Shown in pieces: positions 1 to 64,000 of a DNA stretch of 64,000 nt. Position numbers and translations under genes: made by a program. Source of the stretch: Psammoneis japonica (lineage: Eukaryota); contig QPGO01000058.1 of the NCBI GenBank assembly GCA_008632985.1, positions 372,001-436,000 on the forward strand, in the 5' to 3' direction. The notes under the pieces are model-generated. The model worked only from the letters and a program-made list of their open reading frames with translations, ran no database searches and was not told the DNA's origin. The first letter of the stretch is position 1. Each line of letters starts with the position of its first letter.

Positions 1-770
1 CGGTGCTCGTGTTCGTGTCATCACCAGTCTCTCGGGCATTCAACAATCCATGCAGAAGAAGAGCTGATAATACTCGAAGTATGTTTAAAGAAACACCGTC
101 ATCTTCTGGTTGTTGCTTCTTGGTCTGGAGTTCATCATAATAAGCCGCCAGAGATGTGCATAATTCCATAGAGTACCCAGCTTGACATGCGAGGGATGAA
201 TTTGAATACAACCCGCAGAGTGAATTAAGTGCGAAACCTGAATCAATGCTCTCGCGCCCATTTGATACAATAGATATAAAAGCCGTGTTCAAGTCACAAA
301 ATACTACCCGTTTCAAATACTGAAACGGAAGCTGCTTCATCCACTCCTGATACTTTTCTGCTATCAGTGTGTTGTTGTTCTCAGCTAGCACGAGGCCCAG
401 TTGGTAAAACTGCAGTGGCGTCGGCAAATGCATGCGCTTCTCCTCGTTGGTTTTGATCTTGGAACTCACTCCCATGGCTTGAAAGGAAGACACCAGTTCT
501 GAAAGGGCTGCCCCCGCGTTTAATTCTGCAGTTTTGCCGTCCACCATCTTGCTCGCTTCTCAAACGTGATGGTGCTCTGAGTTTCATATGGTTGCAGGTT
601 GCAAAGTAGGGCCCTCACCGTAAACACAATAAACCGAAAACGCGCGCGGAGCGCGGGAGCTCCTTCCCATACACACGATAGCACCCAACGGCAATGGCGG
701 CGATGGCGGCGGGCCATCATCATCGCTAAAAATCACTTCCAACTCCAACTTGCAAGATCCCTCTCCAACC

Positions 771-2146
771 ATGGAATCTACTACAGCATCTCCGCTACCA
801 AACGTTTTTCGTCCGATGGACTCGAATGAATTATCTGCTTCTTCTGAACCTACTGCTGCTCCTCAACCTGTTGTTGCTCTTCCTCCTCCTCCCGCAAATC
901 CGCTCGACGCGAACAACAATGTTGCTCAAGCACCCACCAATACTATCGTAGACGGTCTTGTCAAGGGCTCCTATCTCCCTCCGCTCAGTCAAGAGTCGGA
1001 CATTCCGTTTCTAAAATACAAGCTCTTTCGTCGAGTCGTTTTTGTGAATGAGTGTCCCGAAGAGTTGTTGGATTTGAATTCCGATCAGTGGAAAATCACC
1101 TCGTTTCTCGCAAAAGCCTTCAAACTCAAGGGCAAACAAGTGCCGCGTCAATTTCCATTTTGCCTACTAGACAAGCCAAGACTTTGACAGACCGCATGAT
1201 TGTCGTCAATTGGTGGATCAACCACACGCGGGAGGAACAGAAAATTTTCTGGACGGCTCTTCACAAACTCTTTTCTCGTCCCACCCGATCCTCGTCGCCT
1301 CTTGGTATTCATTGGAAAAGCAGTCAGGCACAACGAGAGGCTGTACGAGAACAATCGCGACAAGAGAATTTGCGATTGTTGCAGGAAAAACGCGAGGAAC
1401 AAGCACGACAAGAACAAGCCAAGCGGGAACAAGAACAACGGGAACAAGAAGAATTGCGGAAAGAGAACCAAGCCAAACAAAACTGACAGACAGTATTATG
1501 GATATCCTCGATACGACGGGCCATGCGGGTGGACAAGAGTGGATTGAGGATTTGGAAATGCCACAATTGCTCATTCGCGATCAACTCGTGATTGGGGATT
1601 GGATTCGACCGACCTTCAAGACATGCCGTGTCATGTCGGAGAACGGTTCATTCGGAACAATTTGTTGGATGTCATTGCCTGCGCCGAGCAAAAGCATTCT
1701 TCTCCAAAGCACTCAAGGAACGACTGTGGCAGAGAAGCGAAAAGGCGTGTTTGGAATACGGATCGTATAAAAAACACAAATTCGATCAGACCGAGCTCCC
1801 TCCCGACGCTATTTACACGAAAGCCATGGTGGAACTCAAAGCCAAACTCGATCAAGAATTACAAGAGAGCGAAGAGGCGTTTCGAGCGGCTGAACGAGAC
1901 TATCTGCACAAGCAAGGTATGGCGAGAGCCATGAATTTGCTGACCAAAGACATGGATCCGTCTTTGTTTGTTTCCAAAAAGACGAGTCGAAAAAGCGGAA
2001 AAAGAATAATGATGATGGTATTGGTGATATGGAGCAAGATCACGAGTCGTGACGAGGAGGGGGTGAAGCAACGCACATGGACGACACAAGACAAATCAAT
2101 CTGTAGATCGAGATGCTCGATCCTGACAGGTTGTATCCCCATGTAG
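771..2146 (+). CDS. Hypothetical protein with Glu/Gln/Arg-rich coiled coil, broken by several frameshifts (assembly indels or pseudogene)
   Basis: Coding-like segments follow each other across overlapping ORFs 750..1187, 1052..1486, 1210..1770, 1599..1934 and 1592..2146. ATG at 771. No family recognised and the 3' end is uncertain. Confidence 0.45.
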
Positions 2147-2910
2147 TAGCTTTTCGTGCTTAGCTGTCCAAGAATTCACTTTTTGATATATGCTAGATTC
2201 GCATGCTTGTGGAAAAAGTGACGACTTTCTCTAGCAGAGAGGAATCTAGCTCTAGTCTAGCTATGTAGAAAGAGAGCTTAGCTCGCGGCTACAAACGTTG
2301 ATTTGCAAAACGGGCGAGCTAATACCTGTCCGTCCTCCGCGTTCGTTTCATGTGGAACACATGAATGCACAATGCACAGGCCGGCCATGAATGAGATAGA
2401 ACATGCAAAGCATAAAAACCGTGGGTTTGAAAAAAGGGCGCGAAGATCACATGAGCGGGACTTGAGCGACTCCGAGGAGTTTTTCGAGTGTATTCATACA
2501 AGTGGTCTCAAGCATTCACAGATAAGCGCCAATTAAAGAAAAACCTCCAAAATATCGTGGGATTAAAAAAAATGGCGGGATTTGTGCAACTCCGAGCCAC
2601 CAGCATTGAGAGAAAAAGGTTCTCGCATCTGTGCTTAGAGTGGGTTTTGTGTGTGACACCTGATGAGGACCAAGCAATGCACACAAACCAAGAGTGAGTG
2701 TCTGGCAAAAAAGAGAATGAACCTTTGATTCGACTTGCTCTCTGCTGGAGAGAGTGGCCTTTCATGCAAATGGCATTGCGTCATGGCAAACAGCTTCAAA
2801 ACTTTTCCAAAACTCTAGAGAGAGAACCGAGAGGTTGAGCTGTCTGTAGCGCTCTCTAGCTAGAAGTAGCTAGAGCTACTGTACTGGTAGAATAGGGCAC
2901 CTAGCTACCG

Positions 2911-2913
<3 letters not shown>

Positions 2914-2945
<32 letters not shown>
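2914..2945. repeat. (CT)n microsatellite
   Basis: Pure CT dinucleotide run of about 16 units. Confidence 0.95.
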
Positions 2946-2947
<2 letters not shown>

Positions 2948-3750
2948 GGTAGAGTTAGTAAGTAGGAGTAGAGACTCTCTCTCTAGCTACTGTAGCTACA
3001 GTAGCGGTATGCCTATGTATCGTCTCGTTCCCGACGACAGGACGACAGGGCGGGGCGGGGGCAGGCGGGGGCTCATTCAGGTCATGTAGATTTCATGCAA
3101 AGCTGTCATCACGAAGATATATATAAAGCGCGTATAATTCTTGTATGTACAGTATAGTACTGAGGCTTTCGTGTTTGTGACCAAAAAAGCGCGCGAAAAC
3201 AGCTCCCATTAATGAAAAACATTAAGCCTCTAGGAAATTAATAAAGATAAGTAAGACTTAAAGAGGTATCTTGGTCACGCAAGAATCACATATTTTATTA
3301 TGCCAGCCAGGACGGTACATACTTCTAATGTACAGACCAAGTCAGTATGACACTTCGTGTTTTTGTCCGAAGTACCGTTTCTTTTGACCGTTTCAAGTTT
3401 CAAATTTCATATAAAATATTAAAAGCTAAATATCTGATTTTTTTAAAAATTTATTAATTAATGATAATATATATTTGGGCAGAGTATCGGATGAGTACAC
3501 GAGTGATTTTTGAATCTCGATATTGAACGGAACAATTAATATTTATTAATCGTCGCATACCTATTTATTTGCAAATCGTGCACGCACAGCGGCAACCCTC
3601 ACACGTAGGAACCGGTGTTGCGCCGTAGCTACCAACAAAACCGTGGGTTTTCGAAAAAAGACTCTGCGTGTGCCACATAATTTTTCGGTGCGTGAGGTTG
3701 TTACACGACTACAGACTCACATTTATTTTGAGTACACCGTGTAATTGACC

Positions 3751-5124
3751 ATGCCATCCCCAAAACGCCCCGTATTAACCACCATGGAGACGTCAAGTAG
3801 CAGTACGTCGTCCTCCATGTCGCCTGCGACCAGCAGTAGCGCCTATGACGATGAGCTCGAGCGCGGCGCTAGTCTTACACCATCACAACCGAAACGACCG
3901 ACCATACCGTGGTATGTGTCTACCAAGTTTCTAGCGCTTGCCGCCGTGTTACTCATGGCGGGTGCCGGAGCCGGTGCTGCCTTTGCTCTCGTGAACAAAG
4001 GCGGCAGCAGCAATAGCAGTGACAGCGACTCTCTGAATCCCAATCCCTCACCTCCGGCAACAACAACATCTCCACCCACTGTTGTATCAATTACAAGCAA
4101 ACCCACCACGATGCCTCGGAGTCCCACGGCGCCCCCGACATCTGCTCCATCAATTGCCACCTTTGAACCCACAATTACCAGTGCACCGACCCTTCCTGTC
4201 ACGTATGCTCCTACCGTGACGGCGTCTCCGACGATCCCACCGACTATAATCTATTCAGACGAGGCCTTTTCCTTTTACGTCATGGGCGATATTCCTTACA
4301 ATCAAGTGCAAAAGGCTCTGTTGGCGACTCAAGTTGCCGAAATCCGGGCAAATCCATTGCAGGACGCGGTCGTGACGGTCCATGTCGGTGACATGATGGG
4401 ACACGCTGCAAATTGCGCCGGAAGTTTTATTGCGGAGGTGGCGGATGTGCTGCGGGACTTGCCCACTCCGACGCTCGCACTGGCGGGCGACAATGACTTT
4501 TTGGATTGCGACGATCCCAGCCTGGCGTGGGACAATCATGTCAATACCTTTGTCGGCTTTGAAGACTATTGGCTCGTTTCGAACCGCACGCTGAATGTTA
4601 TGCGCAATGTTGCGCGACCGACGCATTTTTCCTTTGTGCACAACGGTATTTTATTTATTTCGGTTGATATTTGGCAGGGCGCCAATGGCGCCGTCAATGA
4701 AGAGGTCAATGTGGAGTGGGTGACGAATCGTGTCGAAAAGTTTTTTAGTGAAACGACAATTCGAGGTGTGATTTTGTTTGGACACGCCCAACGCGAACGA
4801 ACCATTCGACCCTTTTTTGAACGCATTGCTGCATTGTTTTATGACGAAGCGAATGCGGTCTATATCCGTGAAGTCCCCGTCATGTACATTCATGGCGATG
4901 GACATGAGTGGAGCATTGGAACTGCCTTTGCCGAGCAATTGGGTTGGGACTTGTTTGTCGATATTCAAGTGGATCAAGGTGCCAAGGCACCGCCCATTGC
5001 CATTCAAGTCGCGCAGGGATCTGTTGGTGATGCAAACTTTGTTCCATTGTATCCTGAAACTTCTTTGCAGTATGTTTTTGGTCGAGGACTCTTTCGCATT
5101 GACCGACGAAGTGGGCGGTATTAG
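3751..5124 (+). CDS. Membrane-anchored calcineurin-like metallophosphoesterase
   Basis: Intact ORF with a TM helix (FLALAAVLLMAGAGAGAAFALV), a Pro/Thr-rich stalk, then metal-binding motifs GDIPY, HVGD, GDNDFLDC, FGHA and HGDGH. Confidence 0.85.
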   Translation: MPSPKRPVLTTMETSSSSTSSSMSPATSSSAYDDELERGASLTPSQPKRPTIPWYVSTKFLALAAVLLMAGAGAGAAFALVNKGGSSNSSDSDSLNPNPSPPATTTSPPTVVSITSKPTTMPRSPTAPPTSAPSIATFEPTITSAPTLPVTYAPTVTASPTIPPTIIYSDEAFSFYVMGDIPYNQVQKALLATQVAEIRANPLQDAVVTVHVGDMMGHAANCAGSFIAEVADVLRDLPTPTLALAGDNDFLDCDDPSLAWDNHVNTFVGFEDYWLVSNRTLNVMRNVARPTHFSFVHNGILFISVDIWQGANGAVNEEVNVEWVTNRVEKFFSETTIRGVILFGHAQRERTIRPFFERIAALFYDEANAVYIREVPVMYIHGDGHEWSIGTAFAEQLGWDLFVDIQVDQGAKAPPIAIQVAQGSVGDANFVPLYPETSLQYVFGRGLFRIDRRSGRY

Positions 5125-5404
5125 ACTCTATTTTTGTTTGAATACAGTGGGTTAAATATATAATGCTCTGTTCTTGTGTTTCACCATGGTGAGATATTAT
5201 TGTGCAACTCATTCTGCTTTTTAGAGCGGTGGCACCCATTCAAGTTCCAGACAGATAATTTGAGAACGACTATCGTACTCGCTCCATAGATAGCTAGAAT
5301 GCAAAACATAAAACCTAGGCTCTCCCGAGAGCTACCACGTATTACTTCTCTCTCGCTTCTCGGCTTCAATTATCTCGCTACCGGTGGCAACGGTAGCAGC
5401 AGGC

Positions 5405-5490
5405 ATGTCTTTTGGACGAGGACTCTTTCGCATCGACCGACAAAGTGGGCCGTATTAGAATCTATTTTTGTGAGAATACAGTGAGTTAAA
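5405..5490 (+). repeat. Diverged ~85 bp duplicate of the 3' end and UTR of the metallophosphoesterase gene (5072-5156)
   Basis: tttggacgaggactctttcgcatcgaccgacaaagtgggccgtattagaatctatttttgtg aligns with tttggtcgaggactctttcgcattgaccgacgaagtgggcggtattagactctatttttgtt. Confidence 0.9.
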
Positions 5491-5778
5491 CGCGAAAAAC
5501 GGAAGCCCGCAAAGTCAAAAATTTGCTGGATATGAAATTGGCAAGAACGCCGCTGAAGGAAACAATTGCGAACAAGTGAATGGCGCCGAGAGACGACAGA
5601 GTTGTTAACTCACCAAGAAAGGCCAAGGAGAGAAAATATTGTAGTCTTTTCGGTGTGCACAATTGAAAAGGGTGGACAGGTGGGTCAGCAAGTCCATAAT
5701 ATGGTCAGCTGTTTGGTCGACGAGTGGAGAGGAGTAGCGGGATGCAGAACACTCAAAAACAGTTAATAATGATAAATA

Positions 5779-7101
5779 TTAAACAAAAAGAGCGGATCCC
5801 GCTATGATCACAAGACCAGCGAGCGCCGTAGCAACGCCACTCATGCCACCGCGTGGCGCAACGCCCGAATCAATGGGAGCGGAGGTAGGCGACGGTGTCG
5901 CTTCGGGATCGACAAAGGTAGGCGACGGCGTCGCTTCGGGATTGACAAAGCGACTGAGGCCGACCACGGTAAAGTTGTAGTCAAAAGTGGCCGTGTCATT
6001 CTCCGCGGCCTCTGGAATCGCGTCCGCGGTGCCTAGATTGGCCGTCCACAGTGTATCTCCCACAACAGCGGATGTTGCGGCCGTGTCGTACTCGTCGGCA
6101 GTGAGGGTTCCAAGCATTGTGACTTCGGGAATAGTAGCGTTTCCCTCCTCCTTCATCGTGACGTCAAAGACACTAATCTGGTTGATGCCCTGAGTGACGT
6201 AAAGCGTCTGGTTGCCATCGTCTTCGGTGAAGAGCTCGAGTCCGTCGGGCAGCATCAGGTCGCCGAGCGGGACGATTTCCTCCGAAATGTCATTCTCGGG
6301 TTCGACGTAGTACAGGCCATGCGTCTGAAAGAGCGCAATTAGAAAGCCGTCACCGTATTTCACAATACCTGGAGTGATGAGAGATGAGAATGGGGAGAGA
6401 AACGAGTTTGTTAGCAGTGCTACAAGAGAACGCGGCAACGAAGATACGCAGGCACTACAGGTATCATCTCAAACCTACGCACCATTGGATCGGACGGGAG
6501 TGTCGCCTTCGCCCAAAAAGACGCCGGCGTCGAGTTCAACGAACGTTAAATCGTCGCAGCTGCCATTCTCAATCGCATCCGGTACATTGAAGCTCCACAA
6601 GCGATTGTGCGTGCTGTCTGTAACATATGCGACGTCACCAACAACTTCCAAATCGTTGAAAAACCCAGGTTCGATACTATTATCCGGCTCACAAGTGGCC
6701 ACGGGTTGGTCGGCGGATGCTGGATCGTAGACGTAAACAGCAAACGGGTTCCCCAATAAGGGACCGGCGCTTACCACGATGATGTGTTTGTGCGCGTAAA
6801 AAACGCCAAGGCCACCACGTTCTTGAAAGCCTGCCGATGGCACCACATTGGTGATTTCAGTCGTCTTCGTGTCGAGGACGTTGACCCCGCCAAAGAAGAA
6901 TTCCGTCAAGAGGACGTAGGGCCCAGAATCCGTATCCAAACCCATTTCGGCAGCATCGCTGTCTGACAAGGCGTGGATTCCCTCGAGGCGCTTGTTGCCT
7001 GCTTGGGCGACAGTCACACCATGACCTTCCGTCCTAGCAGCAGGAGGTGCGGCCAACAGGAGGGCCAACAACAAAAGTCTGGAAGATAAGCGAACGAACA
7101 T
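5779..7101 (-). CDS. Secreted, possibly GPI-anchored SMP-30/gluconolactonase-like beta-propeller protein, two exons (intron 6369-6482)
   Basis: Signal peptide MFVRLSSRLLLLALLLA. Motifs FFNDLEV, AYVTDS and PDGLEL. The GT-AG intron joins RSN-GIVKYG in frame. Hydrophobic C-terminus. Confidence 0.8.
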
Positions 7102-7364
7102 TGCTGGTATGATCCGCACTGGTGATATTCGTTTCCTTCTTGGTTTGGTGTTTGGTGAAGGGTGCGTATGAAGAAGTGAAGCGCAGGTGAAGCTCCAAGT
7201 CAAAATAAAAAATAAATGATTGCACGTTCTTTTGGTGTCATGACGTCACTGCAGCTTCAACTTGACGCATTATAGGGGCTGTAGCTTTGGTAGGTAGGTG
7301 CATGGCAACATTACATCCACTATACGAAAAAGTGACACTATGATACATACAGACTACAGTACAG

Positions 7365-9890
7365 CACTGGCAAGAACCCGGCTTTTTGATTTTTTTGCCA
7401 CTCTCCCTCTCTCTGAAGACGCTTTGTGCATTTTCGAGACAATGCCAAATCGACCATGACGATGCTCAAGAGGGTGCAACAAGAAGTTGGAGGTGCACTT
7501 GCAAGAAGGCCACACAAGGGTGTGGGAGGAGTGTGTTGGTGACTCCACAGTGGCTTCTGGGAGGGCAACCACCATCGAGTGGTCGCTGAAGCAATGCTTG
7601 AGACCAAGCAGATCAGAGTGTGGTTGACAACAATGTGCTTTTGTTTGACCCCCAAAACAGGAGTTCATCATGGCACACTGTGAATCCACTGGCATTGCCA
7701 GTGGCAGCACTGTCCACTGTGAAGCATGGGCCCAAAGATTCCTCCAAGGCTTGCATGAAAAATGTGACAATGTTCGCACTTCTTGTCCTCTGTGCAACCT
7801 GCTCCTGTGTGCTCTTGAGTCATGGCTTTGGGATGAGGGGCAGAGGAGAGCAGGGGGAAAATGCTGCTCCAGTTGTTTGTCGCTGAGCTGCCGCTGCTGT
7901 GCGGCCAAGCTGAAGCACACTTGACAACAGCCAGCCTGTTTGCAGCGAGATGCCAGAAAAATGATTGGACTCAAGAGGCAACAACAGAAAAGGATTCAAA
8001 GTTTTCAAATTTTGCTTTGGGGCTGCTCTGGTCAAAGCAGCTGGAACAGACTGTGTGCATGCCCAGCAGCATCTTTTGCAGCCATGCTGCTTGTTGCCTG
8101 CGGACATTTTGCACAGCGAGGTGTCTGTGGGGTGAATTGCATCTGTTGTCAGCAGCGATCTCCCTCCATTAAAAATTCAGCTTGCAAAAGGACAAAGCAC
8201 ACACAAAATGTGAAATGCTGGCAACCATGGCGAGCATCATTGGACAAAATGGCACCCCAGAGAACCAGCCTGTGGTGGTTGAAAAGGGGTGCACTGTGCT
8301 CGAAGAACGAGTGCAAACGAAAGCAGAGCAAAGTTCGAAAAGTGAAAATTATGAGATTAAATTTTACTCTGTGATTTTTGGTTTCTCCGAACAAGTTCTC
8401 AATGGCCTAAAGCTTCTGCACTGCTTCTACAGACAAAAGGCCTTTCGGAGAATACATTCGTGACAACAGATTGTCCGGACACCATTGCCATTGACACGCA
8501 AGATGTCAACATCGTCAATTGATCGTTTTTGCAATTCTCGACATCCGATCAACTCTGTGTGATCGTTCTGTCCTTTGTGCGCATCCACAACTGTGGTGCG
8601 ATTGACACACAAATGACACACAATCATAAACATGCACATGACAGTCGCGTGCTGCAGGGGCAAGTGAAGATCAAAGAGTCGAACACAAAATGCAGGGTTG
8701 CATTGCATGAGATTTTTGCTGGATTTTTCTCTGTGGGATGAGGACGCAATGGGAGCAGTGGTTCCTGGCAAAGACAAGGGGGGCATTGGCAACAGGCAAG
8801 GGCCAGCAGAAATGCTTGTTGGGCACCTCTTGCTTGGGTTTGAAGATGATGTCATGCAAGCTCTGCCTGCAACAGCTGGTCCTGCTGAGACAAAAGAAGA
8901 TGATGCCATTGCAAAGCTGACAAAGTTGAGTGATTTCTTCCACGAGTGCTTCCTGGACATGAAGTTGTGCAAGGAATTTAAAGCTGAGGAGGCAAAAGGC
9001 AACAAGGTCCACTTTTTCTGTGTTGGTGGCAATGGCGACAGCACAAAAAGGCTTTGGCAACAAAGGGCCAGTTTTCAAAGGACAGAGAAGTCAGGCCAGA
9101 AATGCCAAGATGCCAAGTGACCAAGCCACGCATCATGAGTTCACTGTCGGGGCTGTTAAAATTCTGCTGAACATGCTTGAAGAGCTTTGTGTGGGCAAAA
9201 ACCCGATGCTGGTTGCAGAAGATGTGAAGGTGAAGAAGATCCAGAAGAAGAAGACAAGCTGGTCACTCGTTTCTTCTCAGCCAGCCTCGCACGTGCTCTG
9301 CTTTGTGTCTGCACAGAGATGACACCACACACTGTGTGTGTGTGGGGGGGGGGGGGGGGGACTGAGATGAGACTGTCGGTGGCACAGGGGTGCAAAAATC
9401 ATGTCACCCCAACATGCTGGGGGCAAAGCAAAGCTGCTGACAGAGCAAGAGACCCCCCCCACCCTCCCAAACAAAGTGGATGACTCAAAAGCCTTCTTTC
9501 AGTTTCATCTCACCCTTTGGAGTGAATCATTTGGTTTGCATGATCTTTCATTTGGCATCACTTGGGTGCCTGTGTCACATTGCAAGTTTGAAGCTGCCTC
9601 ACATTGATGCCTTTTGGCAGCCCCCACACAGAGCCTCTGCAGATTGCTGAGGCAACCGCGCAGAGCAGTGCAGAGGAAGCCTGACAGGATTCCCTTTTGG
9701 TGACATTGACTTGCCAGCTCAACAGTGACTGTGAGAAATGGCAATGACACACAGTTCTAGACACTGCATGCATTTCACCAGGCCTGTCGGCACAGAGGAT
9801 GGATGATGTGCAGGAGGTGCCAGGAATGACGTCACCCACGACTCAAACCCCGCCCCCCATTCTGAAATTCGCATTTCATGATGCGGGTGT
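7365..9890. other. TpA/CpG-depleted hypermutated block 1 (degraded element, possibly hAT-like, plus LTR relic)
   Basis: Almost no TA except a small island at about 8345-8455, and rich in TG/CA. Only weak transposase-like fragments on the + strand. Confidence 0.8.
9490..9724 (+). mobile_element. Partial or solo Copia LTR related to the LTRs at 14316 and 21016
   Basis: Shares ctttggag..aatcatttggttt, acattgatgccttttggca, gcagattgc and the terminus ttttgg..acattgacttgcc..tcaaca with both LTRs. It may begin at TGCTGG 9415. Confidence 0.75.
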
Positions 9891-10025
9891 GATAAAAAAC
9901 TCAACGGATAACGCACGGATGGATAGCCCCACCGGGCACAATCCGGCGACGTTCCGTACACAGAGCCCATGCAATTCTTTCGAAGGTCGAGGGTTCAACA
10001 GACGATAGAAGTTAGACGATAGCAC

Positions 10026-11294
10026 ATGGATTTTGTTACTACGCCGATTCGGTGGCGTCGTATCGCGATTCTCGCAGCCATCGCTCTGGTTGAAATCAAC
10101 ACGATAGTTGTACTCAACGCACGCACCAGTTTGCCTTATTTGACGTCGGTAAAGTCCAGAAATCAAACCATGGCAGAAGTGACAAGTCCCGTGCCCGCCA
10201 CTGTTGACATGTTATGCGAAGAATGCCGCTCTGCCCATGTCGGGCGACACTTCTCTTGCGTTGCGAGGATCAAAAGCTACATGACGAGCGACATCAGCTT
10301 ACGAGAAGCCCAAACAATCGTATGCCACGAACACGATGAGTGTTCCGTCTGTGACCCCACCACATGCAAATTGAACAACAGTCATGAACATCCATCCATT
10401 GCCCCCCTCCCCATCTCGTCGACCTACGACGAAATGTGGGCGCACGTTCTGTCACTGTCTGATGGTAATGCCTCTAGGGCGAAGAGTATTGCAATCAAGA
10501 AACCTCCACCACACAAGCCACAAGGAAGATCGAAGCCCTACTTTAAAGACTCAAATGTCCTTGTGTTCCAGTTTGGTGACTTGGACTACGCCGACCGTAT
10601 GAAGAACCACACGAAACGAAATAAACAGTGGACCGACTGCATGGGCTACGACTACCGATTGGAACAGCCGCTGGATCCTGACAGCACTGAATGTATGTAC
10701 ACTCAGAAGGTCCAAGCCATTCATAATGCTCTTGAAGCAGTCCCGAACAATGATTGGATTGTCTTTGTTGATCTGGATGTTCAGTACCAGGCCGAATCGT
10801 GTGATGCCCTTGAGATGATTTTGCCGAAAACATCAGTCAATCAAAGTCAACCCTGTGAGTTTATTTCATTAGCGAGCCCTCACACCATCAATACAGGAGT
10901 TGTAGTGATCAAATCGACCAATTTTACCAGGCGTTTAGTGAAAAGATGGTATAAAGTGCAACTTAAGCACAAGTTTTGCTCGGGATCTGCCGATCAAATG
11001 GCGCTTCAAGAGGTGGTCATGGAAGAAATGGAGTTCGGATCCTATGATGAAAAATGCAAAGCAATTAGTCATAGGCGTTATGGTCGCAACATATGCTTCA
11101 AGCGGTCCATGCCAGAAAGCGAACGTTCAATTCGTCAGTTGTGTTTGATGTCATGTCATGAATGGTTTACTCACCCACGTGGTGTTACTCGCCCACTCCA
11201 GTGCCGTGATTGCAGCAGGTATCAATGCTATGAACCTGCGGCAGTCTTTCGACATGAAAAGACGCCTCTGATGGGTCTGCTGCCTCCTTCATAA
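10026..11294 (+). CDS. GT34-like (GMA12/MNN10-type) glycosyltransferase, type II membrane protein
   Basis: Intact 422 aa ORF with an N-terminal TM, DxD motif WIVFVDLDV, INTGVVVIK and DQMAL. Confidence 0.75.
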   Translation: MDFVTTPIRWRRIAILAAIALVEINTIVVLNARTSLPYLTSVKSRNQTMAEVTSPVPATVDMLCEECRSAHVGRHFSCVARIKSYMTSDISLREAQTIVCHEHDECSVCDPTTCKLNNSHEHPSIAPLPISSTYDEMWAHVLSLSDGNASRAKSIAIKKPPPHKPQGRSKPYFKDSNVLVFQFGDLDYADRMKNHTKRNKQWTDCMGYDYRLEQPLDPDSTECMYTQKVQAIHNALEAVPNNDWIVFVDLDVQYQAESCDALEMILPKTSVNQSQPCEFISLASPHTINTGVVVIKSTNFTRRLVKRWYKVQLKHKFCSGSADQMALQEVVMEEMEFGSYDEKCKAISHRRYGRNICFKRSMPESERSIRQLCLMSCHEWFTHPRGVTRPLQCRDCSRYQCYEPAAVFRHEKTPLMGLLPPS

Positions 11295-13039
11295 AGGTGA
11301 ATGACAACTTTGGGATAGCACGGGAGGCTAGCTTGACAGTTGTCCTATCACCTCTAGAGCCGCGACAACTATCGATTCCATTATGGTATTTATTATTAGG
11401 TCCAGCAGACAACAGCACGGTAGCCTTTCACGTTTGAAGGAGAAAGAAAGTACTCAAAAAGTGTCCAAAGCCTTCCATGAAATGGATCCCTGCAAGGAAA
11501 TATCTGGAAGAGCTCTGGGGAATGTCAGCAGAGGAAAGACAGTCGATCCGGTCTTTTCATGTGACCACTGATGAGTTTCACGTGCGTCTGAGTTAAGCGT
11601 TTCCTTATGCAGTGCATCCACCAACTGCAGCATCTATTCTTTGGCTCGTCATGATCACAGTATCGCGAAGCGAAAATATTACCATGCCTTGTCACTACTC
11701 GCTTAACTGAAAATGTTGGTCTGCGCGCAGAGTTTTGTAGGGAGTTTTAACAGCAACATTGGTCATCGATTGAGTGTTTGGTGTTGCTGTGACGGGTCGA
11801 GACAACCGGAGGCTTCTGAACATATAAACAACTTTAACCTCTTTGGCTCATGTGTGGAGGAGAGAAGCAGATGAAGTCTTACTAGCTAGTTCACCTGCTT
11901 TCTCTCAAGCACTTTGAAAGAGAGCCTGTTTCGCCAGTCCATCAAATGCACCTGCATAACATCTTGCATGGACTTGGAATGTTCTCATTCATCAATCTCA
12001 GGTTGGTTTGGGCATGTACATTCAACCATTGCTCAATGGGTCAAATGGCTCACTTTTCGGTGTTCAAACTGCCTTTCCAATTCATTGCTGCCAGGACCAC
12101 CAAAGAGTCCTTTGCAGTCACACCCTCACACTGACAAAAGCTCACAAGGTGAAGATTGGAGATGGCTGTGCCTGCACTGCATGTGCCTCTTCTCCCAATT
12201 GGTGGCAGGGCCAGAGAGTGAGAAAGGTGCAGAATGACAAGGGAAAAGCTTGTGGACATCAGCAACCATCTGGGATGTGGTTGCAGAGCTGCAGGCAGAC
12301 GAATCTTGGCAGGCATTGGCCAATGCACTTGAAGCATTGTCAACATCAAGGCCTGTGGCATGGCATTGCATGTGTCAAAGTGCAATTTCTTGGCTCCTGG
12401 TGACCTTTTTGAATTGCACATGACAGAGGAGCATCGTGCTGACCCTGCATGTTGTGCACAAGAAACAGAGCTGGCATTTGCAAGGTGCAAAATGGAAATC
12501 TGGAGGTGAGCATGTGTTTGCAAAAGCACCCATGTGTGTCTGCTGTGTGCACAATGCTGGGTCTCACCCTCGTGAAATTGGCTCAGCTGCACTTGCAGGT
12601 TTGCATGGGCATGATGAACCAATTTGGCAGTGGCAGCAGCACTAGACCGGTGGTGGCCAATGATGTTCAACATGGAGCTGAGGGGCAAAGCAAGACATGG
12701 CATCAACATTGGATGGTCAGAGCAACACCATGGCTTGGCACCAGAGATGGAAGCAGCTTTGGCAACAGCAGGAGTGTTGGATTGACAGCAAGAGGCTGGC
12801 TTTCAGATGGCTGTGGTGCACGGAAAGCATTGTTGAATTTTGCACAGGAGCTGGAGATGGTTTTGTTGCAGCGGCAGTGAAACCAGATTTTTGGCCAACT
12901 GTGGGAAGGAGCGGCAGTGTCTAAGGCAATGACAAATTTGGCATTGAGAAAAGAGATGGCTTTGCTGGCAGAGGCAGCAACAGCATTTGACTGCGGCACT
13001 GCAAATGTGGAAGATGATGTGGGAGAATTTTGTTGAAGC

Positions 13040-13860
13040 ATCACCTGGGGTTGGCTGTTGGCCCTGCAGCATCTGCCAGCAGCAGTGTGGTGGTGGGAGG
13101 TGAGCTTTCAGTGGGTGGCTGTGGCTGGCAGTCTGACTGAGATCTGGTGGGACTTTGATGATTTGGCAGTGACATGCAGTCATGGGCAATGGGGAAAATT
13201 CATTCAAGTGTCACCTGGAGACAGCGCGCCAGGGCCTGGAGTTGGTCTGACAACATCTGCCAGCAGGAGCTCAACAGTGGGAGAAAAGCTTGCAGCAGGA
13301 TCTGGCAGAATTTTGGTGATTTGGGTGTGACACAGTTGTCAAAGATGGGGGGGGTGTCAGAGTGTCACCTGGAAACAGTGCAGAGCCTGGAGTTGGTTTG
13401 ACAGCAGCGGGAGGGAAGCTTGCAGCGGGGGTGACTTTGGGTCCTGCCAGAGATCTGATTGGGATCTTTTCAGGATTTTGATGATTTGGCTGTGATGCAG
13501 ATGTGGAAAACAGGGGAGAATTTGTTGGAGCATTGCCTGCAGATGGCATGGAGCAAAGAGTTGGGGTCTGACAGCATTCACCAGCAGCGCGGTGGTGGTG
13601 GGAGGTGAGCTTGCAGTGGCTGGCTGGCTGCAGGCATCTGATTGGGATCTGGCAGAATTTTGACAGTTTGGCTGGCTGGGGTGCAGTTGCGAAAGATGGG
13701 GAAGGATTCATTGGAGCATGGCCCAGAGACAGTGGTGCAGAGCCCAGTGTTGGTTGCACAGCATCTTGCTGGCAGCACAGTGGTGGGAGGCAACCTTGCA
13801 GTGGGCAGCTGCAACCAAGGATCTGATCAGGTTCTTGTGGAATTTTGATTGTTTTGCCAT
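13040..13860. repeat. Degenerate tandem repeat, about 5 units of 150-190 bp
   Basis: Recurring gagttggt.tgacagca, ggtgggaggtgagcttgcagtgg and gatctggcagaattttga segments. Confidence 0.7.
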
Positions 13861-14315
13861 GGAGCCTGGCACTGAAGTGCTTGGTGGCAGGGTGAAGGTT
13901 GCTTTTGGCAAAAACAATGTTGTTGGAGGTCCTGTTTTTAGCTTGCAAGGAGGAGCCAATGGCCCCTGAGCTGCTCATTCCAGTCATGGGCTTCAGCCTC
14001 ATGGTTTGTTTCAAGCACTTGCCAGCACTTGGCTGGCCTGGAAATTTCCAGCTGACAGCATGTGCAAGCCATTGATTTAAATGGGGAGAGTGTCAGAACA
14101 ATGCACACAGTGTCAAGATTGTTTTTGTGTCATGCATGTGTTGGCTGCTGTGCTGGTTTCATCTTTTTTTAGAGGGTTGAGAAGCAGCACCAAACTGCAA
14201 CAACAGCCAAGGTGGTGCCACAATTGGGCACAAGACTTTGTGGTGTGACTTGGGGTGTGTTTCCAAATTTTGGAAATCCAGCATTGTCAATGACTGAATG
14301 GTGGGCAGCAGTCAG

Positions 14316-14634
14316 TGTTGGAACATCTAGATCTGGGACATGATTGCAAGGTGCTCAGACATGCAAAGACAATTTTGACTTCTGACATGGCTCACCAAGC
14401 AACTCTCCATCAGAAGAGTTCTGCTGTCATTGGCCCCAGCAAATCATTTGGTTTGCATGATTTGTCATCAAGCAGTGTCAGCAGGTGCCTGTCATTGCAT
14501 GAGTTTGCAGTTTACATTGACACCTTTTGCCAACTCACAGCCATTGCAGATTGCCAAGGCAAGTGTGCCAAGCATCATAGAAAGCCCAGTTCTTGGATTC
14601 TCTTTTTTGGCGACATTGACTTGCCGGCTCAACA
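14316..14634 (+). repeat. 5' LTR of Copia element
   Basis: Begins tgttggaacatctagatc, ends gacttgccggctcaaca, homologous to 21016-21359. Confidence 0.85.
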
Positions 14635-14699
14635 TTCCCTCTAAAGAGTCACTGGCACTGCACTCAGTGCTTGCACACACTGACCTGCGTGCAGTTGAT

Positions 14700-17600
14700 T
14701 GAGTGTTGAAGACCTGCACAAAGGAGGTGGCAGAACAAGTGACCAAGGCCAAAGACATCAATGATGTCAAGGAGAAGATCATCCATCACACACAAAAAGA
14801 GCATGATTGGGGTGTGCATGTGGCAAGGTCTTTGGAAGACATGAAATGCAACAAGATTTTGATTCCAGGAAACCCACCTTGAAGTGTCCATGGCAACATC
14901 ACCTGACCCAATGCATGCAGAATGCCAAGCAGCATTGCAAAAGAAAGAGTGTGAAGACAAGAAGCTGGAGTGCAAGTGTGCAAAGCAGAGCCAAGGAGCA
15001 ACTGTCATGGAAAAGCAGAGCAGTTTGAAAAGAGTGAGACAACTGTGCTTGCCAAGATTTTGGATGACTGCTGCACCAAGCAAATGAAGCAGAGAGTGCA
15101 ACAAGCTGATCCCAGTCACCCCAATGTTGGGGACAATCTGATCAAGTTGCCAAAGCTGATTCAATCCCCCTTTCATTTGTTCAATGAGAGGTTGACATCC
15201 ATTCTGTGCACTTGCCAAGGCCATGAAGCACATTCCAGATGCGAGGCAACAAACAAACAAGATGCCAAACAAATGCCTGTCAAGATTCAACAATGAGAGT
15301 GACGCTGCAAGTGAAGGGCTCAGGACTGGAAGACAGAATGCCAGATGGATTTTTCCACAACACCAAGGATTGACAGGAAGGAGGCTCAACACTTTGTGAC
15401 AAACTGCAGAAGTCAGCATTCAAGACTTGGACAACATTTCTGTTTGTGATGAACAGTGATGATTGCTGCCACAAGAGCTTGAAGAAGAGCTTCATGAGAG
15501 AGTGCAGTCTGGGCACATGGGATGAGTGCTGTGATTGGTTTGACTGTCCCTGCAATTGTTGCCAAAGCATGACAAAACAGCACGTGAATCCATTGCCACC
15601 ATTCATTTGTTGACCACAAACAATCACCAAGCCAATGAGACACAATGTGATCTGCAAGCCTCTCATTGACACAGCTGCACCCAAAAGTGGCAGAGCAACA
15701 CTCTTCCAGTTGGACCCCAACTCATTCAACAGAATGTGTCATTGTGGCATTGTTGCAAGCTTGCAGACATCCCAAGCTGGGAGTGGTCACAAGCAAAAAA
15801 TCTGTGGTTGTCAATTTAAACTGTGCATCAATGACTGAACAAATTGAGAAAAAGCAAGCTGGCACAGCTGGCAAAGAAAAGACCAGAAATGAGCATGAAC
15901 CAAACCAACACAGGTGTTGAGATGGATGACATCATCCTTGACAATGGCTCCACCCTTGGCCACATGGCAGCAAGCCACAGACCAGTGCACACAATGGAAG
16001 ACCAGCCAAGATCAAGATCCATCCATTGACAAACACTGGAGCAGACATCCCAGAGAAAGACTGCTCCATGCCTGGATGGGAGGGATGTGGAGTTCAGAAC
16101 AGAGAATGCAATGGCAAACATCCTTGGTGCAAAGGATGTGAAGAGCAAGTGCTGCACAACATGTGACAACCAAGTGGCAGACATGTTCCGGCTGTTGGAT
16201 GAGAAGACTGGCAAGCAAGTTGTCGCTGTTCAGAGCAAATGACATTGAGCTGAGCACCTTTGCACCAAGTTGGAGATTCTTCAACCACATTGAAAAACTC
16301 CAAGAAAGCAAGTTGCATGTTGGCATGCCATCAAAGAAAAAGGTCAAGAGAAGCAAGAAGCACAGGAGCACATCACAAGCTGTGGCTCCAATGGCAAAAC
16401 AGAGTTCCACAGGCCACACCAAGAGGAACAAGGTGGTGAGCACTGAGCAAGCATTCAGACCACACTGTGAGGCTGGAACTCCCAGTGCAAGGGAATTCAA
16501 GTGACATTTGTGCTCAGATCAGGCGAAGAACTTGTCCATCCACCCAAAGATGTGGACAGGATGGTGACCATTTGGGGTCCACCAACAGATGCACATCACA
16601 AGGCAAGACCAAACAATGTGCACATTGCTCAGAGGAACAGCCCAACATTGTGGCTGTCCCCCTTGAGACACACAAGAAGACAGAGAGAAGGCATGATCCT
16701 CTGCATTGATGTCATTGAAGCATGCAGAGTCAAGATGCTGCATGTGACAGACAGTGCTGTGAGACTGGCATCCAAGAAGCACATCAATGCATGCAGTGCA
16801 CTGGACATGATTCTCTGGCAGTGCAACACAGCCTTGTTCAAAATTGAACTCACTGAGTGGTGCAATCCTGAGTTCAAAAATGGTGTGCTGGTGGAAGTCA
16901 CCAACGGTGTGAATTTAGAGCTGATGTTCACAAACACCAGCAACCATGTTTCTGAAGTTGAGAAGAGCATTGAGACTGTCAAAGAGCCAACTTGAGCCAC
17001 TGCACACCACCTGCCATGCAAGACAATGCCCAAGTTGATGTGCAAGCATGGTGCAATCAAGAAGATTGTCATGTCAAACAAGCACCAGCAGAAAGAAGGA
17101 ACTTCTGACATTTGCAGTCCACACACCATTGTGCAGCAAAGGAACCTTGACCATGACAACAAGCACTTTGAGCTTGCCTTCAGAGTGAATCTGTCCTGTC
17201 TCACGTTGAGAACAACCCAATGAACACCATGGATGCATGTGGCATTGACAGCATGTGTTTGCAACCACATTGTGACATTGAGTGGCCACCACACCACAAA
17301 TCAATCTGCAGACAGGCAAGCTTCTGAATCCCTGCAAGCATGCTGCCGCACCCTCCACCATCATGCATGCACAAGGGGCTGAGAAGATGGCCACAGCACA
17401 AGGCATCAAAGATTCTTTTAAACTCATGTGCAGCAAATGCAGAGACAATCTGTGCAATGCTGGTTGGACTGCAGGAGTGGACAACAAAAGCAACGAAGAC
17501 AAAAGTGATGACAAAGATGCAAACAAAAAACAAAGATGAGCCCAGAAATGTTGTGGCTGCCTCAGAAGATGATGACTGCAAAGACAAAGCAGACTTGGAT

Positions 17601-19695
17601 GAAGAGCACAAAGAAGCAAAAGAAATCCTGGCCAACAAAAGATCCAGCCTCAATCAGCAGCAAATGAACCAAGAAGTCATTGACAAAGACTGCAATGGCA
17701 ACAACAACACCAAAGAAGACAAGGATGGTGAAGAGTCAGAAGAAGATGACAAAAAGACACAAGATGGGAAGGAGAAAGACAGGAGGAACAGGCAAGAGCC
17801 ACATTTGCCAGAACAGCCAGAGCTGCCAGATCCTTCAATGCTGCAACACACATTCAGAACGGAAGAAAACCTGCCAAGAAAAGAAAATTCTGTTTGCAAG
17901 AGTGGCAGATGATGTGAAAGAGAGAAGCATGATGAGCAAAACAGACTCAAACACTGTTGCCATTTACAAATGAACATGAGCCCCAACTGAGAAAAAGACA
18001 TCAAGCATGACACAGAAACAGCATCATGGTGCTGGCACAAATGATGTGTGCTGAGATTGGCAACTGACTCCAATCAGAAAATCAGGCATTTCCTTTCCTC
18101 AGCAATTGTCAGGCCAGAAATGATGTGTGATGCCTCAGAGAAGGAGATGAGACAACTCCACAACAGAGTGTGCTTTGTGCCAATGTCAATTGAAGGCATG
18201 ACTCTGACTGAAAGGGCCAAGACTGTGATTGCCTCAATGTCTCTAATGGAAAAGTAGGATGGATGGACATGTGAGAGGGCAAATGGTTTGCAACAGAAAA
18301 CTGACCAGAGAACAATGGCTGGACAAGGATGAGTTGGCCAGCCCAAAGCATCATTGGAGACAATGCTGATGACAGACATTGTTGATGATGTGGAAGAGTG
18401 TGAGACATGATGAGTGCTGATGCACCAAATGCATTCATCCAGACATTGACCCTGGAACCCAAGGAAGGTGAAGACTTGATCATGACAAAGATTGCAGGAG
18501 TGTTGGCAGACATGCCAGCGAGCATTGATCCCAACCCATGTGGGCCATTTGTGGTCATAGAAAAGGGGAAGAGAGTCCTCTGCATCCAAGTCATTGGAGC
18601 TGCACATGGCATGTTGGTTGTGGCTCTGCCATGGCACAAACAATTTTGCGAGGACTTGGAGAAAATTTGGCTCAAGTTCAACCTGCACAATCCATGCATT
18701 GCAAGTGGTCAACTGGTCAATGGCAAGCAGTGCGCTGTGCACTTCCATGTGGATGCCCTGCTGTCAAACCACATGAACCTAAAAGCAAATGACAATTTCT
18801 CAAGCTGGCTCAACAAGGTGCATGGAAGCCATGGTGAAGTTGCTGCAATGCAAGGAAAGAAACACAACTGTCTTGGGATGGTCCTTGACTTCAGCCATGA
18901 AATGACAAGGTGAAAGTTGACATGACTGGCTGCATTCACAAGCTGAGCAATGAGTTTCTTAAAGAGAAAAAGTTGCCATGATGCCAGCTAGAGAGAGCCC
19001 ATTTGACACCAGCAACACAAGATTGCTGCCCAATGAAATGAAGATGTTCCACATGTGGGTGGCCAAGGAACTTTTCACACTCAAGAGAGGTCATGTGAAT
19101 GTGCACCCCACCGTTGCAGCACTGTGCACATGAGTCTCAGAGAGCCTGCCAACAAGGACTGGGGAAAGCCAGTCCATTGTGTCAAGTGTCTGAACCAGAC
19201 ACAAAGGACCTCTGAGGAATCACGGGGCACACACATGCATCATTTTTGGTGCACCCTGATTTTAAGGAGTTGCACAGGAGGAGTCATGACCATGGGCAAT
19301 GGAGCAGTGCAGGCCATCATGAAGAAGTGCCAAAAGCTTGACACCCAGAGCAGCACAGAGGCTGAACTCACAAGAGTCGTCAATGATGCAATGACCACAA
19401 TTCTGTGGATGAAGTTGTTCTCATGGAGCACCAGCAAGGGCATCTGATTGAAAAGAATGTCCTTTGCCAGGACAACAAGAGCACCACACTGTTGGAGACC
19501 AGTGGGTGCAGGAGTGCTAGAAAGCAGTCCAGAGCACTTGAAATTTGGCCTTTTTTTGTTGCCAACCAGACCAAGAAGGGCAATCTCAGAGTGCAATGTT
19601 GTTCAACCCCTGACATGCTTGGGGAGACTTTGTGACCAAGCCACTGCAGGGCAAGAAGGTTTGAAAGTTTGGGCAAGCCGTCATGGGCTGTCAAC
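14700..19695 (+). pseudogene. Degraded Copia gag-pol
   Basis: PR, IN, RT and RH motifs are split over many frames, with stops and systematic Tyr>Cys/His and Arg>Cys/Trp/Gln changes. The gag start is approximate. Confidence 0.85.
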
Positions 19696-21015
19696 TGTGA
19701 GCATGGCAGGAATGTTTCCGGTTTGCATGTCAGACAAGAATTCTGACATGTGTGGGCAAGAGATCCATGCAACCTGGAATGTGCCCAGAACTTCAAGGTT
19801 CAACTGACCACAATTTGCATCATCAGTGTTTGTGTTCTTCCAGAACAGCCACCAGCCACAAACAAGATCAACAATGCAGACCAACAATGAGTTCAATGCA
19901 CTGCATGATGTGGTCACAAAGTGGAAGCCATAGAATTGCTGGTGCAAGTTTGGAGAGCTGGGAGACACAAGGTGAATGCTCCTCATGGGAACAATGCACA
20001 ACAAAAGCAAAGTGCCAGTTGAGAAATGACCCTCACATCCATCGTGATGTTTTGGATTTGTGTCAGTTGACTGTCAATGCAAAGGAAGAGAGAGAGAGAG
20101 AGGACTGTGTGTTTTTCTTTGCAATGAGATCTAATCCCTTCTGCCAAAATGGAGCACCACGTGGATGAAGAGGCACAGCACAATGGGGAGTGCACATGAA
20201 AGCTCAGAGATGTGGAGCACAGAATTTTGTGAGTTTGTGTTTGCCACCACACCTGTGTTTTCCTTGCACAATGATTGGAGCATGCAACTGAAATTGAGTC
20301 ACATGGTTGGAACACACACATGACCAATGGACATTGGCAGATTGTTGGAAGCCAAGCCACAAGACAACAAGGCAAAGCATGTTTTCATGACACTGGACGA
20401 CATGATGTGAGCAACAAGCATTTCAAGGACAAGTGTGTCAGTGGATGGATCCAGGGATGATGAGTTGCACCAGTCAGCTCAAGACAAACATGAAATCAAA
20501 CAATTGACCAACAAGTGTTGACAGTCAATTGCTCTGCTGTGGCATGGACAAATTCGGTGTTTGTGAAGATGAAATGAGTTGTTGTGGACTCATGTGAGAT
20601 GCAAATGGCATCATCCACAATGCAAAGAAGCCATCATTTTTTCCCACCATGATGTCAATCACCAAGCAAAGTCTGAGTTGGAATGGACTTGTTGCCAGAC
20701 AGAGCTCTTTGAGTTGACTCCAAAGAGATCAATGGTGGGATCTTGGACCCACTCATTGGCCCACACAATTGTGATTTGTCATGCCCATGTCAGGTGCGTG
20801 TTTTGTGGTTTGTGGAGAGTGCATGAGAGATTGCAGACTCAACATGGTTGACTTCTCCAACAGGGGATGGCACGCCAATCTGTGCAGTTCTAACTTGGAA
20901 GATGTCAGTGACAGAAGTGGCTGATGATGTCAATCTGGTTGCTGTCCCAGGAGGATCCATTCCTCAGCACTGTTGGACCAAAATTTAAAATGCTGGTGCA
21001 AGCAGCACAGGAGTG

Positions 21016-21359
21016 TGTTGGAACATCTAGATCAAGGACATTGTGGGGTGCCTGGAAATGCAGAAAAAGAGACACATTTGACTCGTGACATGGCTTGCTA
21101 AGTGGCTCTTAATGAGAAGAGTTCCGCCATCATCAACCCCTTGCTTTTGGTTTTTCATTTGACTCTTTGGAGCAAATCATTTGGTTCAATTGATTTGTCA
21201 TTTGGCATCAGAGGGCACCTGCCATTGTGCAAGTTTGTGGTTTACATTGATGCCTTTTGGCAAACCACAGCCATTGCAGATTGCCAACGCAAGTGCGCTG
21301 AGTGTCGCAGGAAGCCCAGCAGGATTTCCTTTTGGCAACATTGACTTGCCCATTCAACA
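21016..21359 (+). repeat. 3' LTR of Copia element
   Basis: Preceded by PPT-like cacaggagtg, begins tgttggaacatctagatc, ends gacttgcccattcaaca. Confidence 0.85.
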
Positions 21360-22575
21360 AACAGGGCTCTTTGCTGGCTCAATGGAGACATTGCTCTTGC
21401 AGCCACACTGGCATGGTTGACAAAATGCAAAGCATGCCAAGCAACCTGGAAAATGGCACCACAGCCCATTTTCCCTGTTGGCGGTGGTGGGGGGGCAACC
21501 TGGAGCACAGCATGGTTTCTCCAAAATGACCGCAGTTTGGGCACGAGGTGTGCTTTTGCAATTCCCCTGCACTCCAACAATGTGCGACCACTTTGCACCA
21601 TGGAAAAGTGGCAAATGGCAGCTGGTTTTTGAGCCTGTGGCCAGCTTGTGCAGCGGGAAGAGCTGTGTCTGCCGGCAAGCACATGGTGTGTGCGTGCTCA
21701 TGCACATCACAGCTGGTGTTGACAGCAGAGAAGATCCCACACATGCCACACTTGTGGCCAGCCATGTGGTGTGGTGCAAATGATGTGTCAAGTGCACAGG
21801 CTTTGGCGCATGGAGCACACATGCCAGATGTGCAGAGCAGCGACCTGTGCTGGGTGGAGGAGAGAGCTTCAAGGGGCCACATGGCCACATTTTGCTTTTT
21901 TGTCAACAGGCCATTCAGACATGAACCAGTCTTACAAAAATTGTCACACCAACCACACGGGCTCAGTCACACCCCAGTGCACTGCCTGTGCTTCTGCGCA
22001 CAGGTCAGAGATAGATGCGAGACACAGGAGGATGCTGTGCCAGCCACAGGTGATTGAGAACCAGTCGTGGTGACAACTCGATCGAAGCACAGACGAGAGA
22101 ACATTGACACGGCATGGAATGCATGGTGTGCAAAGCAGGAACAGGATGTCACGATCGAGCGGAGCGAGCGCGCGAGGAGGATAGGATGGAGTCACGCAGC
22201 CCAGCCAGCGTCAGGCAATCTGCAACTATTATGTTTCAGCAAGAAATCATGTAGAAAAGACAGAAAGTAATTGACATGCTACGACCGATTTCGGACACCA
22301 CAGAGTTGTGAAAGAAGCGGGAGTGTGTAACTATCTACGTGCACAGCTGTATCTTAGATAAATCAAAAAGATAAAATCAATGTCTCTACAATGACACTCA
22401 TAAGTAATAATTTTTATTGTAACTGTGCTGATCACAAGTTTGTCGTTTCTACAGTTATGTACACTACTGACTTTTGGAAAGGCATCCACACGGACATCGT
22501 CGGAGAAACACATCATAGTCGTAGAATGCGAAGCCTTCGGATCAACCCCTCACTTCTTCTTGACGCGACCTCTGC

Positions 22576-23288
22576 ATGCTGACACAATTCATACCGTGGA
22601 GATATTGTAATTCTTCGGGTGTTCTCTTCACCATGATTACGACCAGTAGCTCCCTGCTTCGTTTGAACTCTTGTTGTTCCTTGGGGACGACAATCCAGCA
22701 GGAATGGACATGCTCCTATTGCTCTTACCCAAATGTCGATTCCGGAAATCAAACTTGTTCAGTTTGTGGCACAAATCGAGACGCAAAAGTCTCTTCTTCG
22801 CTTTTGGATTCGAGCACTCCGCAAGCCCCTCAAGATTCTTTCGCCAAGAATCTGTGTTCTATGGAAGAACACGGAAAGGAAAAAGTTGGCGAGGCAGAGA
22901 AAGAAGAATCAGGAGAACCGACCGAGTGCAATACATCTGCTAGTTCCTCTCTTGAGGAATCACCCCCTCATCATTTGCAAGTCAACGTACATCCAAGAAA
23001 AATAAGAGCCGGTAACAACGAGAGCTGGGCTTGTCGCCTGTGCACTTTTGTGAACGAAAACCCTCTTCACCTAACATGTGGAATGTGTGGGAAGAAGCGT
23101 CGGGAGTGCCCTGTAGATGATCCCAACTTCCTACCAAACGGCTCGAAAGGTTCACATGAAAAAGGGGGTGACTTTCTCGGAGAGTATCAAAAAGCCTTTC
23201 TAGAAAGAGTGATCTGAGAGCTGCACAGATACGTGAGTTGATCGCATATCAAACGGAATTGCTCGAAGAAATTCAGTTGCAACAGTAG
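22576..23288 (+). CDS. Protein with two RanBP2/NZF-type zinc fingers; probable frameshift near 23210
   Basis: WTCSYCSYPN...CSVCG and WACRLCTFVN...CGMCG. The ORF stops at 23217, but a shifted frame continues LRAAQIRELIAYQTELLEEIQLQQ* to 23288. Start uncertain. Confidence 0.7.
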
Positions 23289-24440
23289 ATACATGGGCGG
23301 AGCCCTCGAAAGGACACACAGGAATGGACAAAACACCGGTCTCAAGTAGCCGACACGAGGGTGTCACTACGGCTTTGTATAAGAACTTATATAGTGCTTT
23401 TAATTTATATCCGCGTTGTTTTCGTATAAAAGTAGCATTGTAGTGGATCTTGATGGTTTCAGTTGCACCATCAACAATTTCTCCTTAAAGCTTGCCAGAA
23501 TGACGTTGAGATTTGCCACGAAAACTGAAGCAACCAAGAGCAGGTCCAACTTTTGTCAAAACGTGTAACAAGTTAGACGTTTTGACAAACGACGAAAGTT
23601 GCAATCATCATTGCAAGTTGCAATGATATTGTATCTATGAGAGAAAAATAGAAAGTTTCACCAAGAACAACAAACTGTCTCGTGTGTAGGCACCTCTAAT
23701 CAGATAAATTGAGAGAACATCTTTGAGTTGGCGTGCAAGAAGCACGTTTTATTTACTGTATCATAGTGCAAAACAAGAGAAATACTTCTTCTATCTTGAA
23801 TCTTGAATTGAATAATACCGTATAGAGATGATAAACAAAACCTTGTAAATAAAATTTCACGCGGCGGGGTGTCGGACAGATCCGCCATCCTTGTTAGAAT
23901 TGTTGTACAAAAAAGAGAGAGATAGAGAGAACGAAACGCACAAACCAAACACCTCGATGGAACTTGACATCAATTCTTCATTTGACAGATTTCAGCTTCC
24001 ACTCTTTCTTTCGCGAGCTCCACTTTATTTTCTTTTCCTGCGGAACAGAGTAGTGCGAACTTCCTCGTCAGTCATCCTCGACATTCCTCCTGTTCTGTTT
24101 CAATCTCAGGTCTCCTCCCTTTTGAAATTTTGCTCTTTCTGGTCGCGTCGTTCAGTTCTCGACGATGGTGCTGTGTTGTGTTTTTGTTTGGTGGTCGTAC
24201 CAGTGCATGCAGGTGTCATTCTTCAATTTCAAGGCATAAGTAGCAAGGCATTGCGACATTTATTACAAGTCTTCCGACTGGGGCAATAAATAGGATTGAC
24301 TCGCGCTATAAGAATCTACCGGTGTATGAAAAATGGCGGGAAAGCACGGCTTTCGTTCCCGTCGGAATCATTCGACTGCTAAATTCATCTGTCAACCATC
24401 GCATCAGCCAATGCGTACCCAACACCGCAGACCTATAACC

Positions 24441-26498
24441 ATGGCAACGCTGCCGCCATGGGCCAGCGTCGGTTCCTTTCAGCCATATGACAATATCGAG
24501 GACGATGAAGTCTTGGTGGAAGAAGAGGAGCCCTATCTATGTTCTCGTGTGTTTCGTGTCTGCTCTGCTCGAGTCGATCGTGCCGTTGACGAGTCCTTGA
24601 TAAGGTATACGGAAGATATTGCATCCCAAATTCAATCCTTTTTCCAGGCGCACTTGCCGCCAGAGCCACCGAAATCACAACAAACTCAGCACAGAAAGAC
24701 TCCACGAGAGGAATTGCGAGACTTGGGGTTGAATGATATGTTGGCAATGGAACCGCAAGAAGAGGTGCCCGATGAGGAAAATGATGAATTCGTCTTGGAA
24801 CCAAGCGTAAAGCAATCGGCATTGACTCTTCCGGTGGCGGTCGTGGAAAGTGCAGTCAGTATTCTAGATCGCCGTCTAGTGCAGCAGTCGCTTGCACGCT
24901 GTTGCGCTCGTATGCATCGTCGGCCTGCCGTTTGTTCGTTGGAAGAAGAAGTTACACTTCAGCAAGTTTTGGAACAATGTGTACAGCTAGAACCCAATCC
25001 TCATGTTTTTGAAAAGATTGTCAAGCAACGAAAGGGCGTCAACGTTGAGGATTCACTCCTGAGATGGGCATCTCATACCGGAACGTTTCAATCATTAATC
25101 ATCCTCGTTTCTTCGCATGACAACATTTCAGAATCCTTTATCCAAACATTGACAACGCTTCGATGTCAACACGGGCTACCGGTTCATTTGATTATTTTGA
25201 GCGAACCTCAATTTGGCACGCGGGCGGAAGGAACGATGGGAATGAATTTTCTTAACTGTTCCATGCCGCCGACGGATACATTGTATGGTACGGTCCGGGG
25301 ATCGTTGTAACGTGTTTTCTTTTCAAAGATTGATCTTTCTCATATCTTTCCAAACTCTATCTTTTCTAGAACGCATTTGGGAAATCTTATTTACCCATCC
25401 AGTTGATGATTTTCGATTGCCCGTGCTGTTGCCTCCTTCCGTAATTGAATGCATTCATGAAAACTATGTCAATCACACGAAGTCCATTGTTCGCATGGCT
25501 GCCATGTTGAAAGAGGCTCTTGCCAATCATTTTCAGTACACGGCATCCTTTTTTTCTATCATGGCTTGTAACAATCTGTTCAAACAAGAATGGCGCCGCG
25601 TGGCATGGTTCTGTGTCAATGCTCACGCCAAGGATGTTTTGTTTGATCTAGATAATGTACAAGGGAGTATGATTGGAACGTGGTTGGATGAAATCGACGA
25701 GCATCGACTGGATTTGAACATGGTGTTGCGAGTCCTACGCCAAGTGTTTCGAAAACGGCCCATGGCCAATGGATGCCGTCTGTGTTGCGTTTACAGGAAA
25801 CGCAAGACATTACTCGGGGGGCATTCCGGGGGATGCAACGAAAGCAAGTATTGTCAATTCTCGCAAGGTGTCTGAGAGAATTGTCATACAAGTCAGTCGT
25901 GGAGGTTCAAAATCGAAACGAAGAGAGACAACTCTTTGACTATCATCTTGGCGTACGACACAGCGATGTGCCACAAGAGTCGGCGTTATCAGTAGAATTG
26001 CCTTCGCAACTGTACGAGATCACGTTGCTAGTTGATAAGGGTTTTCAGCAGGGGTACGATCAAGAACTGCAACATGTATTGGACGAATGGGTATCGGCAA
26101 TATTCGAAAAGGCAAGGGCCATCATGAACAAGCTTCTAAATGGGAACCCACTTCGGAGCTCTCTAATCATGACAGAGGATCAGGCAAAGTTGACTGAAAA
26201 GGCAATTGTATGTGCTCAGCGACAGAGCCTGTCGACAGCTTTTCCAAATCCTCCAAATGATAGTGTTCCTGGTCAAATGATGAATTTAATTAACAATCGT
26301 GTCGAAATTGGACGTGATGAGTGGTTCCATCTGTATTCGAACCACGTCGTTGTGGAGGACGAAAAGCAAGCGTGGACCAGGTTCGCCTTTGGAATTTATG
26401 AGCTAATGCATGCAGGGCTCATCAAAGAGAAACGGGGATATCGAGGGGCAGAGCATGTGTACGAAAAGTGTGCCTTGGTGTGGTGTTCTGGTGTTTAA
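24441..26498 (+). CDS. ORC3: Origin recognition complex subunit 3-like protein (intron 25288-25369; apparent frameshift ~25770)
   Basis: ORC3-like segments GLPVHLIIL and SIVRMAAMLKEALANHF, and a C-terminal winged-helix pattern IGRDEWF...RFAFGIYELMHAGLIK...VYEK..LVW. The GT-AG intron joins TLY-ERIW in frame. Confidence 0.7.
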
Positions 26499-26815
26499 AT
26501 GCTGAGGTATAAATCACTCTCTAGAATAATACTTTAGCACGGTAAACTTCCAGATTCGATTCGTTCTCACATGACCAGCTCGGCCGTCCTTTTGTGCAGT
26601 GGCACGTTGGAGAATTTCCAAAAGACTCAACGTGACCAACTGCACCGGAGCTGATGCGTCAGACTCAGGGGCGCAAGCGCTTCCCTGGGGGGCTCCACAT
26701 TCACAATCACATCGGTGACACGATTGCCCCTTCTCCACACTATACATATAATATTATTATGAACAACAACAAACATCCGGTCTCCATCACACACAGAAGA
26801 ACCTTTGCACAGCAA

Positions 26816-29110
<2,295 letters not shown>

Positions 29111-30115
29111 AAAACGATTAGTTACGTGTCACTGGAGTCTACTGTCTTACAGAAGTCTCTCAAACACGGAAATGTATGATGTATATGGAGCGCTTACGTG
29201 GGTGATGCGTCGACGCCGGTATTCGGTGGGTCTCAATCGGTCCAATCAATTGACTCCCCGAATACCAACACTGCACCTCCCGCACCCACACAGAAACGAG
29301 ACCCAAGCAATAACAACCTATTGAGTCCTGGAAAACGCTCCGTGAGTTACAAGTCGAACGTGTTGTTGGTGGGAATGAATGGCAACACCATGTCCAATTC
29401 TCGGCGTCTGCAGGGCAAAGGAACAAAAACGGCGCCGCTCGTATTACGGGGAGTTACGGCGAGCAAACCACTCGCTCAAATCCCGGATAAATGTCCAACC
29501 TCGAATATTTTTTGCCGTTGAGATTCAATTTTTTGATAGAGAGGGTTGCCGTTATTGTGCACCACAATTATGTATCTAGGGATATACTCAGAAATGAAAA
29601 CATACAAAGTTGTAGGGTTATACTTGAATTGCCTTTTATATTCTGTATGATACAAATCGCCGTTTTTTTAATCAACGAAGAAAAGAAATAAAAAACTGAA
29701 TATAGATATAAATCACAAGCGATGTCCCCAACTGACACGACAGAACTACTACTGCCTCTATGTAGTTTAGTCTTGGATCAGTTAATCACGACTGGTTGAT
29801 TAACGAATCTTAATTGATCTTTTTATAGGGTACAGTATGTAATGTATGTACAGTAATGGCGAATAGTTTTCTTTGTGACACTACGCGACAAATCTGTACG
29901 TAAAAAAATGAGAACCCAACTCTAGGGCTACCGGTATGAACTGTTGTGTGGTGCGATTGGCATGTTTGCTGCCGCGATGACCGTTCTAATAATTGTTTCG
30001 TGCTTGGCACTATCCCAACTTCTCCTCCCTCTACTAGCCAACTTGTCAAAGAGGCGAGAGCATGTAGCGATGTTCATAAACGGATCGAATTTTCTCTGGC
30101 AAAGACGGCACAGCA

Positions 30116-32378
30116 ATGATTACTACAAAACCCACGCTATACCTGACCATCGCTGGATTAGCTCTGTGGTATGCAACGATAGCAACGGTAGTGCATGGAA
30201 AGAAAACTGATCAGGTGAGAACTTTGACAAATGGATCGTTTATTCAAAGCAGCCTTTTCCCATTGTTTGGCTATTCTGCGTTTCCTGTTTCCTCTTTTTC
30301 TTTACCATATCTTTGTTCCCAAAACCCAGCTCACCATCGAGACGAAACGTTGGTATCCGATTGGAGGTTTCTGGAAAGAGAAGGGTAACTTATTTGCAAA
30401 CTCGATTTCAATGTCAAGGAACGGAGAGTGTGTAGCTGCTTCATCACCAAACTATGATCGTGGCCGCGGCAAAGTTCAAATCAGGAAAATCATGCCAAAT
30501 GGGATGTTGGAACCTCTCGGTGACGGAATTATTGGCAAGGGGGCAAAGGATCACATTGGGCAAAGATCGATTCTGCTTTCGTCAAACTGTGACTACATTG
30601 CAGTTGGTAAACTTATTCCCGTGGACTCAAAGAAAGAAACCGTGATCCGTGTGTACAAGTACATCAAAACAGAAAATCAATGGGAACAGGTTGGAGATGA
30701 TATTTGGGGCGGGCATTCTTACACATTTCATAATCATTTCTCCATGTCTGATGATGGTAAACGAGTCGTCGCTTGCAATAGGCTGTGGTCGGACCACCGA
30801 GGGATTTGCAAAGTGTATCAATGGACCAATCGATGGAAACAACTGGGGCAAGATCTTACAGGAAATGAAGATGGCGAAGGAATTTATTTCGGGCGTGCAA
30901 TCGAGATGTCTGGGAACGGAAATTTTATTGCGGTCTCAACCTTTGGGCCTTGGCCAAACACTGATCTCGTTGAAGTCTTTGAATTGAATACATCTGGATC
31001 GTCACCGCACTGGGCAAAGCGAGACGAGCTTGTAGGAGACCACGCGGGAGATCAATATGTAGTGGATTCCATTTCTTTTACTCCAGACGGAGATACTCTA
31101 GCTATTGGACTAGACAGAAATAGTCATCAAAATGGTCGGCTACAGGTTTACAAATGGGACAACGCTTCGTCTTCGTATGATATGATTGGGGATTCAACGG
31201 ACGGCAAAGAGCTGGAAGAATGTGGAAGATCTGTCTCACTCTCTTCTGACGGCCTTCGCCTTGCTTTCAGTTGCTATTATGATCCATTTCATAAAGGGGC
31301 CGCGAGGGTGTATGACTACGATGTTTCTCGAGGGATCTGGGAGCGGAGCTCGCAAAAGAACCTCAGCGATAGACCGGAGAAGTGGTTGACAAAATTGGAA
31401 ATGTCAGGCGACGGAAGTCGTCTCGCTATTGCTTATCCTATATGGAATGAAGATGGCTATAAAGGCCGTGCACGTCTCTATCAGTATCCCAAGTCAACCG
31501 CCACAATCGTCCACCCGGAAGACTTGACCATGGAGTGCGGTATCGGCAACTCTACCTCTACCTTTGAGGCTGTTAAGTTTGAAGACTTTTGCACGGGGTT
31601 GAACGTCCATAGCCGCGACTCAATCAAGCGACATTGTGGAGGGACCAGGACAATCACGCGTCAGTGGACGGCGACAGACGGCTGCAGCGCAAGCGTATCA
31701 GCAAGTCAGACCGTCTCACTGACTGACACTACGCCTCCTCGTCTGGCTGCGGAGCATGAAACCGTTCTGCTAAGATGCGGCGATTCCTTTGACCCCACTA
31801 CGGACGTAAGTGCGTATGATTCTTGCGAGGGCAAAATATCTGCCTCAAGCATGAGCAGCTCAGGTTCGGTTGACGTGAATACAGTCGGGACGTACGAAAG
31901 CACAGCTAGTGTGAGCGATGGATGCAACAATCGGGCAGAGCTTTCTCGCAAGGTTTTGGTTTCTTACAGCGTGAGGGGGTCAGCCGCCATTCGCAACGTG
32001 ATGGGGCTTTGTTCATCGCCTGGCCCAGATGATGAGTTCGTCTGTCCAGCAAGAATAAAGAACATAAAGGTATCGCGGCATCGTCTTGTCTTGAAAATGC
32101 AGTTGAGGGATTGCCACGGAGAGCTGGTGACAGAAGCTCTTGAAGGAACTCAACTGCAACCAAAACTGAGTCGCATTTTGAAATTCGGGCCGAACGGCAC
32201 CATGGAAAATACAGCTGTTGAAGGGGGAACTATGAGACTTTTAAAGAACAAACGAAAGTGGCAGTACGTTGTAATCCCCTCCACACTCGGAGAGATTGGC
32301 TGCTATGCGGCAGAATTCGAGATCCCTCTGCCCGGCGGTGGGGTAGTGTACGCTAATGCTGCCTTTGGTTTGAAGTAG
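30116..32378 (+). CDS. Secreted beta-propeller (FG-GAP/WD-like repeats) with HYR/Ig-like C-terminal domains (intron 30215-30329)
   Basis: Signal peptide exon MITTKPTLYLTIAGLALWYATIATVVHG, repeated S.S.DG..lA blades, TITRQWTATDGC, DTTPP and GSVDVNTVGTY. Confidence 0.8.
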
Positions 32379-32515
32379 CGAGTAGCGAAAGAGTAATGTA
32401 TACTATTTCATGCACTGGTGGGCTAAATAAATAGGAGAGTAGAGACGGAGGGGGGTGAATGCAAGGTTACTGTAGAAGCGGCTGGATGGATGACGCCCGC
32501 GTTTTCGCCATTGCA

Positions 32516-32570
32516 CCAGGCACAGGCTCAGGCTCAGGCACAGGCTCAGGCACAGGCTCAGGCACAGGCT
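32516..32570. repeat. Hexamer minisatellite (CAGGCW)n
   Basis: caggcacaggctcaggctcaggcacaggct..., about 9 units. Confidence 0.9.
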
Positions 32571-34039
32571 CTAGCTTGTGGAGCTTGTTGAAGTGTTGTC
32601 GAATTGCAGGGCTCACAACAGGCTCACCAGTTTTTGACACACCTGGGAACACTGAACATTGTTCTTTTGCACCGAGAACCATGCGGACTCAGTGTGCAAA
32701 TGGTGTGCAAAGTAGTGCTCAATGACTCTCTCAAGCTCATCATCAGCGTCGGCGCCGCTCCACATGATCATGCAGGGCTCTCTCTCACAAAGTGCCTTCC
32801 AACTGTTCAACAGCAGTGCTGTCTAAGGACAGCCAACAGCAGAGAAAATGATGGTTGGTTTTGCTGCTTGGGAAACTTGAGCCAGCCATCACAATGCTGT
32901 CTGTGTGGTGCCAGCCTGATCCCGGAGCTGCTTGCAACTCACAGGAGTGACTCACAGGACCAACAAAAACTTGGTGCTTGAGACACTCTTTGGCACCTCT
33001 TTCTTTATGATGCTTGACAGCATGTTCATAAAACAATTGCCACTTTGTTGCTCATCAGAGAGTTGATTCCTGGCAACCAGCACTGCTGGAGTCCATGGCC
33101 TTGGCACTTCAATTTTTTTGAAACCCTTGTGAAAAAATGTCCAATTGCCCTGGCCCCACCCTTCAGGATTGTGAGAAGTTTGTCATGAGCAACACACAGG
33201 AGGTCTCTTGCTTGTGCAACACAGCATGCAATGTGAACCATGATCATTGGCACATCCACAGCTGCAGCACTGCTTGAAGCCCCCCTTTTCTTTTTTTGTC
33301 ACATCTTGATTTGAAACATTTTGCAACAAATGGTGGCAATTGTGATGCACTGCAGACCTTGCACAAATGAACACATGTGGTGAAATCCAGTCAAGTGAGC
33401 AGTGGGTGAAGGTTTTGCATCATGCTGAACCTTGCACACCAGAACACAATGGCAAGATTCAGCAAACTGAAGTTCTTCTGCAACACACTTCCTCATAATT
33501 TCAGCTCATTTTTCATCCAGCCATTTGCATCAAATTGAGCTGTCAACATGCAATCAACCTCAAGCAAAGAACAAAGAGAAAGGTGTTCTCAGGGGATGGT
33601 TCTCCTTCTTACTTTCTCTCTTGGAGAAGGGGTGGGCAAGCAAACTGCTGGTGCTGTTTCTTCTGTGAGTCAACATTTCAACTGACCACAATTGTCCTGC
33701 ACAACATGGAAACACAGTGGTCATCAACTGGAGTCAAGAATGCCAAACAGATGCCACAAGTTGCATGTTGCACCAAAGCTCCATTTGACAACCAAATTTC
33801 TTTGAAAGGAGCGCTGGTCTCAACCTTGGGATTGCACTTCTGCCTTCTGTGATGTTTGTGGGTGCTGCTGCTGGGCTCCATGATGTGGTGGTCTTTTGTT
33901 CATTTGGACAATGATGGCTTGTGAGTCTGGCATGCCCCATGCTGTGTTGCTGACAATTTTGACAATGGTGGTGCCAGCAGAGCTCTGTGGGAAAGGGGGT
34001 GAGCAGGGTTGGAGGCAAGTTGAAAACAGATCAGACAAG

Positions 34040-36620
34040 CTTTGCTGACCTGGTGTGTTGCAACACATGCAGAAGCCTTTCAGGGTGCGCTGCTTCCTGG
34101 AGGAGCCAAAATGTCTTGTGATCAAGGAGAGGCAGATTGTGACAAGATCAACAAGGCTGGCTTTGTGGGCATTGGCATGGGGTGCAACAAAGCCACTTGC
34201 CCAACTGCATTTGAAGCTTGCTGTTTCCCTGACAAAAACAATTGTGCCATGTTGAAGCAAGACACTTGTGATTCAAGAAGAGGGAACTTCAAAGGTCCCT
34301 TCTCCACCTGTGGTGGTGGAACTTGCCCACCAAGCCTCAAAACCAGATTTGGTGCACGCTTTTCCCTGCCAAAGCAAAAGAGTGTCTCTTCATGAAGATG
34401 GAGCAGGGTCTGACTCCACAGGAGGAATTTTCAACCACATCAGTTCTGGGTGCAACAAGGCCACCTGCCCGGGTGCTTTTGGTGCTTGTTGTTTTCCAGA
34501 CAGAGGCGCATGTTCTCAAAACAAAAATCTGTGGTGTTGGGAAGGCATTTTTTTAAGGTTCTTTGTCCACATGGAATGCCAGAATCTGTGAAACAGGGGA
34601 ACACCAACCAGTTTCTTTGCTCTTGTTCCAGAGCATTTCTCCACACCTTCCCTGGATTCATTCCCAGCTTGTTCCACCCACTCTTGTGCTCACAACTTTC
34701 AATCCATCCACCTGTCTTGTCCCAGCAGAAAAGTTGAGAGTGCACTGGCAGAGCACCACATGGCAAGCTGATCTGGTCCATTCCAAGAAAGCAACAAGGT
34801 TGATTCTGTGCATGGTGCTGCTTGGCTCATGTCTTTTTCACTGTCTGTCACTCAGACTGTAGACAAATGTGGCATCAGAGCCAGAGTGACAAGAGAAGCA
34901 AAAAATGTGATGACCAAATGCTTCAAGATGTGTTCAACCATTGCAAAGGCAGTTGATTTGATCAACCAGGGGGAGTTGATGCATTGGACAATGTTGTTGA
35001 GATGAACAAGAGGTTCACTCAGGCAATGGCCAAAGTGGGTGAAGCCTTCATTGCAATGGCCATGAACCTTGACATCACAAATGATGAAGCAAAACTGTTG
35101 ACTCTTGGACCACAAGGAAGAGCCATCATGGAATGAGCAAAAACAAGTCTGGAAAATGCTGCGGCATTGTCAAGAACAACTGAAGATGCTGCAATGTGGC
35201 ATGAATGGTGGGGGGCATCTCTTGAAGAGACTCTTGGCTTTGCCATCAACACACAAGCAAGAATGATGGAGGATGCTGTGGGTCTGATGCAATCAATGGT
35301 GTCAATCAACATGCCCTGCTGCCAGATGCCATTCCATCACATGGAACATGGTTTAGACTGTGCAGCACTTTCTTTGAAGTCTCAATTGACTTTCCAAATT
35401 TTGACCTCCCACCAGAATGTGCAGCCTCCTGCAATGAAATTTCCAAGACCAGCATAAATTTGATGATCAAGCACATTCAAAATGCAAGCCAAAGAAATCC
35501 TCCAGCCAGTCTGACAAAGAAAAAGTCATTCCTGACAATTTGTGTGTTGTGTCAGCACCCATTCTACAGCTCATTGCTCAGCTTGGATTGCAATCTGATT
35601 GCATCAAATGCTGTGATCCTGTCATTGAAGGAAATCACTTTTCTTGTTGACAAGTTTTCCAGCTTTGTTGACTTGGCCACATGCTTTGTTGATCTGCTCT
35701 TGGATGCTGCAGACAAGTGTCTCCAAGCCATTCCAAATGAGTTGTTTGGACCACTCATTGAGAAAATTAACAAACCAATTTCTGAGGTCAACAAATTGAC
35801 AAACAACTTGAATGGAGTGGTGTTGGTTTTACCTGACATTAATCTCAAGGCACCTGAAATCAGTTTTGACAAAGCAGTGCGCACCATCAAAGATTTTGGG
35901 CTGCAGCTCACAGCTGCCCCAACTCTTTGTGGCCCTTCCAGCATTGAGAATGTTGCCAATGCCAACTTGGAAATGGTGTTCCCTTCAACACCCAAGACAT
36001 CATTGGCTCCCAGCTTGAGAGCAATGCATGCACCAGTGCATGCACCAACAATCTTCCAGGAATGATCCCATGCTGTGAGTTTGCCTCTCCATGGCTCGCC
36101 CCAACCACCTGCCAGAAGGGCTTGCAAACAGGGGCCAGAGCCATGCAGACATGGTGCTGATTGTGCCTTTTGCACATGCAGACGTGGAACTGGATCAGAG
36201 CTTGCCTCTGGTGGAGAACTGGGGGAGACTTGCAGCGTCAATGGTCAGTGTTCCATGGGAGGATGCAACTTGATTTTCCCCTTGAGGTGCCTCACACAAG
36301 CGCATGTGACATTGTCAGCAAAACAACCTTGTGACTCCTCATTCCCATGCATTTGCCTGCATGCAGCTCAATGTTGGTGAGTCAGGGTGTGATGAATCTT
36401 TGCTGGACTGTGTTGGCAATGAATTTTGCACTCATGGAACATGCTCCAATGGAAGTGCAAGCACCATTGCATCTGTTTCACGCAAATCAGAAGCGCTGTT
36501 TCTTGTTGGTCTCACTTGAATCATCAACACTTGAAGGGCTGGTTTGAAGTGTGTCTTGGATGCAGACTGTCAACCCTGACATTGTGAAGTGCTCAGTGGT
36601 TGCATTGAGAAAGTGCAAAG
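34040..36620 (+). pseudogene. Degraded gene for a Cys-rich extracellular-type protein (GACC repeats, helical middle region, C-terminal Cys knots)
   Basis: Repeats such as GCNKATCPTAFEACCFPDKNNC...GNFKGPFSTCGGGTCP and GCNKATCPGAFGACCFPD, later GELGETCSVNGQCSMGGC. Many frame breaks. Confidence 0.6.
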
Positions 36621-36639
36621 TTTTGACATGCTGATCATG

Positions 36640-38330
36640 CTCTGCTTTTTGCTGGTGCATGAATGTCCACTTAGAAAGCACTTCATCTTTCTCATCACTG
36701 GCTTTTTCCATGGCTCTTAAAAGAATCTGGTTGGTGGCAATTGTTTTGACAACAGGGGCTGTGTTCCTGGTGGCAGCTCCTGCACTCTCTTCTTTGCTTG
36801 CTCAGACAGATGGGTGTGGCTGTGCAAGTGCAGTCTTTCTAAACATGCCGCATGAGGGCATTGAGATGGACTCAAGTCTTGATGCATCAAACTCTCTGAC
36901 TTTGTTCCTTTCAAATGCTTGCTTGGCCAATGCAGAAAACAGATCAAAGTGTCTTGTTGATGTGCAGACTTGTCAATGGCTGCATTGGGCATGCTTTTCT
37001 CTCAAGCAATTGGGCAGAAAGTGTCGTTTCTTGTTCACTTGATGTTGTTTCCTCATCTTTTTTTTTAGCAAAGCAGGCATTGGAGGAGGGTGCTTTGACA
37101 GTGGTGACTGCTGCATTCCTGGCACCTTGTGTTTGCAGCATGAGCTCAAATGGAAGCACAAGTGCGGCAAACAAAGCCAACAACTTTTTTGGCAATGAGG
37201 AATCACATCTGTCCTCAGCAGTTCTGGCTCACCCCCCAATGTTTCATTTGCCCAAACAGGATGGTTCCAGATGTGTTCTTTCTGGGAACTGTAATCTGCT
37301 GGTCTTTGTGATGTGATTGGTGGATGCTTTGGGTGAGGCCACACACAAATTGGAGTGAGAGCAACCCCAAAAGTTGTCATGGCTCACATCTCACTTTTCC
37401 CCTGCGCCATTGTTAAAAGCAAAAAGACACAAGGCTCTGGGTGCTTCCTTTCAAGTGAGTGCCAGAGCAACTTTTGTCTCTTCTTTGCTTGCCAGCAAAA
37501 ATGGTGGTGAGTTTGTGTGTGGCTGGCTGCAGCTGTTTGGAGCTTTGGTTGTGGCCAACAAAGAGGGACTTTGCACGAAGGTTGTGTCAAAGCACTGATG
37601 TCTAATGCACATGATCTCAGGGTGGTGTTTTTGCAGCTCTCATTGCACTGAAACTTTGAGCTCCACCTTGTTGCTTGTCTGTCTTTTGCCCAAGGCATGC
37701 TGACAGACAATGAAGGAAATGAAGATTGATGAAAAAATGTCTCATTTCCACTGCACAGTGGCAGTGGCCTGTCAGAGAACTGAAAAGACACCATTGTGTG
37801 TTTCTTCTTTCTCTTCCTGGCAGTTGTCATCAGTTGAAAATGAGTCTCCATTGTCTGCCTGACACAAGACCACTCACGCAGACACACATCATCTCCACTT
37901 GCTTGCAACAAAAATGATGTCTGTGGAAGGGTGAACCAACTTGCAACACAGGGCTGGAAGGTGAGTTGGCGAAGCTTTCATGCAAAGCAGAGCCAAGAAA
38001 GCATTGTTGGAAGTGCATCAGGCTTGCAACAACTGAGAAGATGTGAGAATCTTCTCGTTGTTGTGGGAAACACAAAAGCAAACAAAGCAAAGTTCGTGTG
38101 CCTGGCACGGCCGTCGTTGCACTCTGACAGAAGCCCTGATGCTGGATCGGCAAAGGGCAGATGTTGTAACATCATCTGCTGCATTTTGAAGAAGCAGCGT
38201 GTGTTGTTGTGTGTGGTGTGTCATGTGTGGTTTCGGTGTGGTGCTTGTGACAGAAGTTGGAAACATGTTTGGGAGAGGACGCTGCATGCAGGTTGTACCG
38301 GCATGGCCAGACCTTCACTTGAAACAATCT
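36640..38330 (-). mobile_element. Possible hAT-like transposase relic
   Basis: QATRWSSKF resembles the hAT TRWNS motif. The rest is too degraded to read. Confidence 0.3.
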
Positions 38331-38558
38331 GGCTGGCCTGGGCTGGCTGACATGCGGCCACGCGCAGATTTGAGATTTATTGTGTCGGCCGAAATATGCG
38401 GGAATCATCACCTTACCGTCTGTCCGATAGTCCGACTTCCCTCCGTCCCGAATCATCAACCAAAATCAATCACGAAAATTCGGGTAGTGGGCGATCGACG
38501 ATGACGGCGATCGGGCAACGAACGCCCTGGAGAGCTTAAACCTAGATAGCAAAGCATA

Positions 38559-39974
38559 ATGACACCACTGATTTCATTGAGTAGCTTCTGTGTAAGACAT
38601 GCTGCCCAAAGTTGCGGTATGACGAGGGGATTGTTTCACACAACAACACCTCGACCGCTCGCTCGAACAAACAGCGTACGGCAATTTTCGTCTCAAAAGA
38701 AAAGGAGAAGAAGAGCTCTAAAAAATCAGGAATTAACCAAAAAGGATCGAATGAGGTTGCGCAAGAAACGACCAGAAAAGTCGTTTACGGGTATTTTTGT
38801 TTCCAGCGACAAGTTGGGAGATGTGTTGGAGAGCCGTGTGTTGCAGGCACGGAAAGCGCTTTATAATTTTTGGACCTTTGACGGGCAGTCATCGGGAGGA
38901 AGACCCGAACGAGTCGGACCCACCATGGATGGACGGTGGTGGTTCTGGAATATATGCTTGGCACTCATGCCTGCAACCATAATTGGGTTGTATTGTGAGT
39001 TTGTTGCTGAACCAGAAATGCAAGCCTTTTTCAAAGAGTTGAATGAGCAGGAGCAGCGAAGGTTAATGGCAGAAGACTTCTTAGAAGATGAAGGCAATAA
39101 TATGCAGCATCAACAAGATAATAGTCTTGACACTGTCGTGCAAACACAGGGCTTTGGACAGAAAACCGCAGAGGCAATTCGAGAGATTCGTTCCTTGTCG
39201 GCGGAAGCGGGAGGAAAGGCTGGAGCCGATGAACAAACTAAGGACCAAACAAATCTTGCTAAAGGAAGGTCTCAAGAGTCAAAACACGTAGTGAGTGATT
39301 CAGATGGGAACATGAACAAGTCACGCCCTGACCAAAAGGACGAAACAACCGTGAGCGAGAAAGAAATGTTGGTTGCCCTTCATCATCGCATCGATGCTCT
39401 GCAAGCAGAGCTGGAAAAGCAAAAACGTGTAGAAGACCGCCAAAAGAGATATCGATTGGAGCGTGCACAACAGAGCGGAATTCAGAATCGCATAGAAGAT
39501 AGAAAGATACAGGAGTGGCAAGACCAAAAAGAAAAGCAAGTTCAAACTACAACCGAAACCCAAGACAGCGACGACGACGGAACCCGTACAGAGAAAACGA
39601 AGGAGGCAGCTTGGTTGGGTCTACGAAAGCATTTGAATGATAGAATGGAAGCAGTAGAAAGGTATGGGATTGATATTATGGATAGAGCATGGGGGTTTGC
39701 AGGAGAAACGAAGGATGCGGCAGAGGCGCAAGAGGAAAACGGCTCCACCACATCTGATAGCGACAAGCCGAAAGAGGTTACAGAAGCGCCGCTTTATGAT
39801 CCTGGAGAGAAATCTATACGAAGAGAAGCAGAGGGCACTACTGTGGGAACATCAGAATCTGTGACTGAATCAAACGAAGCTGCTTCATCCAAACCATGGT
39901 GGAGATTCTTCCAACGCAAGGAGAAAAGAACTGACCGATCCGATGAAGATTGCCAAGTTGAGCCCTCGCACTAG
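38559..39974 (+). CDS. Hypothetical single-pass membrane protein with basic, presequence-like N-terminus and coiled coil
   Basis: Intact 471 aa ORF with an Arg/Ser-rich N-terminus, TM WWFWNICLALMPATIIGLYC and an acidic/coiled C-terminal part. Confidence 0.75.
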   Translation: MTPLISLSSFCVRHAAQSCGMTRGLFHTTTPRPLARTNSVRQFSSQKKRRRRALKNQELTKKDRMRLRKKRPEKSFTGIFVSSDKLGDVLESRVLQARKALYNFWTFDGQSSGGRPERVGPTMDGRWWFWNICLALMPATIIGLYCEFVAEPEMQAFFKELNEQEQRRLMAEDFLEDEGNNMQHQQDNSLDTVVQTQGFGQKTAEAIREIRSLSAEAGGKAGADEQTKDQTNLAKGRSQESKHVVSDSDGNMNKSRPDQKDETTVSEKEMLVALHHRIDALQAELEKQKRVEDRQKRYRLERAQQSGIQNRIEDRKIQEWQDQKEKQVQTTTETQDSDDDGTRTEKTKEAAWLGLRKHLNDRMEAVERYGIDIMDRAWGFAGETKDAAEAQEENGSTTSDSDKPKEVTEAPLYDPGEKSIRREAEGTTVGTSESVTESNEAASSKPWWRFFQRKEKRTDRSDEDCQVEPSH

Positions 39975-40369
39975 TTGCACTTTTTCTTTGTTCCATTCTT
40001 CCAACAGCTAGTCTTTACAATGCAGTAGGCGTTCGCGTTCGAGCCATACAAGGACGAGGTTGTGACCGATCTCAGACTACGCTTCTTTACGAGGCTAAGT
40101 AATACCGGTAGCGTTGTATTGCTTGTAGCAATTGTAGCTACGGTACTCTAGCTTTGCAGTCTGGGGGCCTTTTTGTCATAACCTTACGTCCGTTGAGAGT
40201 TGACAAGCGACACAACGATGATGAGAGACATACCGTACATAGATCATGAGATTTGACTAATTGAAAATGGTATTAGAGATAAGCCATTTCATGCTAAAGA
40301 AGAGAAGAAAACCCATTGCTGAATTCATCTGTAGTGCATGTTTTGCGAGGTCGTATTTTTGAAAAGGCA

Positions 40370-41789
40370 ATGAGAGAAAGTCAGAATGCATCTAGTCGAA
40401 GAATGATTGTGTGTCGGCGGCAATTGTTTATTTTCTAGGTGTATTGATTGCTTTGGGCAGTGTAGTAAATATCGTTGTGTTTCATTTGGTGCACAGAAAT
40501 GCCAGTTCTACGGACGAATTGCAAAGCATACCAGTAACAAAGACAGAGTCGGCGAATGTCACTGCGATTGATGTGAACGATTTTCCGAAATGGATTTCAG
40601 ATTACTTCAAATGGCATGTAGAAATGCGTCGCAAATTTCCTGGCAAGGACTCTTTACAAATCCGGACGCACCAAAATTATTAGTTCGTACATGTTTGGGA
40701 CTTTGCGGTGGACTCAACGACCGACTGGGTCAACTTCCCTGGGATCTGTACTTGGCCAACCAAACGAACAGGGTCTTTCTTATAAGTTGGTCACGACCAA
40801 GAGCTCTGGAGAACTTTCTCGTTCCCAATCAGGTGGATTGGTCAATACCAGAGGAAGTGGAAGGATGGGGCTTTAATGATATGCCCAAAGTTCGAGCACT
40901 CCCGAGCTTTTCGCTGATATGGAAGAGTCAAGACCATCTGGAGATTTAGCACGGTGCAAGTGGACAAGGCAATTCAACGCGCAAACTCTGGCGAGTACAA
41001 GGACGAAAAGATCCTGACACATCGTATCCTGGGGCACTTGCTTGAACCCAATCTTGAGTCGAGACTGGAGTCTTTGGGGGAAACGGACATGATTCATGAT
41101 ACTTTGGCGTTTGGTCGCATCTTCCGAGCACTTTTCAAGCCAAGTCCTGCTATTCAAGCTTGTTGGATCAAGTGTACGCTAATCTGAACATTGTCCCTGG
41201 TCACTACACCGCAGTGCACTGTCGAGTTCGGCATCCAAAAGCAAGACCCAGCGGCACTGCAACCACCATTGACAAGACGGGTCTGCCCTTTTTCGGAGAG
41301 AACAAAGATTTCGCAGTCGAAATTGCCACCCATGCTATTCAATGTGCCAGGACTCTCTCCCTTGATCAGAGTGAACCCGTTTACTTCTTTTCTGACTCGA
41401 TAGATCTAGTCAAGTACATGGCGCATGACTTGAAGGACCAAGATTTCTTGGGAAGAAACGCTTCCGTGATTCAACAAAATAAAGTGGATCAAGCTGCGGT
41501 GCGAGCAGTGACACGGGTGAACTTGGTGGCGAGAGAAACGTCGGGTGAAAATGTACACATCGACAAGCAAAAGGGACGACCACCTGAAGAATACTATGCA
41601 ACCTTTGTTGACTTGTATCTTGCCATGGGTGCTAGATGCATGACGTATGGCATCGGCTTTTACGCTGTTTTTGCGTCGAAGCTATCAGGAATTGAATGCA
41701 AAATGCTCTATCAGCAAGAGGTGTGGGGCGGTACATATGGTAAGCAGGATAAGGCAAAAGTGTGTACACCGGAACCTACAAAGATCTAG
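40370..41789 (+). CDS. Fucosyltransferase/NodZ-like GT-B glycosyltransferase, with 3-4 apparent frameshifts
   Basis: TM anchor, CLGLCGGLNDRL, YTAVHCRVRHP, VYFFSDS and TFVDLYLAMGARC, spread over ORFs 40411, 40590, 40954 and 41160. Confidence 0.65.
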
Positions 41790-41908
41790 TTGAAAGCTGA
41801 TAAAGATGGAAGGGAAACGGTAGAACAGAGCTTGTGGTCTTACGTCGGCGACGAGCAACTCTTCAAGCGAACATTGGGGCGTTAAGAAGCCTTTAAACTT
41901 AATATGCT

Positions 41909-43433
41909 TCAGCTTCCTTGCCTGGTTCTACTTGTTGGTTCCTCGTCGTTCAATAATATCTTGCGCCAAGGAGAAATTGCTGGCACCCCCACCAATAGTA
42001 GCTTCCAATGGAGCATTCACGGTACGACCTAATGTCAACGAGAGAAGATCGCCCATAAAGCCAATCAATGCGTGCGAAACTCTTCATGTACAGTATCTTC
42101 TGGTGGAGCTGCAGGATTAACGTTTGCCTCCAGAAGGTACACACGATCGTCTTCGGTGACCATTATATCCAACCCAGCAATGGCAAACTTATCCACACAA
42201 TCCAAATTTCCTCCGTCTTGTCTCGCACTCACGACAACTCTGCGTTTAATGTCAGGCACAAGGTGCTCGCCAAAGATCTTTGCGACAAACACTTCCACGT
42301 CTATGGCATAAAGGGAAATATCTGAGCTTTTTCTCGTACTGAGCGTGTAAAAACAAAAAAAAAAAGTCGCTACTTACTCTCTTGCATGTTTCTCGCGGTC
42401 AGTTCAGCGACATTGTGCAAAAGCACGCGGTCTGCTTCAACAGAGAGGGCACCATTGGTAATGTGAGCCTTTGGATCGCGCTCCGAACACTTGGGTCAGA
42501 CTCGTCCACAGGTTGGCTTGCCACACGAACTTCGTGTCGATTGTAAACATAGACATCCAACACGTCGGGGTGGCTCAATTTTTCAACCGCCACCACATAG
42601 GTACGAATATGGAACTTTCTACCTCCATTTATGAGTAACGGAGGATATACTTCTGCTTGTAACACTGCAGATTACACAGAAAGAAGAAAAGACTCTGTTA
42701 CCAAATCGTGTTTCTGCGTCTCAACAAGCGGCATTAAAAAAGAGACAGGCACACGTACCCCAAGAAGGGATTCGCCCCTTTTGTGCAATCATACTATCCA
42801 AGAAATCAGGACCTTCACCAACCGCACTCTTCCGATGTGATTCAATGATTTCATAGATTTCTTCGGCAGATGCTACAAAGTAAATGCCTTCTCCCCGGCT
42901 TCCCATGGGCTCCTTCAGCACAGCCACGTCTGAAGGGTTTTCCGACAAGTGAGGGAGTTTCTCGCCCACCAGATTCTTACATTCTTCTCTTCTAACATCC
43001 CAGCTGATTAACTTACAAGGAGGCGAGAGATTCAAGTGCTCACAACGACACCTCTGAAGCGTACGGACGAGTTCATCCTTGTCTTCCAATCCGTCAAATG
43101 CCGATGATGTGCCGTGCACTGCGTAACTTAACTTTGAAGAATCTTTCGACATGACGTCTACACGGAGTGTACATGGCTTTGGTCCCAACTTCTTGATAGA
43201 GACCTCCGAGACGGTGTGGTTGGAGTGTTTGCAATTGCTTGAGCCTTGGCCATTTGAGTCGACGTGAGTTCAGACGGATTGGTGATTTCTTTTGTTGATA
43301 AAACTCCAGGAGACGAAGACTGGAAGACCTGACGAATCACCCAAGCCCATGGAGAGCGAATTGTATATTCAAGCTCCACATCTGACTCAGGAGAAGGAGG
43401 AGGAGGAGAGTCATCAACGATACCGTTCGCCAT
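41909..43433 (-). CDS. Tubulin-tyrosine ligase family (ATP-grasp) protein, with two probable introns and several apparent frameshifts
   Basis: VLKEPMGSRGEGI, LQAEVYPPLLINGGRKFHIRTYVV, AHITN and FAIAGLDIMVTEDDRVYLLEANVNP. Probable introns near 42667-42758 and 42324-42375. Confidence 0.8.
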
Positions 43434-44449
43434 GGTCGTGGTAAAAACGAGAATCCAAAACTGCTGGCGGCTGGCGGCAAAAGGCATCGGCGGCTGGTCC
43501 TCTCGCTCGCTCGCTCGGCTGTTTGCCGCGTACGGAATGACCAGTACACATTCTACGTAGAAAGAAACTCCGACAGCAGGACCACGAATGTCCGCTAAAC
43601 GTGACCTGAGTTAACGAATCGTGTGGGTGGACAGTGGACAGGCCAAAATGGGCCACAATGACGACTAACCACTGCGGTAGCGACGCACTGACACGGACTT
43701 CGTTTGACGCCCTTGACTTGACAATGTCGGGGATCTCATGCTGACATCGGCGACATGGAAGCGGGGATGTGTGAGCTTCTTCAACATGAAGAAGATCATC
43801 ATGAGCATTTTGATTGTGTTGTCTTGGTGCTCCTGGTCAAGAAAATTGCAAAGGAGGTGCTGTCTCGCCAGACAAAGTTTCCTCGCTTCTCAACATTGAG
43901 CGGAGAGCCTCCTTGGCTTCAGAAGAATTGCAAACACATCAAATCTAGAAGAGTGCAAACCATTCAACTCAGAACCATTTCCTTGGTTTAAGAGCAGATG
44001 AAATTGACTCACAAGCGGAGTGAGGTGGTGTGCTGCAGTGCCGCTCGTCTGAAAAAGGAAAACCTGTGGCTGGCAGGGGGCTTGCAATGAAGCTTCAATT
44101 GCTGCTCCAATTTTGAATCCTCCCTGATTTAAAGAACAGACAGTGGGCATGTTTGATGTGGCAGCAACAAGAATGTGATGCGCTGTTCTTTAAAGTGCAC
44201 AGCAACAACACAGAAAAAGAATCGAGTGGTGGTTTGTTGAGTGTGTGCAAAAACATCATTCGTGAGACACACCACCCTTTGCAAACAGTGGCAGTTTGAA
44301 AGAAGCAGGGTCCAGCTGTCTTCAGGACATGACAAAAGTGCTTTGAAGTCAAGAGCAAAACACAACACGCGGGTCCATTTGACAAACTTCCTCTGCCAGA
44401 AAAAAAAACAGATGGATCGAAGCACGAAAAAAATGCTGAGATGTGTTCA

Positions 44450-44930
44450 GCCATTGTGCTGTCCAAGTTTCTTCCCAAACCATGAGCCTGAACTGCCAAC
44501 CATGTCATCAGATTCAAGATTTCCCTGGTTGCAGTCAGGGCTCTTGGGGCATGTGTTCTTGCAGTGCTTGACACTGGCTCCCATGAGTTTTCCTCCATGC
44601 GGGTGGCACTTGGGCTGTTTGAACAATGTGATGCACTTGCCATTCTTCCAGCAACAGGCACTGGGCTTGGAGGCACAGGTCTTCTTCTCACACTCAGTGT
44701 CAAATCCAACAAACTTTCCATGCTTCTTTTTCACACAAGCGGTCTTCTTCAACATGGAGCTGTTTCCATTTTTGCAAGCAGCAAGCAAAACAGGCACCAG
44801 GCATGGCACATTTTCTTGCTGCACATGACACCTTCACCACCAATCTGCCCACCCTGCATTGCAATGACAAGACGCCGACACCCCAAAGAGGCCATGCAAT
44901 CCACACCCAAGAGGCCACACCATCCATGCC
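44450..44930 (-). pseudogene. Second degraded GACC-repeat Cys-rich coding segment
   Basis: GKFVGFDTECEKKTCASKPSACCWKNGKC...GGKLMGASVKHCKNTCP, the same repeat type as 34040-34560. Confidence 0.6.
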
Positions 44931-45376
44931 ATCCATGCCCAAGTCTAAAAAAGATGCACAAGAGTCCAGGTTGTCCCATTGTGTTGCTGCAGCACAGCCA
45001 GAAAACAAGAAACGACATGAACGTTTCTCCTGTGCTTTGTCTGCCCGATTGGCTTGATCGACATGGGGCCGAAAACACGGCAGAAGATGTTGCCTCTTTT
45101 GTGTCAAAAAGCAAATCCAACCACATTGCATGTGAGATGTGTCCTGAGTCGGCACCAAAACTTGTTCCGCTGCCGCAACCAAGCCATTCTGCCACCGACT
45201 CAGAACGGATCGCCACTCAGGTGGGTTTCGGCACAGTTTCGGCACATTCGGCATTCCATGGGAACAGAATGGAGCACCGCCACCAACCACTGGACACAAT
45301 GATTCAGTGCCAGATGATGCAGCACCCCACGCTGTGCAAAGACACATGGTTCCCATTTTTCTGTTGATTCATCCTC

Positions 45377-45940
45377 TGTGGGAGGTGCTGGAGCGTGGCA
45401 ACATGGAGCGTGAGAGACAGCGCGATCGCACTTTTTTGATGTTGTGGGAACACGACAGCCATGGAAACATTATGACCTGTTGCAACAAGTGCAGCAGGAA
45501 CAGTGTAGGGTGTGGCAGTTGTCTGAATGGTGCTGATGGCATTGCATCCATTGTGGTGACTGTGGGAGGCGCTGCAGCGTGGCGAAATAGAGCGTGAGAG
45601 AGTGACATCGCACTTTTGACATTGTGGGAACACGACAGCCATAGAAACGTCATTGCCTGCAGCAACACGCATGGCAGGAACAGCATGGGGTCTGAATGGT
45701 GCTGACTGCATTGCATTCACTGTGGCACCTGTTAGAGGCGCTGGAGCGTGGCAAAACAGAGCGCGAGACAGCGCGATCGCACTTTTGACATTTTGGGAAC
45801 ACGATGGCCACAGAAACATTGTCACCTGCAGCAACACGCACAACAGGAACAGCACAGGGTTCGGCAGTTGCCTGAATGGCGCTGACGGCATTGGATTCAT
45901 TGTGGCAACTGTGGGAGGCGCTGGAGCGTGCCAGAGACAG
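45377..45940. repeat. Tandem repeat, 3 full units plus a partial one (starts 45377, 45561, 45730, 45910)
   Basis: Units of 184, 169 and 180 bp beginning tgtgggagg.gctggagcgtgg. Reads as a ~60 aa repeat on the minus strand. Confidence 0.92.
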
Positions 45941-48502
45941 CTTGAGTTGCAGCAAACAATTTTGTCGGTGGCTGGTTGAGGAGAGGCAAAGCACCTTCAT
46001 CATCTCTTGAACCAGGCGCACCAGGAACAGCGCAGGGCATGGCAGTCACGGGAAAGGCAACCACGGTGTTTTCATTCACAACAGAAGCTGCGGCAGGCAC
46101 TGGAGCGTGAGAAACAAAGTGTCAATGAACAAGCTCTAATTTTGGCAGTTGTGGGCATGCGACGGCCACACAAACAACATTGCCTGTTGTGCCAGAGGAA
46201 TTGGCAAATGAACAAAGTGGTGACGCATCAGGGGAAGGTGATGGAGACGAACATTTTGAAACCATCATGGTCGACTTGTGTTGTTTTATTGGTGTTGACA
46301 GCGACTTGTCTTGACGCGTGCTTTTTTGTTGGTTTCGCGGTGCTCGCGAACACTGCTAGCTAGAGTGGCACGCGCATTCAAGCAAAGGCAAGTCTTGTAT
46401 GTTGCATGATGCGGTTCACATTTTTATCCAAATCTGCAAAGGTTGGGCAATGACAATGTCGTTTGCAATCTTCAGGACATCATAAATCTGAACACACAAT
46501 GCATTGAGACTGCGTCTGGCCGTGGGGAGTGGGGGGTGGGGAGGAGGGGCGGTCGGGAAAATCCGAGAACCTGATGGCCGACAGACGTGGTGAGCACGTG
46601 GTGAGCACAACACCGTGGTGAGCAATTAGCAGCTCTCCACTGGACAAACCAAACCTTCTGCCTAATGTTGCTTCACCCCTGAAAAACATGGTGGGCAAAC
46701 AAATGCATCTCATTGTTGGAAGAACATTGATGAATCACAGGGGAGCATCAAATGACATGATGTGCAAATTGCGGTCATCAAGCGGGGCATCTTGGTCAAA
46801 ACTGGAACACTTGGCAGGCTTGCAAACTTCTGCTGAGCCACAGGGATCCCTCCCTTGATCACAAAATGCAAGGTCATTGTCAGCAATTGTGGACAGGGGG
46901 GGGGGGGGGGGGGCAGTGTGGAGGAACAAGACAGTGGAGTTGAAGGTGACCACATGCAGCGCAAGAGCAAACCACTGGAGAAAACAACATGTTGCCAACA
47001 AGCACCTGGAAAGCTCACCAGACAAACAGAACACACCAATCTGGAGTGAGTGAATGTCAGAAGAAGGTGGATGCTTGGCATGTGAGCATCCAGCAATGTG
47101 CAAATCTTGGTCACCCAACAGTTCACCATTGGAAGAGTTGGGGCACTTGCCAATCTTGTGCGCACTTCCTCTGCACCATGTTGCTCCCTCCCCTGACCAG
47201 GAATCAAAGGATTGCTGTTTGTCAGAGATGGTGGGCAGGTCTGGAGCACCATGAAAAGTGCAGTTAGACATGACAATGTTCCTGGCATTGGAGGAAAGAG
47301 ACTGGACAGCAGAAAGGAGTGAGACTTGGCGGCCCTTGTTCACAGCTGCCCTGCTCCTGTTGGTCTTGTTTGAACAACAGGAGAAGTGGCAGCATTGAAG
47401 ATCTGAGGTCAATGACAGCCAAGCTAAAAATCCAAAGTCAATGGGAGTTGACAACCAAGGCAACATCATTGCAGGGGCCGCAGGTGGCACAGGCACAATC
47501 TTGGGAAGAGAGGGCAGTTCATTGGTCTTGCAAATGATGCCACCATTGCATGAAACAACACAGTGGCCAGGAACAAAATGCTCCGTGGGCTGCAGCAAGA
47601 TGTCCTTGTTGACATCATGGGGAAGTTCCACCAGCTTGGCAGGCAATGCCAGGGAACCAGTGCCAGCAATTGTGGGCGGCATGCCCACAGGCACCACAAT
47701 GGACATGGCAGACTTGGCATTTGTTGGAATGGCACTCGCAAGAGCTGTGACAAAATTGTCCATGCCAGTTGAAGAAGGGCTCCTGTCCAAAGACGGCAAA
47801 GGCTGAGGGGGATGCTGTTCCAGCCGCAATGATCACACCCCACATCTGGATCAAAGCACACATGCAAAGCACCAATCACAACAAATTGCCGTTGCATCTT
47901 GCATCTTGAGGGTCTTCTGGATTGCTGCCTGAAAACTCTGGTGGGGAGTGAGACAAGTCTTGTGGAATTCCCCTGACACAACCACTTGCAAATTGGCTTT
48001 GTCGACAATCAATTTAAATGAAGAGACATCACAGGGGTGCATGACAAAAGGCAGGAAACCACATTGCATGACACAATTGTGGAAAAGCCAAACAAAAAAG
48101 CTCCTGGGTTCTGCATTGTGACTTGCATCTTGATCTGCAAAGAAACAGCCAAGATCAACAATTGGCTGAACCTGCATGATGCAAATTTAGGTGCCTTTGG
48201 ACAAAGGTGGGCTCAGCATTGTGATCACAAAAAACAAACTGAGCCTTGGCAAGAACACCCACGTGGGCATTCACAATGTCATCTGGCACCAAGCCAATGC
48301 TTTGGTGGGTGTCAGATGGCAGAGCACCCCATTGGCGAACATTGTGAGGTAAATTGGCCTGAAGGCAAAATGACCCTTGGACACAACAGGCACAAGGGAT
48401 TCTCCACAACACCCACCAGGCATCACATGTGGCATTGGAGGGCTTGTGATGCATCCTCACACAAGTCCACGACAAGATCAGACATGAAAATTGACAGAGG
48501 AG

Positions 48503-48563
48503 TTTCTCATCCAACAATGGTGGAGACAAAACTTTTCTCATCCAACAATGGTGGAGACAAAAC
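48503..48563. repeat. Perfect tandem duplication with 31 bp period
   Basis: tttctcatccaacaatggtggagacaaaac occurs twice. Confidence 0.95.
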
Positions 48564-50899
48564 CATGCCATTTTAGATGAGAGTTGAAGCACATGTGCTC
48601 TGTGTCAACTGCAACTTGTGCTGTTGTCTCATGGCATGAAGAGGAAGCATTGGATCTTCTGCTCAAGCATCTGTCTGGAGAGGTGAGATGTGGAGTTGTC
48701 AACCCTTGAAACCTTCACGTTGAGAGCACAGCTTGCCCAAAGATTGGCGCAACAGCTGCTGCATCCTTGGGGTTTCTCATGCAAGGCATGATGAACTCAT
48801 GAAAAATGTGGTCCCACACAAGCTTGTGAACACCATCCTTGGCTTGGGTGCATTTGCAAAAAGTGATCCACCAGGTCAACAATCATGTTGCCACAAGCAA
48901 AATTCAGGAACTTTGTGCACTCGCAATCCATCATGGAGCAAGTGCACAAAAAATTGGTCATGCATGCACAGAAGTGCAGCATTGTCCTGCGGCCATGGTG
49001 CCAAGAAAAAAAGTTCCAGGATCAAAAATGCAGCAGGCCCATTTGGCTCAGAAACCAAAGCTCTGCAGTGAGCCTGGCATTGAAAACATGCATGTAAATT
49101 CAACACTGTCTCGTGCAGAGTTGCATTTCCATCACAACCAGACACACAGAAAGGCTCATGAGGCATGTGAGAGATTTGTCAAAATGAGTCTCAAACTCAA
49201 CAATCACAACACACTCATGGCACTGTCTTCTTTGGGCTGTGGCAATTCTCTCTGGCAAGTGCCATTGCTGCAAGTGCTGCCCAGGCTCCATGGCATCATT
49301 TTTCATTCCAAGGCATGCACTTCATAGAAATTGTGATGGCCAAAAAATGACATGCCATGTTTGTGAGCTGACCAACATCCCAAAAACATGCAAATCAACA
49401 TTGTCTTGAGTTTGTCAACATCTTACAAAATTTTCTTGCAAAGCTTGTTGAGTGGGAGCAAGTAAAAGGCTCCTCAATGGGAGTGCTTCAGCAGTGCAAA
49501 TGCTGTGAAAAAACTCTAAAATCACAGAGCCAATGGTCAACCATGCAAGATGATCAACCCACCTTTTGAGCTTTGACAAGGAACAAACAACATTTTCAGC
49601 AAGCACACAAATGGCGCAACATGAGAAAACACAGAAAGAGCTTGCCACAGCAATGATGTTGACCACTCAGATGTTGCCCACACTCAGCAATCAAGTCATG
49701 AGTTGAGGCATGCAACCACTTGTGCCATGTGTTGCAACTGGCCAAAGCCCCCCCCAAGAAACCAAACCAATGCACCAACCGTTTTGTGGGACTGCGCCAA
49801 TGACAGAAAAAGAGCTCCCATGAAAAATGCATTGTCATCATGATGTGTGCCATGGTGAGATGTGTCAAAGTGTGTCATGCCATGCTCCATGCAAAATCAG
49901 GACCAGTTGAGTCCAGTTGAGTGCACTCACCTCTTGTGCTTCACTGCAATGAAAACTTGGTCATGGACATCAGGGCCAGTTGAGTCCTCAGGCAGCATGG
50001 TGTGTCAGGCAAGTGCAGTGTGCTGATCAACTGTGTGCATCTGAGGCATGTTGACAGCAGCCAACTTTCTTTCAGGATTGTGGCACAGACCCCACAACCC
50101 ACACATCATTGGAAAGCCAGCAACAAGCTGAACAAGGTCCAGCACATGTGACATTGGTCAGAGTGTGCATGGAAAGTGAGTGTGTGTCATTGACAATTGG
50201 TCAGCTCCACAAGCAAGAATGACTGTTTTGGGCAGCTTCTCTTGGCTGTTTTGTTTTTGTGTTCTGCTCAGATGTTTGTCACACATTGAACACAACATTT
50301 GAGCTGGAGTTCCAAAAGTTCATCCAGATTTGTGCACCACACAAAATTGCTTCTTGAGGAACCCAAAGTTTCATGACTTTGCTCTTGCTCCACAGCTCCC
50401 ACAACTGACACAATTGAGAAAAAGCTTCCGTCACTCACTTTAACTGAGTGTTTTCCAGCAAGTGGCAAAAGCCAATTTTTGACAAGTCTTCTCAGCATTT
50501 AGATTTTTGACATGAAAAAAAGTCATTGCCATTGACAAACCTCCAGCAGTCGCAACACACAGGCAAGACCTGAGTGTTTTGTTGATGAGCTGGTGACAGA
50601 CAATTGGTGTTTGGCACTTAGAAAGGCATGTCTTTTTGGCATTTGTGGGCAATGCAATGCCTGTGTCAGGTGTGCACAATTTCATTGACAAGCTGGTGAC
50701 AGACACTTTCACATTTGACATTTAAAGACATGTCAGGACAGGCAACATTGGGGTGCTTTTTTTTTTTCAGCAAGCTGAGTGTCCAATTTGCAACTGTGCA
50801 AAATGTTGTGAACCACAGGACTGTCACAAACCAATGAAGCAACACACTCCAAGGTTCAGTGGGAATCTTTTGAAAAACACCCATGACATGAAATGCATT

Positions 50900-52345
50900 G
50901 TGAATTGCTCAGGGACATCCACAGAATCATTCAAACCCAACAACAACAGCTGCTGCAACAGGGATTGCAGCCAACCCTGCTGATGAGAACCCTGGTGTTG
51001 AAGACAACATCTCCAGCTGTGGGTTGGATGATGACAAGGAGGAAACCCCATGCACTCCCACGCAGAATGCCATCAGATGGGTGCTGAGACTCTGGACAAT
51101 GTGGCTGATCATGCATCACAAGATGGTGTGTCTTGAGGACACTGGAGTGGTTGACCCAAACAATGGAGCCAATGACAAGCCCCAAACGGCAGGAGTGGGC
51201 CAAGAAGAACCTCTTGAAACTGCAGGAGTGGACCACAACACTGTGGAGAGCACATGAGTGGGGCAGGATGTGGAAGACACCCCCAACACCAAATCATGGG
51301 TGATGTCAGGGGAGCAGGCAGCAGCCAAAGCAGCCCAAGATGTCACATTGGATGACAAAAGCCAGTCCAGTGATGCTGCCATCAAAAAGGACATGGACAA
51401 GAAGAGGTGCAGCAAACACACTGGAACATGCACTCTGCACTAGAGGAAGCCAAGATTTTGCAGTTGCATGCACCTCAACCTCCTCAATGTTGATTGCACT
51501 CAATGCCCCCCCCCCCATGAAAAAAGCCTGGAGACACAGCTCAGCTCAAAGGTTGGAGAGGCTGTCATGAAGAAAGAGATGGAGCAATGATGTTGGGAGG
51601 GGTGAATCTGTCAGCAGCTCCTCCAAGCAGAGAAGCTGAGCACACACAGCTCAGCTGAGAAAGTGAGCTGGCAGGAGTGCACAGCAGAATGCCCAACCTG
51701 CTTTGGACAAGGAGCTTTGTGGATGCATCATGGGCAAGGGCACAAGATGAAAAAGAGTGCATTGCATCAGAACAATGAGAGAGCTGCTTGCTCCATTGGC
51801 AAAGAATGGCCAGATGTCAAGTGCCACATGAGGATGTTTTTTGTTGCTGATGGTGTTGTGAAAAGAGGTCTGTCTGACAGCCAAAGATTGCCCAGCTGAG
51901 ACCATGCTTGCTGGTGACTGCTTTGCCAAGCCCTCACAAGGATGGCTGTTTGCCAAGCTTCAAAACCAGATCAGGAACATGAAGGATGACACCCAAGTTG
52001 ACAACCAACCTGAGCCATTGTGTCACAGGCAGGCAGGAGTGTGTTGGAGCAAAAAGAGCACACAAACCCAGCAGAAGCTTTGAAAACAGCAGCAGTGCTG
52101 GGAGGGTGGCAGGCCCTGCCAGGAATCCATGTCTGAGGAACTTGACAAAACAGATCTGAGAGCCAAAAGGAAATGGTGCTGAAGATGATGCAGCTGATGG
52201 AGCTGTTTGGGAATGAAAACAAGAATGTGACAAGAGCAAGGATGTTCTGGTTGTCAAACAGAAAGATGAGACCAGTGAGAGGTGAATGAGCAAAAGAGAT
52301 GAGCAAGATTGACTCACTCCAAGAAAACAGCTGCTGATTTCAACA
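50900..52345 (+). mobile_element. 5'-truncated, internally deleted Copia relic: IN-RT linker, RT start fused to RNase H, PPT and 3' LTR (52042-~52345)
   Basis: Linker with repeated TAGV and DMDKK. EAVMKKEMEQ runs directly into GAMMLGRG..SSSKQ.KLSTHSS, then GQGH, MFFVAD and KPSQG. caggagtg-TGTTGG at 52042, candidate end TTCAACA at 52345. Confidence 0.75.
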
Positions 52346-53096
52346 CCCATCAGAACATGCTGTGATTTTCCATGGGAAACTTGTCATTTTGTCCATCCAA
52401 ACCCAAGGAGTGGAGACAGCTGTTCCAACATGGTGCTCCAATGAAAGAATGTGCATGTTTTTTTCTGCAATGAAAAAGGAAAAGCTGTGGATTGAAAAGG
52501 GCTGGCACTGTGTCAAACTAAATGATGGGCATGTGTTGTGTGAAAAAGTTGTGTCACAAGCACAAGAAACCCCAGATGTTGAGCAAGTCAAGCAGCAAGA
52601 TGTCAAAGAACCTTCTCACACAAAGCTCATGCATCCAGAGAGCAAGAAGAGTGCATGGCTGCATGCAAAAATGATGAAGGACATCTGGGAAGTGGAGTGC
52701 AAGCTCATGACAATTAAAAACATTTCAGCATGGAGCACCGCATGAGGAAGTCAAAGGCAAAGAAGGGAAAAAAAGATCTAAATTTTAAGTGCTGTCACTC
52801 CATTGCCAGCAGCACTGGCACCGGCTGACTTGCACTTCCAGTGCACACAACAAGTGTGGCAGAAGGGGACAAGACCAGGCCAGAATGGGTGTTGCCAGAA
52901 GGTGACACCCCACCAAAATAACTGAGAAGGAAAATTTTGCACAAGGGTTTCATTGTGTGCTTGTTGGTGACAGCCACAGAAGGAACGCCATGGCTGCAAA
53001 GGACAACTGCACTCAGATGGGTTTTTAAAAGAGTCCACAAACCACACAAGAGCCTTGAAGGTGAGACAAGCAGGTCATCAGAGAAAACATTCACAA

Positions 53097-53560
53097 AAAG
53101 CCAATGGACATGTCAAAAGAATGACAATCAAATGACACCAAAGGATGACACATGTTCTTGCTGGAAAGGGCCACAACAGAAGCAGCACTTTCACCCCAAA
53201 GAGTGAAGGACTTGATTGATCGGCAGAGAAAGGAAGTGGCATTGAAAACAAGTTGGCAAGGATGAAAGCAGTCCAAAGAAGTGACACGCAGATTGTCAGT
53301 GGCAACACATGGAAACAATGCCAGATCTTGTGCAGAAAAGCCAATGGGAGCACTGCAGCAAATGGACAACAATCAAATGACACCAAAGGACAACTGACGT
53401 TCTTGCTGGAAAAGAGAGCCGCAGCAGAAGCAGTGCTTTTGCCCCAAAGAGTGAAGGACTTGATTGAGCAGCAGAGAAAAGAAGTGGCATTGAAGACCAA
53501 TTGGCAAGGATGAAAGCAGTCCAGAGAGGTGACATGCAGATCATTGGCAATGTCTGTGGA
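53097..53560. repeat. Diverged tandem duplication, period ~240 bp
   Basis: aatcaaatgacaccaaagga...ccccaaagagtgaaggacttgattga...ttggcaaggatgaaagcagtcca at about 53126 and 53371. Confidence 0.9.
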
Positions 53561-55018
53561 TCTGCAGGGAATTTGTGCTGGAGCCTGCACAGAAAATTTT
53601 CTCAGACAACTGAAAATTACAACAAACAATGACCAGCATGCAAACCACAAGGCTGTGACACTCATCATTTTCCACTGATGAACATTGCTCATCGTGCTGC
53701 AATGAGGTTGTGCCATTGGCAAATGTGGACAAAATGGGCTTGTTGGAGCCAGCATGACACCGTCTGAGAAGGGCAACATCAGCACCACAACAAGTTGCAC
53801 AGAAACCTGTGTGGAAGCTGAGGGCATGTTGCTGATGTCAAAAAGTGTCAAAGGCAAAGAAGGGTCCTCTGCCACAGAAGCACATGGAATGGAAGTCCAC
53901 CATGATGATCAAAAACATTTTCATGTGGAGTCCCAGGATGTCAATGCAGGCAAAGAAGGATCCCCACCATGGAAGATGAAGAAGTGGATTGTCACGATGT
54001 TGGCACACCATCTGGGGGGCAAAACATGGCTGCACACAAAGATGATGAAGGACATCAAGAAGAGTGAACAGAAGCATGCGATCATCAAGAACATTGTGGC
54101 ATGAAGTGCAACGGCAAGAAACAGAGTTATGATGATGAACTGCCAGATGAGATGTGCCCCTGGCAGTGACAATCACCATTGCCATGCAGTCAAACATGGC
54201 TGGCACAATGATGATAAAGAAGAGGAGGGGGGGGGGGGGGGGGTTCTGCAGCAGGCGCCAATGTTGTGAAGAAGATGGGTCATTGTGGTGATGCACGTCA
54301 ACTGAAAAATGATGATCACCATGCAGTTGAACACGGCCAGCACGAGGTGCAAAAAAAGGGGTTTTCAACAATCAGCAAGGATCAAAATTAAGAAGTTGAT
54401 TTGAACTTTGACCTGAAAGATGTTCGCCAAGCCATTGATCAGAACAATGTGGATTTGTGATGCATGCACACCTTGCAGCAAAGCTTGAGAATGTAAACAT
54501 CCAAGACATTGCCAGGTGACAGTGTGCACATGAAGCATCGCGGTTGGGTCACATTGAAATGGTTCAATTTTTGATTGAAGAAGGACGGATTGATGTCAAT
54601 GCCTGCACGGGACGATTGGTCCAATGGATGTAAAGCTGCTCTGATGGGCCTGCAAGTCAGGTCTACAAGAAAGCCATGATGTCGTTACAATCTTGACGGC
54701 CCATGGAGCTGTTTTGCCTAGACCAATTGAAAAATAAAACCAGAACCGGAAACCATGATTAGTGAGGTGCTATCGATGCATAATTCCACCCACAGGACAC
54801 CCTGGAACCTTTTCGGTTAGAGGATCAGGTGCACAAAGGATGGATGAGGAGATGCGATTCTTCGGTCGGTCTGTCGTCTGTCGCCTTGTCGGCAGATGGT
54901 GCGACATCACTCTCAAGGATGGCATTGGAGAGGACGCGGTGGGAATGCTCGCATCTTTCAAATTGATGTGGCGCTCTAGCTACTATAAATTTTACACTTA
55001 CTCGCGCTGTGGCATGAA

Positions 55019-58000
55019 TCACAGCTCTTGCTTCCAATGCTCTACCAAGTGTGGCTTAAGACGAGGAGAGTATGTTGAAGGTGCCACCTCTTCTGTCCCA
55101 GCGACATGCATGTGGGAACCATATTTCTGCTCCATTTGGTCAATTTTCGCCTGTGCCCCATGCTCTGAAAACTCCATTCTCGCTCGATCCAGGTAGTCAG
55201 CAGCGGTAGACGCGTCACCGCACTCCAACATATATGAACCAGCTCTTTCGCAGGCGATTGCCTTAATTAGCCTAAAGCCGCACCTACTCGCCATGGCAAT
55301 CGCAGAGTCAAACTCTGACAAGACAGTGCCACTACGATCCTTCAAAGCCTGCTTTTCTGCTTCGAGGAGTTTTAACATGGGTAAGAAGTTAGGGGACCCG
55401 GCTTCTGCGATGATCTTGACTTGACGGATGTACCAACGTGCACGCCATCTATGAAGGCACGGTGTTTTTTTCCGCGCCAGGCCAAGACACGTCATTCCGC
55501 AGAAGAAGTAGTTGAGATACTTCATAAAAAAGGTCGAAAAGAAATCATTGCGTGGATCCACCTTCTTCCTTTCGAGCTCCGCAAGTTCCAGTTCGTCCAA
55601 CAAGTAGAACAATACCATGCGAGCATAGGCCAAAAGGAGGAGCGAAGAGGATCCTTCGTTTAAACAGACCAGATTGTCCACAAAGTCTCTCTCAACCATT
55701 CCAATACCAGACAGTTTCAGGGGATTCTCGCACTTTCCCATTAGGTTCAGAGTGAGCTGAAAGAATGGTAGCAATTCCATCAATGTGGCTTCTTGACGGA
55801 ACTCTCGACAGAAGTCGCAGTAGCCCTTCAACTCTTTCTCCAAGCTTGTCAACGGCATGCCGACAACAACGCTTAGCATGCCATGTCCCTGGAGGCAATA
55901 TCCTGCTAGTTCAACATTCCCTGTTTCCTTTGCGATGGTATAGGCTTTCAACATTCCATCTAAGCTCTCGTGGATGGGCCTCTTGAGATGATGACTGAAG
56001 AGATGTACCACCTTTACCGCGTGAGGATAACCCTCCCGGAATTTGGGGTCTCGTACAAGATCCAGTGCAAGAGCCGCATATTCAAAGGACTCCTCCAGTT
56101 CTCCGAAGTCACCCAGAAGCACACCAAAGGCTGAAATTCCGTAGGGGCTAAAGCTACCCATTCCATGTTCCAAAGTCAGACGTAACATTGTTAAGCTATG
56201 CAAAATGAGAAGGTGTTCTTCTCCTGCATGCCAGTCATATATCGTGAGAGTCGCAAGCAGTCTCATGGCTTCAATAACAATGTTGTCAGTCATGGGAGGT
56301 AAACCTCGAAGGTCTGCTGCCTTTCTACCCCTCAGCATGTGTTTTGTCTCAGCTACCGCCCGCCTCACTTGACGATCGTTAGCCTTTACAGGTTGCCATA
56401 CACCAAGACGTTTGAGCACCGCGGCGCCTTCTTTGATGGCTCCAGTCCAGTCCTGACATGCGCCCAGGATAGCCACTCGGACACTGTAAGCGCGCAGCCG
56501 ATCCTGTAGACAGCAAGCATGATTCAGCACCTCTGAAATAGACTCGCTACTCTTCTCAAAATTACCATACGAGTAGTGCATCACGGCCGAATACGAGCAG
56601 AGTTCTAGAGAAAGATCGTAGTGCTTACTCCATCTATTCGTCGACCCAGACAAAAGACAGTCCAACCCTCGGTCTGCATACGTGGCAGCGCTTATGAATG
56701 CGGACTTTCTAGAGGCATTATGGGCCGTTTCGAGGCACAGTCGAGCGAGTTCTTCAGCTGTAAGAGTGCAATGGTCAGACCGTTTCGTGAGGAGATTGAC
56801 AGAAGTAAAGAGCATCCACTCTTCCGTGCTATGTGTTCGACTCATTTCCAGAAGGATCTCTCCTAGTTGCACCTGAAGGCGGTCGCCTGCATCACCTTTC
56901 GGAAACATGGCGAAGACCGACTGCTGCACTCGGTCGTGCGAGAATTTGTACTTGCCCAATGACAGGACTTCAATCAAACCGGCTTGAGTAGCATTCTTGA
57001 GCGCTCGATCAATTTGTTTTGATCCATCCTCGATTGTCTCGCCAGAATGGACTATTCCTTGACAAGTGTTTTCTGATTTCAAGTCTAGATGCATGGTTAG
57101 AGCCTGAAAGAAGTGTTTCGTCATCAAAGTATCCTCCAACACACCAACGTTGAAGGTGAAGCCAAGGCAGGCCGCCACCATCAACACCACCTGCACACTA
57201 GACGACAGTTCCGAGATTTTATCCATCAACAACGCAAGGACATTGTCAGAGACGTCTGTCGTCGTGGCAATCGCTTCGGCATCCCACTCCCATTTGTTGG
57301 TCGCGAAGCTAAATCCCAGCAGTCCCCGACGATGCAACATTTCAAGATATTGGATCACAAAATAGGGATTACCTCCCGTCTTGCGATGGGCAATGGAACT
57401 AAGTGATGCAGTTTCCTGAGGGCGGCGTTCAATGACTGTCGCGACCATGTCATTGACTGCATCCATGGAGAGAGGACCCAAGGATATTTCAGACACCGCG
57501 AGCGTGTTGTCGTCTGGAAGATATCGGTAGTTATCTTCGTCTCGAAATGCAATCACTAAGAGGGTGTTGACTGAATTCAGATCTGAAGCAAGGGAAGCAA
57601 TGAGCTGCTTGGACGCTTCGTCAGCCCACTGCAAATCATCCAGGAATAGAACGAGATGGGAATGGGCACAGACCGCAGCGAGAAAGGAGCGAAAGAGAAA
57701 CTTGAATCTCTGGAATGCATGCTCATTGGTCACCTGACTATCGCTGCATTCCTTTGTTTCTCTGTAACAATTCCCAACCAAAAGTCGGAGAGAAGGCATC
57801 AACTTAGACAAAATTCGAATCTCATCGCTGGTGAGATTATCCTCCATGGTACGTCGTATCTCCTCTTGGTGTTCGCTGGATCGAATCAAATGACAGAGTT
57901 CTGTCACGGCATCCACAACTGCACTGTAGGGTCTCAAGTCATTCTCAAACTGTCCAAACTTTCCTGAAACGAAGAATCCATCGCCTTTCGCTTCTTCTTC

Positions 58001-58246
58001 GCATGCCTTCTCAAGGCCTTGTGCGAGGGCGGATTTACCGCTTCCCGACGCGCCGTGCACCAAGACCACTTCGGAAGGGTGCGATTTCTGACGGGTCCGA
58101 TCGTAGGCTCTCTGCAAAACTGCCACCTCATCTGATCGCCCGACAAGAGACAAGTTGGAGAGGTTGAGAGGGAGCAAGTCGGTCGTCTTGTCACTACTGG
58201 CACTCGTGGACGAGAAGGTCCAGCTTTGAGTTGTGCCACTGCTCAT
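55019..58246 (-). CDS. STAND-class (AAA_16-like) ATPase with TPR-like helical C-terminus, resembling the central region of bacterial HstK-type kinases
   Basis: Intact, intronless 1075 aa ORF with LVGR, Walker A GASGSGKS, Walker B LVLFLDDLQWAD, TGGNPYF, FSHDRVQQ and C-terminal IACERAG...GAQAK. Confidence 0.88.
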   Translation of the reverse strand: MSSGTTQSWTFSSTSASSDKTTDLLPLNLSNLSLVGRSDEVAVLQRAYDRTRQKSHPSEVVLVHGASGSGKSALAQGLEKACEEEAKGDGFFVSGKFGQFENDLRPYSAVVDAVTELCHLIRSSEHQEEIRRTMEDNLTSDEIRILSKLMPSLRLLVGNCYRETKECSDSQVTNEHAFQRFKFLFRSFLAAVCAHSHLVLFLDDLQWADEASKQLIASLASDLNSVNTLLVIAFRDEDNYRYLPDDNTLAVSEISLGPLSMDAVNDMVATVIERRPQETASLSSIAHRKTGGNPYFVIQYLEMLHRRGLLGFSFATNKWEWDAEAIATTTDVSDNVLALLMDKISELSSSVQVVLMVAACLGFTFNVGVLEDTLMTKHFFQALTMHLDLKSENTCQGIVHSGETIEDGSKQIDRALKNATQAGLIEVLSLGKYKFSHDRVQQSVFAMFPKGDAGDRLQVQLGEILLEMSRTHSTEEWMLFTSVNLLTKRSDHCTLTAEELARLCLETAHNASRKSAFISAATYADRGLDCLLSGSTNRWSKHYDLSLELCSYSAVMHYSYGNFEKSSESISEVLNHACCLQDRLRAYSVRVAILGACQDWTGAIKEGAAVLKRLGVWQPVKANDRQVRRAVAETKHMLRGRKAADLRGLPPMTDNIVIEAMRLLATLTIYDWHAGEEHLLILHSLTMLRLTLEHGMGSFSPYGISAFGVLLGDFGELEESFEYAALALDLVRDPKFREGYPHAVKVVHLFSHHLKRPIHESLDGMLKAYTIAKETGNVELAGYCLQGHGMLSVVVGMPLTSLEKELKGYCDFCREFRQEATLMELLPFFQLTLNLMGKCENPLKLSGIGMVERDFVDNLVCLNEGSSSLLLLAYARMVLFYLLDELELAELERKKVDPRNDFFSTFFMKYLNYFFCGMTCLGLARKKTPCLHRWRARWYIRQVKIIAEAGSPNFLPMLKLLEAEKQALKDRSGTVLSEFDSAIAMASRCGFRLIKAIACERAGSYMLECGDASTAADYLDRARMEFSEHGAQAKIDQMEQKYGSHMHVAGTEEVAPSTYSPRLKPHLVEHWKQEL

Positions 58247-58454
58247 GATGCTACCGGTATTTCAATTCTTCTTGTGAGTCACGAACTTTGCTTTTTCCAC
58301 TGTTCGTCTCGATAGTTCTAATGCCAATCGGCAGCCACGAAAGAGGAGACAAATAGGTCGTCGGAGAAAAGATCAGAGGTTGTGAAACCCTCGCTATGAT
58401 GACACATAACACGCAAAATGTGGGGTTCGCAAAGCGCAGATTACACGTCGCATG

Positions 58455-60170
58455 CTGATGGTCGCGACCAATCCTTGATCGCACAACATTTTCTCAAACA
58501 CGACTCATTCACGATTGACATGGCAACAATCGACCAAAAAGCTTCTACATTCTGCACCAACCTTGACCGACTCTCCTCCCGCCTTCGCGACTCCCAAACG
58601 AAAAGCTCCCCATGCTGCACTTGCACCACTTCCTCACTCCTGCACCTCCTGGTCTCAGACGTCCACTTCAATTTCGACCCAGACAACCCGCCACCCCTTG
58701 CTTCCTGGACCCAGCCTTTCCAACAAGACATCCAGCACCACTGCGACACCTTCCTGCAACACCTTGCAGCACAATCACAACCCTTGCCACACCACAGTCT
58801 GCTTCTTTCCCACCTCCCTCCAGCTGGTGGTGGTGTTGGGTGCTGCTCCATCTCCTCTTCTGCTGTCCCCTTTTCCTCATCTCCCATCTCCCAAGAACTC
58901 GCCCATTCCCTGCGATGTGCTGCGCGCGGACCCGGCCGCTGCTGGCAACAATGACTCCCTCAAGCTCCCTCCCTTCTGTGCTTGCTTCCTTTGCACATGG
59001 GCCACCTCCCTCCACCCTCTGCATCTTTGCCATGTCTTCCAACACTGCGGCACTGCCACAGTGCCAATGCTCGACCCCGCCCCACCCTCCCTCACCGCCC
59101 TTGTTAAAACACACCCACTGCACAACCTCTCCCACCCCCCACACCATGCCCACTTCCAATGCCAACCACAAATGATGCTCTGACAGCAATGCCCTCTGCA
59201 TGTTCTTGCCCTTGCACTCCCATCCCTCCTCTCTCTGCTTGCAAGCCACCCTCTCCACTCCCTTGCTCGCTCCCTTCCTCAACAACGCCTGGCCTCGGAG
59301 CAATTCCGCCTCATGCTGCAATGCAAGCTGTGGCCTCCCATCTCCCCTGACCACCCTGAATCTGTCTCTTGCCCTTCCTGCAATGGCACTGCTGACCCCT
59401 GCAGTGACCACACTTTCTGCCGCCGATCCCTGGAAACAAAACTGCCATGTCCAACACCATCCGAGATGCCCTCTTTGCTGCATTTCAGACCCTTGCCCCA
59501 CCATCCGGCATTTGCACCAACTCTCAGGCTGTTCATCATGAACCCACCAACCTTGTGCCCCATCCACCTCTCAAGCATCCTGCTGATGCAGGCACCCAGC
59601 TCAACCCAGCTGCCTCTGCTGCCTCCCCCCTTGGACAACACCATCTTGCAATCAATGTCGCCATCCCTGAACCTCCTCCATTGCCTGCTCCTGGCTTGCC
59701 TGCCCCCAGTCTCAACCCTCACACTGAGGCCCACCATGTGAGCACCAAACAGAGTCAACAGAACACATGAAACCAAACACAAAGCCACCCTCACATCTGC
59801 CCTCAACGACACCGGAGGAATCTGCCTCACCCCCTTCACCATCGATTGCTTTGGAGCTCCCGGCTGCTTTGCACACCACCTTCTCTTTAGAGCCAATCAA
59901 CAACACCCCGTTCCCACCCCATCAGCCCCCCCTTGGACCACTGAATCCTCCTTTCAACATCCCACTGCCCATGCTGCATGCACCTGTGCACAACCATCCC
60001 TGTCTGCCATCCTCCAAGCTGATGCTGCCACTTGGAATGACACATCTGCCACACATTTTGGCTTGACCCACCACACTTCAACTCCATCACAATGGCACCT
60101 CCAAAGCCTTGGCTTTGCAACAGCCAAATCCCTTGCTGACCAACTGACCCACTGCTCTGCCAAACTGCAG
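58455..60170 (+). mobile_element. 5'-truncated non-LTR retrotransposon with restriction-like endonuclease (CRE-like), degraded
   Basis: HLPPAGGGVG (end of RT, LPxxxGGLG), zinc finger CPSC...DPCSDHTFC, NTIRDAL, HPAD...LAINV (RPD...IDV) and FTIDCFG. Confidence 0.75.
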
Positions 60171-60251
60171 NNNNNNNNNNNNNNNNNNNNNNNNNNNNNN
60201 NNNNNNNNNNNNNNNNNNNNNNNNNNNNNNNNNNNNNNNNNNNNNNNNNNN
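60171..60251. other. Assembly gap (81 N) followed by a poly-C run
   Basis: Run of N in the sequence. Confidence 1.
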
Positions 60252-63200
60252 CCCCCCCCCCCCCCCCCCTGTGCCACCAGGTGATGCTGCACACGAACTT
60301 CTCACACATGCATGCTGGGTGGTTTCCCCACCCAACCAGCAACATTGAATGTTCATGACCACACAATTTCAAAAATCGAAGATCCAAGCACTTCGCCTGT
60401 GAAGAAAAAAATTGCAGAAGATTCATCTTGTTTTGTCTGCTTTGACTGCACTGTTGTCTCCCCCCATTCTTTGGGAGTCCACTGTCCCACCATCTGGAGG
60501 AAGCAAAAGAGATGGAGACAAAGGACGCAGCATGCACTGCAGCATTGGTTGGAAAGATCTTTCTGGTGGCAACTCCTTGGTTGTTGTTGCGTGCTCTGAT
60601 TTTGCTTGTCATTGCAGCTCTGCTCTCCTGCAGTGCATCAGCTTTTTCTGTTCCAGCCATGCCAAAGTTCAGCCAACCAATCATTTGGGCCTCAGACCAA
60701 GAATCATTGGAGCCTCAGATGATCTCCAATGGCTGGGATGACAAAGTGGCAGAATGGCACCCAAGGGCCGCCTTGTGGGCCTTTTGCTTCTTTGACCATG
60801 CATCATGCTGCATGGTGGTCATCCATTGAACATTGCTCAGCTGCTGCAAACTCAGGTGTATGATGTGGCCAAGCAGCTTGGTTTTTTGTGCATGAACAGC
60901 ATCTCAGAGAGAAATGAACGTCTGAAGCAAAAGGGTGTTGGAGTTGGGCACCAGCACAGGTCTGCACTCTGTCACATTTCATGATGTTCTTGATGCCCTT
61001 TTGGTGCAATGAGGGCAATGAAATTGACAAAAAGTGCCAAATGCCCCAGAGGTGTTGTGGGATCAATTTGGTGCACAAAGCAAAAGAGCACAGCAAAAGC
61101 ACCAGCCACACAAAATCTGGAAGATGTTTGCAAGCCACCAGACACCATTGTGAAGGCATGAAAGTCATTTCATCCAGCTTTGTTGGTGGGAGGAAGTGAT
61201 GTGACTTGCTGCCCAGAGGATCTGCCTCATTTGTGCCAAATGATTGAAGTCCTCTCAGATGGCAGCAATGGCTGCAAAAGCCATTGTTTCAGTTTCACCA
61301 TCACCACTGGAACACCAACACAGAGCAGCTGACAGAGTTTTTGATGTGGGTGCAACTGAGCATGCCTTGCACATGAATGCCATTGGCAAGAGTGAAGAGA
61401 GGTTTTTGAAAATGTCAACAGGGGCTCCAGCTTGAGTTCAAACCAAGAAGAAGTGAGCACAAACTGCTTCTGCCAACTCATCGGAAGCAACTCTTCAAGG
61501 TGGCAAGCATGCTGGCAATGTGAACCCACAGTTTTCAGCATCAACAGGCTGTGAAATGGCTTTGTCACTTGAAGATTTTTGGTCACAACAGTGCTGTCCT
61601 GCCTTGAGTTTCAGGGGATTTTGGATCTGCTCTGCAACCCTGTGTTCAACTGCAGACACCATCTGTTTGTTGAAACACTGAAGCAATTGGCTGCTGGACT
61701 TGGATGACTCATTTCTTCAAACACTGGAGAAGCCAGCCAATGGGCCAGAATGAGTTGCCAACAAAGGCTGCTTTGTTGTCCCCAGTCCTCATCAAGCATT
61801 CTCACCAGAGCCAGGGCTGAGCCACTCCAGTCATTGGCTTTTGATCTTGTTGCCAGCAGATTGTCTTCATTGTCATGGTCATTTTTGGGCACAATGCAAA
61901 GCTCCACCACAAGTGTGCTGAGTCTTGATCTTGGATCTCTCTTGCATGTTGAAGCAGCTAGATGCAGTGGTGCCAGCTGCAGATTGGCTGTTTCTGTTCT
62001 TTGTCAGCCATGAGCATGTTGAGTTGATGTGTTGAAATTCATGAGATGATTTGAAAGCTTGTTGAAGCAGGAAGCTCCTCACATGCCTTGTGGAAATGCA
62101 TTGTAAAAAAAGGGCAGACTGTGACTGTGTTGTGGAGAGTGGCAATTGTTGGAAGGGATGTTTGCGCATTGGTCACTCCCTCCATTTTGAAAGTGTCATT
62201 GACCCTGAGCCATGACCCTTGCTGCTTGAGAAGTTGCAACAGGCACAAGGCAATGAGACTTTTTTCTGTGTTGTCTCTGCCACCAGTTTGTCTGAGCTCC
62301 TTTTGTGGATTTGGTGCATGTCTGCATCTTTTTGTGGCTGAATGCATTGGAACAACAGACTCAAGACAATGGCGCAAAAGTTGTCAAGCAGAAATGATGG
62401 AACAAATGCTCACACACCGCTGCAACCACACATGCACTGCACTTGACAAGCGCCATTGCAGCACACCAACAACAAGCTCAAACAAAGATTTGTGTTCTTG
62501 AGAAATGAAATGAGCATGTCTTGAACAAGAGCAGCTGCAGTTGGCACAAGCCAGTGGCAAGCAAACTCTTTGTCTCAAGCAGAAAGTGGCTGAAATGTTG
62601 GAGGATGTTCAGCAGCTGTTGTGAGAGGAACAAGAATGAGGTGAATTTTTGGAATGAATTGACAAGGCATGTGTGTCAGTGTTGATTTTGTTGTTGTTGT
62701 TGTGTCTTTGCAGCATGCTCCATCTCAAGCAAAAAGCAATGGACATGTCAGAGGACTCTCAACAACCATTGTGAGTGAAAGAAACAAAAATGGGGGGAAT
62801 TGTTGGAACAAGGCATGTGAGCAGCAGCACTTTGTTTTTCATTCTTGATGTTGTTGTGTCCCCCCTGGCAACACGCTTTTTCATCTCATTGCATTTCACA
62901 GGGTGCAATGACATCTCAAGCAAAAAGTGATGGAAATGTGAGAGGACATTTAGCAGGAGCTTTGTGAGAGGAACAAGAGTGGAGCAAATTGTCAGAATGA
63001 CTTGAGGACAAGGCATGTGCAGCAGCGCTGTGAAGGAAAAGCAACAGAGCAAAAGTGTCCACACTCAGCCCTTTTTCCCAAAGTGCTCCCTCTGCACTGT
63101 TGCACACACTCTTCTTCTCCTTTGGAAATTCACAACTTTGTGCAAAGAAACAAGCTTGTCATGGAGAAGAATCCCTGCTCACTTTTCAAATGTGTCTGCT

Positions 63201-64000
63201 TGACATTGTGGAGCTGATCTTTGCTGATCAAACCAAGCTGTCTGCTGATGTCCAAGACCCTGATTTGCCTTTTTTATGCTTTGGATTGCAGCTGTCTGGC
63301 TTGCCATGAAAGAGGGAGGCAGGGGGGCAAGGTGCCATTTTGTTCCTGTCAAAGGTGAGTTGTGCAAAGAAAGCCACTGCCCCACAACCTGCAAGATTTG
63401 TGGGCTCTGCCACAAAGGAGACAACCTTGGCCATCACCTCATTGGCTGTCAGCCCATGGCTGTGTTGACTGTCTTTTGTGCCAACATGGCTGGCACTCTA
63501 ACTGCAGATGCTGAACTCTGGGCATTTCATCAAGGGGCGTGCTGGTGTCCTTTTGGGCTCTGAGGTCTTGCCATGATTCTCTGGATGCACACGGCTGGAG
63601 AGCTCAGCTCTCAAGCTGACAGACATTGCTGCATGCTCAACTGCATTGAGAACTGCTTTGTTGCTTTTGCCTTTTGAGCCACTCTTGCCATTGAAATCTC
63701 CAGCCTCTCTTGCACTCTTTTTCTGCCTTGCACAAATGCTTGTCACCATCGTTGCTGGCAAGAGAAGGTTGAGTCTCCTTTGAAGAGCCACGCAACAGCA
63801 TGCAGAGCATGTTCTTTTGCACATGTTGCCTCATGTCTTTTGCCATTCTTGCCTTTGCCACAACATTTGTGGCTCTTCTTGACAGCAAGGCCATGGTTGG
63901 TGCCTCAATTTTGTCATTTTCTTGGTTCTTCTGTGCATTGTCAGCATGCTTGAGGGTGCGCAAATTGCCTTTTTTGATGCTGCCAAAACAGAAAAGTTGG

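What the first reader, a model, noticed from the sequence alone, without database searches (positions are those of the whole stretch)
45377..45940. Tandem repeat caught mid-process: four sites show TA, TG and CA across three copies
Seen in units 1/2/3: aTGgagcg / aTAgagcg / aCAgagcg (45404, 45588, 45757); ccaTGgaaa / ccaTAgaaa / ccaCAgaaa (45462, 45642, 45811); tTAt / tCAt / tTGt (45471, 45651, 45820); TAggg / TGggg / CAggg (45506, 45686, 45855). The simplest ancestor is TA, mutated independently on either strand. Many CpGs persist in this repeat (cgcgatcgc, gagcgtgg), so TA loss is at least as fast as CpG loss here.
Basis: seen in the sequence. Interest (0 to 1): 0.85.

Follow-up and report, generated by a model that had tools for sequence, protein, structure and literature searches.

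The report
Regional erasure of TA and CG dinucleotides
A short tandem repeat shows single TA sites turning into TG in one copy and CA in another, and it lies in long stretches between genes where nearly every TA and CG has been rewritten to CA or TG, which points to a directed mutation process so far reported in only one alga.

Summary
The array has five units (starts 45376, 45560, 45729, 45909, 46088). In the three well-kept units, four sites show TA, TG and CA, against 0.46 expected by column shuffling.

The repeat is a small part of a larger pattern. About 34 kb of the 64-kb window lies in five sharply bounded intergenic domains. There TA falls from 39.6 to 3.1 per kb and CG from 54.0 to 4.9, while CA+TG rises from 146 to 232. 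Total pyrimidine-purine (YpR) steps are unchanged (240.0 vs 240.4 per kb). Genes, their introns and their promoters keep normal TA and CG.

Surviving sites follow a flank rule applied to each strand separately: A>G at 5'-TAY and C>T at 5'-YCG. The mutation products show the matching asymmetry.

The repeat lies in a multi-copy 1.6-kb island that keeps 88% of its CG but only 19% of its TA, so TA loss is the faster process there.

Independent contigs reproduce the depleted DNA at single-copy depth, so it is neither an assembly artefact nor RIP.

The closest known case is a 2026 preprint on TpA hypermutation in Bigelowiella natans. It does not mention CpG loss or flanking bases.

The enzyme responsible is inferred, not shown.

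The parts
45376..46270 (.). Tandem array of five units of 169-184 bp (starts 45376, 45560, 45729, 45909, 46088). Units 1-3 are 77-82% alike; units 4-5 are degenerate.
45404..45405 (.). Site 1: TG in unit 1, TA at 45588 in unit 2, CA at 45757 in unit 3.
45462..45463 (.). Site 2: TG in unit 1, TA at 45642, CA at 45811.
45471..45472 (.). Site 3: TA in unit 1, CA at 45651, TG at 45820.
45506..45507 (.). Site 4: TA in unit 1, TG at 45686, CA at 45855. Other genomic copies read TG at 45507.
45000..46599 (.). Multi-copy island inside domain D4. TA is mostly lost (12 in 1600 bp) and CG mostly kept (76 in 1600 bp). Contig depth is 380-400 against about 60 baseline.
7360..9758 (.). Depleted domain D1: TA nearly gone, CG partly kept.
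12017..21933 (.). Depleted domain D2: TA and CG both nearly absent, CA/TG doubled.
32560..38167 (.). Depleted domain D3.
43678..54400 (.). Depleted domain D4. It contains the tandem array. The core 47000-54000 is at single-copy depth.
58546..64000 (.). Depleted domain D5, which runs off the window. CG is partly kept in 58546-59900.
55019..58261 (-). Normal-composition gene island: a 1080-codon open frame with an AAA_16 (STAND-type) ATPase domain. Depleted DNA ends 619 bp beyond its stop codon and begins 300 bp before its first ATG.
41160..43487 (-). Normal-composition, spliced tubulin-tyrosine-ligase-like gene. Its two GT-AG introns (42301-42377 and 42665-42758) keep TA and CG.
10023..11294 (+). 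Normal-composition gene island between D1 and D2: an open frame with a glycosyltransferase family 34 match.

Best explanation
The tandem array records, copy by copy, a regional mutation process that turns TpA into TpG or CpA through an A:T>G:C transition on one strand or the other.

The same process has run almost to completion in all five intergenic domains of the window. In their cores a second process, CpG>TpG/CpA, has run alongside it. As a result every self-complementary pyrimidine-purine step has become CA/TG, while transcription units with their introns and about 200-700 bp of flank are spared.

Both processes act on each strand separately and depend on the neighbouring base. The fast targets are A in 5'-TAY-3' and C in 5'-YCG-3'.

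Shown here:
- the direction of change
- the regional limits
- the flank rules and the matching product asymmetry
- single-copy status of the cores
- faster TA loss than CG loss in the young, multi-copy island that holds the repeat

Inferred, not shown (my odds):
- An enzyme directed at silent chromatin drives the TA process, most likely a DNA-acting adenine deaminase of the TadA/ADAT2 type. Its natural substrate, U33-A34 of tRNA, already has the T-A preference (about 0.45).
- The CG loss comes from cytosine methylation followed by deamination (about 0.6), rather than from the same deaminase (about 0.15).
For: 1. Repeat units: 4 three-state sites and 10 sites holding both CA and TG, against 0.46 and 0.95 expected under shuffling.

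2. Other repeat pairs in depleted DNA: CA<->TG is by far the commonest adjacent double difference. It occurs 77 times over 10 pairwise alignments, against 10 for AT/GC and 3 for the mirror type AC/GT. A repeat pair in normal DNA had 0 in 85 columns. The ten alignments are not independent: three come from units 1-3, three from one three-copy family and two from one array.

3. Mass balance, normal DNA vs domain cores, per kb: TA 39.6>3.1, CG 54.0>4.9, CA/TG 146.4>232.4, total YpR 240.0 vs 240.4.

4. Flank rule. TA survival relative to normal DNA is RTAY 0.007, RTAR 0.058, YTAY 0.049 and YTAR 0.324. The geometric mean of the two extremes is 0.048. For CG in the cores, survival is YCGR 0.038, RCGR 0.080, YCGY 0.088 and RCGY 0.171, with geometric mean 0.081. 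Context against domain type gives chi-square 146 (p 2e-31) for TA and 26.3 (p 8e-6) for CG in the cores.

5. Product asymmetry agrees with the rule: RCAR gains 17.3 per kb against 9.7 for RTGR, and YTGY gains 12.0 against 5.2 for YCAY.

6. Boundaries are sharp within about 200 bp and lie 180-720 bp from the nearest ATG or stop. Introns of the spliced gene keep TA and CG.

7. Contigs of run X1 reproduce the cores with 0-1 differences over 1.3-2.5 kb, at depth 70-74 against 60-68 in neighbouring genes.

8. Among the 40 rows shown of 158 differences to other copies or alleles, 18 fall in D4. All 18 are transitions and 17 lie in YpR steps (7 involve TA, 6 involve CG, and 4 positions make up two CA<->TG doubles). 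In the gene region 40001-43677, 11 of 21 rows are transversions.

9. A mutation-accumulation study in Bigelowiella natans saw 230 of 231 new mutations in two silent viral inserts as A>G or T>C, all at TpA (bioRxiv 10.64898/2026.01.13.699255; I read the abstract, Results and Discussion).
Against: - The outer units u4 and u5 carry CA at two or three of the four sites. From the array alone, TA as the common root of all units is probable but not proven.
- The flank rules assume that gene-bearing DNA of the window approximates the starting composition of the depleted DNA.
- At site 3 (context YTAY) three units carry CA and one TG, which goes against the predicted TG bias. Among 7 TA-involving differences to other copies, 4 fit the predicted product, 2 do not and 1 is neutral.
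- No deaminase, methyltransferase or base modification could be examined, because no genome is held for this window.
- The domains show no viral or transposon marker: 0 of 73 open frames of 120 or more codons match Pfam. A 'defence against foreign DNA' reading therefore has no direct support here.
- X1 may be the data from which the window was assembled, so it is not fully independent.
Confidence: 0.8

Rival explanations
1. There is no targeting. TA and CG are highly mutable everywhere in this genome, and only transcription-coupled repair (plus selection) preserves them inside transcription units. Intergenic DNA simply drifts to the mutational equilibrium.
For: Domain edges follow transcription units, and introns are spared. 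The depleted DNA is single copy and carries no foreign marker.
Against: About 200-400 bp upstream of start codons, which is not transcribed in the gene's direction, is also spared. In B. natans the TpA process was episodic and limited to certain regions and lines (preprint Results). The island 45000-46599 has lost TA but not CG while its immediate flanks have lost both, so exposure differs between adjacent untranscribed segments.
Confidence: 0.2
2. The pyrimidine is the target. A TET/JBP-type dioxygenase oxidises T in 5'-RTA and 5-methyl-C in 5'-YCG within silent chromatin. The oxidised bases (5-hydroxymethyl- or 5-formyl-uracil, 5-formyl-C) mispair and give T>C and C>T.
For: It explains both losses by one chemistry acting on 5-methylpyrimidines in the two YpR palindromes, and both losses map to the same domains.
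Against: Nothing in the window speaks for base modification. TA loss and CG loss are separable in the island and in D1/D5. The flank preferences differ: purine 5' of T against pyrimidine 5' of C.
Confidence: 0.12
3. RIP-like repeat-induced mutation, or CpG decay alone: TA at the four sites is the derived state, made by C>T at CpA/TpG or by double deamination of CpG.
For: The outer units show CA at two or three of the four sites. CG is also lost in the domain cores.
Against: RIP enriches TA, whereas here TA is at 3.1 per kb against 39.6. The depleted cores are at single-copy depth. In the island TA is lost while CG is largely intact, so CpG decay cannot be the source of these CA/TG sites.
Confidence: 0.03
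4. Artefact: modified bases misread during sequencing, or an assembly or polishing error, produce apparent CA/TG.
For: The pattern is unusually clean. The window contains an 81-N gap and four 17-18-nt G or C runs.
Against: k-mer contigs of run X1 give the same sequence over kilobases without strand conflict. A palindromic site misread on each strand would yield conflicting TG and CA reads and would break contigs. Repeat copies differ in a heritable, copy-specific way.
Confidence: 0.03

Closest known systems
TpA-specific hypermutation of integrated giant-virus and virophage DNA in Bigelowiella natans (Mettrop et al., bioRxiv 10.64898/2026.01.13.699255, 2026)
   Same: A:T>G:C transitions confined to TpA, giving TpG or CpA depending on the strand. 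The process is regional. Its long-term signature is clusters of TpA-poor, CpA+TpG-rich DNA, often unannotated. An ADAT2-like adenine deaminase is proposed.
   Different: - Here the depletion is at saturation (TA observed/expected 0.02-0.1) over about half of the window.
- It fills whole intergenic spaces of single-copy DNA with no viral marker.
- It is joined by CpG loss in the cores.
- It shows a flank rule (TAY, YCG).
- The preprint's main text has no occurrence of 'CpG', 'context', 'flanking' or 'trinucleotide'. Its supplements could not be read.
- No mutation rate was measured here.
Three of its open frames have no near-identical protein in the 5.8-billion-protein collection.
Repeat-induced point mutation (RIP) of ascomycete fungi
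   Same: It works like RIP in outline: a regional, transition-only, dinucleotide-specific rewriting of non-genic DNA that leaves sharp compositional domains.
   Different: RIP converts CpA/TpG to TpA and so raises TA, and it needs duplicated sequence. Here the direction is the reverse and the cores are single copy.
CpG decay by deamination of 5-methylcytosine in methylated heterochromatin
   Same: CG falls to 9% of normal with a matching TG/CA gain in the domain cores.
   Different: It cannot explain the TA loss. The two losses are uncoupled in the island and in D1 and D5. Methylation was not measured.
ADAR or APOBEC hyper-editing of retroelement or viral copies
   Same: Clustered transitions with a neighbouring-base preference, and the preference for 5' U/T before the edited A.
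   Different: Editing of an RNA or single-strand intermediate marks one strand only. Here both strands are hit equally and in situ, after duplication. ADAR's preferred 3' neighbour is G (recalled), not a pyrimidine.

Membership tests
TpA-directed A:T>G:C hypermutation (B. natans type) | Changes are transitions at TpA that yield TpG or CpA | tested here: met
   4 three-state sites. 77 CA<->TG adjacent doubles in 10 repeat alignments. 7 TA-involving differences to other genomic copies.
TpA-directed A:T>G:C hypermutation (B. natans type) | Clusters of TpA-poor, CpA+TpG-rich DNA with sharp regional limits | tested here: met
   Five domains totalling 34,102 bp, with TA 118 against 1183 in 29,898 bp of normal DNA.
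TpA-directed A:T>G:C hypermutation (B. natans type) | Targets are integrated viral or other foreign sequences | tested here: inconclusive
   0 of 73 open frames of 120 or more codons in the domains match Pfam. The longest, at 365 codons, has 0 homologues among 1.84 billion representatives. Period-3 signal is weak. The origin may have been erased.
TpA-directed A:T>G:C hypermutation (B. natans type) | Spectrum almost exclusively AT>GC, without accompanying GC>AT change | tested here: not met
   In the domain cores CG is also lost, 54.0>4.9 per kb. The feature is approximately met only in the island 45000-46599.
TpA-directed A:T>G:C hypermutation (B. natans type) | Directly measured de novo rate about 1000-fold above background | not testable with these tools
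   Needs mutation-accumulation lines or a dated series of one strain.
Repeat-induced point mutation (RIP) | C>T at CpA/TpG that produces a TpA excess | tested here: not met
   TA is 3.1 per kb in the cores against 39.6 in normal DNA.
Repeat-induced point mutation (RIP) | Acts on duplicated sequence | tested here: not met
   The cores have depth 70-74 against 60-68 in neighbouring genes, and there are few self-matches within the window.
Methylation-driven CpG decay | CG deficit balanced by a TG/CA excess | tested here: met
Methylation-driven CpG decay | 5-methylcytosine present in the depleted domains | not testable with these tools
   No methylation data are available.
Strand-specific RNA/ssDNA editing of retro-copies (ADAR/APOBEC) | Changes confined to one strand of an element | tested here: not met
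   CA and TG are about equal in every domain, and both products occur at the same site in different copies.

The most novel reading that the evidence does not exclude
This organism runs a chromatin-directed DNA-editing system that erases both YpR palindromes (TA and CG) from all DNA outside transcription units. It may use one dual-specificity deaminase: A>I at 5'-TAY and C>U at 5'-YCG. Gene islands then sit in a sea of TA- and CG-free DNA. The system acts on single-copy DNA, needs no repeats, and is still active, as the young repeat island shows. It would be a RIP-like genome defence of opposite chemistry outside the fungi, and a natural double-strand-DNA adenine editor with a defined motif.
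Probability: 0.2. Interest if true: 0.9.

Novelty: new variant of a known kind. Interest (0 to 1): 0.72.

Why it matters
- **A rare class of mutator.** No enzyme is established that edits adenine in double-stranded cellular DNA. A TpA-specific A:T>G:C process has been reported only once, in a 2026 preprint. This window gives an independent and much more advanced example.
- **Testable predictions.** It yields a target motif (TAY), a partner process at YCG, and limits that follow transcription units.
- **A warning for annotation.** TA-free DNA lacks TAA and TAG stop codons and carries long open frames by chance. The stop frequency per triplet is 0.029 in the cores against 0.036 in normal DNA.
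- **A quick external test.** The flank rule can be checked against the published list of new mutations in B. natans.
- **Wider relevance.** If an enzyme is found, it would bear on genome defence in protists and on base-editing tools.

Tried and rejected
- **Whole genome:** none is held for this window.
- **RNA evidence:** no RNA holder was listed. Run X2 behaves like RNA. Its contig joins across two GT-AG introns that X1 reads through. It has almost no cover over the depleted domains, but also little over the ATPase gene. I draw no conclusion on expression.
- **Coding content of the domains:** 0 of 73 open frames match Pfam. The 365-codon frame at 46735-47832(-) has 0 homologues. Period-3 power is 0.5-4.2 in the domains against up to 17.7 in genes. 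About 44 frames of 120 or more codons are expected by chance in the 25-kb cores.
- **Relatives in metagenomes:** the first scan with the ATPase protein found nothing. A scan with an alignment gave 63 loci. None of the 63 shows joint TA and CG depletion, and most look bacterial. This says little, because the contigs are short.
- **Source organism:** protein searches with three open frames gave a best identity of 50%, no hit, and 35%. No organism was named. Rfam and tRNA scans found nothing.
- **Spacing of surviving CG:** peaks near 140-220 and 340-360 bp are confounded by the repeat period itself. I dropped this line.
- **Terminal repeats around the island:** no inverted repeats in 44400-47200.
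- **Earlier scan notes:** none for this genome or its look-alikes. One note on a phage CA/TG island is unrelated.
- **Literature:** four full-text searches found only the B. natans preprint for a TpA>TpG/CpA process. The other hits concern RIP or CpG/UpA suppression in viruses.

Full report
**1. The observation**

The region 45376-45930 is a tandem repeat of period 169, with 3.1 copies and 77% matches. A register search finds five unit starts at 45376, 45560, 45729, 45909 and 46088, spaced 184, 169, 180 and 179 bp apart. The last two units are degenerate (A3).

Of 169 ungapped columns, 46 vary: 33 by transition only and 13 with a transversion.

Forty sites are pyrimidine-purine (YpR) in all three units:
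- 4 are {CA,TA,TG}
- 6 are {CA,CA,TG}
- 6 are variable and include CG
- 24 are invariant (4 CG, 11 TG, 9 CA)

I shuffled the order of the columns 20,000 times. Three-state sites averaged 0.46 (7 shuffles reached 4). Sites holding both CA and TG averaged 0.95 (no shuffle reached 10).

**2. The setting: a mosaic window**

Over the whole window, observed/expected is 0.30 for TA, 0.53 for CG, 1.50 for CA and 1.55 for TG. A 500-bp profile and the TA-free gaps show five domains: 7360-9758, 12017-21933, 32560-38167, 43678-54400 and 58546-64000. Together they cover 34,102 bp and hold 118 TA and 339 CG. The remaining 29,898 bp hold 1183 TA and 1614 CG.

Comparing the domain cores with the normal parts, per kb:

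| Dinucleotide | Normal | Cores |
|---|---|---|
| TA | 39.6 | 3.1 |
| CG | 54.0 | 4.9 |
| CA/TG | 146.4 | 232.4 |
| All YpR steps | 240.0 | 240.4 |

The gain of 86.0 equals the loss of 85.6. The other dinucleotide classes and the base composition change little. The depleted DNA therefore looks like ordinary DNA of this genome in which TA and CG have been rewritten to CA or TG.

**3. What the domains are**

The normal parts carry genes:
- a glycosyltransferase-34-like frame
- a protein kinase
- a 716-codon frame with beta-propeller and Ig-like matches
- a tubulin-tyrosine-ligase-like gene
- a 1080-codon AAA_16 ATPase

Domain edges are sharp within about 200 bp. They lie 180-720 bp from the nearest first ATG or stop codon.

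Run X2 joins across two GT-AG introns of the ligase-like gene, while X1 reads through them. Those introns keep TA and CG. The sparing of genes is therefore regional and not the result of selection on codons.

Inside the domains, 0 of 73 open frames of 120 or more codons match Pfam. The longest frame has no homologue among 1.84 billion representatives. Period-3 signal is weak, and the number of long frames is about what chance gives. I cannot say what this DNA once was.

**4. Not an artefact, not repeat-dependent**

Contigs of run X1 reproduce the cores with 0-1 differences over 1856, 2454 and 1300 bp. Their depth is 70-74, against 60-68 over the neighbouring ATPase gene. A base misread at a palindromic site would give conflicting reads from the two strands and would break such contigs.

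X1 may be the data behind the assembly, so this is a check on consistency rather than full independence. The window has few internal repeats.

**5. The process acted in place, after duplication**

I made ten pairwise alignments of repeats lying in depleted DNA. They are not independent: three come from units 1-3, three from one three-copy family and two from one array.

In these alignments the adjacent double difference CA<->TG occurs 77 times. The next type, AT/GC, occurs 10 times, and the mirror type AC/GT 3 times. A repeat pair in normal DNA has none in 85 columns. CA<->TG needs a TA or CG intermediate, so each copy resolved an ancestral palindrome on its own.

Of 158 differences between the window and other copies or alleles, the tool listed 40. 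Eighteen of these fall in domain D4. All 18 are transitions and 17 lie in YpR steps:
- 7 involve TA (the other copy has TA in 6, the window in 1)
- 6 involve CG
- 4 positions make up two CA<->TG doubles

In the gene region 40001-43677, 11 of the 21 listed differences are transversions.

**6. Flank rules**

I took the normal parts as the starting composition, which is an assumption. TA survival is then:

| Context | Survival |
|---|---|
| RTAY | 0.007 |
| RTAR | 0.058 |
| YTAY | 0.049 |
| YTAR | 0.324 |

The geometric mean of the two extremes is 0.048, close to the two mixed classes. This is what two independent strand-wise hits would give, with A in TAY mutating about four times faster than A in TAR.

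CG in the cores behaves in the same way, with the opposite flank:

| Context | Survival |
|---|---|
| YCGR | 0.038 |
| RCGR | 0.080 |
| YCGY | 0.088 |
| RCGY | 0.171 |

The geometric mean is 0.081. The fast target is C in YCG.

Context against domain type gives chi-square 146 (p 2e-31) for TA and 26.3 (p 8e-6) for CG in the cores.

The products agree with the rule. RCAR gains 17.3 per kb against 9.7 for RTGR. YTGY gains 12.0 against 5.2 for YCAY.

Small samples fit less cleanly. Of 7 TA-involving differences to other copies, 4 fit the predicted product, 2 do not and 1 is neutral.

**7. TA loss against CG loss**

The repeat lies in a 1.6-kb island (45000-46599) that is multi-copy in the genome, with depth 380-400. 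The island holds 12 TA and 76 CG, while its flanks have lost both. Measured against normal densities, it keeps 19% of TA and 88% of CG.

In units 1-3, TA is kept in 4 of 12 copies and CG in 20 of 30. Whichever way the six ambiguous sites are assigned, TA retention stays lower.

D1 and the start of D5 are also TA-free with part of their CG left. No segment has lost CG but kept TA. So the two losses are separable, and where the DNA looks young, TA goes first.

**8. The caveat on ancestry**

Units 4 and 5 carry CA at sites 3 and 4, and unit 5 also at site 2. Equal-weight parsimony would then allow a CA root, with CA>TA in the u1/u2 lineage and a later TA>TG.

I rate TA roots as more likely for three reasons:
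- The cores hold 75 times more CA/TG than TA, so the forward rate must exceed the reverse rate by at least that order.
- Three of the four sites are in the RTAR context, where CA is the favoured product.
- The outer units are themselves exposed to the same process and are not clean outgroups.

Either path includes a TA>TG or TA>CA step.

**9. Mechanism**

What is shown: a regional, strand-wise, context-dependent pair of transition processes.

What is inferred: the agent.

A mutation-accumulation study of Bigelowiella natans found 230 of 231 new mutations in two silent viral inserts to be A>G or T>C, all at TpA. The process occurred in only some lines. The authors proposed an ADAT2-like adenine deaminase (bioRxiv 10.64898/2026.01.13.699255; I read the abstract, Results and Discussion).

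From general knowledge, not tested here: tRNA adenine deaminases act on A34, which follows the universal U33, and bacterial TadA acts on U-A-C. This fits a TAY motif.

I give about 0.45 to a DNA-acting deaminase of this type. I give about 0.2 to untargeted mutability with repair confined to transcription units, and about 0.12 to oxidation of thymine and 5-methylcytosine.

For the CG loss, methylation followed by deamination is the economical reading. A single dual-specificity enzyme remains possible.

**10. Comparison with what is known, and novelty**

The finding works like the B. natans process and meets its sequence-level criteria. It differs in four ways:
- saturation
- occupying whole single-copy intergenic spaces without viral markers
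- CpG co-loss
- the flank rules

The preprint's main text contains none of the terms 'CpG', 'context', 'flanking' or 'trinucleotide'.

The process runs in the opposite direction to RIP and fails RIP's two defining tests.

Four literature searches found no other description.

Three open frames have no near-identical entry in the protein collection. I therefore cannot say whether this is the same species as in the preprint.

I file the finding as a new variant of a known kind, with interest 0.72.

Noticed in passing
window 9344-9360, 46896-46913, 54227-54243, 60252-60269: Four homopolymer runs of 17-18 G (the last is C18 and abuts the 81-N gap at 60171-60251). All lie inside depleted domains. 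An X1 contig ends exactly at 54227. They may be real G-tracts or collapse points of the assembly.
   Followed up: partly
window 52674-54007 and 59344-60000: Contig depth is 740-825 and about 590, against a baseline of about 60. These are dispersed multi-copy families inside depleted DNA, with many rearranged joints. An internal 215-bp duplicate (53096-53305 / 53336-53550) is 82% alike, with 9 CA<->TG doubles.
   Followed up: partly
window 42301-42377 and 42665-42758 (minus strand): Two GT-AG introns of 77 and 94 nt in a tubulin-tyrosine-ligase-like gene. Contigs of run X2 join across them and X1 reads through, so X2, listed as 'DNA?', behaves like RNA.
   Followed up: partly
window 40001-42700: The window and X1 differ at about 0.6% of positions here, half of them transversions. 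The depleted cores 47233-52805 differ at 1 position in 5.6 kb. This may be an allelic or strain difference confined to this gene region.
   Followed up: no
window 46735-47832 (minus strand): A 365-codon open frame in depleted DNA, longer than chance predicts (0.04 expected for the cores), with no Pfam match and no homologue in 1.84 billion representatives.
   Followed up: yes
window 55019-58261 (minus strand): The 1080-codon AAA_16 ATPase has its nearest relatives (37-50% identity) in unnamed metagenome proteins. Beyond those, the matches are cyanobacterial multi-domain kinases (about 27-29%). It may be a gene family of bacterial descent.
   Followed up: partly
window 58500-60000: GC rises to 0.57-0.59 with strong negative GC skew (-0.37 over 58001-60000) at the start of domain D5. 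TA is absent and CG is half kept.
   Followed up: no
window 48503-48563 and 5883-5950: Two short tandem duplications: 31 bp x2 at 100% identity inside depleted DNA, and 33 bp x2.1 at 94% in normal DNA. The perfect one contains no TA or CG that could record the process.
   Followed up: no
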